Of a DNA stretch of 39,487 nucleotides, positions 1 to 39,487 are shown in pieces. The notes under the pieces were generated by a model. That model was not told where the DNA came from. It did not search any database and was given only the letters and a program-made list of their open reading frames with translations. The DNA is taken from positions 3,218 through 42,704 of the forward strand of contig CAYWVK010000001.1 of NCBI GenBank assembly GCA_964461865.1, written 5' to 3'. This DNA comes from an uncultured Gammaproteobacteria bacterium. GTDB lineage: Bacteria; Patescibacteriota; Microgenomatia; Levybacterales; UBA12049. The number at the start of each line of letters is the position of its first letter. The stretch's first letter is position 1. Both the position numbers and the translations under genes were made by a program.

Positions 1-24
1 AATAAATTAATATAATAGAATATT

Positions 25-1425
25 GTGTCTTTATCTCCATTATCAATTAATTCACTACCTAAATCACCGCCTTTAAGAAAACTTATTGGACCAAGTTTTG
101 TTATCTTAGCCTTGGGGCTTGGTTCCGGAGAAGTAATACTTTGGCCATATTTAAGTGCGAATTATGGACTTGGAATTATTTGGGGTGCTCTTCTTGGTTT
201 ATCATTCCAATTTTTTATGAATATGGAAATTGAAAGATATGCCTTAGTTCATGGAGAAAGTGTTTTTGTAGGACTTGCTCGAAAATTTAGATTCATTTCC
301 TTTTGGTTTTTAATATCAACTTTTATCCCCTGGATGTGGCCTGGAATAATAGCGGCATCAGCTAAGTTTTTAGGTGCTATTTTAGGACTTGAAAATACAC
401 ATTATTTAGCAATAATTCTTTTACTAATAATTGGAGCAATTCTTTCGTTAGGGCCAGTTCTTTATAAAACAGTTGAAAGATTTCAAAAAACAATTATTTC
501 AATTGGTGTTCCGATTATTTTTATTCTTAGTATAATTCTTGCAAAAAGTAGTGATTGGACAGCGCTTTTTAAAGGAGCTGTTGGTATAGGAGAGGGTTTT
601 ATGTTTCTTCCCGAAGGGATTGCTATTGCTTCATTTTTAGGTGCTCTAGCTTATGCCGGAGCAGGAGGAAATCTTAACTTAGCACAATCATTTTATATTA
701 AGGAAAAAGGTTATGGAATGGGTAAGTACGCCGGTAAAATTACCAGTCTTTTAACAGGAAAAGCAGAAAATATTTCCATTACAGGAAGTAAATTTACTAC
801 ATCAGATGAAAATATGCATATGTTTAAAAAATGGTGGAAAAACATTAACATTGAACATTTTTTTGTATTTTGGTTAACCGGTTCTATTACAATACTTCTT
901 TTATCTCTGCTTTCTTATGTTGCACTTTACGGACAATCAGGTAATGCAGAAGGAGTTACTTTTGTTATTAAAGAAGCTCAGTATATCGGTCAAATGATAT
1001 TTCCTGCTATTGGTACGCTTTTTTTGATAATAGTAAGTCTTACATTGTTTGGAACACAACTTGGTGTATTTGATGCAACTAGTAGAATCTTATCGGAAAA
1101 CGTGATTTTAAGTTCATTCGGAAAACTAAAAGAGAAAAATATTCGTTTGTTTTACTATTTAGTATTATGGCTTCAGGTTTTAGCAGGTATTTTAATAATG
1201 CTTTTAGGTTTCACAGAGCCTTTGCAGTTAGTAATTATTGCAGCAGTATTAAATGCAGTTGCAATGTTTGTGCATACTGGTCTTACTCTTTGGTTAAATT
1301 TAACCTCACTTGATAAAAAAATTCGTCCCTCTTTTTTTAGAGTCGGGATAATGCTTTTGGCATTTTTATTTTACGGAGGATTTAGCGCTTATGTTATCTA
1401 CGATAGGTTTTTTGTTTTAGGTTAA
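25..1425 (+). CDS. Nramp-related (LeuT-fold) membrane transporter with a divergent metal site
   Basis: 466-aa polytopic ORF. 'GPSFVILALGLGSGEV' aligns to the Nramp TM1 block (GPGFL..DPGN) and 'AGAGGNLNLAQS' to the TM6 block (MPHNLFLHS), but the ligand residues are replaced. In-frame stops at 13-18 leave GTG 25 as the first start. TATAAT lies at 11-16. Confidence 0.5.
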   Translation: MSLSPLSINSLPKSPPLRKLIGPSFVILALGLGSGEVILWPYLSANYGLGIIWGALLGLSFQFFMNMEIERYALVHGESVFVGLARKFRFISFWFLISTFIPWMWPGIIAASAKFLGAILGLENTHYLAIILLLIIGAILSLGPVLYKTVERFQKTIISIGVPIIFILSIILAKSSDWTALFKGAVGIGEGFMFLPEGIAIASFLGALAYAGAGGNLNLAQSFYIKEKGYGMGKYAGKITSLLTGKAENISITGSKFTTSDENMHMFKKWWKNINIEHFFVFWLTGSITILLLSLLSYVALYGQSGNAEGVTFVIKEAQYIGQMIFPAIGTLFLIIVSLTLFGTQLGVFDATSRILSENVILSSFGKLKEKNIRLFYYLVLWLQVLAGILIMLLGFTEPLQLVIIAAVLNAVAMFVHTGLTLWLNLTSLDKKIRPSFFRVGIMLLAFLFYGGFSAYVIYDRFFVLG

Positions 1426-1452
1426 TAATTTTTATAATAAAAAATTATAAAG

Positions 1453-1481
1453 TTGCTTAAAATTGCCAAAGCAGATATTAT
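1453..1481 (+). promoter_or_regulatory. Sigma70-like promoter candidate for the CaCA gene (TTGCTT-17-TATTAT)
   Basis: Hexamers at 1453-1458 and 1476-1481, 26 nt upstream of ATG 1508. AT-rich context means a high false-positive risk. Confidence 0.3.
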
Positions 1482-1507
1482 AAAACCTATATCTTTTAAT
1501 CTTAATA

Positions 1508-2458
1508 ATGGGAATAGTTGCTAACATATTATTATATATTGCTTCTTTTATTACTATTTGGTGGGGAGCTGGTTTAATTGTTAAATCTGTTGATAAAGCA
1601 GCGCGAAAATTAAAGCTATCAACTTTTGCGATGTCTTTTTTTGTACTCGGGATTTTGACTACCATACCGGAAATGGCAGTTGGTATAAGAGCGATATCTG
1701 AAAATAATCCTGCAGTTTTTGTTGGTAATTTATTAGGTGGAATAGTTGTAATTTTTCTGTTAATAATTCCTGTTTTGGCAATTTTAGGTAGAGGAATACA
1801 GCTAAATCACGACTTAGATAAGAAAACCCTTTTGCTTTCGTTAAGTATCATAGCTCTTCCAAGTTTAATGGTAATTGATCATAGAATTACTAACATAGAA
1901 GGGCTTTTATTAATTTTTTTCTATTTGGTGTTATTTTATGTTATTCAAAAAAAACACGGAATATTTGATAGGGAAAATGTCGCATTAATGCAGCTTAGGG
2001 CATATTCATTTGTAGATTTGTTAAAAGTTATTGTTGGTATTATAGTTGTTTTTATCTCAAGTAATTTTATTTTTGAGCAAACAATTGTTTTTTCAAAAAT
2101 ACTAGAAATTCCAGCATTTTATATTAGCCTTATTGCCTTAAGCCTAGGAACAAATTTGCCGGAAATATCAATTGCTTTTAGAGCGGTTTTATCAAATAAA
2201 AAAGATATCGCGCTTGGAGATTATTTAGGTTCTGGTGCAGCAAATATATTATTGTTTGGTTTACTTACGGTGGCAAACACTGGGGAAGTTTTAACCGTAA
2301 ATAATTTTATTTCTACTTTTATGTTTATCTTTTTTGGTCTTGGATTGTTCTTTTATTTTTCTCAATCAAAAAAAGGATTATCGGTAAAAGAAGGATATAT
2401 ACTCCTGGCAATATATATTACTTTTGTAATATATGAATCTTGGAGAGGAATCATTTAA
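1508..2458 (+). CDS. CaCA-family cation/Ca2+ exchanger (YrbG-like)
   Basis: 316-aa protein with about 10 TM spans and two alpha-repeat signatures: 'GNLLGGIVVIF' in the N half, and 'GTNLPEISIA' plus 'GDYLGSGAANILL' in the C half. Confidence 0.75.
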   Translation: MGIVANILLYIASFITIWWGAGLIVKSVDKAARKLKLSTFAMSFFVLGILTTIPEMAVGIRAISENNPAVFVGNLLGGIVVIFLLIIPVLAILGRGIQLNHDLDKKTLLLSLSIIALPSLMVIDHRITNIEGLLLIFFYLVLFYVIQKKHGIFDRENVALMQLRAYSFVDLLKVIVGIIVVFISSNFIFEQTIVFSKILEIPAFYISLIALSLGTNLPEISIAFRAVLSNKKDIALGDYLGSGAANILLFGLLTVANTGEVLTVNNFISTFMFIFFGLGLFFYFSQSKKGLSVKEGYILLAIYITFVIYESWRGII

Positions 2459-2462
2459 AAAA

Positions 2463-2468
2463 AGGAGG
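2463..2468 (+). promoter_or_regulatory. Shine-Dalgarno AGGAGG for mscL
   Basis: Perfect AGGAGG 9 nt upstream of ATG 2478. It is one of only two strong SD sequences I found in the window. Confidence 0.6.
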
Positions 2469-2477
2469 TGATAAGAA

Positions 2478-2777
2478 ATGAAGGGTTTTATTGATTTTGT
2501 TAGAGAACAAGGAGTAGTTGGATTAGCGGTTGGTTTTATTTTAGGAGGAGCTGTCTCAAAAATAGTAGCAGCATTGGTAACTGATATTATTAATCCCTTA
2601 ATTGGAATATTAATTGGTGGATTAAATCTTAAAAACGCTTACGTTGAGTCTTTCGGGGCTAAATTTATGTGGGGAGATTTTATAAGTGTCTTAATAGATT
2701 TTATTATAATTGCTTTTGTAGTTTATTTTGGTGTTAAGTGGTTAAAGCTTGATAAATTAGACAAAAAGAAAGCATAG
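2478..2777 (+). CDS. mscL: Large-conductance mechanosensitive channel MscL (short, 99 aa)
   Basis: 'FIDFVREQGVVGLAVGFILGGAVSKIVAALVTDIINPLIG' is colinear with E. coli MscL TM1 ([40 protein letters not shown]). A second TM and a KKK tail follow. AGGAGG lies 9 nt upstream of the start. The C-terminal helical bundle is largely missing. Confidence 0.85.
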   Translation: MKGFIDFVREQGVVGLAVGFILGGAVSKIVAALVTDIINPLIGILIGGLNLKNAYVESFGAKFMWGDFISVLIDFIIIAFVVYFGVKWLKLDKLDKKKA

Positions 2778-2794
2778 GAATTTTGATTTAAAAT

Positions 2795-3250
2795 ATGAGC
2801 ATAATTCAATTTGTTTTAGTTTTAGTATATGGAGTTGTTTCTTTTGTGGTTTTTTTGAGAAGTCTTTATGAATCAATTAAAAATAACAAGAATTCATACG
2901 GCAATACTTACTTTTTATATCCTTTAGGCATTTTTGTTTGGGGAGACGGTATAATTATTGGAGCTTTTTGGGTAATCTCATCAATTATTTCGTTATTGCT
3001 TAATGATTTTTTATTTTTATTAATAATAATTGCTGTTTTTTGGGTTATAAGAAGTTATGGTGAAATGACTTATTGGTTTCATCAGCAATTTTCTCCAATT
3101 ATCAGAAATCCGGCAGATAAATTAATAGGGTATAAGTATATAAAAAAAGATTCTATTTGGTTTATGTATCAAGTTTTATGGCAATGTATATTAATAGCTT
3201 CAATAATTGCCTCTGTTTACTTAATTTCTATATGGGTAAAAACCTTATAG
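2795..3250 (+). CDS. Hypothetical 4-TM membrane protein
   Basis: 151-aa ORF in the same orientation as mscL and 17 nt downstream of it. It has four hydrophobic spans and no motif I recognise. Confidence 0.45.
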   Translation: MSIIQFVLVLVYGVVSFVVFLRSLYESIKNNKNSYGNTYFLYPLGIFVWGDGIIIGAFWVISSIISLLLNDFLFLLIIIAVFWVIRSYGEMTYWFHQQFSPIIRNPADKLIGYKYIKKDSIWFMYQVLWQCILIASIIASVYLISIWVKTL

Positions 3251-3259
3251 AAAAAACTA

Positions 3260-3287
3260 TTGCATTGAAAAATTTAAATGTTATACT
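3260..3287 (+). promoter_or_regulatory. Promoter candidate TTGCAT-16-TATACT, 6 nt upstream of ATG 3294
   Basis: Hexamers at 3260-3265 and 3282-3287. Would give a leaderless transcript for the micropeptide and Excalibur genes. Confidence 0.4.
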
Positions 3288-3293
3288 AAAAAT

Positions 3294-3386
3294 ATGACAA
3301 AGCTAAAAGGAAAAAAAATATTTCGATTAGTAATTATTGTTGTACTTATTTTAATAGCAGCTTATTTACTTTATTCAATTTGGTAA
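3294..3386 (+). CDS. Possible 30-aa single-TM micropeptide (MTKLKGKKIFRLVIIVVLILIAAYLLYSIW)
   Basis: Not in the supplied ORF track because it is too short. ATG lies 6 nt after TATACT (3282-3287), with TTGCAT 16 nt upstream of that. TAA stop lies 3 nt before the Excalibur gene start. The peptide has a basic N-terminus followed by one hydrophobic helix. Confidence 0.3.
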   Translation: MTKLKGKKIFRLVIIVVLILIAAYLLYSIW

Positions 3387-3389
3387 ATT

Positions 3390-3788
3390 ATGGCAATTCC
3401 AAAACTTAAACCATTGGCTAAAGCAAGTGATGGTACAAAAAAGGTTTTAAAGCCTGTTTTAATTGGAATAATTGTTGTTTTACTTGGCGCATTTGGCCTT
3501 GAAGTAGCAAATACGGATTTCGATTTAGGAAAGTTATTTAGTGGTTCTTCACTAGAAGAATCTAAGGTTTTGCGAGATGATAAGGGTAATGTGCTTTATG
3601 ATAAGTTGGGAAATATAGTAACAAATTCTACGGAAGGAAAAAAAGCAGGAGATTATAATTGTGATGATTTTAGTACACAAACAGAAGCACAAAGTTTTTT
3701 TATTAAAGTTGGTGGACTAGGAAATGATTTATATAGACTTGACGGAGATAAAGATGGTGTAGCTTGCGAAGCGCTTCCTCAAAAATAG
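3390..3788 (+). CDS. Membrane-anchored Excalibur calcium-binding domain protein
   Basis: N-terminal TM span. The C-terminal '[15 protein letters not shown]...[12 protein letters not shown]' matches the Excalibur signature (CxDF...Q.eAQ...DxDxDGxxCE). Confidence 0.75.
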
Positions 3789-3789
3789 C

Positions 3790-4734
3790 TTATTTATTGA
3801 AGAAATCATAAACAGCCTTTGAAAAATTAGCAATTTTTTCTGCAGCTTCAAGTGGTTTTTCTCCATCAGAAAGTACAATAATTATGTAATCTTGGTCTTT
3901 TCCAAAAACAATTCCTGCATCATGCTTTAAGCTTCCAAGTTCACCTGTTTTATGAGCAACTACGATTTCCTCCGGTAAATATTTAGGAATTCTGTCGTTA
4001 AATGTTTGTTTTGTTAATAATTCAAGCATTTGGTCAGAGTAATATTCATTAATAAATTCCTTGTTATAAAGTTTTTCAAAAAAAAGTGCCAGATCTTTTG
4101 CAGTTGTTTGAGGTGGAGAGCCGGTATTGGAAGCGTTTAAATTATATTTATCTAAAAAATCATTTAGACTTGATAATCCAATTTTTGAAATTAGTAAATA
4201 AGCAGAGTAATTATCAGAAATTATTATCATTTTTTCAATTGCTTCTTTTACTGTTTTTTTAGCAACACCTTCTGTTAATTCTGCCTCTTCAGAGGCTATT
4301 TGGAATTTTTTATTAAGTATGGCAATGTCTTCTTCTAAAATTTCATTTTCTTTTAGCTCTTTTTTTTCTATTTTTTCAAAAGAAGCGACCATTGCCCAAA
4401 GTTTATATAAGCTTGCTGTTGAGAATTTTTGGTTTTCATTATAGGTATATGTCTCTTTTGTTTTTAGATTTTTTATATAAATACCATAGATAGTATTATT
4501 TGTGAATAATTCCGTCTTTGATATTTCTTGAATGGGAATTTGTATATTCTCTTTTGGGGAATTAGCGATGTTTGATAGCGGACTAAGAATAGTATCAGAA
4601 TTTTTAATATTTGCAGGAGTTAGCTTTAAGATTAAAATAAAGACAATAATAAAAAATAAGATAAAAAACAAAAACAGTCTTGTCTTTTTATTTTTCTTTC
4701 TTCTTCTTGAATAAGATTGAAATTCAATAGACAT
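3790..4734 (-). CDS. Membrane-anchored class-A beta-lactamase-like serine hydrolase (penicillin-binding fold)
   Basis: N-terminal TM span, then SxxK ('STASLYK'), SDN ('ISDNYS') and KTG ('HKTGELG') motifs in canonical order and spacing. Confidence 0.7.
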   Translation of the reverse strand: MSIEFQSYSRRRKKNKKTRLFLFFILFFIIVFILILKLTPANIKNSDTILSPLSNIANSPKENIQIPIQEISKTELFTNNTIYGIYIKNLKTKETYTYNENQKFSTASLYKLWAMVASFEKIEKKELKENEILEEDIAILNKKFQIASEEAELTEGVAKKTVKEAIEKMIIISDNYSAYLLISKIGLSSLNDFLDKYNLNASNTGSPPQTTAKDLALFFEKLYNKEFINEYYSDQMLELLTKQTFNDRIPKYLPEEIVVAHKTGELGSLKHDAGIVFGKDQDYIIIVLSDGEKPLEAAEKIANFSKAVYDFFNK

Positions 4735-4786
4735 ATTGTTTTAGTTTATAGCACAAATTTAAACTTTATGTCTAATAAGTTGTAAT

Positions 4787-4873
4787 TTAATTATGTTGGG
4801 TTCCTCGTCTTAATCCTTTTCTTCTTTTAGCGACATTTCCTTTGCCCAGTCTTTTTCTTTTCGATTTTGCCAT
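4787..4873 (-). CDS. 28-aa highly basic peptide (MAKSKRKRLGKGNVAKRRKGLRRGTQHN)
   Basis: Hand-translated; not in the ORF track. GGAGG lies 5 nt upstream of the ATG (reverse complement of 4874-4885 reads aaGGAGGttaat). Thirteen of 28 residues are K or R. TAA stop. Stops upstream rule out a longer ORF. Confidence 0.35.
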   Translation of the reverse strand: MAKSKRKRLGKGNVAKRRKGLRRGTQHN

Positions 4874-4947
4874 ATTAACCTCCTTTAATTTATTTTACCA
4901 TATATTATTGATACCAGTTTAGAGATAAAAGAGTTAACTTAATAAAG

Positions 4948-4976
4948 TTGACAGCAGAATTTTAAATTGCTTTAAT
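4948..4976 (+). promoter_or_regulatory. Promoter candidate TTGACA-17-TTTAAT, 6 nt upstream of the tspO ATG
   Basis: Perfect -35 at 4948-4953, a 17-nt spacer and a -10 at 4971-4976; ATG at 4983. Confidence 0.45.
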
Positions 4977-4982
4977 TAAACA

Positions 4983-5453
4983 ATGAGTAATTCTTGGAAA
5001 TTAGTAATATCAATTGTTATTTGTTTATTAGTTGGATTTATTGGTTCATTTGCTACAACTCCTGCTATTCCAACTTGGTATGCAACATTAAATAAACCTT
5101 TTTTTAGTCCACCAAATTATTTATTTGCCCCTGTTTGGACAGCCTTGTATATTTTAATGGGAATTTCTTTGTATTTAATTTGGAAAAATGGAACAAAAAA
5201 TAAAAAAAATAAAGAAGCTATAAATTTTTTCTTAATTCAACTTGGCTTAAATTTTATTTGGTCATTTATTTTTTTTGGACTTCAAAATCCTCTTGTTGCT
5301 TTTATTGAAATAGCAGTTCTTTGGATAGCAATTTTTATTACGATACTTAAGTTTTGGAAAATATCAAAGTTGGCTGCATATTTATTAATTCCATATATTC
5401 TTTGGGTTAGTTTTGCCTCGATTTTAAACCTTGCTATTGTTTTGTTAAATTAA
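4983..5453 (+). CDS. tspO: TspO/MBR family tryptophan-rich sensory protein
   Basis: 156-aa, 5-TM protein. 'WYATLNKPFFSPPNYLFAPVWTALYILMG' and the W-rich later helices are the TspO signature. Confidence 0.8.
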   Translation: MSNSWKLVISIVICLLVGFIGSFATTPAIPTWYATLNKPFFSPPNYLFAPVWTALYILMGISLYLIWKNGTKNKKNKEAINFFLIQLGLNFIWSFIFFGLQNPLVAFIEIAVLWIAIFITILKFWKISKLAAYLLIPYILWVSFASILNLAIVLLN

Positions 5454-5501
5454 CAGTTTAAGTAACTGCTAATTTAGCTAATTTTTATTATAATTTCCTC
5501 A

Positions 5502-7055
5502 ATGTATAAAAAAATTAAAACTTTTATAAAAAGAAATTATTTATTAATTATTTTAATTATAATTTCCTCAATAATTTTTTTTACTAATCTTTCGGGACAG
5601 GATTATTCATTAGACGAGCCGGAGACTATTGTTTTATCAAGATCTATTTTCAGTTATGGTTTTCCCTCTGCATGGGATGGTCTAAACTTAGTAAGTACTA
5701 ATAACGGAAGAGATGTAACCATTTTAAATGGTAATTATTTTTATCAATGGCAGGGATGGTTGCAGTTTTATTTAGTATATTTTGGAATAAATATTTTCGG
5801 CGATAATGTTTTCGGACAACGATTCTTCTTTGTATTATTTGGAGTTGGAACAATAATAATTAGTTTTTTAACGGGTAAAGAATTATTTAAAAATAAATAT
5901 ACACCATTTATTGTTTCTTTTCAGCTAATTTGCTGTTTGCCATTTTTTCTTTATATAAGAGCTGCAAGGTATTACTCACCATCTGCTTTTTTCTCTCTTT
6001 TACTATTTTATTTGACAATAAGCAATCTTAAAGATAAGTTTACAAAGAAATATTTAATCTTTTTTATTTTTTCTGGTATATTATTATTTTTTAGTAATTA
6101 TATTATCTGGCTAACAAGTATAATTTTTGTTTTAATCACGCTTTTTCTAAAGAGGAATAAAGCTATCTTTTATGCATCTATCGTTCAGTTATTTTTAGCA
6201 ATTATTTGGTTTCTTATTTTTAAACCATATGCAGGAGACGCGTTTATTTTTAATCAATTAACAAGTTTTGTAGTAAATATTTTAAAAAATTTATCATATA
6301 TTAATGCCTTTGTTTTTCCTTTAATTTTGGTTCCATTTTTATTTTTACTTAAAAAGATAAATAAAAAATTTATCTTAGTTTTTGTTTTTTTAATTGTCTT
6401 AAAAATTTGTATTTATTCTATTTTTCTTATACCTCACGGAAGATACTTAATTGATTTATTCGTTGTCTTTTTACTAATTATCGGGTTTTTTTACGATTAT
6501 CTTTTAACAAAGAAAAAAATTTTAATTTTCTTTGTTTTATTTTTATTCATTTGTTTTACAAACATTTTAAATGTACTGCCTTATTCTTTAATTTCTAAAG
6601 ATAAGTTGATTTTTAATCTATGGCCACAAAAGTATTATTTAGAATTAAGCGGAAAATATAAAACAATAATGCCACAAATTGGTGAGTACTTAAAAAGTAA
6701 ATATGAAAAAGGAGATCTATTTTTAACCAATGGCTATCCCTGGACCATTTATTCTTACTCAAATGTTCCATCTCTTTCTCAAGTTTGTGATTATGAAAAT
6801 AACAAACTTTTAGGTCCGGAAAGTATTACCAATAAAGATAAACTACGTTGGATATTAATATTTCCATTAGGAGATAATAATTTTTCTTGTATAGGACTTG
6901 AGGACAAAAAGAATTTAGAAAAGGAGTTTAAATTAATAAAACTTAAGTTTGAAGAAGACACAAGAATAATAAACGACATTGATATTTTTAATCGTCAATT
7001 TCCACCAATTAAGATAAGAAGTAACGAAGTTTTGCTTTTTGAAAAAAAGAATTAG
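5502..7055 (+). CDS. Polytopic membrane protein, probable GT-C (ArnT/PMT-like) glycosyltransferase
   Basis: 517-aa protein with more than 10 TM spans. The first extracytoplasmic loop carries an acidic 'LDEPE' motif after TM1, as in GT-C enzymes. There is a C-terminal soluble domain of about 130 aa. Confidence 0.5.
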   Translation: MYKKIKTFIKRNYLLIILIIISSIIFFTNLSGQDYSLDEPETIVLSRSIFSYGFPSAWDGLNLVSTNNGRDVTILNGNYFYQWQGWLQFYLVYFGINIFGDNVFGQRFFFVLFGVGTIIISFLTGKELFKNKYTPFIVSFQLICCLPFFLYIRAARYYSPSAFFSLLLFYLTISNLKDKFTKKYLIFFIFSGILLFFSNYIIWLTSIIFVLITLFLKRNKAIFYASIVQLFLAIIWFLIFKPYAGDAFIFNQLTSFVVNILKNLSYINAFVFPLILVPFLFLLKKINKKFILVFVFLIVLKICIYSIFLIPHGRYLIDLFVVFLLIIGFFYDYLLTKKKILIFFVLFLFICFTNILNVLPYSLISKDKLIFNLWPQKYYLELSGKYKTIMPQIGEYLKSKYEKGDLFLTNGYPWTIYSYSNVPSLSQVCDYENNKLLGPESITNKDKLRWILIFPLGDNNFSCIGLEDKKNLEKEFKLIKLKFEEDTRIINDIDIFNRQFPPIKIRSNEVLLFEKKN

Positions 7056-8809
7056 GTAATGTCAGTTCCTAAAGAAAGCCAGTTTAAGGCATTGTAAACA
7101 GTGGTATATTTTCTGTTTGCATAAGATAAAGCATTTTTGCTTAAGCTTTTATATGCATTTTTATTATTAAAAAGATAATAAAGATAGTCTGCAACTTTTT
7201 TAGTATCTCCTGTTTTTACTAAATAACCGGTTAGCCCATGTTCTATTTGAATGGGAATTCCGCCTGTATTATAGGCAATTACGGGGATTCCTTTAAGTAA
7301 AGCTTCTGTAACCTTTATTTCAAATCCCTCTTTTATTGAAAGTTGAAGACAAACCTTACTTTTTCTTAATAGTGTATTTAAAAGTTGGTCAATATGAGGA
7401 ACTCTAATTGTTTTTATATCGTTTTTATATTTTTTATATTTTTTTTCATTTAGCATCTCTTTAATAAGGCTTAATATTGGTAATCCATCGGGGTCGTCGA
7501 TTGAGCCGTTGCCAACAATTACTAATTGTGGTTGTATTTTCTTGCCTAGTTTTTCTCTTAAAATATAAAATGCTTCAATTAAGTCAGGTATACCTTTGGA
7601 GGGATCAAATCTTGAAACTTGAATCAAATAAGGTCTTTTTAAATCCAATGGTGTTTGTCCTGTTTCCACTAAAAAACTATTAAAAAGTCTTAAATAATAA
7701 TTCATTTGTTGTTTTGTTAGGTTTTTATTTAGCCCATCGAGTAAATCGGTTGAAGCAGGCATAAAAACTAATTTTTTTGGGTTGAGACAATCAGGAACAA
7801 ATTCTATGGCTGGATGGCTGATAAATTTATCGGCTAATTTTATATTATTCCAAATAAAATCCCATGTTTCCTTTTGGGAAGAACCTTCTTTTTTCAATAA
7901 ATCCTTACAAAGATGAATATGAGATCTGAAAACAATTTTAATTTTAGGATTTAATTTTTTAATATGTGGAATTAATCCACATGGTTGAGGGTCATCAATA
8001 ACAACAAGGTTAGCATCTTTTAAATTATCTTTTAAGTTTTCAAAATTACTTTTTATCCATTTGTTATAAAGCTTTTTATCTTTTGTAGTTAGTCTTGTAT
8101 CTTTTCCAACTACATCTTGTAAAACATTATGAAATTTAGTTTTTGTTATTTGAAAAATATCTTCTTTTGGCTTCATAACAAACCAATATGCATCAATGTC
8201 TAAGAGCTTAAAAAATCTTAAAAGCGCATGTCTCATTAAAGCAACCCCTCCTCCCTTAGACGTTGCATTAATAAAAACCATTTTTTTTCTTTTAAATTTT
8301 TCAACAAGCTTTAATAAGTGAAGGAAATCATTAGGGGGTGTAATTTTTTCATAATCTTTTAAGCCCACCAAGTAGGATGTTGTTACCTGATTTTTGTTAG
8401 ATAAATTTTCAATAGCAATATTATTATCATCAAATTTTTTTAATGTATTTTTAGCTAATGCTTGGGCACGTAAATTTTTTTGTTGATTTATAAAGCAGAC
8501 AATATCTTCTTCAAGCCATGCTCTTGAAATTATTTCTTTAATGTTTTTAATCTTACCGGAAATAGTTAGTGCGATAAATTTATAGTTTTTATTAACACTT
8601 TTATCTTTTAAATATTTAATTAAGTCGGCATTAATATTTAATTTATTAAACGCCTCTTTTTTTGTTAATAAAATATTTTTACAAATTTCAGCTATTATTA
8701 ATTTTCCTTTTTTAAAACTTATTCCTGCATATATTGGAGGTGGAATTTTTATTTTCTTAATTTTAGTAGTGCTTGGTTCATTAATATTTACACTTCTTAT
8801 TGTGTTCAT
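7052..8809 (-). CDS. GT4 glycosyltransferase, TreT-like (trehalose glycosyltransferring synthase-like), with a unique N-terminal extension of about 140 aa
   Basis: 'KKMVFINATSKGGGVALMRHALLRFFKLLDIDAYWFVM...IFQITKTKFHNVLQ' parallels the archaeal TreT block (VNATAFGGGVAEIL...W.VI..FF.VTKKFHNALQG). The C-terminal 'EGFEIKVTEALLKGIPVIAYNTGGIPIQI' is the GT4 EX7E region. Confidence 0.65.
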   Translation of the reverse strand: MNTIRSVNINEPSTTKIKKIKIPPPIYAGISFKKGKLIIAEICKNILLTKKEAFNKLNINADLIKYLKDKSVNKNYKFIALTISGKIKNIKEIISRAWLEEDIVCFINQQKNLRAQALAKNTLKKFDDNNIAIENLSNKNQVTTSYLVGLKDYEKITPPNDFLHLLKLVEKFKRKKMVFINATSKGGGVALMRHALLRFFKLLDIDAYWFVMKPKEDIFQITKTKFHNVLQDVVGKDTRLTTKDKKLYNKWIKSNFENLKDNLKDANLVVIDDPQPCGLIPHIKKLNPKIKIVFRSHIHLCKDLLKKEGSSQKETWDFIWNNIKLADKFISHPAIEFVPDCLNPKKLVFMPASTDLLDGLNKNLTKQQMNYYLRLFNSFLVETGQTPLDLKRPYLIQVSRFDPSKGIPDLIEAFYILREKLGKKIQPQLVIVGNGSIDDPDGLPILSLIKEMLNEKKYKKYKNDIKTIRVPHIDQLLNTLLRKSKVCLQLSIKEGFEIKVTEALLKGIPVIAYNTGGIPIQIEHGLTGYLVKTGDTKKVADYLYYLFNNKNAYKSLSKNALSYANRKYTTVYNALNWLSLGTDIT

Positions 8810-8864
8810 AAAACTCTGTTATTTTTATCATAAAAGGATATGCTTTGCCTGTCAATAAGAAAAC

Positions 8865-8892
8865 TTGTAATTTTACTAAAAAGTAGTATACT
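8865..8892 (+). promoter_or_regulatory. Promoter candidate TTGTAA-16-TATACT
   Basis: Hexamers at 8865-8870 and 8887-8892, 17 nt upstream of ATG 8910. Confidence 0.35.
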
Positions 8893-8909
8893 TTATTTAA
8901 ATAGAGATC

Positions 8910-9491
8910 ATGAAAAAATACTTAGCATTAATAATAGTTATAGTAGTATTAATCGTAATCGCATTTTTTGTTTACTTTAATAATTCAAGTCAACAAGGTA
9001 GTCCAGTAGAGCAAGTAAAAACAGAAGGCAGTAATGCCTTCTCTTCGATTAAAGATGCAATGTCTAAATCATTAAGCTTAAAGTGTGAATATGATATGGG
9101 TGAAGGAAAAACAACTACTTATATTAAGGGAAACATGATCAGGGGAATAACCGAGGTAAAAAAAGAAGAGTCAAAATTTGCAAACTTTATAGTAAAAGAT
9201 AATAAGATGTGGATGTGGAATGAAGGGGAAAAAGACGGATATATTTTTGAATTTGATGAAGAAGAATTAAGCAATGATCAAGAGAATGTCTCTGGTGAAA
9301 CAAGTATTTCAGAAACAATTGAAGAGCTTGAGGAATATAAAGATAAATGTGTGGCATCTGTTGTATCGGATTCAATGTTTGCACCACCAGTAAGCGTTAA
9401 TTTTAAAAACCTAAGCAATTTACAGGAAGAAATGATGCAAGGGCTAGAAGATATTACTGGTTTACCTGAAGTGCCTGTTGATGAAGAGTAG
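8910..9491 (+). CDS. Hypothetical membrane-anchored exported protein with an acidic C-terminus
   Basis: 193-aa ORF with an N-terminal TM or signal anchor. A promoter-like TTGTAA-16-TATACT lies upstream. No motif recognised. Confidence 0.5.
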   Translation: MKKYLALIIVIVVLIVIAFFVYFNNSSQQGSPVEQVKTEGSNAFSSIKDAMSKSLSLKCEYDMGEGKTTTYIKGNMIRGITEVKKEESKFANFIVKDNKMWMWNEGEKDGYIFEFDEEELSNDQENVSGETSISETIEELEEYKDKCVASVVSDSMFAPPVSVNFKNLSNLQEEMMQGLEDITGLPEVPVDEE

Positions 9492-9538
9492 ATTAGGTAA
9501 AATAAGTAGAGTTTTAAAAGTTTATATTACCTCTTAAA

Positions 9539-11014
9539 ATGATTACTTCAAGAAAAACAAAAAAATTTACCATACTTCACTTAAATGATATGCATGGAGA
9601 TTTTTTAGCAGAAGTAAAAGAAGGAAAAACGGAGTTAATTGGTGGATTGGCTCTTTTATCAGGTTATATAAATAAAGTCAGAAAAGAAGAGGAAAATGTA
9701 ATATTTGTTATTGCAGGAGATATGGTACAGGGTTCATTAATAGATTCTGAATATAAAGGAATTTCAACAATCGAAATAATGAATTATTTAGCTCCGGATG
9801 TTGTAGCATTAGGAAATCATGAATTTGATTATGGTTTGCCACATCTTTTATTTTTGGAAAAAATGGCAAATTTTCCTATTGTAAATGCAAATTTGTATAT
9901 TAAAAAATATTATAAAAGACTAATGCAGCCTTTTTATATTAAAAAAATGGCTGGAATGGATATTTTATTCACGGGAATAATAACGGAAAAAATAATGGAT
10001 GCATTATCCCAAGATAAATTAATTGGAAGCTTTGTAACACTTGAAGAAGCAAGTAAGGAAGTTGGTAAAATTACTAATGCATATAAAAAGGATGATATTG
10101 ATCTGACGATTCTTTTAACCCATATTGGACTTGATTCCGATATTCAACTTGCAAAAATGTTAAAACCAGAATGGGGAGTGGATTTAATTATTGGTGGGCA
10201 TTCTCATTCATATTTAAAAGAACCTGTTAAGGAGAATAATATTTTAATTGCACAAGCAGGTGTTGGAACAGATCAGGTAGGAAGGTTTGATATCGTTGTT
10301 AATGATGACACAAATTCAATTATTGAATATCAATGGAAAACAGTTGATATTAACGAAAAAAACGCTAAGCCTGATCTTGAATTATTAAAATATATAGAAA
10401 GATATAAAAAAATTGTTGATCAAAAATATAACACTCAAATTACAAAAAGTAATAAAAAATTAATTCATCCAAAAAGAGAAATATCAACTTCACTCGGGAA
10501 TTTAATAGCAGATATTTTTGCCCAAGCATCAGAGTGTGATGTGATGCTAGTTGGTTCAGGTTCAATAAGAATAAAAGAAATGGGACCAGTGATTACTTTG
10601 GGAGATTTAATGGCATGTTTTCCCTACGATGATGTTTTAGTGAGGTATTCAATAACAGGAAGATACTTAAAAAAAATTTTTTCACATATTTTAAGACCGG
10701 AAAACAGAACGGGCGAAGGAGAATGTTATCAGATAAATAAAGAAGTTCTGGTTATATATGATGAGAAATTAAAAAAAATAATTTCTTTTAAAATTAGAGA
10801 AGAAGAAATCTCGGATGAAAAATTGTATAAAATTTGCATGCAAGGATATCATGCAAACAATGCTAAGGCATATCTTAATTTAAGCGATGAAGAACTTAGA
10901 GAAAGTAAAGATTATAAAGTAGTTTCTACATCAGGGCAAGATATTTTAGAGGAGTATTTTAGAAATTATCAAAATATCATTGGAGATTTTAAAGAAAGAT
11001 TAATTTTTAAATAA
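9539..11014 (+). CDS. Bifunctional metallophosphatase/5'-nucleotidase (UshA/YfkN family)
   Basis: Calcineurin-like motifs occur in order: 'ILHLNDMHG', 'GDMVQGS', 'GNHEFDYG', 'THIGL', 'GGHSH'. A C-terminal 5'-nucleotidase substrate domain follows. No N-terminal signal peptide. Confidence 0.8.
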   Translation: MITSRKTKKFTILHLNDMHGDFLAEVKEGKTELIGGLALLSGYINKVRKEEENVIFVIAGDMVQGSLIDSEYKGISTIEIMNYLAPDVVALGNHEFDYGLPHLLFLEKMANFPIVNANLYIKKYYKRLMQPFYIKKMAGMDILFTGIITEKIMDALSQDKLIGSFVTLEEASKEVGKITNAYKKDDIDLTILLTHIGLDSDIQLAKMLKPEWGVDLIIGGHSHSYLKEPVKENNILIAQAGVGTDQVGRFDIVVNDDTNSIIEYQWKTVDINEKNAKPDLELLKYIERYKKIVDQKYNTQITKSNKKLIHPKREISTSLGNLIADIFAQASECDVMLVGSGSIRIKEMGPVITLGDLMACFPYDDVLVRYSITGRYLKKIFSHILRPENRTGEGECYQINKEVLVIYDEKLKKIISFKIREEEISDEKLYKICMQGYHANNAKAYLNLSDEELRESKDYKVVSTSGQDILEEYFRNYQNIIGDFKERLIFK

Positions 11015-11015
11015 A

Positions 11016-11549
11016 TTAAGGGCCTGTATTTAAAGAGGATATTTTCCAGTTGTTGTTTATTTTTTCAATTACTACCCAACGTAAATTTTCTCCATTGTTC
11101 CAACCATAATAAGGAATTGGTGCATTAGCAGAGTTTGGATTCATGGTTACATCTAAGAGCACCTTGTAGGATTTTTTAGATTGTGTCCACTCCTCCTCTA
11201 TTGAAGGCTCTATTGTTTTTGCAACAATTTGATTGATGTTATTAAAGTGTACGCCCCATGCTTGCTTATTAGGTTCATTGCCAATCATTTCTGGCGTCAT
11301 CATGTCAATAGCATTGGTAATATTTTTTTCGTTAATTAAATTAAAAAAAGTTTTAATAATATCCTCATCCTTTGGCAATGGAACAGAAGAAGAGGAAGCG
11401 CTTGGAGAAACAGAAACGATTTGCGAGGGATTAATGTTAGTGGTTGAGGTTAAGTTTTTGTTTTCATTATTATCTTTATTGATTTGGGAATAGCCAATAA
11501 TAATTATTAGGCCAAAAATAATAATTATGGGTAAGATATATTTATTCAT
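11016..11549 (-). CDS. Hypothetical membrane-anchored exported protein
   Basis: 177-aa ORF with an N-terminal TM span, a Ser-rich linker and a globular C-terminal domain. It overlaps the upstream AI-2E gene stop by 4 nt. Confidence 0.5.
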   Translation of the reverse strand: MNKYILPIIIIFGLIIIIGYSQINKDNNENKNLTSTTNINPSQIVSVSPSASSSSVPLPKDEDIIKTFFNLINEKNITNAIDMMTPEMIGNEPNKQAWGVHFNNINQIVAKTIEPSIEEEWTQSKKSYKVLLDVTMNPNSANAPIPYYGWNNGENLRWVVIEKINNNWKISSLNTGP

Positions 11550-12544
11550 TCTAATTTTTCGGTTTTAAGGCCTCTAAAAATTATTATAAGCATTGCTATA
11601 AAAGGAATAGCCAGAAGTGCCCCGATTATTCCAATTAACCTTGCTCCTGTTACAATTGCCAAAATGATTACTATTGGATTAAGTCCAACTGCTTTTTGCA
11701 TAATTTTTGGAACCAATAAATTATTTTCCAAAGCTTGAATTACAACGTAAGAAAGAGCAACTATGATAGCCATTGTTGGAGAAATTGCTAAGGCAACGAT
11801 AATAGCAGGAATAGCTGAAATTATTGGTCCAACAGTTGGAATAATTTCTAAAAGTCCTGCAACTACTGCCAATGGTAGAGCAAATTTTAACCCCAAAAGC
11901 GTTAAAACAATCCATGTTAAAAGTCCTATTGAAAAACAAAGCAAAACTTGGCCTCTGAACCATGCTCCTAATTTTTCTTCAACAAGTGTTAATATTTCCT
12001 CTGCTTTTGCTTGATTGTTTTTAGGAAAAAGAGAAATAAAGCCTTTTTGTATTCTTTCTTTATCGATTAACATATAAAAACTAACCACAAAGACAGTGAG
12101 CGTTGAAAAAAGTCCACCAAATAGTTTACTGGTTACAGAAAAAGCATTTTCTCCAATCGCTCCCAACTCATTTCCTAAAAATTGATTAATCTGATTAATA
12201 TCAGTTGGTAAATAAAGAATTGTTGCTACTTGATTAAGGTATTTAGGGAAGCTACTAAAAAGAGCTTGTATTTGCGATACAAAAAAAGGAATAATTGGGA
12301 AAATTAAGGAAAACAAAATTATTAAAACGATAAGGTATGAAATTAATGCAGCAATTACCTTGGGAATTTTTTTCTTTTGTAAAAATTTTACTGCTGGAGA
12401 CAGCGTTGCCATAATTATAAAGGAGATAAAAACCAGAATTAAAACATCTTTAACCAGGAAGATAAAGTAAACCGCAAACAAAAAAATTATTGTAGCCAAA
12501 AAGTGATTATGCAAAAAATATTTTAAAAAAGAATTATTGTTCAT
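11546..12544 (-). CDS. AI-2E family transporter (PerM/UPF0118)
   Basis: 332-aa, roughly 8-TM protein. The C-terminal 'LLEIIPTVGPIISAIPAIIVAL...ALENNLLVPKIMQKAVGLNP' is the family hallmark. Confidence 0.75.
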   Translation of the reverse strand: MNNNSFLKYFLHNHFLATIIFLFAVYFIFLVKDVLILVFISFIIMATLSPAVKFLQKKKIPKVIAALISYLIVLIILFSLIFPIIPFFVSQIQALFSSFPKYLNQVATILYLPTDINQINQFLGNELGAIGENAFSVTSKLFGGLFSTLTVFVVSFYMLIDKERIQKGFISLFPKNNQAKAEEILTLVEEKLGAWFRGQVLLCFSIGLLTWIVLTLLGLKFALPLAVVAGLLEIIPTVGPIISAIPAIIVALAISPTMAIIVALSYVVIQALENNLLVPKIMQKAVGLNPIVIILAIVTGARLIGIIGALLAIPFIAMLIIIFRGLKTEKLE

Positions 12545-12590
12545 CTTAAATTTGATATTAGCAAATGATAACTATAAATACAACAAAAGC

Positions 12591-13562
12591 TTAGAAAAAC
12601 TTAAGTCTTAAATACACCCAGCGAATTTTATCAGCAAAAATATATAATATATAAAGAAAATTATTAATGACTAAGTCATAACTTCCAACAAATTCTACTA
12701 ATCTTGCACCGTAACCTTGTTTAAAGCGATGAAATCCAAACCAGGGGTTTTTAGGGTTAGGATTAGGTCCAAGTGCTCCCCACATATCAAATTTTTTAAG
12801 ACCTAATTTTTGCCCAAATTTTATTGCTTCCCACATCATTAAATTAGAAGCCATATATTCGCGGTTTTTTGAACTTGATGCGCCATATGGATAATAAAGA
12901 GTGTCCTTAAAAACAAATAACATCCAGGCAGCTAGGATATTACCGTTTTGTTTAGCCAAAAATAAATGTATGGATAAATTATTTTTTCCACATTTCTTAT
13001 TTTTAAAAGATTTCCACATTAGTCGATGGTAATTTTCGCTGTGTGCATAAAATTTTTGTCTAGTCGTTGTTTCGCTAGTTAATTTTAAATATTGCTCAAA
13101 GGCTTTATCGGAGTTATCTTCAATTATTTTTACATTGTGTTTTTGAGCAACCTTTATGTTATATCTTGTTTTATGATGCATATTTTTTAGGAGCTCATCT
13201 TCGCTTTTTGTAATATCTAGCTGAAAAGTAAAGCGGGTAAAAAGTGGATGTGCGGATAAAACAAGGCCTAGTTTTTTAAGCTTTTCTTCACTTTGAGAAG
13301 TTTTTTCAATATTTGGTTCCAGTTGAATAAAAATACATTTATGCTCTTTTGCAAGAATTTTTAATTCTTTAATTGATTCTTTATTAGGCATTGGGCCTTT
13401 TGGTAAATATCCTATTGTCCAATTAATTTTTGGAATATTATGAATTGTTAATTGAATTCCATTTTTTCTTATTACTTTAATGCCACTTTTTTCTCTAAAT
13501 TCTCCCCATTCAAACGATTGGAGTGGATGAGTAGCAAAGTTATTTAAATTATTAATTTTCAT
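12591..13562 (-). CDS. FemAB-family peptidoglycan peptide-bridge aminoacyltransferase (FemX-like)
   Basis: 'HPLQSFEWGEFREKSG', 'HHKTRYNIKVAQKHNV' and 'YYPYGASSSKNREYMASNLMMWEAIKFGQKLGLKKFDMWG' match the FemAB/lipid II glycyltransferase family layout. Confidence 0.75.
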   Translation of the reverse strand: MKINNLNNFATHPLQSFEWGEFREKSGIKVIRKNGIQLTIHNIPKINWTIGYLPKGPMPNKESIKELKILAKEHKCIFIQLEPNIEKTSQSEEKLKKLGLVLSAHPLFTRFTFQLDITKSEDELLKNMHHKTRYNIKVAQKHNVKIIEDNSDKAFEQYLKLTSETTTRQKFYAHSENYHRLMWKSFKNKKCGKNNLSIHLFLAKQNGNILAAWMLFVFKDTLYYPYGASSSKNREYMASNLMMWEAIKFGQKLGLKKFDMWGALGPNPNPKNPWFGFHRFKQGYGARLVEFVGSYDLVINNFLYILYIFADKIRWVYLRLKFF

Positions 13563-15409
13563 AAGTATTCTGGAATCTCTTCTTTTTGTGAAAAAGAAAG
13601 ATTATTTGCTAAAATTTCTTCCGGTAAATCAAAAACAAATCTTGAAACCATATTGTTTGTTCTTTGTCCAAAAAATAATCTTTTTTTTGAATATGTTAAA
13701 TATAATTTTTGTTTTGCTCTTGTCATTCCAACATAACAAAGTCTTCTTTCTTCTTCAAGCTCATCTTTATTCATTAAAGATCTACTGTGTGGGAATAAGC
13801 CTTCTTCCATACCGATTATAAAAACAACTGAAAATTCTAATCCTTTTGCAGCATGAAGTGTCATTAAATTTACGACATTTTTTGTATTTTTATTTTCCTG
13901 AGGACGACTGGGTAAATGCTCTTGCTCAACTAAAGAAACATTTTCTAAAAAATCATTAATTTCCGCAAACTCAACAGCAACAGATCTTAGTTCCTTGATG
14001 TTTTCAAGCCTTTGTAGGTCTTCTTCATCTTTTTCATCAAAAAATAGTAAATAATCTGTTGCTTTAATTATTTTATCCATAATCTCAAGGGTTGTTTTAT
14101 TTGTTAATTGTTCTTTGTCAAATTCCATAAATTTACTAAACCTTTTTTTACCCAGTTTTTCTATTCTTTTTTTAGAAATAGAATCTTTAGGGTTTGCTAT
14201 TAGTTTTAAATAGGCAAGTATATCTTTAATTTCTTTTCTTTCATAAAATCTTGTTCCACCGATTAAGACATAAGGTAAACCATGACGAATAAAAACTTCT
14301 TCAATTACTCTTGATTGGGCGTTTGTTCTGTAAAGAACTGCAATGTCTGAAAATTTAATATCTTTTTGTTGATATCTTAAGTAAGCAATCTGTTCAACAA
14401 TAAATTCTGCTTCGTTGTGTTCGTTTCTTGCTTCAAAAAGCATAATTTCGTCCCCGCTTTTATTTTCAGTCCAGAGCTTTAAAATTGGATGACTGTTGTT
14501 TTTAGAAATTACCGAAAAGGATGCATCTAATATTTTTTGTGTTGATCTATAGTTTTGCGATAAATTGAAGGTTTTAATATTATTAAAATCTTCTTTAAAT
14601 TTTATCAAATTTTGAAAATCAGCTCCTCTCCAGCTGTATATGCTTTGAGAAAAATCACCAACAACACAGAGATTATTCCATTTGGATGCCAGCATTTTGG
14701 TTATTAAATATTGGGCATGATTTGTGTCTTGATATTCATCCACTAAAATATATTTAAATTTATCTTGATATTTTTCTAAAACTTGAGGATTTTCCTTAAA
14801 AAGTTTAACTGTTTTTAAAAGCAAATCATCGAAATCTAAAGCATTATTGTCATTTAATAATTTTTGATAGGAAAGATAAACCCTGGCAACAACTTGCTGA
14901 AAATTTCCTCTTGCATAATTTGGATATTCAAGTTCTGAAATTAATTCATTTTTTGCTTGGGAAATCGTAGCTAAGACAGAAGATGGTTTAAATTCTTTGT
15001 TAGAGATATTTAGTGTTTTAAATATTTCTTTTATTGCGTCTTTTTGATCTTGCTCGTCGTAGATTATATAATTTGAACCAAGCCCAACATATTTTCCCTC
15101 AGTTCTTAGTATCCTAGCACAAAGTGAATGAAAAGTAGAAATTAATGGCTTTAAATTTTTTTTAGAAATGGTTATATCAAGAAATTTTTCTACTCTTTCT
15201 TGCATTTCGTGAGCAGCTTTGTTAGTAAATGTAATCATAAGAATATTATCAGGGCTAGTAATATTTTGAGAGATTAAATTCAAAACCTTAAAAGTTAAAA
15301 CTCTTGTTTTTCCTGATCCTGCTCCTGCAAGTATAATCATTGGTCCATTACTATTTAATACTGCTTGTTTTTGCTCAGCATTTAGGTTGTTGAGAAAGTC
15401 TTTGTTCAT
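13559..15409 (-). CDS. UvrD/PcrA-family ATP-dependent DNA helicase
   Basis: Walker A 'AGAGSGKTRVLT', 'DEYQDTN', 'NYRST' and motif VI 'LCYVGMTRAKQKLYLTY'. I prefer ATG 15409 (MNKDFLNNLNAEQ...). The ORF track extends to a GTG at 15427, which would abut tpiA. Confidence 0.85.
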   Translation of the reverse strand: MNKDFLNNLNAEQKQAVLNSNGPMIILAGAGSGKTRVLTFKVLNLISQNITSPDNILMITFTNKAAHEMQERVEKFLDITISKKNLKPLISTFHSLCARILRTEGKYVGLGSNYIIYDEQDQKDAIKEIFKTLNISNKEFKPSSVLATISQAKNELISELEYPNYARGNFQQVVARVYLSYQKLLNDNNALDFDDLLLKTVKLFKENPQVLEKYQDKFKYILVDEYQDTNHAQYLITKMLASKWNNLCVVGDFSQSIYSWRGADFQNLIKFKEDFNNIKTFNLSQNYRSTQKILDASFSVISKNNSHPILKLWTENKSGDEIMLFEARNEHNEAEFIVEQIAYLRYQQKDIKFSDIAVLYRTNAQSRVIEEVFIRHGLPYVLIGGTRFYERKEIKDILAYLKLIANPKDSISKKRIEKLGKKRFSKFMEFDKEQLTNKTTLEIMDKIIKATDYLLFFDEKDEEDLQRLENIKELRSVAVEFAEINDFLENVSLVEQEHLPSRPQENKNTKNVVNLMTLHAAKGLEFSVVFIIGMEEGLFPHSRSLMNKDELEEERRLCYVGMTRAKQKLYLTYSKKRLFFGQRTNNMVSRFVFDLPEEILANNLSFSQKEEIPEYL

Positions 15410-15419
15410 ACCGTATAAT
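15390..15419 (+). promoter_or_regulatory. Promoter candidate TTGAGA-18-TATAAT, 8 nt upstream of the tpiA ATG
   Basis: Perfect TATAAT at 15414-15419 inside the 18-bp uvrD/tpiA gap. The -35-like hexamer at 15390-15395 lies inside the helicase coding sequence. Confidence 0.45.
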
Positions 15420-15427
15420 GATATCAC

Positions 15428-16099
15428 ATGAAACCTTTATTAATCATAGCTAACTGGAAATCAAATAAGACCGCTATGGAAGCTGAAGAATGGATTAGAG
15501 AGGTTAAGAACTATAAACAAGAAGTAGAAAATATAGAGAATAAAGAAGTAATTATTTGTCCGCCCTTTACTCTTTTGCCAATTCTTAAAACTTTGTTTTT
15601 ACAAAACAATCTTAAGTTTAAACTAGGAGCGCAAGATATGTCTCCCTTCGATAAAGGTGCTTATACAGGTGAAATTAACGCAAGACAAATCAAGGAATTT
15701 GCAGAATATGTAATTATTGGACATTCTGAAAGAAGACAAAATTTTAATGAAAATGATAAAATACTTGGACAAAAAGTAGAAATGGCAGCAAATCATAATG
15801 TTTCTACAATATATTGTGTACAAAATATTTTAACCAGCGTGCCAAAAGAAGTAAAAGTGATTGCCTACGAACCGATTTTTGCAATTGGCAGCGGAAAGCC
15901 GGATACGCCTCAAAGCGCAAAAGAAGTTTCAATTGCATTTAAAGAAAAAAGCAGTAATATAGAAAAAGTAATTTATGGAGGAAGTGTTACGTCTGAAAAT
16001 GTTAATAGTTTTACAAAAGAAGATGGCATAGACGGAGTGTTAATAGGTGGAGCAAGTCTTAATCCCCAGGAGTTTATAAAAATAATAAAAAATGCGTAA
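15428..16099 (+). CDS. tpiA: Triosephosphate isomerase
   Basis: 'IIANWKSNKT', 'IIGHSERR', 'AYEPIFAIGSGK' and 'YGGSV' are the catalytic N/K, H and E motifs and the phosphate-binding loop. Confidence 0.9.
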   Translation: MKPLLIIANWKSNKTAMEAEEWIREVKNYKQEVENIENKEVIICPPFTLLPILKTLFLQNNLKFKLGAQDMSPFDKGAYTGEINARQIKEFAEYVIIGHSERRQNFNENDKILGQKVEMAANHNVSTIYCVQNILTSVPKEVKVIAYEPIFAIGSGKPDTPQSAKEVSIAFKEKSSNIEKVIYGGSVTSENVNSFTKEDGIDGVLIGGASLNPQEFIKIIKNA

Positions 16100-17180
16100 A
16101 AAAATAATCCCAATTATTATTTTGTTATTAATTGTTTTTTTTATTGGTAAAAATGCCCTTCGTATTGCAAACTTTGTCCCTTTTTTATATGAATTAACTT
16201 TTAAAAAAGATATAAAAGTTAAAACTGAAAATAAAAGATTAAACATATTACTTTTAGGGGTTGGAGGAGAAAATCATGAGGGGCCAAATTTAACAGATAC
16301 AATAATTATTGCCAGCATAAGCCCTAAGAATGATAAAGTAACTTTAATATCATTACCAAGAGATTTTTGGGTTACAGATTTAAAAGCGAAAATAAACACG
16401 GCATATGTATATGGTGAAAAAAAGAGAGAAGGGGGAGGGATAACTCTTGTTCAGGCAGTAATCAAAAAAATAACAAATCTGCCAATAGATTACACGTTAA
16501 AAATTGATTTTTCAGGATTTGTAAATGCAGTTGATTTATTGGGTGGGATTGATGTAGATGTAGAAAAAGCATTTGATGATTATGAATACCCAATTGATGG
16601 TAAAGAAAATGACCCCTGTGGACATAAGGAAGAGGAGCTAGGAGCTCTTGCTACCGTTTCATCACAATTGGAGGCTTTTCCTTGTAGATATGAACATATA
16701 CACTTTGATAAAGGCGTTCAGCATATGGATGGTTCTACGGCATTAAAGTTTGTTAGATCAAGGCATGCAAAGGGGGACGAAGGCACTGATTTTGCCAGGA
16801 GTAAAAGACAGGAAAAAATAATAAAGGCATGCAAAGATAGGGCTTTTTCTCTTCAAATGTTTTTAAACCCCGGTAAATTTTTAGACCTCTATGATGTACT
16901 AAAAGAAAGTATAGATACAAACATAAAAGAGGATGAATTTGATGATTTTATAAGATTAATGCAGAATTTTTCCAAAGCAGAAATAAAAAGCATTGCCATT
17001 GATACGGGTGATTCAAAAACAGAAAGGGCCGGTTTGTTAATAAATCCTGAAATAACTAAGGAATATAATTTTGAGTGGGTAGTTATTCCAAGGACAGGAA
17101 GCGGAAATTATGAAGAGATTAGCAATTATATAAATTGCGAGCTTACTAGGAGTGATTGTGTTATTTCCAAAAATCCTTAA
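16092..17180 (+). CDS. LCP (LytR-CpsA-Psr) family cell-wall glycopolymer ligase
   Basis: N-terminal TM span, then 'LNILLLGVGGENHEGPNLTDTIIIASISPKNDKVTLISLPRDFWV' and 'ALKFVRSRH' LCP signatures. It overlaps the tpiA stop by 8 nt. Confidence 0.8.
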   Translation: MRKKIIPIIILLLIVFFIGKNALRIANFVPFLYELTFKKDIKVKTENKRLNILLLGVGGENHEGPNLTDTIIIASISPKNDKVTLISLPRDFWVTDLKAKINTAYVYGEKKREGGGITLVQAVIKKITNLPIDYTLKIDFSGFVNAVDLLGGIDVDVEKAFDDYEYPIDGKENDPCGHKEEELGALATVSSQLEAFPCRYEHIHFDKGVQHMDGSTALKFVRSRHAKGDEGTDFARSKRQEKIIKACKDRAFSLQMFLNPGKFLDLYDVLKESIDTNIKEDEFDDFIRLMQNFSKAEIKSIAIDTGDSKTERAGLLINPEITKEYNFEWVVIPRTGSGNYEEISNYINCELTRSDCVISKNP

Positions 17181-19360
17181 TATATTTTATATATTTTTGT
17201 ATTACCGTTTTTATAAATAATTTTTCCAAGCTTTTCAAATTTAACTTCATTAAGATCTGAATATTTTTCTTTTTCTAAGCTTCCAATAAAAACAAGAGAA
17301 ATGTGATATTTATTTATTAATTCTTTTGTTTTTATTAAATCTAATGATTCATATATGGTTTTAATATCATTAATTCTAGGAGCAGGGATGTCATATCTTC
17401 CTCTCCAAAGCCATTCATGAACAGTCCATCCTAAAACTGTTGGTAAGCCTGTATTTGAAGAGATTCTTGCATAATCAGTATAAGAATCTCCTTGTGCTTC
17501 AAGAATTACTGGTTGTTTTTTAATGTTTTTATTTAGCCAGATTATTGCATCATAATCATTGGGATAAGAAGTTTTTAGATATTTAACTCCATCTAATCCT
17601 TGTACATTTTTAAACTCTTGGTAATATGAATTTATTGAAAGATAAGGATAAATAAATATTGTTGATATTAAGATTAAGGAAAAAGCAAAATAAAAAATAA
17701 ATAATAATTTATTTAAATTATTATTTAAGCCTTTTCTAAAGCAAGAGAAAATACGAATAATGATATATGAGGATGAAATAGAAAGTAAAATAAATGCTTG
17801 ATAAACCATTTTAAACATGGTATTTGCTCTGTAGTGTGCAGGATATATGTCTTTTATGTAGATAAATTCAGGAATAATAATTAAAATAGTAGAGAATAAT
17901 ATCAATAAAATAATAAATTTATCTGTTTTTAAAAGCTTAAATGATTTTTGCCTTATTTTTTTAAATAAGAATATACAAAAAGAAAGTACCCAAAAATAAA
18001 AAAATCCGTATAAAATTAAAAGTTGCCAGATAGGTGATCTTTGACAATGATTTTCTTCAAATAAAAACGGTCCTATTTTTTTTATATTTACTAAAAAATC
18101 TGGTGGGCAAATAAAGCCAATTCCCGAAACAAAGGGTTTAAAAAACAAATTAAAAGGAAAAGAGAATATAAAATAACCGATAAAAAGTATTAAAGAAAAA
18201 AATATAGTTTTTGTGAATAATTTCTTATAAGTATCTTTTTTTAAAAGATAGATATAAAAAATAAAAATTATTGCCAAGATTAGGTAGATAGCTCCGTCCC
18301 AGGCGTTTGTCATATAAAGGACAGAGGTTAAAAAAGAAAGAAAAATAATCATAAAAAGGTTTATTTTTTCGTTTATAACAATATTTAAAAAAACAGCGAT
18401 TGTTAACAAGACAAAAGGAATATCTAAAACATGTCCATGTAAATCGGAGACAACCCATGAGTATATCGGAAATTCATGAATGGTGTTATAGATAAACCTG
18501 GTTGCATTTGGATACCAATATAGATTCGGAAAGGAGAAGGGTAAAAAATTAAGTAGCCATATTGGGACAGGGGTTTCATTTGCATAAGCTTTAAAAAAAG
18601 AGTAAAGAACATGTAAGTTTCCGGAAAATGTAACCAAAAATGCTGTTAATATTCCTGAAATTAATAAGCGGAGATGATTCACTTTTTTTATTAGTTTTTC
18701 TTTTGCTAAAAAATATAAATTAGAACCAATAGAAAATGAAGCGCTAAAACAAAAAGCAAAAACTAATGCTTGCATTAAATTGAACGTAACAGCGGAAGAG
18801 ATACCTGAAAGCTTTGTTAACATAGCAGTTATCAGATGTCCAAAATAGTAATAATTAATATTAAAAGAAGTAAACCAGATATCTTTTGCAGGAAAATAAT
18901 CTGTTCTTAAAATTGAATTTATTATTCCAAAATCCATAAATTTTTCAAGCCCATTAATGTTTGGTTGAAACATTTTTACAAAGGACCAAAAAACAAATAC
19001 ACTTAAAAAGATTATTTCTTCAATTAAATAAATTTTCCAATTTAACTTAAAAGAATTTATAAAATCTATTTTATTTAAATGCGGTATTTTTTTGTGTTTA
19101 TATTTAAAAAGAAAAAAATAATTAATAAAAAAAGCAATAATTAATATGAAAATAATACTTCCTTGAGTAAAAGAAAGAATCTTTACAGTACCTAAAACAA
19201 ATAAAGCATAAGCAGTAGCTATAATTCCTAAGATTTTAGAAAAGATGTAACCTCTATCGAAAAATTTTTTAAAAAAAGATGTCGTTATCGGTAAAAAAAT
19301 GATCCCAATAATAAAAACTATAAACCACCAAGGTAAGATGTAGTAGATATCAGAAAGCAT
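17177..19360 (-). CDS. DUF2298 / Chlor_Arch_YYY-domain polytopic membrane protein (putative GT-C-like glycosyltransferase)
   Basis: 727-aa protein with about 20 TM spans. The near-invariant family motif 'NYYYFGH' is encoded at 18836-18853. There is a C-terminal soluble domain. Confidence 0.6.
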   Translation of the reverse strand: MLSDIYYILPWWFIVFIIGIIFLPITTSFFKKFFDRGYIFSKILGIIATAYALFVLGTVKILSFTQGSIIFILIIAFFINYFFLFKYKHKKIPHLNKIDFINSFKLNWKIYLIEEIIFLSVFVFWSFVKMFQPNINGLEKFMDFGIINSILRTDYFPAKDIWFTSFNINYYYFGHLITAMLTKLSGISSAVTFNLMQALVFAFCFSASFSIGSNLYFLAKEKLIKKVNHLRLLISGILTAFLVTFSGNLHVLYSFFKAYANETPVPIWLLNFLPFSFPNLYWYPNATRFIYNTIHEFPIYSWVVSDLHGHVLDIPFVLLTIAVFLNIVINEKINLFMIIFLSFLTSVLYMTNAWDGAIYLILAIIFIFYIYLLKKDTYKKLFTKTIFFSLILFIGYFIFSFPFNLFFKPFVSGIGFICPPDFLVNIKKIGPFLFEENHCQRSPIWQLLILYGFFYFWVLSFCIFLFKKIRQKSFKLLKTDKFIILLILFSTILIIIPEFIYIKDIYPAHYRANTMFKMVYQAFILLSISSSYIIIRIFSCFRKGLNNNLNKLLFIFYFAFSLILISTIFIYPYLSINSYYQEFKNVQGLDGVKYLKTSYPNDYDAIIWLNKNIKKQPVILEAQGDSYTDYARISSNTGLPTVLGWTVHEWLWRGRYDIPAPRINDIKTIYESLDLIKTKELINKYHISLVFIGSLEKEKYSDLNEVKFEKLGKIIYKNGNTKIYKIY

Positions 19361-19386
19361 AATTAATAAGTTATTTTATTTTTATT

Positions 19387-21051
19387 TTATTTATAAGAGC
19401 AATTATTTTCATAAATATAGTATTGAGTAAGTTGGTTTTCGTATACTTTTTTAAAATTAGAGTCAAAAAAATCAAAATTAAAATTTTCATCTATGTTTTT
19501 AGTTAATTCAATATATTTTAAATTATATTCATTTAATTTATCACATGCATCATCAATATTTGAACTACCTAGGATCTCTTTTCTTATCTTATCTCTTTTA
19601 TTAGTATCGTATCCTTGTGACCAGGCAAAATAAGGCCATCCTAAAAATATTTTTCTTCCGGCAATGGAGGCAGGAGTGTATAAATACGAAGAGTTAAGAA
19701 AAATACTATCTTTTGGTGTATTTTTTATTATCCAGGATACGTCTTTATTTTTTGGATAATCGGTTAATATAACTTTATTGTCATTATAGATAGGAAAAAA
19801 ATCAATAATTCCAGAAAATGTTAAGAGAAGGATGAAAAATAAAACAACAGGTTTTAAGAAATTTCTCTTTTTCCAAAGCCAAATTAAAAAGTAAGAAGAA
19901 AACATCACTCCTATAATCATGAATAAGTTTATGAATTTATGATTTGCGGCAATTTCCACTGAAAATTGAAATATGTTAGCAATGATAAACAAGATTAAAA
20001 ACGAAACAAACACTTTTCTTTGAGTTTTTAAAGCAATCAAAAACCCAAATGGGATTAAAAGAATATGAAGGCCCAAATTATAAAACCAATAGTTTAAGAA
20101 TGAATATAAAGTTAATCTGTCGCTTATTAAATAACCGGGATCAATAAAGAAAGAAGAAGTTGAAAAGCCTGATTGGGTATACATGTAAAAAGGAATTGCG
20201 GTTATTAATCCAATAAGCATAAACACAATTAAAGAATAACGGTTTTTTTTAAAAAATATCGATAAGGAAATTGCAATTATTAATGTCATTGCATAAACAG
20301 CCATGTTTAAAAGAAAAGAAAAACCTAAGATAACGCCTAATACGATACTAAGCTTTAAAGAAATTTCCTTTTTACTTAAAATCTTTTTAAGAAATAAATA
20401 AACTAAAAATAATGACAGGGCATATGACATGCCAAGATGTCTTTGATTTGTGTAAATATTTAAATTCCAGAAAGCAGAAACTATTCCATCTCCATAGTAA
20501 GGAGCAAAAGAGGAAAAGCTTTTATTAGATATAATATCAACTAAAATATTATTTGAACTATTAAAATAAGATTTAAAAAAATAAACAAAACTTAAACTAC
20601 CGTTAAAAAGAAAAAATAAAACACTTAATATTCCTGTTGTTTTTGATTTAAAAATTAATTTAGCGGTTAAATAAATTATTATTAACAATCCGAAAAAACC
20701 TATAATAGATGGAATATTTAAAGCGTAATCAATTCTAAGTCCTATTTTTTCTAAAATTCCTGAAATTAAATAAAAAAGAAAATGATAATGAATCGGAGTT
20801 CCTGGAAAAAGAGGATATTCAGGCAAGAAATTATTACCTAAAGAAAAAGAGCGAATAAGGGGAATATGGCTGGCAAAATCACTCCATGCCTTAGTGGATA
20901 TAAGCATACTGCCATTTTCATAAGAAAAAGATGAAAACATTAACCAATAACTAAAAAACAGAGAAAATAATATTAAAGCAACTTCTATTTTATTTTTTTT
21001 AATAAGTTTTAGTTTTTTTTTAAAAAATTTATTCACAGCAAATTTTTGCAA
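19387..21051 (-). CDS. Large polytopic membrane protein, possible GT-C-like glycosyltransferase
   Basis: 554-aa protein with more than 12 TM spans and a C-terminal soluble domain of about 140 aa. The architecture resembles its neighbour. I see no diagnostic motif. Confidence 0.4.
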   Translation of the reverse strand: MQKFAVNKFFKKKLKLIKKNKIEVALILFSLFFSYWLMFSSFSYENGSMLISTKAWSDFASHIPLIRSFSLGNNFLPEYPLFPGTPIHYHFLFYLISGILEKIGLRIDYALNIPSIIGFFGLLIIIYLTAKLIFKSKTTGILSVLFFLFNGSLSFVYFFKSYFNSSNNILVDIISNKSFSSFAPYYGDGIVSAFWNLNIYTNQRHLGMSYALSLFLVYLFLKKILSKKEISLKLSIVLGVILGFSFLLNMAVYAMTLIIAISLSIFFKKNRYSLIVFMLIGLITAIPFYMYTQSGFSTSSFFIDPGYLISDRLTLYSFLNYWFYNLGLHILLIPFGFLIALKTQRKVFVSFLILFIIANIFQFSVEIAANHKFINLFMIIGVMFSSYFLIWLWKKRNFLKPVVLFFILLLTFSGIIDFFPIYNDNKVILTDYPKNKDVSWIIKNTPKDSIFLNSSYLYTPASIAGRKIFLGWPYFAWSQGYDTNKRDKIRKEILGSSNIDDACDKLNEYNLKYIELTKNIDENFNFDFFDSNFKKVYENQLTQYYIYENNCSYK

Positions 21052-22312
21052 CTTTTTGTCCTAATTCAACTGCATAGTTTACGCCTCTGTCCCAAGGATA
21101 AACTTGATCCATATTTGCTAAAAAAATGTTCTTATGAGGAGTTTTAATATCAGGAATTATTTTAGAATAATTTGTAAAAACAATTGGTTGTGCATAATTA
21201 CTTTTAAACAATTTGATATCAATAATGTCCTTTTTGTAATCTTTATTAATTTTTTTGAGAAATGGATCAAAAACAGCTAATAGTTCCTTTTTATTTTTAG
21301 AAAAATATAAACTATCTACAGGAAAATAATTTCCTATATAAACAATATTTTCATTATTGTAATTTTTTTTGTTTATAAAATTTGTATGTTCTACAATTGC
21401 CATAACCGGCGATTTTTTAGAACAAATATTTAGCCAATATGTACCATCTGTTAAAAAACTTTTTTTAAATCTGATAATTAAACTTATTGCTCCGATGCTT
21501 TTCAACTTATTTAAATTATTTTTATAAGTTTTGGAAAGATTATCTGTAGTTTTTAAAAATTCAAGAGTTGAAGAGGTAACAATAATTTTGTCGAAGATAA
21601 AAACTTTCTTTTTATTTTTATTATTTAAAACTTCAATAATTGTTTTTTCATCATTATTTTTTATTTTTATTATTTTACTTTTGAAAAAAAAATGCCCGTT
21701 TAATTTTTTTATTATTTTATAAAGAGAATTTTCAAATTCTAAAAAACCACCGACTGGATAAACAAGAGATGTTGTTCTTTTTTTAACTCTAGCCCAAAAC
21801 CAAGCAAGAGATATGTCCTTTTTATAATTTTTAAACTTATTTTCAAATAGTGGTTGCCAAATTAATTGATAGCCTTGTTTTCCCATTAGTAAGGGGAGTA
21901 GTTTATTGGCTTTTACTTTTTCTAATGGTTTCCAGAAGGGATTATAGCGAAGTAGGGCTAATGACATACCCATTCTTAATCGTTTTATAAGTGATAAAAG
22001 CGGAAAATTAATAAGGGTTAAGGGTGAGTCTAGTTGGTAAGTTTTTCCGTTTATAAGGCTTGAAGTTTTAGGTCTTAGTGTAATTAATTGTTGATTAATT
22101 TCTTCAGCTAAGTTTTTAACAGCGATATCATTTGTAAATAAATGATGATAATGGTTTTCAATAGACCATTTCCAATCTTTTTCTTTAAAACCTGAAGCAA
22201 GCCCTCCTAAGAAATTTTCTTTTTCAAAAATATAAACGTCATGACCTTTTTTTACCAAATCATAAGCAGCAGACAGGCCTGTAAATCCTGCTCCTAAAAT
22301 TGCAATTTTCAT
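21029..22312 (-). CDS. FAD/NAD(P)-binding oxidoreductase (amine-oxidase/phytoene-desaturase-like Rossmann class)
   Basis: N-terminal dinucleotide fold 'KIAILGAGFTGLSAAYDLVKKGHDVYIFEKENFLGGLA'. The C-terminal 'NMDQVYPWDRGVNYAVELGQKVA' is typical of this flavoprotein class. Confidence 0.65.
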   Translation of the reverse strand: MKIAILGAGFTGLSAAYDLVKKGHDVYIFEKENFLGGLASGFKEKDWKWSIENHYHHLFTNDIAVKNLAEEINQQLITLRPKTSSLINGKTYQLDSPLTLINFPLLSLIKRLRMGMSLALLRYNPFWKPLEKVKANKLLPLLMGKQGYQLIWQPLFENKFKNYKKDISLAWFWARVKKRTTSLVYPVGGFLEFENSLYKIIKKLNGHFFFKSKIIKIKNNDEKTIIEVLNNKNKKKVFIFDKIIVTSSTLEFLKTTDNLSKTYKNNLNKLKSIGAISLIIRFKKSFLTDGTYWLNICSKKSPVMAIVEHTNFINKKNYNNENIVYIGNYFPVDSLYFSKNKKELLAVFDPFLKKINKDYKKDIIDIKLFKSNYAQPIVFTNYSKIIPDIKTPHKNIFLANMDQVYPWDRGVNYAVELGQKVAKICCE

Positions 22313-23787
22313 AAGAAAGATAATCTTCCGCGGCTTAATAGAAGTAAAATTATGCCCAGAATTGTAGTTGTTATACCAATAATAAAAAGATTTATCAAGG
22401 ATGAACTTCCTACAGACGGTGGAGCTTGTATAGCAGAGGGAGTAGCATTTATTACAGTTGGGGTAGGGGTTTGAATAATAACTTGAGTGGGGATAGGAGT
22501 TATTGTAGGTGAAAGAGCAATTATTGGAGTAATTGTAATAGTTGGACTAACGGTAACTTCCGGTTCTGTTGTTGGGGTTGGTGTAACAGTGGTAGTTGGT
22601 AATGGAGTAATTGTTGGGGTTAGTGTAATTGAGGGTAACCCTGTAGGCGTAGGAGATAAAGAATCGGAAAAGGTGCTACCTGAAGCATAAACTGTAAAAG
22701 ATTTTGTAATTGTTCTTAAAATTCCTTGTGCGTCTTTTGAGATTATGGTAATTGTATGATCTCCAGGAGATAACTCTTCTTTTGGACGATAATACCAGTT
22801 TCCATATTTATCTGCGTTAACTTCATCTTCAATTTGATTTTCGGAATTAATGATTATCTTAACTACCTCATTTGGTATTGCTTTGCCTTTAAATTCGGGT
22901 TTTAAATCTGAAAAACTTTGATTTTCTTCTTTAGGCGATGCTATTGAAGGAGAGCTAATGCCATTTTTGCTTGTTGAACTTGCAGGAAATGAGGGAAGCT
23001 TTTCAAGCTTACCGGATTCGGAAGCTTTCTTAGCTTCAAGACTAGTTGTAAAGTCATAATTTTTAGAAAGAGTGATTAATGGAACCGGATTTATTTGTTG
23101 AAGTGATAATAATATATTTGATGAATAACCATCTCCTACAATAGTCATTTTTATATTTGTATTTTCTGCAAACATGAAATATGAAGATAAATCTTTATTT
23201 CTTAGGGAATTAAGAGGAAGAATGTATGATCCATCTTCTTTTACAATAGTTGAAATGACTTGTGCTTCTTCTATAGTTGCATAAATAATTGCTTCTTTTG
23301 GTGGTTCCCCGTTTGATAAAAGAATTTTCCCTGTAATCGGTTCTTGCTCATTAGGTTTGCTATTAATTAACGATCCTGTGGTTACTTCGTAGAAAGAGTC
23401 GTTATTTAGATAAGTCTCTTCTCCGCTAGTAATTGAAAAATAATATTTTGTTTGAGGTTTTAAGTTTCTTGCGGTAATGCTGTGAATTTTTCTTGGTGTG
23501 ATGTCGCCTGATGTTTGATCTTTATCATCAAGCACCTTTTGTAAAGAATCTTTATTTTCTCCAATATTTATCGAGCCAATTGCCTCACCATTTGTTGAAA
23601 AAGAAATTGTAGTAGTGGAATCTGTAATATTCGTAATTCTTACTTCTTGAGGATTATCAACCGGGGTTGCTCTTGTAATATAAAATACTCCTTGATTCAC
23701 AAAATATGATGTTAGTCCGATACCAATTGTTATAAGAAACAGTCCCAATATGGTTGGTATTCTTTTATTCCAAAAACTTTTTTTCAC
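22309..23787 (-). CDS. Surface protein: N-terminal TM, FN3-like, CarboxypepD_reg-like and Ig-like beta-sandwich domains, Thr/Pro linker, C-terminal TM anchor
   Basis: 'PQEVRITNITDSTTTISFSTNG...LKPQTKYYFSI' is FN3-like. 'ITGKILLSNGEPPKEAIIYA...EDGSYILP' is carboxypeptidase-regulatory-like. 'GKAIPNEVVKIII...ADKYGNWYYRP...LSPGDHTITIISKDAQG' is bacterial Ig-like. An 87-aa TP-rich linker, a hydrophobic helix and 'SRGR' follow. Confidence 0.55.
   Translation of the reverse strand: MKKSFWNKRIPTILGLFLITIGIGLTSYFVNQGVFYITRATPVDNPQEVRITNITDSTTTISFSTNGEAIGSINIGENKDSLQKVLDDKDQTSGDITPRKIHSITARNLKPQTKYYFSITSGEETYLNNDSFYEVTTGSLINSKPNEQEPITGKILLSNGEPPKEAIIYATIEEAQVISTIVKEDGSYILPLNSLRNKDLSSYFMFAENTNIKMTIVGDGYSSNILLSLQQINPVPLITLSKNYDFTTSLEAKKASESGKLEKLPSFPASSTSKNGISSPSIASPKEENQSFSDLKPEFKGKAIPNEVVKIIINSENQIEDEVNADKYGNWYYRPKEELSPGDHTITIISKDAQGILRTITKSFTVYASGSTFSDSLSPTPTGLPSITLTPTITPLPTTTVTPTPTTEPEVTVSPTITITPIIALSPTITPIPTQVIIQTPTPTVINATPSAIQAPPSVGSSSLINLFIIGITTTILGIILLLLSRGRLSFL
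22408..22668 (-). repeat. Low-complexity Thr/Pro/Ile-rich linker-coding tract (degenerate TPTITP-type repeats)
   Basis: Encodes 'SDSLSPTPTGLPSITLTPTITPLPTTTVTPTPTTEPEVTVSPTITITPIIALSPTITPIPTQVIIQTPTPTVINATPSAIQAPPSVG'. Reiterated ggagt/attgt/ggtgt units are visible at the DNA level. Confidence 0.6.
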
Positions 23788-24104
23788 GGCAATAATGCTC
23801 CTCCCAAAGAAGCTTGATTTTCTTGCGTTTCTGTTTGTAGAGCTGGAGTTGGGATAGCACTTGTTGTCGCACTAGGGGTTGTTGATATTTCATTATGTTT
23901 TATATACAAAGGTTCAATTTGATCTCTTTTTTTTATATTCTCAATAGTTTTTAAATCGAAATCAGCTTTTATTGGGGTTACTTTATTAGTAATTTTTTTG
24001 GGAATAGTAGATTCTACAGAGCCGTGATAAACATTAAAAATAATCCAGATAAATATTACGAATAATGATGATCCTAGAATAAAAATAATATCTTTTTGTT
24101 TCAT
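23784..24104 (-). CDS. Small membrane-anchored protein with a Thr/Pro-rich tail, in the pilP-equivalent position
   Basis: 106-aa ORF with an N-terminal TM span. Its start lies 1 nt after the pilO-like stop, and it overlaps the next gene by 4 nt. Confidence 0.45.
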   Translation of the reverse strand: MKQKDIIFILGSSLFVIFIWIIFNVYHGSVESTIPKKITNKVTPIKADFDLKTIENIKKRDQIEPLYIKHNEISTTPSATTSAIPTPALQTETQENQASLGGALLP

Positions 24105-24105
24105 A

Positions 24106-24729
24106 TTAGCTTTTAAAGTATGCTGTTCCTTTTATGCTTAGCTTTAATATATTTCCTTTTTTTCGATCAGAAACATTATTAATGGTTATTGTTTCAAGCG
24201 ATAATATTCTTTGCATATTACTTAATGAACTTATAAACTTTACGATATTATTATAATCTCCCTCAATTGATATATTAAAATTGTAACTTGAATATTTTTT
24301 AGAAACTTTATTTTCAGATATAGCTTCAACTTGAAGAGTTTGTGCACTAATAATATCCACGCCGTTATTTTTTGCTAATGCTTCAATTTGGCCTATAAGT
24401 ACTGCGTTTTCCGGTGTCTTAGGAATAGCAGAGTAAACATCAACTAGGTCTCCTTGAAGATTAGCGTATTTTTCCTGAAGAATTGAGAGATTATTAATCT
24501 TTTGTTTTAGCTGTTCTTCAATAAGCTGATTATCTTTTAGTTCTTTTTGAAGTTTTGATATAGTTGATAATGTTGGTCCTATTGCAAAAATTCCAAAAAA
24601 ACAAAGAGTAATTAAAGTTAGAGCTAAGGTAATAAATTTTTTGTTTTTTTCCTCTTTAAAAGAGGGTAAAAGTTGTAAATATTTATTTTTTTGTAAATTA
24701 TTAAGCCAATCTTTTTTTATGGTTATCAT
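24106..24729 (-). CDS. pilO: Type IV pilus assembly protein PilO-like
   Basis: The architecture runs from a basic N-terminus through one TM span (FITLALTLITLCFFGIFAIGP) and a coiled coil (KLQKELKDNQLIEEQLKQKINNL) to a C-terminal alpha/beta domain ('IPKTPENAVLIGQIEALAKNNGV'). I chose ATG 24729, 1 nt after the pilN stop, rather than the track's 24810. Confidence 0.55.
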   Translation of the reverse strand: MITIKKDWLNNLQKNKYLQLLPSFKEEKNKKFITLALTLITLCFFGIFAIGPTLSTISKLQKELKDNQLIEEQLKQKINNLSILQEKYANLQGDLVDVYSAIPKTPENAVLIGQIEALAKNNGVDIISAQTLQVEAISENKVSKKYSSYNFNISIEGDYNNIVKFISSLSNMQRILSLETITINNVSDRKKGNILKLSIKGTAYFKS

Positions 24730-24730
24730 A

Positions 24731-25285
24731 TTATTTCTTTTTAATTTTATTATCCTTAATGCCTGCTGAAATTCCGAAAGTAATAAGTGATGTTGATGGT
24801 TTATTTTCAATTTTATCTACACTTAAAGTGTCAATTAAGGAATACTCCTTTAGCTCATTAACAAAAGACCCCAGTGCGGTTATAGAGTCTGTGCTAGCAC
24901 TAATTCTAATTTGATCCTCATAAAGAGAGAAATTATTAAAAATTATTCCTGATGGTGCAAAGTCTATAATATCACTAAATATTTTTATTTTTTCACTGGA
25001 TTGACTTGAAAATGTACTCGCAGCCAATAATCGATCCTGAAGGTTAATATACATTTCTTCATTTTCTTTAAAAAAATCTACAATTGCTTGTTCTTGTTTA
25101 ATTTTTTCATGAAGATCTATTAGTTGTTTGTCCAGGGTAAATCTATATATAAAAGCTGACAATGCGATTATTTCAACAACTATAACTACTATTCTGCCTA
25201 TATTTACAGACCATTTAATAATTTGATCAATGATATCAGTTTTGCCTGTTTTTAATAAATTTATATCAGCAACGTTTCTTGCCAT
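24731..25285 (-). CDS. pilN: Type IV pilus assembly protein PilN-like
   Basis: N-terminal 'ADINLLK' (the PilM-binding INLL motif), a single TM span, a coiled coil and a C-terminal ferredoxin-like region. Confidence 0.6.
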   Translation of the reverse strand: MARNVADINLLKTGKTDIIDQIIKWSVNIGRIVVIVVEIIALSAFIYRFTLDKQLIDLHEKIKQEQAIVDFFKENEEMYINLQDRLLAASTFSSQSSEKIKIFSDIIDFAPSGIIFNNFSLYEDQIRISASTDSITALGSFVNELKEYSLIDTLSVDKIENKPSTSLITFGISAGIKDNKIKKK

Positions 25286-25294
25286 ACTAAATTT

Positions 25295-25323
25295 AGTCTA
25301 GGGTTTTTTAAGATTTTTGTCAA
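25295..25323 (-). promoter_or_regulatory. Promoter candidate TTGACA-17-TAGACT, 9 nt upstream of the pilN-like ATG
   Basis: On the minus strand, the -35 is at 25318-25323 and the -10 at 25295-25300; ATG at 25285. Confidence 0.4.
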
Positions 25324-25343
25324 AGGATATTTGAGGTAAAAAC

Positions 25344-25655
25344 TTATTTCTTTGTTTTTGTTTTAGTGGTTTTTTGTTTTGTTTTTTTAGTTACCTTTTT
25401 TGTTTTTGTAATTTTTAATTTTCCTGAGGCTATTTTTGCTAATTTTGATTTTAATCTCGCCGCTTTATTTTTGTGAATGATTCTTTTCTTGGAAGATTTA
25501 TCAATAATTACCGTCGCCTTTCTTATATTTTCAGCTAAAGGATTTTTAACAGCTTTTTTTACTAGCTTTTTATATTCTTTTTTAAGCTTATCGTTTTGGG
25601 CTGTTCTTTTTTTGTCTTTTCTTAATTTTTTCTTTGCAGATTTTATTACTGGCAT
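25344..25655 (-). CDS. rpsT: 30S ribosomal protein bS20 with a Lys/Thr-rich C-terminal extension
   Basis: 'MPVIKSAKKK...' and an exact 'IHKNKAAR' match to E. coli S20. An extra tail of about 24 aa reads 'LKITKTKKVTKKTKQKTTKTKTKK'. Confidence 0.9.
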   Translation of the reverse strand: MPVIKSAKKKLRKDKKRTAQNDKLKKEYKKLVKKAVKNPLAENIRKATVIIDKSSKKRIIHKNKAARLKSKLAKIASGKLKITKTKKVTKKTKQKTTKTKTKK

Positions 25656-25661
25656 CAGGCT

Positions 25662-25690
25662 ATTTTAGCATGCTATACTGTAAAAAACAA
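25662..25690 (-). promoter_or_regulatory. Promoter candidate TTGTTT-17-TAAAAT, 6 nt upstream of the rpsT ATG
   Basis: On the minus strand, the -35 is at 25685-25690 and the -10 at 25662-25667; ATG at 25655. Confidence 0.5.
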
Positions 25691-25693
25691 TAT

Positions 25694-27352
25694 ATGCCCA
25701 AGAAATTTTTTCAAAAAGGCCTCAATCTTTTGTTAAGGCGACAGACAAACATTTTATCTGCTGCATTTGTAATTATGGGTACGGTAGTTTTTTCTCAAGT
25801 TTTAGGTTTGATAAGACAAAGGCTTTTGGTGTCAATTTTTGGAGCATCGGATACGCTTGGAGTGTATTTGGTGGCATCAAAATTACCTGATTTTTTATTT
25901 CAACTAATAATTGCCGGAGCGTTATCTTCGGCATTTATACCAATTTTTTCTGATTATCTAGGTAAGAATAAAAGAAAAGAGGCACATTTTTTAGGATCAA
26001 CTCTACTTACTTTTAGCTTAATTATTTTTTGTGGTCTTTCAGTTTTTCTTTTAATTTTTGCAGAATATTTTTCAAGGCTTATCGCTCCGGGATTTTCAGA
26101 ACAACAAATTGTTTTAATGGCAAATTTGATGAGAATAATTATTTTTGGTGAAATTCTTTTTATAGTTGGTAGTTTTTTATCTTCGGTTCTTCAATCTTAC
26201 AATCATTTTTTTATTCCTGGCTTTGCAGCAGCTCTTTATAATTTAGGAATAATTGCGGGAATATTTTTTCTTTCCCCGTATTTTGGTATTTTTTCAGCAG
26301 CTTATGGAGTAATCCTGGGTGCATTCATTTTTATAGTTTTTCAATTACCGCTTATTAAAAAATTAGAATTTAATTTTCAACCTTCTCTTGCAATTAAAAA
26401 TAGTGGTGTTATTCAAGTTTTAAAACTAATGTGGCCTAGAACGATTTCCATTGCAATTTTTCAGTTAGGAGGAATAATTACAATTACACTTATTTCTTTT
26501 TTACCTTCCCCTGGTAGAAATTATGTAATATTTGATTATGCACAAACTCTTTTTTTTGCACCGGTTGTTCTTTTTGGACAAGCAATTGCTCAAGCAGCTT
26601 TTCCTGTTTTAGCAAGAGAGAAAGACAGATTGGGAGATTTTAAGGTAACTATAATTACCAGTTTAAAGCAAATGCTTTATCTGGTTTTGCCAATTTCAGT
26701 ATTGTTGTTAATACTTCGTATACCCATTGTTCGTCTTATTTACGGAGCAGCGCAATTTGATTGGCAGGCAACAGTTTTAACAGCGACAACCCTGGCTTTT
26801 TTTAGTGTTTCAATTTTTGCACAATCGTTAAATTATTTACTATCACGTGGTTTTTATGCGCTTCATGATACTAAAACCCCTCTTATTGTAGGAGCATTAA
26901 CTACCTGCTTAATGATTGTTTTAGGGGTACTATCAATTTTTGTGTTAAATCTTGAGGTCTGGGCTATTGCTGCATCTTTTTCTATTGCCAGTATTGTTAA
27001 TATTTTAATTTTGTTTATTTGCTTGGATAAAAAAACCGGTGGTTTTGATAAACTTTCCTTAAGTTATTCTTTATTAAAAATTATAGTAGCTACAATTTTT
27101 ACAGGATTTGCATTGTATGTACCGATTAAATTATTGGATCAGTTGGTTTTTGATACAACCAGAACAATAAATCTTTTGTTCCTAACCGGAATTTCTAGTT
27201 TTGCAGGTTTATCGTTATATCTATTTCTTACTTGGCTTTTTAATGTTAAAGAAGCGTCAATGTTTATTTTGCTTTTTAAGAAAATAGGTGATTGGAGACA
27301 AATACTTAAAACCAGTGAGGAGACAATAGATACTACCGCAACTAAGGTTTAA
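25694..27352 (+). CDS. murJ: Lipid II flippase MurJ (MviN)
   Basis: 'ILSAAFVIMGTVVFSQVLGLIRQRLLVSIFGASDTLGVYLVASKLPDFLFQLIIAGALSSAFIPIFS' is the MurJ N-terminal signature; 14-TM MOP-family layout. I chose ATG 25694. The track start at 25634 would overlap rpsT. Confidence 0.85.
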   Translation: MPKKFFQKGLNLLLRRQTNILSAAFVIMGTVVFSQVLGLIRQRLLVSIFGASDTLGVYLVASKLPDFLFQLIIAGALSSAFIPIFSDYLGKNKRKEAHFLGSTLLTFSLIIFCGLSVFLLIFAEYFSRLIAPGFSEQQIVLMANLMRIIIFGEILFIVGSFLSSVLQSYNHFFIPGFAAALYNLGIIAGIFFLSPYFGIFSAAYGVILGAFIFIVFQLPLIKKLEFNFQPSLAIKNSGVIQVLKLMWPRTISIAIFQLGGIITITLISFLPSPGRNYVIFDYAQTLFFAPVVLFGQAIAQAAFPVLAREKDRLGDFKVTIITSLKQMLYLVLPISVLLLILRIPIVRLIYGAAQFDWQATVLTATTLAFFSVSIFAQSLNYLLSRGFYALHDTKTPLIVGALTTCLMIVLGVLSIFVLNLEVWAIAASFSIASIVNILILFICLDKKTGGFDKLSLSYSLLKIIVATIFTGFALYVPIKLLDQLVFDTTRTINLLFLTGISSFAGLSLYLFLTWLFNVKEASMFILLFKKIGDWRQILKTSEETIDTTATKV

Positions 27353-27375
27353 TTTCTTGAAAAGATACTATAAAC

Positions 27376-27405
27376 TTGACAAAAAGAAAAAAAAGTTTTT
27401 ATATA
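27376..27405 (+). promoter_or_regulatory. Promoter candidate TTGACA-18-TATATA for the 103-aa orphan
   Basis: Perfect -35 at 27376-27381 and a -10 at 27400-27405, 20 nt upstream of ATG 27426. An alternative -10, TATACA, lies at 27410-27415. Confidence 0.4.
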
Positions 27406-27425
27406 GTGTTATACAGTAATTTACT

Positions 27426-27737
27426 ATGGCTGTAAGCATAGTTGAGGCGATAAGAGAACTGGCACCAGGGGTAAAATGTAATATTTATGATAAAAAAGGA
27501 TATGCTCCTCCTAAAAAGTGTGTATTAGCTTCTGAAAGATTACCAAAGGGAAATTCACCAATTTATACAGTAGTTTGCGAAGGTGTTCTTAAGGGAAATT
27601 CACCAAAAGAAATCCCCATAGCAATAGTTAAAGGAAGAGATGAGGAATTAGGTATACCATTTGATGGATTAACAGGAGAAGAAACTATTTTTGTTTCCTC
27701 TGGTAAAAGAAAACTTCAGGAAATATTTACAGGGTGA
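27426..27737 (+). CDS. Hypothetical 103-aa soluble protein (3 Cys, internal KGNSP duplication)
   Basis: Stand-alone ORF between murJ and lepA with a promoter-like TTGACA-18-TATATA upstream and a TGA stop. No motif recognised. Confidence 0.5.
   Translation: MAVSIVEAIRELAPGVKCNIYDKKGYAPPKKCVLASERLPKGNSPIYTVVCEGVLKGNSPKEIPIAIVKGRDEELGIPFDGLTGEETIFVSSGKRKLQEIFTG
27546..27606 (+). repeat. Perfect 16-nt in-frame direct repeat AAGGGAAATTCACCAA, two copies 45 nt apart
   Basis: Copies at 27546-27561 and 27591-27606 inside the 103-aa orphan ORF, each encoding KGNSP. Confidence 0.8.
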
Positions 27738-27747
27738 TAAAAATAAT

Positions 27748-27776
27748 TTGCTTTTAGCCTCAATTACACGTATACT
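27748..27776 (+). promoter_or_regulatory. Promoter candidate TTGCTT-17-TATACT, 11 nt upstream of the lepA ATG
   Basis: Hexamers at 27748-27753 and 27771-27776; ATG at 27788; no SD in between. Confidence 0.5.
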
Positions 27777-27787
27777 TCGTAAGTATT

Positions 27788-29518
27788 ATGTTAAACGTAA
27801 ACATTCGAAACTTTGCAATTATTGCTCATATTGATCATGGAAAATCTACTTTAGCAGATAGATTTTTAGAAATAACCAAAACTATTCCTAAAGATAAATT
27901 AAAAGAACAATTTTTAGATCAAAGTCCGATAAGCAGAGAAAGAGGAATTACCATTAAACTTGCTCCGGTTAGAATGAAGTATGAATTTGAGAAAAACGTC
28001 TATATCTTAAATCTTATTGATACACCAGGGCATATAGATTTTTCTTATGAAGTATCAAGAACTCTGGCTGCTTGTGAGGGGGCAATATTATTAGTTGATG
28101 CAACACAGGGAGTTCAGGCGCAAACAGTAGCTCATTTAAATGTTGCAAAAAAACAAAATCTTAAAATAATACCGGTTATTAATAAAATTGATTTAGCAAC
28201 AGCAAAACCGGAATTAGTCACTAAAGAACTTGAGAGTTTTTTTGGATTTTCAAGAGAAGATATTATATATATATCTGCAAAAAACGGTGAGAATGTAAAA
28301 AGCCTATTAGAAGAAGTCATAAAAAGAATTCCGCCACCCAAAGGTGATGAAAATTTGCCATTAAAAGCATTAATTTTTGATGCAGTTTACGATCAACATA
28401 AAGGAGTAATTGCTTTTGTTCGAGTAATTGATGGAAAAATAAAAAAACAGGATAGAATTAAACTTTATCAAAATTCAATCGAATCGGAAGTTGGACAAGT
28501 AGGATTTTTTTCTCCTTTTTTAACTCCTCTTGATAAATTAAACGCAGGAGAAATCGGATATGTAATTACAGGTATTAAGGATATAAAGTTATGTCGTGTT
28601 GGTGATACTATTACCAATTTAAGTAGAGATATTACACCTTTTCCAGGATATAAACCTCCTAAGCCTATGGTTTTTTTTGGAATATATCCTCACAACAAAA
28701 ATGAACTTATACACTTAAAAGAGGCACTAAGTAAAATCATTTTAAATGATTCTTCGTTAAGTATTGCAGATGAATATTCGGCTTATTTAGGAAGTGGTTT
28801 TAGGATTGGTTTTTTAGGACTTTTACATGCTGAAATTATTAAGGAGAAATTAAAACAAGAGGAAAAAGTAAACCCGATTTTAACCATGCCTAGGGTATTA
28901 TATAAAGAAATGGAGGAAGGTAAGCTTCTTGAGCCGTATATGAATTTAACAATTTATACACCGGTTAATTTTGTTGGTGGCATTATGTCTTTATGCCAAA
29001 AAAGAAAAGGAAAAATAGAAAATGTAATTTATCATGAAGATAATGCAATTTTAAAATATGAAATGCCTTACAGTATGTTTATTAGGGGTCTTGCGTCAGA
29101 AATAAAATCAATATCTTCAGGTTTTGCCAGTCTTGATTACGAATTAACTAAATACAAAGAAGCAAACTTGGAAAAATTAGACATTGTTATTAACGATTAC
29201 GAGGTAGATGTTTTATCGGAATTGGTTTATAAAGAAGAAGCTGATTATGTTGCCAGGGAAAAAACAGAAAAACTTAAAGAGATACTTCCGCGTCAACAAT
29301 TCAGACAAATAATTCAGGCAAAAATTAACCAAAGAGTATTATCCAGAACAGAAATACCTCCATTTAGAAAAGATGTTTTACAAAAAATGTCAGGAGGGGA
29401 TAGAACTAGAAAAGATAAATTGCTTGAAAAACAAAAAAAGGGTAAATCTAAACTTTTAGTTAAAGCAAAGGTAATTCTTCCCGAAGATTCATTGATCTCT
29501 TTAATTTCGAAGAATTAA
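27788..29518 (+). CDS. lepA: Translation elongation factor 4 (LepA)
   Basis: 'IRNFAIIAHIDHGKSTLADRFLE', 'DTPGH', 'NKID', 'GFLGLLHAEI' and the LepA-specific C-terminal domain 'ILPRQQFRQIIQAKI...KDKLLEKQKKGKSKL'. Confidence 0.95.
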   Translation: MLNVNIRNFAIIAHIDHGKSTLADRFLEITKTIPKDKLKEQFLDQSPISRERGITIKLAPVRMKYEFEKNVYILNLIDTPGHIDFSYEVSRTLAACEGAILLVDATQGVQAQTVAHLNVAKKQNLKIIPVINKIDLATAKPELVTKELESFFGFSREDIIYISAKNGENVKSLLEEVIKRIPPPKGDENLPLKALIFDAVYDQHKGVIAFVRVIDGKIKKQDRIKLYQNSIESEVGQVGFFSPFLTPLDKLNAGEIGYVITGIKDIKLCRVGDTITNLSRDITPFPGYKPPKPMVFFGIYPHNKNELIHLKEALSKIILNDSSLSIADEYSAYLGSGFRIGFLGLLHAEIIKEKLKQEEKVNPILTMPRVLYKEMEEGKLLEPYMNLTIYTPVNFVGGIMSLCQKRKGKIENVIYHEDNAILKYEMPYSMFIRGLASEIKSISSGFASLDYELTKYKEANLEKLDIVINDYEVDVLSELVYKEEADYVAREKTEKLKEILPRQQFRQIIQAKINQRVLSRTEIPPFRKDVLQKMSGGDRTRKDKLLEKQKKGKSKLLVKAKVILPEDSLISLISKN

Positions 29519-30645
29519 AGAGCAAGGAAAAGTAAGATTCCGATAACCGAAAGTATAGCTCCTACTGCTCCGAAAGTCATTATTGCACTTCCAGGTCCTG
29601 TTGGAGGCATGGTTGGGATTGGTGTGTTTGTTGGTGCAATTGTAATTACAGCACCACCACCACCGTTAATCGTAATTACTTGTGTGCAAAGTTCGGTACT
29701 ACTTACTCCACCACTATTATCTGTCATAGCAGCAGTTGCAGTAAAAGTACCAGCAGTACTATATATATGAGATGTTTGAACACTAACGCTTCCGGTATTT
29801 ACTCCATCAGTGACATCCTGGACTTGTCCGTCCCCAAAATTAAAGGTAACCTTGTTAACTGTGCCATCAGTATCGTTTCCGTTTGCAGTAAGCATTAACG
29901 CATAAGGTGCTGTTCCGGTTGAAGAACTATTAAGTGCTAAGCTTGTACAAGAGGGTAGTTGATTTGCAGATGGAGTACCAGTTGGTCCGGGTGTAACAGT
30001 TGGAGTTGCTGTTGGGCCAGGAGTTGGACTTGGTGCTGGTGTTGGAGTTGGTTCTGGAGTAACAGTTGGTGTTGCTCCTTCGTCTATAGTGATTACAGCG
30101 GGAACAGAAGAAGAGAATACATTTTCGTTAAATGTATCTGTTGCTCCTACAGATAATACTTGAGGCGTTCCAAAATCTATTTTTGTAGTTGCTCCGTTTG
30201 TTGAGCCAATTGCAGTAACTGTTAAAGTTCCTGCTTCTTTAGGTGTTTGAATAACCTTGTCTAAGCTTCCGCCAATAGACATTGTTACAGTTACAGATCC
30301 TGCAGCATATGTTGGGCCTTGAAGAATTGATGGAAATGTCCCCTCGTTTGGCGTAAAACCATTTGCTTGTACATCCAATTTTGTTGAATCATAGGTTAAT
30401 GTAAATTTAACAAAAGAAACTTGATTGCTTCCAGGATTTACCACTACTTTAAAGTTTGCGCTTTCTCCAACTGCCATTGTTTTTGAAGAGCTTCCAGTGT
30501 CAACATCAACAACAGAAAGAATGGTCGAAGGGGCTGCTTTAATTTCGGTTTTTTGCTGTTGTTGCACTAAATAGACAGTAATAGGTATAGCAACTAAAAG
30601 TACAACAATAAAACCGAGTAATAAAAGTTTTTTACCAGAAAACAT
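29515..30645 (-). CDS. Surface protein: N-terminal TM, cohesin-like domain, Thr/Pro linker, PKD domain, MPPTG motif and C-terminal hydrophobic helix
   Basis: 'APYALMLTANGNDTDGTVNKVTFNFGDGQ...HIYSTAGTFTATAAMTDNSGG' is a PKD signature. The N-terminal domain 'FKVVVNPGSNQVSFVKFTLTYDSTKL' is cohesin-like. The linker is 'ATPTVTPEPTPTPAPSPTPGPTATPTVTPGPTGTP'. The C-terminus is 'MPPTGPG' followed by a 24-aa hydrophobic stretch. Confidence 0.6.
   Translation of the reverse strand: MFSGKKLLLLGFIVVLLVAIPITVYLVQQQQKTEIKAAPSTILSVVDVDTGSSSKTMAVGESANFKVVVNPGSNQVSFVKFTLTYDSTKLDVQANGFTPNEGTFPSILQGPTYAAGSVTVTMSIGGSLDKVIQTPKEAGTLTVTAIGSTNGATTKIDFGTPQVLSVGATDTFNENVFSSSVPAVITIDEGATPTVTPEPTPTPAPSPTPGPTATPTVTPGPTGTPSANQLPSCTSLALNSSSTGTAPYALMLTANGNDTDGTVNKVTFNFGDGQVQDVTDGVNTGSVSVQTSHIYSTAGTFTATAAMTDNSGGVSSTELCTQVITINGGGGAVITIAPTNTPIPTMPPTGPGSAIMTFGAVGAILSVIGILLFLAL
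29968..30075 (-). repeat. Low-complexity Thr/Pro-rich linker-coding tract
   Basis: Encodes 'ATPTVTPEPTPTPAPSPTPGPTATPTVTPGPTGTP'. This is the locally most GC-rich DNA in the window (reiterated ggtgctggtgttggagttgg-type units). Confidence 0.6.
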
Positions 30646-30727
30646 ATAAATGAAATCTAAGTTTTATCGTAAAGAATAAATGTGCTTGTGTCAAGTATTA
30701 ACACTATATTTATTTTAAAAAAACCTC

Positions 30728-30756
30728 TTGACAGAAAAAAGCTTTTGTTGTATAAA
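30728..30756 (+). promoter_or_regulatory. groES-groEL promoter candidate TTGACA-17-TATAAA
   Basis: Perfect -35 at 30728-30733, a 17-nt spacer and a -10 at 30751-30756. This is the only clean promoter in the 160-bp gap upstream of groES. Confidence 0.6.
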
Positions 30757-30763
30757 TTTAGCA

Positions 30764-30782
30764 ATCACTTATATCAAGTGAT
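30764..30782. promoter_or_regulatory. Inverted repeat ATCACTT-N5-AAGTGAT at the predicted groES transcript start (degenerate CIRCE-like operator?)
   Basis: Perfect 7-bp arms at 30764-30770 and 30776-30782. In the wider register 30758-30784, TTAGCAATC-N9-AAGTGATAT matches the CIRCE consensus TTAGCACTC-N9-GAGTGCTAA at 8/9 and 6/9 positions. Confidence 0.4.
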
Positions 30783-30805
30783 ATTTTTTGACTAATTTAT
30801 TAAAT

Positions 30806-32771
<1,966 letters not shown>

Positions 32772-32815
32772 ATAACTTCTAAGTCTCTAACTTCGGTAAG
32801 TTGTCAAATATTAGT

Positions 32816-32845
32816 TGTCAGTTGTTTTAAATTTGCGTTATAATC
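32816..32845 (+). promoter_or_regulatory. Promoter candidate TTGTCA-18-TATAAT for the PEGA/SH3 gene
   Basis: Hexamers at 32816-32821 and 32840-32845, 13 nt upstream of ATG 32859. Confidence 0.4.
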
Positions 32846-32858
32846 TCAATACACTTTT

Positions 32859-33713
32859 ATGAGAAGATTTCTTTTTATTTTAGGACTTCTAATAACAACA
32901 ATTGGTATTTTTATTTTAATCGTGTACTTTTTTAACAAAGATTCGGGTAGAGGAGCGCTTTATGTAACTTCAAATCCTAAAAGCAAAGTATATTTAGATG
33001 GAAAATTGATTGGGGAAACTCCACTTTGTAAATGCGATGGAGATCAAACAATTCCTGCGGGTTCATATACTATAAAATTAATTCCAACAAAGGGAGATTT
33101 TAGAAGCTTTGAGGAAAGAATTACTATTTCCCCATCTGTTTTAACAGTAGTTGATAGAACTTTTGGTGAAGGAGCCTTTTCGTCGGGTAGTATTATAAGT
33201 TTAGTTAAATTAAATGAAAAAAACTTAACGGAACTTTCGGTAGTTACTTTTCCTGATAAGGCAATTTTAACGCTGGACAATAGTCAATCTCCTTATGGCG
33301 TTAGTCCTCTTTTATTAAAGGATTTAACAGAGTCGGATCACGAATTAAAAATAGCAAAAGAAGGATATGTCGATAAGGTTTTAAGAATCAGGACAATAAA
33401 GGGATATAGATTAGAGGCTACGGTAACGCTTTCTGTGTTACCTGATGTTTCATCAAGCTCTGCTTTTCCTGAAGTTACACCGACCAAAGCACCAATTGAA
33501 GAGGCAAGTCCATCAGCTAAAATAACAATACTTCAAACCCCAACAGGGTTTTTAAGAGTAAGAGAGGACGCAACCGTTTCATCAACAGAGATTACCAGAG
33601 TTAATCCGGGAGAAGAATACGAGTTTTTAGATGAAAAAAACGGGTGGTATAAGATTAAACTAAATGACAGTGAGCAAGGTTGGGTTAGTGGTCAATACGC
33701 AAAAAAAGAATAA
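32859..33713 (+). CDS. Membrane-anchored protein with two PEGA domains and a C-terminal bacterial SH3 domain
   Basis: N-terminal TM span. The PEGA-like repeats are 'LYVTSNPKSKVYLDGKLIGETPL' and 'VVTFPDKAILTLDNSQSPYGVSPLLLKDL...HELKIAKEGY'. The SH3b-like C-terminus is 'LRVREDATVSSTEITRVNPGEEYEFLDEKNGWYKIKL...GWVSGQY'. Confidence 0.65.
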   Translation: MRRFLFILGLLITTIGIFILIVYFFNKDSGRGALYVTSNPKSKVYLDGKLIGETPLCKCDGDQTIPAGSYTIKLIPTKGDFRSFEERITISPSVLTVVDRTFGEGAFSSGSIISLVKLNEKNLTELSVVTFPDKAILTLDNSQSPYGVSPLLLKDLTESDHELKIAKEGYVDKVLRIRTIKGYRLEATVTLSVLPDVSSSSAFPEVTPTKAPIEEASPSAKITILQTPTGFLRVREDATVSSTEITRVNPGEEYEFLDEKNGWYKIKLNDSEQGWVSGQYAKKE

Positions 33714-33726
33714 GTTTTATACCTTT

Positions 33727-34668
33727 TTAAGGGCCAATAAAATAGATTATAAAGATAACCAGAAATAGCCAAATAATAACAGTTGCTAAAAGCGGTTTAT
33801 CAGAAAGTAAGACCCTATCAGGACTTTCTCCTTCATTTTTCTCATAAATATCCTGAAGATAGCGCATTATTCCGTAAACAACAGGAATAATAGTTATCAT
33901 TAGCCACTTTTTTTGAAAGAATACAGGTAAAAAATCAGGAAGTAAAACGCCTAAGGCAATTTTTATCCCTTTTGGGTTTTCAAGAAAAGTAAAAAGTGAA
34001 TAAGTTATAAAGGTTGAGGTAGCAAACATGGAAGCGTAAATATCTAAAAGTTTTTCTGAGTATCGTGATAATGATTGTCTAACAGTTGTAATATTTGCAA
34101 TCTTACTATTAGAAAGAAGAGTTAGCTCAGATCTTCTTTTGCCAACAGCTAAAAAGAGAGAAACAGAAATGGTAGTTAACAACATCCATACGGAAATATG
34201 ATATCCGCTGGCAAATTCCCCTGCATATACCCTTAAAATATAACCCATGGCAATTGTTAAGATATCTAAGGCCGGTACGGTTTTAAATTTAAGTGAATAC
34301 AAAAATTGAAGCGCAAGATAAACAATTACGATTATAGTAAAGGTTGGAGTAATAGAAAGACTTAAAAGAAAAGACCCCAGCATTAAAATAATAGCAATAA
34401 TAATAGCTAAGGGAATTGGAACATCGCCTCTTGCTAATGGTCTAAATTTTTTAAAAGGGTGAAGCCTATCTTTTTTAATATCAAATAAGTCGTTAACAAT
34501 ATAAGTAGCAGAAGATAATCCGCAAAAAGCAATAAACGCTAAGAAAACCTTATCAAAGATTGTTTTTTCAAATAATTGGCCGGCGAAAATAATTGCCGTA
34601 AAAATTGCCAAGTTTTTAATCCATTGTCTTGGTCTTAAGAGTCTTAGTATGTTATACGCCATTTTCAT
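33727..34668 (-). CDS. UbiA-family prenyl-phosphate transferase resembling decaprenyl-phosphate phosphoribosyltransferase (Rv3806c-like)
   Basis: 'LLRPRQWIKNLAIFTAIIF' at the N-terminus, 'NDLFDIKKD' (NDxxDxxxD, encoded at 34468-34494), 'RPLARG', 'LDILTIAMGYILRVYAG' and about 9 TM spans. Confidence 0.6.
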   Translation of the reverse strand: MKMAYNILRLLRPRQWIKNLAIFTAIIFAGQLFEKTIFDKVFLAFIAFCGLSSATYIVNDLFDIKKDRLHPFKKFRPLARGDVPIPLAIIIAIILMLGSFLLSLSITPTFTIIVIVYLALQFLYSLKFKTVPALDILTIAMGYILRVYAGEFASGYHISVWMLLTTISVSLFLAVGKRRSELTLLSNSKIANITTVRQSLSRYSEKLLDIYASMFATSTFITYSLFTFLENPKGIKIALGVLLPDFLPVFFQKKWLMITIIPVVYGIMRYLQDIYEKNEGESPDRVLLSDKPLLATVIIWLFLVIFIIYFIGP

Positions 34669-35695
34669 TTTCGTTGTGTTTTATAGTAAGCTGAAGAAAA
34701 ATTATTCCTCCACCTACAATAATTATTAACATTATTATGGCAAATATTTTGCCCTTGCTCGACAAAAATAGAGAAATCGCCCCAAGCATAGCAGAAATTA
34801 ACCAATAAAACAACGCAATTTTTCTTTGTCCCCAATGTTTTTTTAAAAGTAAATGATGAAGATGTTTATTGTCGTGTCTGAAAGGAGATTTACCGTTTAA
34901 AATTCTTCTAAGGATAGTAAATAATCCGTCAATCATTGGAATTCCCATAACTAAAATTGCAGTTGCCAATTTTGCAGAAGAAAGAATAGATGCAACTGCA
35001 AGTAAAATATAAACAGAGGTTGCTCCGTATCCCGGAAATATTTTTGCAGGATAAAAATTAAAAACTAAAAAACCCAACGATGCACCGGCCACAATAAAGG
35101 AAAGTGTAGTACTTATCGTAGTATATTGATCGGTAGCATTAAAGCGAAGACTTAAAAGTCCAATTACAATTGCTGAAATTGCTACGATTCCAGGCATTTG
35201 TCCGTCAACTCCCTTACTCCAATTTAACATGTTCATTACCCAGACAATCCAAATAACAGCAACAACATATGAAAATATATCTCCCAAGAATAAAATACCT
35301 CCTAAAGGATTGGTAATAAAGGGAATGTTTGCACCTGCATAAACAACAGCAATGGCAACAAGAATATTTATTATAAATCTAAAATAGGGCGATAAATCAA
35401 ATTTATCATCAAGAACACCAACAACAAGAGAAATAAAGGCGGCAAAAAAAAGGACAATGGTAATTTTAGTTATTGGAAGAAAAATAATTGAAGCTAAAAG
35501 ACAACCTAAAAATAATGGAATACCACCGCCTCTTGGTATAGGTTTTTTATGTAAAATTGCCGGGTGTTTTCTTTTTTTTGGATCATCAATTAGTTTATAT
35601 TTTTTAATAAAAATTAAAGATAGCGGTACTAAAATAACAGTTGCTAAAAAAGCGATTGAAAAAGGTAAAAGTATAAAACTTAAAATATTTTGCAT
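34652..35695 (-). CDS. MraY/WecA-family polyprenyl-phosphate N-acetylhexosamine-1-phosphate transferase (WecA/TagO-like)
   Basis: 'HKKPIPRGGGI', 'LDDKFDLSP' (the DDxxD Mg site), 'MNMLNWSKGVDGQMPG' (N..N..G.DG) and 'DNKHLHHLLL'. 347 aa with about 10-11 TM spans, closer in size to WecA than MraY. Confidence 0.75.
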   Translation of the reverse strand: MQNILSFILLPFSIAFLATVILVPLSLIFIKKYKLIDDPKKRKHPAILHKKPIPRGGGIPLFLGCLLASIIFLPITKITIVLFFAAFISLVVGVLDDKFDLSPYFRFIINILVAIAVVYAGANIPFITNPLGGILFLGDIFSYVVAVIWIVWVMNMLNWSKGVDGQMPGIVAISAIVIGLLSLRFNATDQYTTISTTLSFIVAGASLGFLVFNFYPAKIFPGYGATSVYILLAVASILSSAKLATAILVMGIPMIDGLFTILRRILNGKSPFRHDNKHLHHLLLKKHWGQRKIALFYWLISAMLGAISLFLSSKGKIFAIIMLIIIVGGGIIFLQLTIKHNENENGV

Positions 35696-36049
35696 TTATA
35701 AAATAATTTGAATAGTTCTTATTATAAAAAGAAGCGTTGTAATTGAAATTAATAAATTAGTTAAAGTTAATATTCTTGGAACTAAAGGGTTATTTTTATA
35801 AATAAAAGATGAGAAGAAAAAATTAAAAATAGTAATTATTATTGCTATGATAATTGGGATAAAAATTCCAAAGGTAGCAATTAATCTTTGTTCTCCCCAA
35901 GGAAGCTGATTGAAAAGAGGAATAAACAATGGCAATTTTGAGTAGTAAAAAAAGACATAAATTATAGTAATTAATAAAAATAAAAAAGTTAGCAAATATC
36001 CTCTTGAAATTATGCGGTCGTTTTTTACGTCCTTAAAGAACTCTTTCAT
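35696..36049 (-). CDS. Small 3-4 TM membrane protein of unknown function
   Basis: 117-aa hydrophobic ORF wedged between the GT-C gene (17-nt overlap) and the WecA-like gene (0-nt gap). Confidence 0.45.
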   Translation of the reverse strand: MKEFFKDVKNDRIISRGYLLTFLFLLITIIYVFFYYSKLPLFIPLFNQLPWGEQRLIATFGIFIPIIIAIIITIFNFFFSSFIYKNNPLVPRILTLTNLLISITTLLFIIRTIQIIL

Positions 36050-37505
36050 AAATATAAACCTTATCTATTACGATACTGGGCTTGTAATGTAAAAGTGGAA
36101 AAGGAAAGTTATTCATATAGGACATCATAATAATATATTTAGGTTTAACATTTTCAAGTGCTTCGGCAGTATTAATTAAACCATCTTTATAGTTATTAAT
36201 ATGATAAGCAACTGTATATTTGCCCGGAGGAAGTTTGTTGGTTAATTTATAGAGTTGTGGATTGTTTCCCCAAATAAATATTGAATCTTCTTCTGTAGTG
36301 TTTTCATTAATATATTGGGCAATTTGATAATCAATAGGTGTTTTTTTATCGAAAAATCTTTGATATTCGGCAACACTTTTGTTATTTGTTATAAAGTTAA
36401 TGAAGTTAGCATAATATGGAGTTACTTTTGTGTAAATCCAAAAATATTCAAATGCAATTACTAGTAAGAATAATATAAATAGAATATTAAGTTTTTTAAG
36501 TCTTTTTTCTTCAAAGATAAGACCGGCTAAAAGTGAAAAGCTTGGAAGTAAAACTAAAAGATAATGAGTATAGGGGCGTTGAGAAAACATCGCATTGAAA
36601 ACCGAAAAACCAAGCCATATCCAAATCAAAATTGTTTGTGTAGTTAGTTTATGTCTTTTTAGATAAATAAAAGCAATAAAAATAATTAATAAAATTAATT
36701 TTAATATCAAAAAGCCTTGTGGAATTATTAGTTTATTATGATAACCCACATAATTAATATTTGATAAAAAAGTTGCAGTTATAAAGTCTTGAAATGCTCC
36801 TTGTGTAAAAAAGAAAATAACAGTTGTTAGAATTGGAATTAAAAAACCGACAATAAGCCAACAGAGATCTTTTAATCCACTAGCGAGTTTTTTATAAAGT
36901 TTTCCGGAAAAATTATCGGGAGTTTTAATAATTATTAAAAATACAATAAGTGCAGCTAAATCAAATATAGCTATAATTTTAAAAAGAAAAGCAATTCCCA
37001 ATACCAATCCGGACCAAAAAAACATTTTGTTTTCCCATTTTGCTTTAAAATGGTCAATTGCCAGATAAAATGCCGAAAGAATAAAAAACAACATAAAATT
37101 TTCGGCATTAGCAATATTACCCTCAATTATCGGAAGACCAAAAAATACCGTAAAAACAAAAGTAGAAACGTAAATTGCCACCCTTTTCTTAAATAATTTT
37201 TTAGCAAGGTAGAAAAAAGTTATTATTGCTAATATTCCAAAAATTATTGAAGCCAATCTTAGTAAAAATTGGTCTCCGTTAAAAATGCCATAAAAAACAT
37301 ATAAGAGAGGAGGTTTATTATCAAAAATTCCTTGATATAAAAGGCGACCTTTATTTATTCCCATTCCCAATGTTTGATAAACACCCTCATCTCCGTACCA
37401 GTAAGGTTCAAAAAGAGAAGGGAGTCTTAAAAAGAAGAATAAAACAAGACTGCTTAAAAGAAACCAAAAGCTTTTGCTTTTTTCAATAACCCTTAAGGTT
37501 TTCAT
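36033..37505 (-). CDS. GT-C (ArnT/PMT_2-like) polytopic glycosyltransferase
   Basis: 490-aa protein with about 12 TM spans. The first loop 'LFEPYWYGDEGVY' carries the acidic DE motif typical of GT-C enzymes that use polyprenyl-phosphate sugars. There is a C-terminal soluble domain. Confidence 0.55.
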   Translation of the reverse strand: MKTLRVIEKSKSFWFLLSSLVLFFFLRLPSLFEPYWYGDEGVYQTLGMGINKGRLLYQGIFDNKPPLLYVFYGIFNGDQFLLRLASIIFGILAIITFFYLAKKLFKKRVAIYVSTFVFTVFFGLPIIEGNIANAENFMLFFILSAFYLAIDHFKAKWENKMFFWSGLVLGIAFLFKIIAIFDLAALIVFLIIIKTPDNFSGKLYKKLASGLKDLCWLIVGFLIPILTTVIFFFTQGAFQDFITATFLSNINYVGYHNKLIIPQGFLILKLILLIIFIAFIYLKRHKLTTQTILIWIWLGFSVFNAMFSQRPYTHYLLVLLPSFSLLAGLIFEEKRLKKLNILFILFLLVIAFEYFWIYTKVTPYYANFINFITNNKSVAEYQRFFDKKTPIDYQIAQYINENTTEEDSIFIWGNNPQLYKLTNKLPPGKYTVAYHINNYKDGLINTAEALENVKPKYIIMMSYMNNFPFPLLHYKPSIVIDKVYIYERVL

Positions 37506-38998
37506 ATTTTTTCCGTTACTTTATATTCTAACCTTTTTCCGAGTAAAAGTTGAGTATGAGAAACAAGAGCCGGAAGAGATGAAAGGAAAAAGCCTACGAT
37601 AGGAAGCAAAACAAACTCTATTGGAAACAAAGCTTGAGTCTTTTTACTGGGGCCTGGAAGATTTTTTGGCCTGTTTTTAATATCAACAATAAGCATTGCT
37701 AAAAGAGAAATCATGCAGGATGTAAGAATAAATCCGGCAAGTTTAGGCAGGTTATAGCCAAGAGTTGTTCTTGAGAAAACAGGATTAATTAATGGCATAA
37801 TATTTGCTGCTATAGTTATTATAAACCAATTTGTTGGCCATAGAAAATGATCTCTTACAACAGGAAAAATCATCAAAGTTTTTCTGATAAATGGTACGTT
37901 TGGTACAGTAAGCCACCATTTAATAAATAAGTAGTCATCACTTGCTCCCCAAGCCCAGCGTTTTTCTTGCTCATATTTATTTTTTAAACTACTAATATAT
38001 CCCGGAGATTGTGCAGCATCCATAGATGTTCTTAAAAATATTGGTTCAGCCCAAACATTGCCACTTTTTTTATAAAATGCCTTAAAGAAAATTCGATAAT
38101 CTTCAGGAATTACATCCGTATCCCAAAATCCAATCTCTTTCATAAGCGTTAAGGAAGTTGAATAAGTAGCATTTGTAATTAGCCGGTTTTTATGAATTAA
38201 AACGGCGGTGTTCCAAAGGCTGCCAAAAAAAGACACAACTCTTGTAGGAGCGGGAACTTTCCAGATATTTGAATAATAAACTGTTGCCGATTGCCAAAAT
38301 TTATTATGTCTTTTTTCATCAGATAAAAATTTATTTGAGAGATAAGCAAAGTATTGTTTATCAAAAATTGAATCAGCGTCAACAGAGGATATTGTTGCAA
38401 AATCAGGATCAATAATTTTGCCATCCACTAATTTTTTATAAGCTAATTTTCCAGCATATGCTTCATTAGATGATTTTCCTTTAACCTCGCCATCAATATC
38501 TGGATGATAAGCTGCAAAAATTCCGCCAAAAACATCTTTAAATTCATTAATTAATTCATTTGCTTTTTTCTTTGCATCTTTTTCTCGTTTTTCCATCGCT
38601 AAAACAACGAAGATCTTTTTAGCAGGAAAAGTTTGTTTAGCTAGGGAGTCAATGGTAATTTTTAATTTTTCTACTTTTTCTGTGTAGTTTGGAAGGATTG
38701 CAATGTGGCTCATTTTTTCATAATTTTTAAGTTCTTTTGCTTTTTTATTCCAATCAATTTTTTCTGCTTTATTTATTTTTCTTGAAGAAATATATGATGT
38801 TATGGCTAGGGAAAAAGATTTATAAAACCAGTAGATATCAAAAAATAAAATAAAATAAGCAAGTTGGTAGGGAATTAAAAAAGATCCCCATACAGGAAAT
38901 GTGATTAAAGACCAGGAAAAAAGTCCAGGTAAAATCTCCAAGGCTCTTCTGGTTTTAACGGGATAACGTGTAAAAATTTTATCTAAAAACTTTTGCAT
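37502..38998 (-). CDS. Membrane-embedded family-2 glycosyltransferase, processive-synthase-like (D, DxD, ED, QxxRW)
   Basis: Two N-terminal TM spans, a GT-A core and C-terminal TM spans. The GT-A motifs are 'IAILPNYTEK', 'SSVDADS', 'IPEDYR' and 'QEKRW' (encoded at 37955-37969). Confidence 0.7.
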   Translation of the reverse strand: MQKFLDKIFTRYPVKTRRALEILPGLFSWSLITFPVWGSFLIPYQLAYFILFFDIYWFYKSFSLAITSYISSRKINKAEKIDWNKKAKELKNYEKMSHIAILPNYTEKVEKLKITIDSLAKQTFPAKKIFVVLAMEKREKDAKKKANELINEFKDVFGGIFAAYHPDIDGEVKGKSSNEAYAGKLAYKKLVDGKIIDPDFATISSVDADSIFDKQYFAYLSNKFLSDEKRHNKFWQSATVYYSNIWKVPAPTRVVSFFGSLWNTAVLIHKNRLITNATYSTSLTLMKEIGFWDTDVIPEDYRIFFKAFYKKSGNVWAEPIFLRTSMDAAQSPGYISSLKNKYEQEKRWAWGASDDYLFIKWWLTVPNVPFIRKTLMIFPVVRDHFLWPTNWFIITIAANIMPLINPVFSRTTLGYNLPKLAGFILTSCMISLLAMLIVDIKNRPKNLPGPSKKTQALFPIEFVLLPIVGFFLSSLPALVSHTQLLLGKRLEYKVTEKI

Positions 38999-39032
38999 AA
39001 AATCTTCCTTGATAAAAAAATAAAATTAAGAA

Positions 39033-39487
39033 CTAGAAGTTAAAAACAGTATGAGCATTTTTAGTAGTTTTTTCAATAACTGTTTCTATTTTTTCTTTCT
39101 TAATTTTAGCAATGAATTCGGCCACAATTATAACATAAGAAGGCTCATTTCGACTACCCCTATGAGGAATGGGAGTTAGATAAGGAGCGTCAGTTTCCAA
39201 TAAGATTCTATCCAGCGGGGCATATTTAACTAAATCAGAAAGTGGTGTGTTTTCACCTTTGGCAATTCCTTTGTAAGAAATATTGCCATCAAAACCGATG
39301 AAAAAACCAAGCTCTAGCACTTTTTTTAAGAAATCAATATCTCCGGAAAAACAATGAAAAAGACCGGGGATGTTTTTTAATAAATTTTTATTCGCAACTA
39401 AAATATTTAGAATTTCTTCTCCAGCTTGTCGATTATGGATTTGTAAAGGAAGGTCTAACTTATTTGCAATTTCTATTTGTTTTATAA
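39033..39487 (-). CDS. tatD: TatD-family metal-dependent hydrolase (DNase), 5'-truncated by the window edge
   Basis: My hand translation past the track's GTG 39320 stays open to the window end: '...LPLQIHNRQAGEEILNIL...GLFHCFSGDIDFLKKVLELGFFIGFDGNISYK...LLETDAPYLTPIPHRGSRNEPSYV'. These are TatD signatures. Confidence 0.8.
   Translation of the reverse strand, partial: IKQIEIANKLDLPLQIHNRQAGEEILNILVANKNLLKNIPGLFHCFSGDIDFLKKVLELGFFIGFDGNISYKGIAKGENTPLSDLVKYAPLDRILLETDAPYLTPIPHRGSRNEPSYVIIVAEFIAKIKKEKIETVIEKTTKNAHTVFNF

Follow-up and report, generated by a model that had tools for sequence, protein, structure and literature searches.

Genes for the type IV pilus alignment proteins PilN and PilO open a run of seven genes that continues into a surface protein, an FAD oxidoreductase and two large membrane proteins, which raises the question of whether part of a pilus machine and a glycosylation system are encoded here as one unit. 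The original prediction held that these genes look co-transcribed and could join a pilus-alignment subcomplex to a lipid-linked-sugar glycosylation module for pilins or surface proteins. Within the 39,487-nt stretch of DNA analysed here (the 39.5-kb window), all seven minus-strand ORFs were present as predicted, with junctions of +1, +1, -4, -4, -23 and +26 nt, and homologues were found for every one of them, indicating that they are real genes. Upstream of pilN, rpsT lies on the same strand across a gap of 58 nt in the place of pilM, and, again as predicted, no pilM, pilin, ATPase, platform protein or secretin was found in the window. The window also contains genes for an LCP ligase and MurJ but no tRNA and no Rfam family. 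The literature we searched contained no description of this seven-gene layout.

The first two genes encode PilN and PilO homologues

Gene 1 (24731-25285, minus strand, 184 aa) on its own scored under the Pfam PilN cut-off (E=6e-4, 20.3 bits against 22.8), and its top PDB match, Myxococcus PilN (3jc8), was in register and weak (E=0.03). Among its orthologues, 21 of 29 matched Pfam PilN (best E=5.9e-12), and N9 and L10 of the INL motif are at least 90% conserved. Together, these results identify gene 1 as PilN at the family level. In addition, PilN from a Saccharimonadia-type pilMNO locus matched the gene 1 orthologues at 6e-9. From a cytoplasmic N-terminus with an INLL motif, the protein crosses the membrane by one TM helix (residues 29-47) into an extracytoplasmic domain. 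INLL is the PilM-binding site of PilN, known from PilM:PilN structures. An N-terminal (I/V)NLL(P) has been kept throughout Levybacteria and in five lineages of greater divergence, which suggests that PilN still has a cytoplasmic partner.

Gene 2 (24106-24729, minus strand, 207 aa when read from ATG; the longest ORF begins at TTG 24810) has one TM helix (residues 32-50) and is a clear PilO (Pfam E=3.2e-17, 63.5 bits against a cut-off of 22), in line with its predicted identity. The profile of its orthologues recovered Myxococcus PilO (3jc8, E=7e-13) and Pseudomonas PilO (2rjz, 1.2e-8). These PilO proteins form a tight subfamily, with scores above 100 bits that then fall to 67 and 44 for canonical PilO.

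Genes 3 and 4 encode a single-pass protein and a surface protein with predicted extracytoplasmic Ser/Thr/Pro tracts

Gene 3 (23784-24104, minus strand, 106 aa) encodes a small single-pass membrane protein that was invariably the next gene after PilO in the examined loci and matched no Pfam or NCBIfam family. An N-terminal TM helix is followed by a conserved segment, W..F.IYH..TSTI..PI.P.FD..TI..LK.R in the alignment, and a variable Ser/Thr/Pro-rich extracytoplasmic tail. Gene 4 (22309-23787, minus strand, 492 aa, GTG start) is the beta-sandwich surface protein that had been anticipated, with Pfam matches to Big_13 (1.5e-9), Pur_ac_phosph_N (1.8e-7) and fn3 (2e-4) and PDB matches to the Ig-like domains of SiiE (1.8e-7) and to FN3 domains. 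A signal or anchor helix, an FN3/purple-acid-phosphatase-N-like domain and a bacterial Ig-like (Big_13) domain make up its N-terminal part, and a Pro/Thr-rich stalk, a TM helix and a basic tail its C-terminal part. In 33 orthologues, Pro, Thr and Ser account for 29-46 of the 60 residues counted, and the Ser/Thr/Pro tracts of both proteins are predicted to be extracytoplasmic. Neither protein showed similarity to known pilus parts such as PilP.

Orthologues of gene 4 carry an LPxTG-like motif (LPPTGN, LPVTGS or LPKTGS) before the C-terminal TM helix. The sorting motif of the window's own gene 4 is degenerate (APPSVGSS) and no sortase was found in the window, both of which count against the pilus-machine reading favoured below.

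A flavoprotein precedes two DUF2298 membrane proteins

Gene 5 (21029-22312, minus strand, 427 aa) encodes a soluble protein with no TM helix or signal peptide, and its predicted role as an FAD oxidoreductase was confirmed by NCBIfam NF005560 (E=7e-111, 371 bits against 252) and Amino_oxidase (4.8e-17). It belongs to the PRK07233 family, with a protoporphyrinogen-oxidase/phytoene-desaturase/amine-oxidase fold, and its AlphaFold model (pLDDT 91.7) matched PPOX (2ivd/2ive) and rice phytoene desaturase (5mog) in Foldseek at TM-scores of 0.80-0.83 and 12-17% identity. Two other assignments were considered and rejected: a UDP-galactopyranose mutase (no GLF match, and no such enzyme in the 50 Foldseek matches listed) and a member of the DprE1 family (no FAD_binding_4 match). 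No DprE2-like reductase was found in the window.

The original prediction of two GT-C-like membrane proteins held directly for gene 7, in a structural model, and for gene 6 only through its relationship to gene 7. Gene 7 (17177-19360, minus strand, 727 aa) is a full-length member of the DUF2298/Chlor_Arch_YYY family (TIGR03662, E=2.5e-148, 495.9 bits against 300; PF10060, 3e-94), which counts 6547 cluster representatives, and has about 13 TM helices and a C-terminal extracytoplasmic domain. Its AlphaFold model (pLDDT 93.1, pTM 0.94) gave Foldseek matches of which the best ten in the PDB were all GT-C, including DPY19 (4e-7), AglB, STT3A, AftA and ArnT; AftA gave the best TM-scores (0.46/0.54) at 10% identity. 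Gene 6 (19387-21051, minus strand, 554 aa, TTG start), with about 9 TM helices and an invariant W56-S57-D58-F59 motif, had no Pfam or NCBIfam match of its own. It aligned with DUF2298 orthologues over 512 columns (hhalign probability 98.6%, E=6.8e-16), and its orthologue in locus L002 has a precomputed DUF2298 match. Gene 6 is thus a divergent paralogue of gene 7 and, as such, probably also a GT-C glycosyltransferase. To our knowledge, the TIGR03662/DUF2298 family has no assigned function, and mentions of DUF2298 in the searched literature included none on the present topic. What is added here for this family is a GT-C fold, a PRK07233 flavoprotein as partner and a connection with PilN-PilO.

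A conserved promoter-like element lies upstream of pilN

The single promoter-like element predicted upstream of the operon is present at 25295..25323 on the minus strand and reads TTGACA-17 nt-TAGACT. Scanning this region for generic sigma-70 sites gave 50, compared to 54.8 in shuffles, and with no excess such a scan is by itself no evidence for a promoter. The exact motif, in contrast, occurs once in the 39.5-kb window (0/100 shuffles gave one match) and is conserved before pilN. In 20 Levybacteria species with TTTGACAAA-N17-TAGACT at this place, TTTGACAAA never varies, and neither do five positions of the -10 hexamer (T, A, A, C and T); its third position is G in 19/20 species. The distance from the end of the hexamer to the pilN start is 6-10 nt in 19 of the 20 species and 15 nt in one. 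Of 29 motif matches in 1.26 Mb of related loci, 26 sit immediately before pilN (24 by script assignment and two judged from coordinates). pilN has a conserved and specific promoter of its own. In the window, the -10 hexamer ends only 9 nt before the pilN ATG, implying a leaderless or very short-leader mRNA.

Gene order is conserved, and the two halves of the cluster also occur apart

The seven-gene operon is shared by Levybacteria and a small number of other ultra-small (CPR) bacteria related to them. Genes 1-5 form an uninterrupted block in 33 species-level Levybacteria genomes. Its median junctions are -4, +1, -4 and +1 nt, genes 4 and 5 overlap by 4 nt in 15/33, and the block persists where its upstream flank has changed, bearing out the predicted conservation of gene order also in genomes with different flanks. 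The flanking MurJ, rpsT, LCP, TIM, UvrD and FemAB genes are likewise syntenic in many relatives, and unrelated genes of the window overlap too (TIM/LCP by 8 nt, FemAB/UvrD by 4 nt), so that general collinearity may account for the close packing and for some of the conservation. The block lies almost always beside MurJ, which in loci L089 and L093 is directly upstream on the same strand, and near the LCP and FemAB wall genes. No examined locus has a pilM, pilB, pilC, pilD or pilin up to 10 kb from the block, pilins having been looked for in roughly 40 related loci; the PilM search covered relatives of its query, most of them carrying a Saccharimonadia label. A canonical CPR pilus locus (L090, whose PilM has named relatives mostly from Saccharimonadia) reads PilB-PilC-pilin-...-PilM-PilN-PilO-100-aa protein, suggesting that a small protein after PilO is normal in pilus loci; this 100-aa protein and gene 3 showed no detectable similarity.

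Across lineages, the truly invariant unit is PilN-PilO-small protein-surface protein. Genes 1-4 were found in six further PilO-anchored loci, three of which carry GT-C genes downstream on the same strand (L088, L091 together with L038, and L092); a fourth uncut locus has a PMT gene downstream on the opposite strand, and the remaining two are cut off where the contig or locus ends. Genes 1-4 also occur without the flavoprotein, as in the L088 lineage, which retains the GT-C genes, and in Blackburnbacteria about 8 kb of other genes separate genes 4 and 5. Conversely, other Microgenomates and Chloroflexota carry the flavoprotein/GT-C pair with no PilN-PilO. It is accompanied by DegT aminotransferase, cupin, GT2, deacetylase and PMT_2 genes in L032 and L070, which lack PilN-PilO, and by PMT_2 genes in L046 and L049. 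In every scanned non-Levybacteria lineage the flavoprotein adjoins GT-C genes or is overlapped upstream by a flippase-like-domain gene, the latter being the arrangement in Chloroflexota. In 20 related genomes the gene following the flavoprotein is a PMT_2-type GT-C, and in nine an NAD-dependent epimerase/dehydratase is inserted among the GT-C genes, an SDR of the extended nucleotide-sugar type and not DprE2-like. That the two modules also occur apart weighs against reading them as one pilus and glycosylation system.

Discussion

Family and fold assignments, a conserved order, a dedicated promoter and the lack of a nearby pilM were observed for this locus, and we propose, as the best explanation, that the seven genes form one transcription unit of two modules. 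Of the predicted fusion of a pilus subcomplex to a glycosylation module, the identities, the order and the promoter stood, whereas the flavoprotein/GT-C pair proved separable and no evidence linked the glycosylation genes to pilins. We tentatively favour, with somewhat less than even confidence, a pilus-machine module co-transcribed with an extracytoplasmic glycosylation module. Genes 1-4 would then provide the membrane-to-wall part of a type IV pilus machine, in which PilN and PilO would form the usual membrane heterodimer, the cytoplasmic INLL motif of PilN would dock a PilM that we infer to be encoded elsewhere alongside pilB, pilC and the pilins, and the gene 3 and gene 4 proteins may carry the platform into the cell wall of a single-membrane, secretin-less cell, the gene 4 protein being probably wall-anchored in relatives. 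Genes 5-7 would form an extracytoplasmic glycosylation unit using a polyprenyl-phosphate-linked sugar, with the flavoprotein possibly working on the cytoplasmic side on the lipid carrier or the lipid-linked sugar and the GT-C enzymes transferring the sugar outside the membrane. The likeliest acceptors would be the Ser/Thr/Pro tracts of genes 3 and 4, together with other LPxTG-like-anchored surface proteins.

PilN and PilO might instead be repurposed paralogues, recruited with or without PilM as a membrane scaffold on which the surface protein, or the envelope at large, is exported, anchored to the wall and glycosylated, and serving no pilus, which we consider rather unlikely. This would suit the constant absence of pilM and pilus genes next to the block, the separation of the tight PilO subfamily from canonical PilO, the nearly constant MurJ neighbour with LCP and FemAB wall genes close by, and the co-option of PilMNO homologues by a flagellar motor cage (PMC10823254), but the PilM-docking motif of PilN is conserved. 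CPR genomes, moreover, are small. A complete Microgenomates genome, which has a sortase, encodes PilA, minor pilins, PilD, PilB, PilT, PilC and PilM at a single locus for which PilN and PilO are not listed (PMC7143001), and together with small genomes such a locus fits a single split set better than a duplication.

Whether the two modules share a function can also be doubted. Genes 1-4 could be one unit and genes 5-7 an independent wall-glycopolymer or lipoglycan pathway, its product attached to peptidoglycan by the adjacent LCP ligase and the modules merely collinear in a dense, stable region; we give this a minor probability, of about the weight of repurposing. The occurrence of the flavoprotein/GT-C pair in sugar-modification clusters without PilN-PilO, of genes 1-4 without the flavoprotein and of an 8-kb gap in Blackburnbacteria argues for such independence, as do the syntenic flanks, the overlaps common among unrelated genes here and the best TM-scores of gene 7 being those to the arabinan-priming AftA. 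Pulling the other way are the same-strand GT-C genes in 3/4 uncut PilO-anchored loci, including the flavoprotein-less L088, the 4-nt overlap of genes 4 and 5 in 15/33 genomes and the sole conserved promoter of its type before pilN. PMT-type GT-C enzymes modify Ser/Thr/Pro tracts, and genes 3 and 4 bear tracts of this kind.

Pilin arabinosylation by the operon's GT-C enzymes is less likely. A TfpW-like pathway, in which a polyprenyl-phosphate donor supplies the D-arabinofuranose or other pentose that they place on pilins, with the donor made by the UbiA-type phosphoribosyltransferase encoded at 9 kb distance and DprE1 replaced by the flavoprotein, seems improbable to us. The predicted DPPR-synthase-like UbiA gene at 33727-34668 does pass the NCBIfam cut-off for decaprenyl-phosphate phosphoribosyltransferase (235.6 against 207 bits), one Gottesmanbacteria genome has a comparable gene that follows the flavoprotein at a distance of 435 nt downstream (L077; 204.7 bits, just under 207), and the epimerase/dehydratase of nine relatives could pair with the flavoprotein as oxidase and reductase. 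Yet none of the loci has a pilin, the flavoprotein falls outside the DprE1 family, the window's operon has no reductase, the added SDR is of the nucleotide-sugar type, and the UbiA gene is part of another cluster, which includes WecA/MraY-like, PMT_2 and GT2 genes of its own.

Comparison with known systems

A close parallel is the PilM-PilN-PilO(-PilP) alignment subcomplex of type IVa pili in Myxococcus xanthus (3jc8) and Pseudomonas aeruginosa (2rjz), with which genes 1 and 2 share homology and single-pass topology; the window's PilN retains INLL, and a small protein follows PilO as in L090. Unlike that subcomplex, the operon has no adjacent pilM, no pilus gene within 10 kb, no PilP or secretin and a distinct PilO subfamily, and a surface protein and then glycosylation genes follow. 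TfpW is the GT-C enzyme that adds D-arabinofuranose to Pseudomonas aeruginosa group IV pilins. Its pathway resembles the present case in the linkage of pilus-related genes to GT-C genes, in the polyprenyl-phosphate sugar use that we infer here and in an Rv3806c-type phosphoribosyltransferase in the same genome, whereas here no pilin lies beside the GT-C genes, DprE1 and DprE2 homologues are lacking and the GT-C proteins are DUF2298.

The PMT/GT39 enzymes (yeast Pmt1-Pmt2, PDB 6p25; actinobacterial Pmt) are extracytoplasmic GT-C enzymes acting on Ser/Thr-rich secreted tracts. A profile of the PMT_2 genes that follow the flavoprotein, together with adjacent PMT_2 genes, matched yeast Pmt2 (E=9e-6) and contains an HPDER motif, but both enzymes of the window belong to DUF2298 and not to PMT, and a comparison of DUF2298 and PMT_2 group profiles was not significant. 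Mycobacterial arabinogalactan assembly (the GT-C enzymes AftA and Emb, the decaprenyl-phosphoarabinose pathway and the ligase Lcp1) is echoed by the best TM-scores to AftA, the phosphoribosyltransferase, the LCP ligase and MurJ; these TM-scores are modest (0.46/0.54, 10% identity), and DprE1 and DprE2 are lacking here. The organisms in question are not known to make arabinogalactan. The flagellar motor cage, in which co-option of PilM-PilN-PilO homologues was shown by tomography and genetics (PMC10823254), differs in being another machine that recruited PilM as well. It nevertheless sets a precedent for pilus alignment proteins that are encoded outside a pilus locus and serve another envelope machine.

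A PilN- and PilO-led cluster of seven genes

The window carries seven minus-strand ORFs running from 25285 down to 17177 (gene 1, 24731-25285; gene 2, 24106-24729; gene 3, 23784-24104; gene 4, 22309-23787; gene 5, 21029-22312; gene 6, 19387-21051; gene 7, 17177-19360), with junctions of +1, +1, -4, -4, -23 and +26 nt, in agreement with the original prediction. The window is AT-rich (23-36% G+C) and holds housekeeping genes typical of a CPR bacterium, namely those for MurJ, rpsT, LepA, GroES/GroEL, TIM, UvrD, FemAB and an LCP ligase; tRNA and Rfam scans of the window gave no match. The nearest relatives of the gene 5 flavoprotein that bear a taxon name are labelled Candidatus Levybacteria/Levyibacteriota (54-60% identity). 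Many assemblies titled 'uncultured Gammaproteobacteria bacterium' (fetched loci L008, L013, L014, L018, L020, L025 and others) carry the Levybacteria-type operon together with syntenic flanks, and these titles look like mislabels. Side findings of the window, for a genome of this type, are a class A beta-lactamase-like protein (3790-4734, minus strand; Beta-lactamase2, E=1.6e-47) and a TspO/MBR protein (4983-5453, plus strand; E=9e-54).

Gene 2 is a PilO gene, as had been proposed: its product scored 63.5 bits against a cut-off of 22 for Pfam PF04350 (E=3.2e-17), a profile of 32 orthologues matched Myxococcus PilO (3jc8, 7e-13) and Pseudomonas PilO (2rjz, 1.2e-8), and its relatives are already named PilO by NCBI and JGI. 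The assignment of gene 1 to PilN (Pfam PF05137) held for most of the orthologues and fell short for the window protein itself, which reached 20.3 bits, below the cut-off of 22.8 (E=6e-4), while 21 of 29 orthologues matched at E<=0.01 (best, 5.9e-12). The top PDB match of the orthologue profile was Myxococcus PilN, in register and weak (E=0.03), and the PilN encoded downstream of PilM in a genuine pilus locus matched the gene 1 orthologues directly. PilN proteins are recognised by a short cytoplasmic N-terminus with the PilM-binding motif INLLP and a single transmembrane helix. Gene 1 starts with ADINLLK, followed by a transmembrane helix at residues 29-47; across 29 orthologues, N9 and L10 of the INL motif reach a conservation of at least 90%, and divergent lineages have INLVP, VNLLP or VNLIP. 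Conservation of this docking motif argues that the predicted PilN still works with a PilM.

An invariant promoter directly upstream of pilN

The promoter predicted upstream of pilN (TTGACA-17-TAGACT, 25295-25323) stood out as a strong phylogenetic footprint. Among 20 aligned species, TTTGACAAA did not vary, nor did five positions of the -10 hexamer (T, A, A, C and T); the third position of the hexamer was G in 19 of the 20. The distance from the end of the hexamer to the pilN start codon was 6-10 nt in 19 species and 15 nt in one, and such a fixed short spacing suggests that the mRNA may be leaderless or nearly so. The motif occurs once in the window. The fetched loci, 1.26 Mb in all, contain 29 matches, of which 26 sit immediately before pilN. 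Thus pilN begins a transcription unit distinct from that of rpsT. Apart from pilN, a promoter of this type precedes just one labelled gene, which encodes the orthologue of the window's PKD-domain surface protein in the fetched locus L004, where TTGACA-N17-TACACT (about 2217-2245) ends 7 nt before its start. A generic promoter and terminator scan performed no better than shuffled sequences, and within the cluster the minus strand showed no terminator-like site.

A short palindrome, ACTAAATTTAGT (25283-25300, minus strand), overlaps the -10 element and reaches the start codon, and ACTAAA(A/T)TTAGT-like sequences are kept at this place in related species; the palindrome may serve as an operator or form a 5' hairpin.

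A small membrane protein and a surface protein with a predicted wall anchor in relatives

Gene 3 belongs to no family; its product has one transmembrane helix, then a segment that is conserved and a Ser/Thr/Pro-rich tail that varies, with no similarity to the small protein that follows PilO in L090, the canonical CPR pilus locus used for contrast. The product of gene 4 is, as predicted, a beta-sandwich surface protein, composed of FN3-like and Big_13 domains, a Pro/Thr-rich stalk, a C-terminal helix and a basic tail; compared with the PDB, its profile found generic FN3 and Ig-like domains only, and no PilP. Sortase substrates characteristically end in an LPxTG motif, a hydrophobic helix and a basic tail. 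Most gene 4 orthologues have the LPxTG-like sequences LPPTGN, LPVTGS or LPKTGS, then the helix and then R/K, and the window protein has a degenerate version, with APPSVGSS before the helix and RGR after it. The window has no sortase gene. Since the PKD-domain surface protein encoded at 29515-30645 (minus strand) likewise ends, after a Pro/Thr-rich linker, in MPPTGP and a helix, the organism probably uses such anchors generally.

A flavoprotein of the amine-oxidase/PPOX class

Gene 5 encodes the FAD oxidoreductase that had been proposed, matching NCBIfam PRK07233 of the amine-oxidase/PPOX class at 371 bits. Its AlphaFold model (pLDDT 91.7) superposed in Foldseek on protoporphyrinogen oxidase and plant phytoene desaturase (TM 0.80-0.83, 12-17% identity), a fold class that typically acts on lipophilic substrates. 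The protein has no transmembrane helix and is, as judged from its sequence, cytoplasmic. UDP-galactopyranose mutase was rejected as an identity, with no GLF match and a likeness confined to the N-terminal Rossmann part; the mutase was absent among the 50 Foldseek matches listed. DprE1 was rejected likewise, given the amine-oxidase/PPOX class of gene 5. The DprE1/DprE2 pair consists of an FAD_binding_4-type oxidase and a short-chain reductase, and the notion of such a pair beside the GT-C genes was not borne out: gene 5 is of another class and the window operon lacks a reductase, although the operons of some relatives hold an extended SDR of the epimerase/dehydratase type.

Two predicted GT-C enzymes complete the cluster

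Gene 7 encodes a full-length DUF2298/Chlor_Arch_YYY protein (TIGR03662, 495.9 bits against 300.25; PF10060, 317 bits). Its AlphaFold model, built on 61 sequences that were representatives from a whole-library search (pLDDT 93.1), upheld the suspected GT-C fold: the ten best PDB matches were all GT-C enzymes (DPY19, AglB, STT3A, AftA and ArnT among them) at a probability of 1.00, followed by noise. This assigns the GT-C fold to DUF2298, a family of more than 6500 cluster representatives. Gene 6 had no direct family profile match, and its predicted GT-C membership comes by paralogy to DUF2298 (hhalign 98.6%, E=7e-16, 512 columns). Sequence searches of the PDB with genes 6 and 7 and their profiles gave no match, and a profile-profile comparison of DUF2298 with PMT_2 reached 42% in the C-terminal region only, which is not significant. 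GT-C enzymes typically use a polyprenyl-phosphate sugar donor and have a conserved acidic residue in the first extracytoplasmic loop. The conserved E139 and D143 of gene 7 (GLEKFMD) align with D58 of gene 6 (WSDF), their loop position being read from the secondary-structure string only.

A second cluster for lipid-linked glycosylation lies at 33727-38998 (minus strand) and encodes UbiA, a WecA/MraY-like GT4, a family-less membrane protein of 117 aa, a PMT_2 GT-C and a GT2; its UbiA protein scored above the NCBIfam cut-off for decaprenyl-phosphate phosphoribosyltransferase, and neither DprE1 nor DprE2 was seen in the window. Elsewhere, a 517-aa polytopic membrane protein without Pfam or NCBIfam family (5502-7055, plus strand) is encoded convergently with a GT4/TreT-like glycosyltransferase (7052-8809, opposite strand), the 3' ends overlapping by 4 nt; to judge by its appearance, the membrane protein may be a further GT-C-like enzyme.

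Conservation and separability of two modules

One genome per species was scanned with the flavoprotein profile, which yielded 80 loci whose ORFs were labelled by profiles of the window proteins. The gene order proved to be kept: in 33 distinct genomes, genes 1-5 follow one another without interruption on one strand, and the median junctions are -4, +1, -4 and +1 nt. The flavoprotein gene is followed by the DUF2298 pair seen in the window in seven genomes; the commoner layout has a pair of GT-C genes of PMT_2 type, in many cases accompanied by an NAD-dependent epimerase/dehydratase, and then a 180-aa protein and DUF2298. This family-less protein of about 180 aa, which the window lacks, was found in L008 (a fetched locus; 15772-16338) and 18 other loci, and in Levybacteria with the PMT_2 architecture it is encoded directly upstream of the DUF2298 gene (17 of 19 matches). 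In about a dozen genomes the block of genes 1-5 is kept with a divergent EF-G-like gene replacing the upstream rpsT and MurJ. Many relatives share the synteny of the flanking housekeeping genes as well, and unrelated genes overlap elsewhere in the window, so the spacing and part of the conservation may reflect the general collinearity of a compact genome.

Loci found via PilO, independently of the flavoprotein, showed genes 1-4 in more distant Microgenomates, never together with PilM. GT-C genes lie downstream on the same strand in three of them (L088, L092 and Blackburnbacteria, the latter covered by L091 and L038), a fourth has a PMT gene downstream on the opposite strand, and two more end at a contig or locus edge. 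In Blackburnbacteria, about 8 kb of other genes separate genes 4 and 5 (L091, 12072-19799), including those for a 1099-aa subtilase that contains FG-GAP repeats and for two proteins with cohesin domains. In the lineage of L093 (9651-17206), the surface protein is followed by a protein of at least 4528 aa.

Some lineages have genes 1-4 without the flavoprotein. Conversely, the flavoprotein is encoded apart from PilN-PilO in Roizman-, Woese-, Davies- and Gottesmanbacteria, as it is in every Chloroflexota locus. Where its neighbours were scanned, they are PMT_2 GT-C genes (L046, L049), genes for a DegT aminotransferase, a cupin, a GT2 and a deacetylase (L032, L070), or a UbiA phosphoribosyltransferase-like gene (L077). 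In Chloroflexota (Roseiflexus, Ardenticatenia), the flavoprotein has a different, equally tight partnership: the gene upstream encodes a flippase-like domain (LPG_synthase_TM/TIGR00374) and overlaps the flavoprotein gene, by 4 nt in L074 (8952-10004) and L084 (8994-10004). Because both modules occur apart, genes 1-4 form the firmest functional unit; the flavoprotein with the GT-C enzymes is the next firmest, and the two are joined in Levybacteria and in a few lineages close to them.

In most lineages MurJ (25634-27352, plus strand, in the window) adjoins the PilN-led block, and in two divergent ones it lies directly upstream of pilN on the same strand (L089, 7693-9390; L093, 4300-5985). This may reflect a connection with the synthesis of the wall, or no more than a gene neighbourhood that is ancient and stable.

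Pilus genes in the neighbourhood

As the original prediction had noted in part, the window encodes no pilus ATPase, platform protein, prepilin peptidase, pilin or PilM. In all loci of the block examined, pilM was never directly upstream of pilN; that place is taken by rpsT, by a divergent EF-G-like gene, by MurJ or, in individual loci, by some other gene unrelated to pili; L090, unlike the Levybacteria block, has PilM_2 upstream of its PilN. Searching the 87 fetched loci with PilB, PilC, PilM and pilin of L090 gave no match, and a search with the PilM of the canonical CPR pilus locus, aimed at a Levybacteria PilM, reached no further than proteins closely related to the query, most of them with a Saccharimonadia label. 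Pilus components have been reported as widespread in CPR, and a published complete Microgenomates genome lists PilM, PilB, PilC, PilT, PilD and pilins at one locus, without PilN/PilO, and has a sortase (PMC7143001).

Discussion

The most economical reading of genes 1-4 is a split pilus system, in which the PilN-PilO pair would be encoded here together with two accessory envelope proteins. These organisms are uncultivated, and we infer function throughout. Type IV pili are believed to play a key part in how CPR bacteria attach to their hosts. With their own invariant promoter, genes 1-4 offer concrete candidates for the parts that carry the pilus machine through the wall when a cell lacks an outer membrane, and the surface protein of this candidate pilus-wall unit has a predicted wall anchor in relatives. 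For the second module, the cytoplasmic location of the flavoprotein, its lipophilic-substrate fold class and the constant presence beside it of GT-C genes (flippase-like-domain genes in Chloroflexota) suggest a flavin-dependent step, which would act on the polyprenyl carrier or on a lipid-linked sugar and would precede sugar transfer outside the cytoplasm. The Ser/Thr/Pro tracts of genes 3 and 4, lying outside the membrane, are plausible acceptors of such sugars.

Three other explanations carry real weight. The PilN-PilO pair may have been repurposed; the pilM-free neighbourhood of the block favours this, and the retained PilM-docking motif speaks against it. The flavoprotein and GT-C enzymes may form an independent wall-polymer pathway; in favour is the occurrence of the flavoprotein away from PilN-PilO in several lineages, and against it stands the close spacing of genes 4 and 5 in Levybacteria. 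Pilin pentosylation may be the function; the phosphoribosyltransferase-like UbiA proteins of the window and of L077 speak for it, and the lack of pilin, DprE1 and DprE2 genes in the window speaks against it.

Beyond the split pilus system, a more specific and decidedly speculative proposal, which we consider improbable as a whole, is that PilN, PilO, the small protein and a glycosylated FN3/Ig-like protein (sortase-anchored in most relatives) of Microgenomates might form a wall-spanning collar of the type IV pilus, the single-membrane counterpart of PilP and the secretin, and that the co-transcribed PRK07233 flavoprotein might catalyse a novel step, on either the polyprenyl-phosphate carrier or the sugar that it bears, by which the uncharacterised DUF2298 class of GT-C enzymes would be supplied. 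More broadly, the PRK07233 family is a regular partner of GT-C genes in CPR and is also found with flippase-like-domain genes in Chloroflexota, a pattern suggesting that lipid-linked glycosylation includes a flavin-dependent step that has gone unrecognised.

In the literature searched we found no description of the operon, of the fold assignment for DUF2298 or of the partnership between the flavoprotein and GT-C enzymes. In its parts, the operon combines known kinds of system, a pilus alignment complex joined to GT-C glycosylation.

Follow-up and report, generated by a model that had tools for sequence, protein, structure and literature searches.

The mycobacterial arabinogalactan/decaprenyl-phosphate-arabinose pathway comprises WecA, GlfT2, Rv3806c, Rv3807c, DprE1/E2, the Aft/Emb GT-Cs and Lcp1, and WecA together with LCP enzymes is an established logic for wall polymers. 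In the tuberculosis bacterium, Rv3806c produces the lipid-linked ribose from which the arabinan of the wall derives. Salmonella O:54 (WbbE/WbbF) is a WecA-primed, synthase-dependent O-antigen. In Pseudomonas, the GT-C enzyme TfpW transfers arabinofuranose onto pilin. This pilin arabinosylation employs an orthologue of the polyprenyl-phosphate 5-phosphoribosyltransferase (PPPRS/DPPRS) (PMC11127046). The closest described logic for the locus considered here is now that of the three-component pentofuranose systems, such as ORF15-ORF14-ORF12 of Citrobacter youngae O1/O2, in which a PPPRS and a GT-C together add ribofuranose outside the cytoplasm, ribose remaining the final sugar if there is no epimerase (Kelly et al. 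2024, PMC11127046).

The locus lies in a window of 39,487 nucleotides (the whole stretch of DNA analysed) from an uncultured, ultra-small bacterium of the Levybacteria/Microgenomates, in the candidate phyla radiation, with a GC content of ~30% and without a mycolate envelope. Five minus-strand genes form an operon at 33727-38998, and a plus-strand gene is convergent with it:

37502-38998, minus strand: GT2, 498 aa; membrane-embedded, BcsA/hyaluronan-synthase-like glycosyltransferase
38372-38380, minus strand: GT2 motif DAD
38096-38107, minus strand: GT2 motif PEDY (ED at 38099-38104)
37955-37969, minus strand: GT2 motif QEKRW
37508-37525, minus strand: GT2 motif YKVTEK, of the (F/Y)xVTxK gating-loop type, in the cytosolic C-terminal tail
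36033-37505, minus strand: GT-C, 490 aa; GT-C fold, predicted polyprenyl-phosphate-sugar donor-dependent glycosyltransferase
37383-37397, minus strand: GT-C loop-1 motif YGDEG
35696-36049, minus strand: small TM protein (sTM), 117 aa, 3 TM
35882-35935, minus strand: conserved sTM loop LPxxxPxFNQLPWGxxRL
34652-35695, minus strand: GT4, 347 aa; WecA-like polyprenyl-phosphate N-acetylhexosamine-1-phosphate transferase (PNPT)
35396-35410, minus strand: GT4 motif DDKFD
35201-35233, minus strand: GT4 motif NMLNWSKGVDG (NxxNxxxGVDG)
34853-34864, minus strand: GT4 motif HLHH
33727-34668, minus strand: UbiA, 313 aa; Rv3806c-type PPPRS/DPPRS
34612-34635, minus strand: UbiA motif RPRQWIKN
34468-34494, minus strand: UbiA motif NDLFDIKKD
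32859-33713, plus strand: PEGA/SH3 neighbour, convergent with the operon

Recomputed from the ORF coordinates, the gene junctions (-4, -17, 0 and -17 nt) are identical to those given in the first-pass annotation, and the genes are coupled through overlapping or abutting reading frames. Every motif listed there is present, the positions of QEKRW and NDLFDIKKD matching exactly on recomputation. Chance ORFs are ruled out, because each of the four enzymes (GT2, GT-C, GT4 and UbiA) passes its Pfam gathering threshold and all five proteins have hundreds to thousands of homologues. Profile, structure and motif checks upheld the class earlier assigned to each of the five genes.

By its sequence, the UbiA protein belongs to the class of true Rv3806c-type polyprenyl-phosphate phosphoribosyltransferases. 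It scores 235.6 bits against the NCBIfam DPPRS model NF008978 (equivalog cutoff 207), versus 24-33 bits for heme o synthase, ChlG and UbiA models and 55 bits for the highest-scoring other prenyltransferase model. In the PDB its sole matches are the Rv3806c entries 8j8j (E 8.8e-41) and 8j8k; other UbiA structures give no match at E up to 0.01. Rv3806c substrate-binding residues are retained at 12 of 13 positions: the PRPP/Mg2+ residues R22, K28, Y70, N73, D77, K87, R90, Q135, Y138, K143 and Y157 are conserved, and the K208 position is Q. Conservation of the residues that bind the ribose and 5-phosphate moieties of PRPP does not extend to other UbiA enzymes (PMC10994848); the full set is present here. 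An ordinary aromatic or heme prenyltransferase, which would make the operon unrelated to pentofuranose, would also match the general Pfam UbiA family, as this protein does, yet it is extremely improbable in view of the low quinone, heme and chlorophyll model scores, the exclusively Rv3806c structures matched and the retained PRPP residues. Clustering with quinone or heme enzymes, named in the first-pass annotation as one outcome contrary to its reading, was not seen; the protein groups with Rv3806c in both NF008978 and the PDB.

For the GT2, an AF2 model (pLDDT 95.5, pTM 0.93) has BcsA, CvHAS, XlHAS1 and Chs1 as its best Foldseek matches (E down to 3e-9, TM 0.45-0.53), with no GtrB or DPMS structure among the best 50. 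In hhalign, E. coli BcsA reaches 96.3% probability, ArnC 2% and GtrB 0.1%. The modelled fold thus points to a membrane synthase of BcsA/HAS type, in agreement with the processive pattern proposed from the motifs, and the Pfam family Glyco_trans_2_3 is matched at 34.9 bits. Among 75 family members, D207, D209, Q344 and R347 are invariant, and the QxxRW tryptophan (W348) is H in 17. Like the processive synthases (BcsA/CesA, hyaluronan, chitin), the protein combines a GT-A domain carrying DxD, ED and QxxRW with interface helices and flanking TM helices. An (F/Y)xVTxK motif, unlisted in the earlier annotation, lies near its C-terminus. In BcsA/CesA, FxVTxK is the UDP-contacting gating-loop motif, whose mutation abolishes activity (PMC10592267); the GT2 version resembles it and is conserved at Y/F492 (74 of 75 sequences), V494 (55), T495 (58) and K497 (74). 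The GT2 differs from these synthases in its low identity to BcsA/HAS/chitin-type enzymes (11-14%, with no phmmer match among PDB sequences), its smaller number of TM helices (about 4-6), the lack of a PilZ domain and of a BcsB-like partner, and the position of the gating-type motif at the extreme C-terminal tail instead of between IF3 and a TM helix. Remote GT2 homologues often stand alone amid housekeeping genes, without a GT-C or flippase, which favours a self-sufficient BcsA/HAS-like synthase, as we infer it to be.

The GT-C has, in its AF2 model (pLDDT 90), a generic GT-C fold, with a soluble C-terminal alpha/beta domain starting at ~residue 360. Pfam gives PMT_2 (39.6 bits) and PMT (31.6 bits), and its homologues carry annotations as GT39 or as phospholipid-carrier-dependent glycosyltransferase. 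Its Foldseek matches are AglB/STT3/PglB, DPY19, AftB, Pmt, AftD and ALG6; oligosaccharyltransferases rank above AftB, and the ranking does not single out arabinofuranosyl- or ribofuranosyltransferases as its relatives. Y37, D39 and E40 are invariant.

GT4 is WecA-like and not MraY as judged from alignments and profiles. It matches Pfam Glycos_transf_4 at 88.7 bits and, in NCBIfam, WecA at 109 bits (below the cutoff of 326), archaeal MraY-like at 74 and MraY at 50. Alignment with E. coli WecA extends over 279 aa (28% identity, E 5e-21) with all three motifs aligned; the alignment with MraY covers 112 aa (45 bits). The adjoining small TM protein matches no Pfam or NCBIfam family. It has 636 homologues; those listed (120) range in length from 117 to 128 aa. 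In two distant relatives (L032 and L028), a 500-aa GT4 carries a corresponding segment fused at its N-terminus, and the sTM profile aligns there over residues 22-95 (18 bits) with P44, W51 and G52 invariant. The protein is therefore probably an accessory or a detached N-terminal module of GT4. A GtrA or SMR flippase was considered and rejected (hhalign GtrA 2.3%, ArnF 0.1%).

The operon is strongly conserved: 24 species-representative genomes and 32 metagenome contigs retain the five-gene order, with GT2 identity falling as low as 45%, and its surroundings are a housekeeping neighbourhood. The GT-C is its least fixed part, being missing in four loci (L011, L025, L076, L077) and multiplied elsewhere; UbiA is missing from one (L063). 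These and the following absences hold for genes as bounded by contig ends and by genome regions out of view. A GT2+GT-C pair without GT4 and UbiA nearby occurs in L106, L109 and L114, GT2 is solo in L083, L108, L117 and L126-L128, and GT2-sTM::GT4-UbiA without GT-C is found in L028, L032, L011, L025 and L076. Since GT2, with or without GT-C, is seen apart from GT4 and UbiA, the five genes may be two sub-modules. In more distant lineages, extra PMT_2 and DUF2079 GT-C paralogues are inserted at the GT-C position, as would be expected of several GT-Cs drawing on one lipid-linked donor produced in cis.

Compared with the systems of Kelly et al. (2024), the likenesses are that a UbiA-type PPPRS gene adjoins a GT-C gene, that catalytic loop residues N, D, D and D are conserved, and that ribofuranose is transferred without an epimerase in the O1 prototype, the operon likewise having no linked epimerase. 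It differs in lacking a fused HAD phosphoribose phosphatase (present in the Christensenella homologue L031) and a MATE or GtrA flippase, in its PMT_2/GT39-like GT-C, and in its setting, where a BcsA-like synthase and a WecA-like PNPT accompany these two genes amid housekeeping genes instead of in an O-antigen locus. Rather than diversifying serotypes, the operon seems to serve a core function. With arabinogalactan synthesis it shares a clustered PNPT, GT2, GT-C and UbiA enzyme, the last an Rv3806c homologue with conserved substrate-binding residues, and an LCP ligase in the genome. Arabinose is unsupported here, because DprE1, DprE2 and PAP2 phosphatase are all unlinked. Moreover, where mycobacteria have a soluble polymerase of the GlfT2 type, the GT2 here is a membrane synthase; the GT-C bears no specific resemblance to Aft or Emb enzymes, and the low-GC host lacks a mycolate envelope. 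Salmonella O:54 shares the WecA-type primer and, as predicted for the operon, a HAS/NodC-like processive GT2 for polymerisation and export; unlike it, the operon shows no WbbE-type adaptor transferase and links these functions to GT-C enzymes and to a pathway for a pentofuranose donor. The Pseudomonas aeruginosa pilin system (PPPRS, DprE1/E2 homologues, TfpW) also supplies lipid-linked pentofuranose to a GT-C through a PPPRS orthologue, but has a pilin acceptor and clustered epimerases.

Scanning all ORFs of 90 aa or more against Pfam confirmed that the window holds no DprE1- or DprE2-like gene, and found no FAD_binding_4, SDR, PAP2, HAD, GtrA or extra MATE protein; the sole flavoenzyme is of phytoene-desaturase/amine-oxidase type (21029-22312). 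Of the three helpers that define pentofuranose systems, two, the phosphoribose phosphatase and the flippase, are missing from the operon, the window and about 110 syntenic neighbourhoods. The LCP gene at 16092-17180, proposed earlier as the ligase for the product, is real (LytR_cpsA_psr, 119 bits), but LCP was not found among the operon's conserved neighbours in these neighbourhoods, and a single LCP-ligated wall polymer is thus unsupported by synteny. The product of 32859-33713 is membrane-anchored and extracytoplasmic, with two PEGA domains (48.5 bits), an S/T/P-rich linker and an SH3b domain (SH3_3, 48.9 bits). In 57 loci its gene sits next to the operon and converges on it. The protein is a candidate acceptor or partner of the system. 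A distant GT2 homologue in L118 is overlapped at its start by a PEGA protein.

Two independent modules could share one transcription unit without building one polymer, GT2 and its GT-C(s) making and modifying an exported beta-glycan while sTM-GT4 and UbiA serve a separate lipid-linked pathway. The loci with partial gene sets described above fit this division. It is nevertheless unlikely: Levybacteria and their relatives keep all five genes together, with overlapping frames, over deep divergence; the only GT-Cs linked to PPPRS are those of the operon; and every absence is subject to the contig and visibility bounds already given. To our knowledge, the PPPRS product has no use except as GT-C donor or donor precursor, which further counts against separate modules.

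QxxRW-type GT2 enzymes with lipid acceptors exist, for instance ceramide glucosyltransferase. The GT2 might therefore be a non-processive, single-transfer enzyme yielding a polyprenyl-phosphate-hexose or glycolipid anchor, with GT-Cs polymerising everything outside the membrane into a lipoarabinomannan-like lipoglycan. The few TM helices, the W348 to H replacement and the GtrA - GT2 - GT-C-like order in the remote homologue L114, reminiscent of a classical three-component system, agree with this; the hhalign and Foldseek preference for BcsA over ArnC, GtrB and DPMS, the gating-loop motif typical of cellulose synthases and the remote homologues without any GT-C make it quite improbable. Much the same standing is given to protein O-glycosylation, in which a GT39/PMT-like GT-C would move the pentofuranose from its lipid carrier to Ser/Thr residues on surface proteins, with pilins or the PEGA/SH3 protein as candidate acceptors. 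It draws on the PMT/PMT_2 matches, the protein-modifying GT-Cs (OST, DPY19, Pmt) leading the Foldseek list, the S/T/P-rich linker of the syntenic neighbour, PilN and PilO in the window, a full PMT+PMT_4TMC protein after UbiA in L098, and the PPPRS orthologue serving Pseudomonas pilin arabinosylation (PMC11127046). However, it leaves no role for the best-conserved partners, the BcsA-like GT2 and WecA-like GT4, the PMT scores are weak, and synteny in these compact genomes also takes in plainly unrelated housekeeping genes.

The best reading is a variant of the three-component pentofuranose systems combined with the logic of arabinogalactan synthesis. Support is good for the enzyme classes; their integration into one pathway is what we infer. 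On the cytoplasmic face, the UbiA enzyme would transfer ribose-5-phosphate from PRPP to polyprenyl phosphate, and an unlinked phosphatase would yield polyprenyl-phosphate-ribofuranose. The donor sugar most likely remains ribose, because the operon has no linked epimerase; this earlier suggestion gains from ribofuranose being a possible final sugar (Kelly et al. 2024, PMC11127046), the identity of the sugar here being a prediction. Once flipped, the donor would be used by the GT-C, or by several paralogues in some lineages, to add pentofuranose to the glycan outside. The GT2 most likely builds the backbone from a UDP-sugar and exports it. GT4 with the small TM module may form a polyprenyl-diphosphate-HexNAc primer. 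As in O-antigens of the synthase-dependent kind, this primer could start the work of the synthase, and it could also supply the lipid-diphosphate end for LCP attachment to peptidoglycan. The wall-linked glycopolymer with a lipid-linked pentofuranose donor originally proposed is partly supported.

A core Microgenomates envelope-glycan pathway, with priming by a WecA-like enzyme, a backbone from the synthase and pentofuranose, probably ribofuranose, added outside the cytoplasm, is thus our tentative proposal, with a little less than an even chance of being right. Because a close relative of Rv3806c, a cellulose-synthase-like enzyme, a WecA-like enzyme and a GT-C share a conserved operon, these bacteria probably make a surface glycan decorated with pentose; if the pathway is true, that glycan would be one so far seen by nobody.

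The operon consists of five minus-strand genes, whose open reading frames lie where the first-pass annotation had placed them:

37502-38998, minus strand: GT2 glycosyltransferase
36033-37505, minus strand: GT-C glycosyltransferase
35696-36049, minus strand: small transmembrane (TM) protein
34652-35695, minus strand: GT4 glycosyltransferase
33727-34668, minus strand: UbiA-family protein

The junctions computed from the ORF coordinates (-4, -17, 0 and -17 nt) agree exactly with that annotation. All the motifs it quoted were relocated by script, with QEKRW (37955-37969) and NDLFDIKKD (34468-34494) agreeing to the base, and its gene assignments are correct. None of the outcomes that it named as refuting was observed: the UbiA protein does not group with quinone or heme prenyltransferases, the operon is conserved, and the GT2 model resembles membrane synthases. 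GC content of the window is about 30%, and the organism's DNA is present in bioreactor, anaerobic-digester and wastewater metagenomes. A search for RNA evidence of co-transcription found the operon sequence in DNA metagenome runs only. Promoter and terminator scans gave counts no higher than in shuffled sequence, and Rfam and tRNA scans of the window returned no match. In several third-party MAG records, which carry the operon at 65-90% identity, the title reads ‘uncultured Gammaproteobacteria bacterium’; this label is probably a taxonomic error, because the gene content and low GC of these MAGs match Levybacteria.

The UbiA protein is the best-defined part of the operon. It scores 235.6 bits (cutoff 207) on the NCBIfam model NF008978 (decaprenyl-phosphate phosphoribosyltransferase), against 24-33 bits each on the heme o synthase, chlorophyll synthase and 4-hydroxybenzoate prenyltransferase models and 55 bits on the best non-PRTase prenyltransferase model. 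Its PDB matches are to Rv3806c only (8j8j, E 8.8e-41; 8j8k), with no other UbiA-superfamily structure among them. The residues of Rv3806c that contact Mg2+ and the ribose, 5-phosphate and pyrophosphate of PRPP have been described, and the phosphoribose-binding ones are absent from ordinary UbiA enzymes (PMC10994848). In an HMMER alignment to Rv3806c, the Levybacterial protein keeps R22, K28, Y70, N73, D74, D77, K87, R90, Q135, Y138, K143 and Y157; the sole change among the substrate-binding residues is K208 to Q198, so that 12 of 13 are kept (11 of 12 without D74). On the model score, the PDB matches and the kept PRPP-binding residues, the protein is a predicted member of the polyprenyl-phosphate 5-phosphoribosyltransferase (PPPRS) family, the Rv3806c-like type proposed in the first-pass annotation. 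The same evidence leads us to reject a quinone, heme or chlorophyll prenyltransferase, and an ordinary prenyltransferase role is effectively excluded. A Christensenella homologue (L031 5931-7481) is a 516-aa HAD-UbiA fusion with the same architecture as Citrobacter ORF15, and this comparison reveals that the Levybacterial protein, by contrast, is without the fused phosphatase.

The GT2 protein is more divergent. It has a weak Pfam match (Glyco_trans_2_3, 34.9 bits) and no phmmer sequence match in the PDB, and it shares only 11-14% identity with solved synthases. It belongs to a large family: the word index gives over 3800 hits, and clustering at 50% identity leaves 1836 clusters, 306 of them with E up to 1e-30. 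An AlphaFold2 model built from a 75-sequence alignment (pLDDT 95.5, pTM 0.93) begins with two long helices, which are followed by a GT-A domain, an interface helix bearing QxxRW and more helices towards the C-terminus. Foldseek ranks BcsA, the Chlorella-virus and Xenopus hyaluronan synthases and yeast chitin synthase at the top of the PDB (E down to 3e-9, TM-scores 0.45-0.53), with more than 500 aligned columns that include the TM regions of BcsA/HAS; none of the top 50 matches is a GtrB- or DPMS-type enzyme. Profile comparison by hhalign gives 96.3% probability with Escherichia coli BcsA, all catalytic motifs aligned, against 2% with ArnC and 0.1% with the GtrB homologue YfdH. The family profile also matches the QxxRW-plus-TM region of chitin synthase weakly (E 0.0046).

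The DxD, (T/G)ED and QxxRW motifs of processive synthases are present in the GT-A domain. Across the 75 family sequences D207, D209, Q344 and R347 never vary; position 299 always carries E or D, position 300 carries D in 72 and E in 3, and W348 of QxxRW is kept in 57 and replaced by H in 17. The C-terminal end of the protein reads YKVTEK (37508-37525), and the fixed positions of (F/Y)xVTxK are kept in 74, 55, 58 and 74 of the 75 sequences. In BcsA/CesA, FxVTxK is the gating-loop motif, which contacts UDP and whose mutants are inactive (PMC10592267). There it lies between IF3 and a TM helix, whereas in the GT2 protein it occupies an unusual place on the C-terminal tail past the last TM helix. 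In remote relatives (26-30% identical) the gene often stands singly in housekeeping surroundings that contain neither a GT-C nor a flippase gene, which is consistent with a self-sufficient synthase. At a remote homologue (L118) a PEGA protein gene, 2132-3073, overlaps the GT2 start. The fold and profile comparisons point to a predicted processive synthase of the BcsA/HAS/CHS type, the class the motifs had first suggested. The hhalign scores, the top 50 Foldseek matches and the stand-alone homologues disfavour a polyprenyl-phosphate sugar synthase of the GtrB/ArnC/DPMS type.

The GT4 protein belongs to the PNPT class (Glycos_transf_4, 88.7 bits). An alignment of 279 residues with E. coli WecA (28% identity, E 5e-21) covers DDxxD, NxxNxxDGxDG and the HIHH loop (HxHH), and all three motifs align. 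The earlier description as WecA-like is thus borne out. Because the score on the WecA model TIGR02380 (109 bits) is below the cutoff of 326, the protein is best classed as a predicted WecA-like PNPT and not as a WecA orthologue. It scores 74 bits on the archaeal MraY-like model. A role as the cell's MraY is rejected, given 50 bits on the MraY model (cutoff 192) and an alignment to MraY over 112 residues only.

The small TM protein (117 aa) has no Pfam match even at E 10 and no NCBIfam family. Its loop LPxxxPxFNQLPWGxxRL is strongly conserved; among the matches listed, all homologues are 117-128 aa long and the named ones come from Patescibacteria/Levybacteria. In two distant Patescibacteria the GT4 protein has 500 aa (L028 211-1713, L032 1485-2987) and carries an extra N-terminal segment resembling a fused small TM protein: the small TM profile matches it at 18 bits, in corresponding position and topology, with P44, W51 and G52 conserved. 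These fusions and the 0-nt spacing of the two genes in the window point to a putative accessory or N-terminal module of the PNPT. A GtrA/SMR-type flippase is rejected on the lack of a Pfam match and on negative hhalign comparisons (2.3% with GtrA, E. coli YfdG; 0.1% with ArnF). In both fusion loci GT4 and UbiA are separated by a gene for an OmpR-type response regulator, and downstream come genes for a TPR protein and for a Wzy_C (O-antigen ligase/polymerase-like) membrane protein.

The GT-C protein matches Pfam PMT_2/PMT, and its homologues are named ‘glycosyltransferase family 39’ or ‘phospholipid carrier-dependent glycosyltransferase’ in databases. Its profile finds no sequence match in the PDB, and hhalign with ArnT gives 0.8%. 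The structural model (pLDDT 90) matches oligosaccharyltransferases, DPY19, AftB, Pmt, AftD and ALG6 in Foldseek, and Y37, D39 and E40 of the loop-1 Asp-Glu motif are invariant. These matches make the modelled protein a bona fide but generic GT-C_A fold, without specific affinity to pentofuranosyltransferases. A specific relationship to arabinofuranosyltransferases is not supported, as AftB ranks 13th, with oligosaccharyltransferases ahead of it. From its class the enzyme is expected to work outside the cytoplasm and to draw on a polyprenyl-phosphate-linked donor, and the adjoining UbiA gene suggests which donor this may be.

The operon is conserved. A search with the UbiA protein found 33 GTDB species-representative loci, 24 of which have all five genes in the same order and orientation; three further loci are cut by contig ends, and two (L011, L025) lack GT-C alone. 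Of the 80 loci from a metagenome scan with a GT2 alignment, 32 have all five genes in order, with GT2 identity as low as 45-50%, and most of the others are truncated. Exceptions lack GT-C (L076, L077) or UbiA (L063), or have GT2 alone (L083, L108) or GT2 and GT-C only (L106, L109). Distant lineages carry one or two extra PMT_2-type GT-Cs and a DUF2079 protein between GT2 and GT-C. The GT-C gene, one of the five in the first-pass annotation, is thus variable, being missing or multiplied in relatives. The additional paralogues in or beside the operon lie at:

L080, 5909-7210
L082, 9513-10943
L082, 13061-14419
L097, 1700-3091
L098, 14458-16041

They include one full PMT+PMT_4TMC protein and a DUF2079 protein besides PMT_2 proteins that measure about 430-460 aa and carry a WGDE motif.

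When all flanking ORFs were clustered, the neighbours kept beside the operon proved to be housekeeping genes (MetRS, TatD, GroES/EL, HrcA, GrpE, DnaK, LepA, MurJ). This setting, together with conservation over deep divergence, suggests that the operon has a core function. A convergent PEGA/SH3 protein is likewise a conserved neighbour. In the window it is a membrane-anchored PEGA-PEGA-S/T/P linker-SH3b protein (32859-33713, plus strand), it is convergent to the operon in 57 loci, and it may be an extracytoplasmic partner or acceptor.

A TatD-family hydrolase frame runs from 39033 to the window edge at 39487, 34 nt upstream of GT2; in many relatives TatD and the start of GT2 share 4 nt, and MetRS precedes TatD. 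MetRS-TatD pairing is known in Bacillus. TatD was considered as the missing phosphatase or a sixth member of the operon, and this was not adopted: because it travels with MetRS, as in other bacteria, its placement is more simply read as housekeeping synteny, which it probably is. Co-transcription of TatD with the GT2 operon is nevertheless likely.

Among described systems, the three-component pentofuranose system (Kelly et al. 2024, PMC11127046) comes closest in its logic. In it, PPPRS makes polyprenyl-P-ribose-5-P from PRPP, a phosphatase trims the product, optional epimerases convert ribose to xylose or arabinose, a flippase exports the donor, and, on the outer side of the membrane, a GT-C attaches the pentofuranose to a glycan; ribofuranose is kept as the final sugar in the Citrobacter O1 prototype (PMC11127046). 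The Levybacterial operon similarly clusters a PPPRS gene with a GT-C gene. It differs in having no phosphatase (fused HAD or separate), flippase or epimerase in cis, and in adding a WecA-like primer enzyme and a BcsA-like synthase. No HAD/PAP2 phosphoribose phosphatase is found in the operon or the window, or among the neighbours conserved across about 110 loci; the gene for one could lie in another part of the genome. No MATE/GtrA flippase is found in the operon or window, nor is such a family conserved near the operon; of the MOP superfamily the window encodes MurJ alone, 6 kb away. In agreement with the first reading of the DNA, window scans found no DprE1/DprE2 pair. They found no SDR or FAD_binding_4 protein either, and neither family is among the conserved neighbours. 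The window thus differs from the mycobacterial decaprenyl-phosphate-arabinose pathway in its lack of linked DprE1/DprE2. A flavoenzyme at 21029-22312, considered as a DprE1 substitute, is of the phytoene-desaturase/amine-oxidase type, and no evidence favours that role.

We propose that the operon builds one envelope glycan. GT2 would make and export the backbone, which would be primed or anchored through the PNPT product, and the GT-C enzyme or enzymes would decorate or extend it with a pentofuranose, probably ribofuranose. An LCP enzyme could use the polyprenyl-diphosphate end of such a glycan to ligate it to peptidoglycan. The enzyme classes, kept substrate-binding residues, folds and synteny are computed; the donor sugar, the acceptor, the GT2-GT4 link and wall attachment are what we infer. 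Taken whole, the scheme is offered tentatively, as nearly even in its chances of being right and falling slightly short. The pathway model of the first-pass annotation was reasonable, yet it needs changes on the role of the small TM protein, the variability of GT-C and the synteny of LCP. An LCP gene is indeed encoded in the window (16092-17180), but it lies 16.5 kb from the operon and is not syntenic with it.

Other divisions of labour can be weighed against this scheme. GT2 plus GT-C and small TM-GT4 plus UbiA might be two independent sub-modules in one transcription unit, as these pairs do separate in other lineages; we consider this unlikely, though a serious contender. The GT39-like GT-C might instead O-glycosylate proteins, with the PEGA/SH3 neighbour or pilins as acceptors, but this would leave no role for GT2 and GT4 and is very improbable. 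Equally hard to credit is that GT2 is a single-transfer lipid glycosyltransferase and the GT-Cs do all the polymerisation: one remote homologue does sit in a GtrA-GT2-GT-C-like arrangement, while the profile, fold, motif and stand-alone evidence speaks against it. A bolder version of the single-glycan proposal sees one membrane ‘factory’ for the main Microgenomates wall or envelope glycan, a lipid-primed, synthase-dependent and co-translocationally pentosylated polymer. Here the WecA-like PNPT, held by the small TM adaptor, would prime the cellulose-synthase-like GT2, and the adjacent GT-C would ribofuranosylate the emerging chain from polyprenyl-phosphate-ribose. We regard this as decidedly unlikely; if true, it would be the first core-function use of the mycobacterial-type PRPP-to-lipid pentose route outside Actinobacteria.

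The window holds further genes of possible relevance to the envelope. A tightly packed minus-strand cluster (17177-22312), convergent with the LCP gene and overlapping it by 4 nt at that end, may be a second glycan module and contains:

cluster 17177-22312, minus strand: DUF2298/Chlor_Arch_YYY protein, 727 aa, about 14 TM
cluster 17177-22312, minus strand: 10-TM protein without a family, 554 aa, with a GT-C-like long first loop
cluster 17177-22312, minus strand: PRK07233-type FAD oxidoreductase, 371 bits

In the region 5502-8809, a 517-aa 11-TM protein without a family and with GT-C-like topology is convergent with a 585-aa TreT/GT4-type (GT-B) glycosyltransferase, the 3' ends overlapping by 4 nt. 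Other envelope-related genes are:

3790-4734: class-A beta-lactamase-family protein
4983-5453: TspO/MBR protein
12591-13562: FemAB-family peptidyltransferase
24106-25285: PilN/PilO
25634-27352: MurJ

Each enzyme class of the operon is already known, and the UbiA homologues are named in public annotation. Searches of the accessible literature for the operon's pathway in Patescibacteria/Microgenomates returned nothing relevant. What has not been described before is the joining of PPPRS and GT-C with a BcsA-like synthase and a PNPT with a detachable small module, such a system without a linked phosphatase, flippase or epimerase, and its fixed place in the housekeeping region of a candidate-phyla-radiation lineage. 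To our knowledge, there is almost no experimental knowledge of the cell envelope of these bacteria. In Mycobacterium tuberculosis the Rv3806c step, from PRPP to polyprenyl phosphate, starts arabinan synthesis and is a proposed drug target.

The finding extends the taxonomic reach of the 2024 three-component pentofuranose concept. If our reading is right, Levybacteria would use the same PRPP-to-polyprenyl-phosphate step that starts the mycobacterial arabinan, and would offer a natural test of a pentofuranose system without linked phosphatase, flippase and epimerase. A divergent cellulose-synthase-like family with an unusual C-terminal gating motif would be open to characterisation. The Levybacterial surface glycan would contain a pentofuranose, and ribofuranose or arabinofuranose would serve as a chemical marker for these organisms in enrichments.
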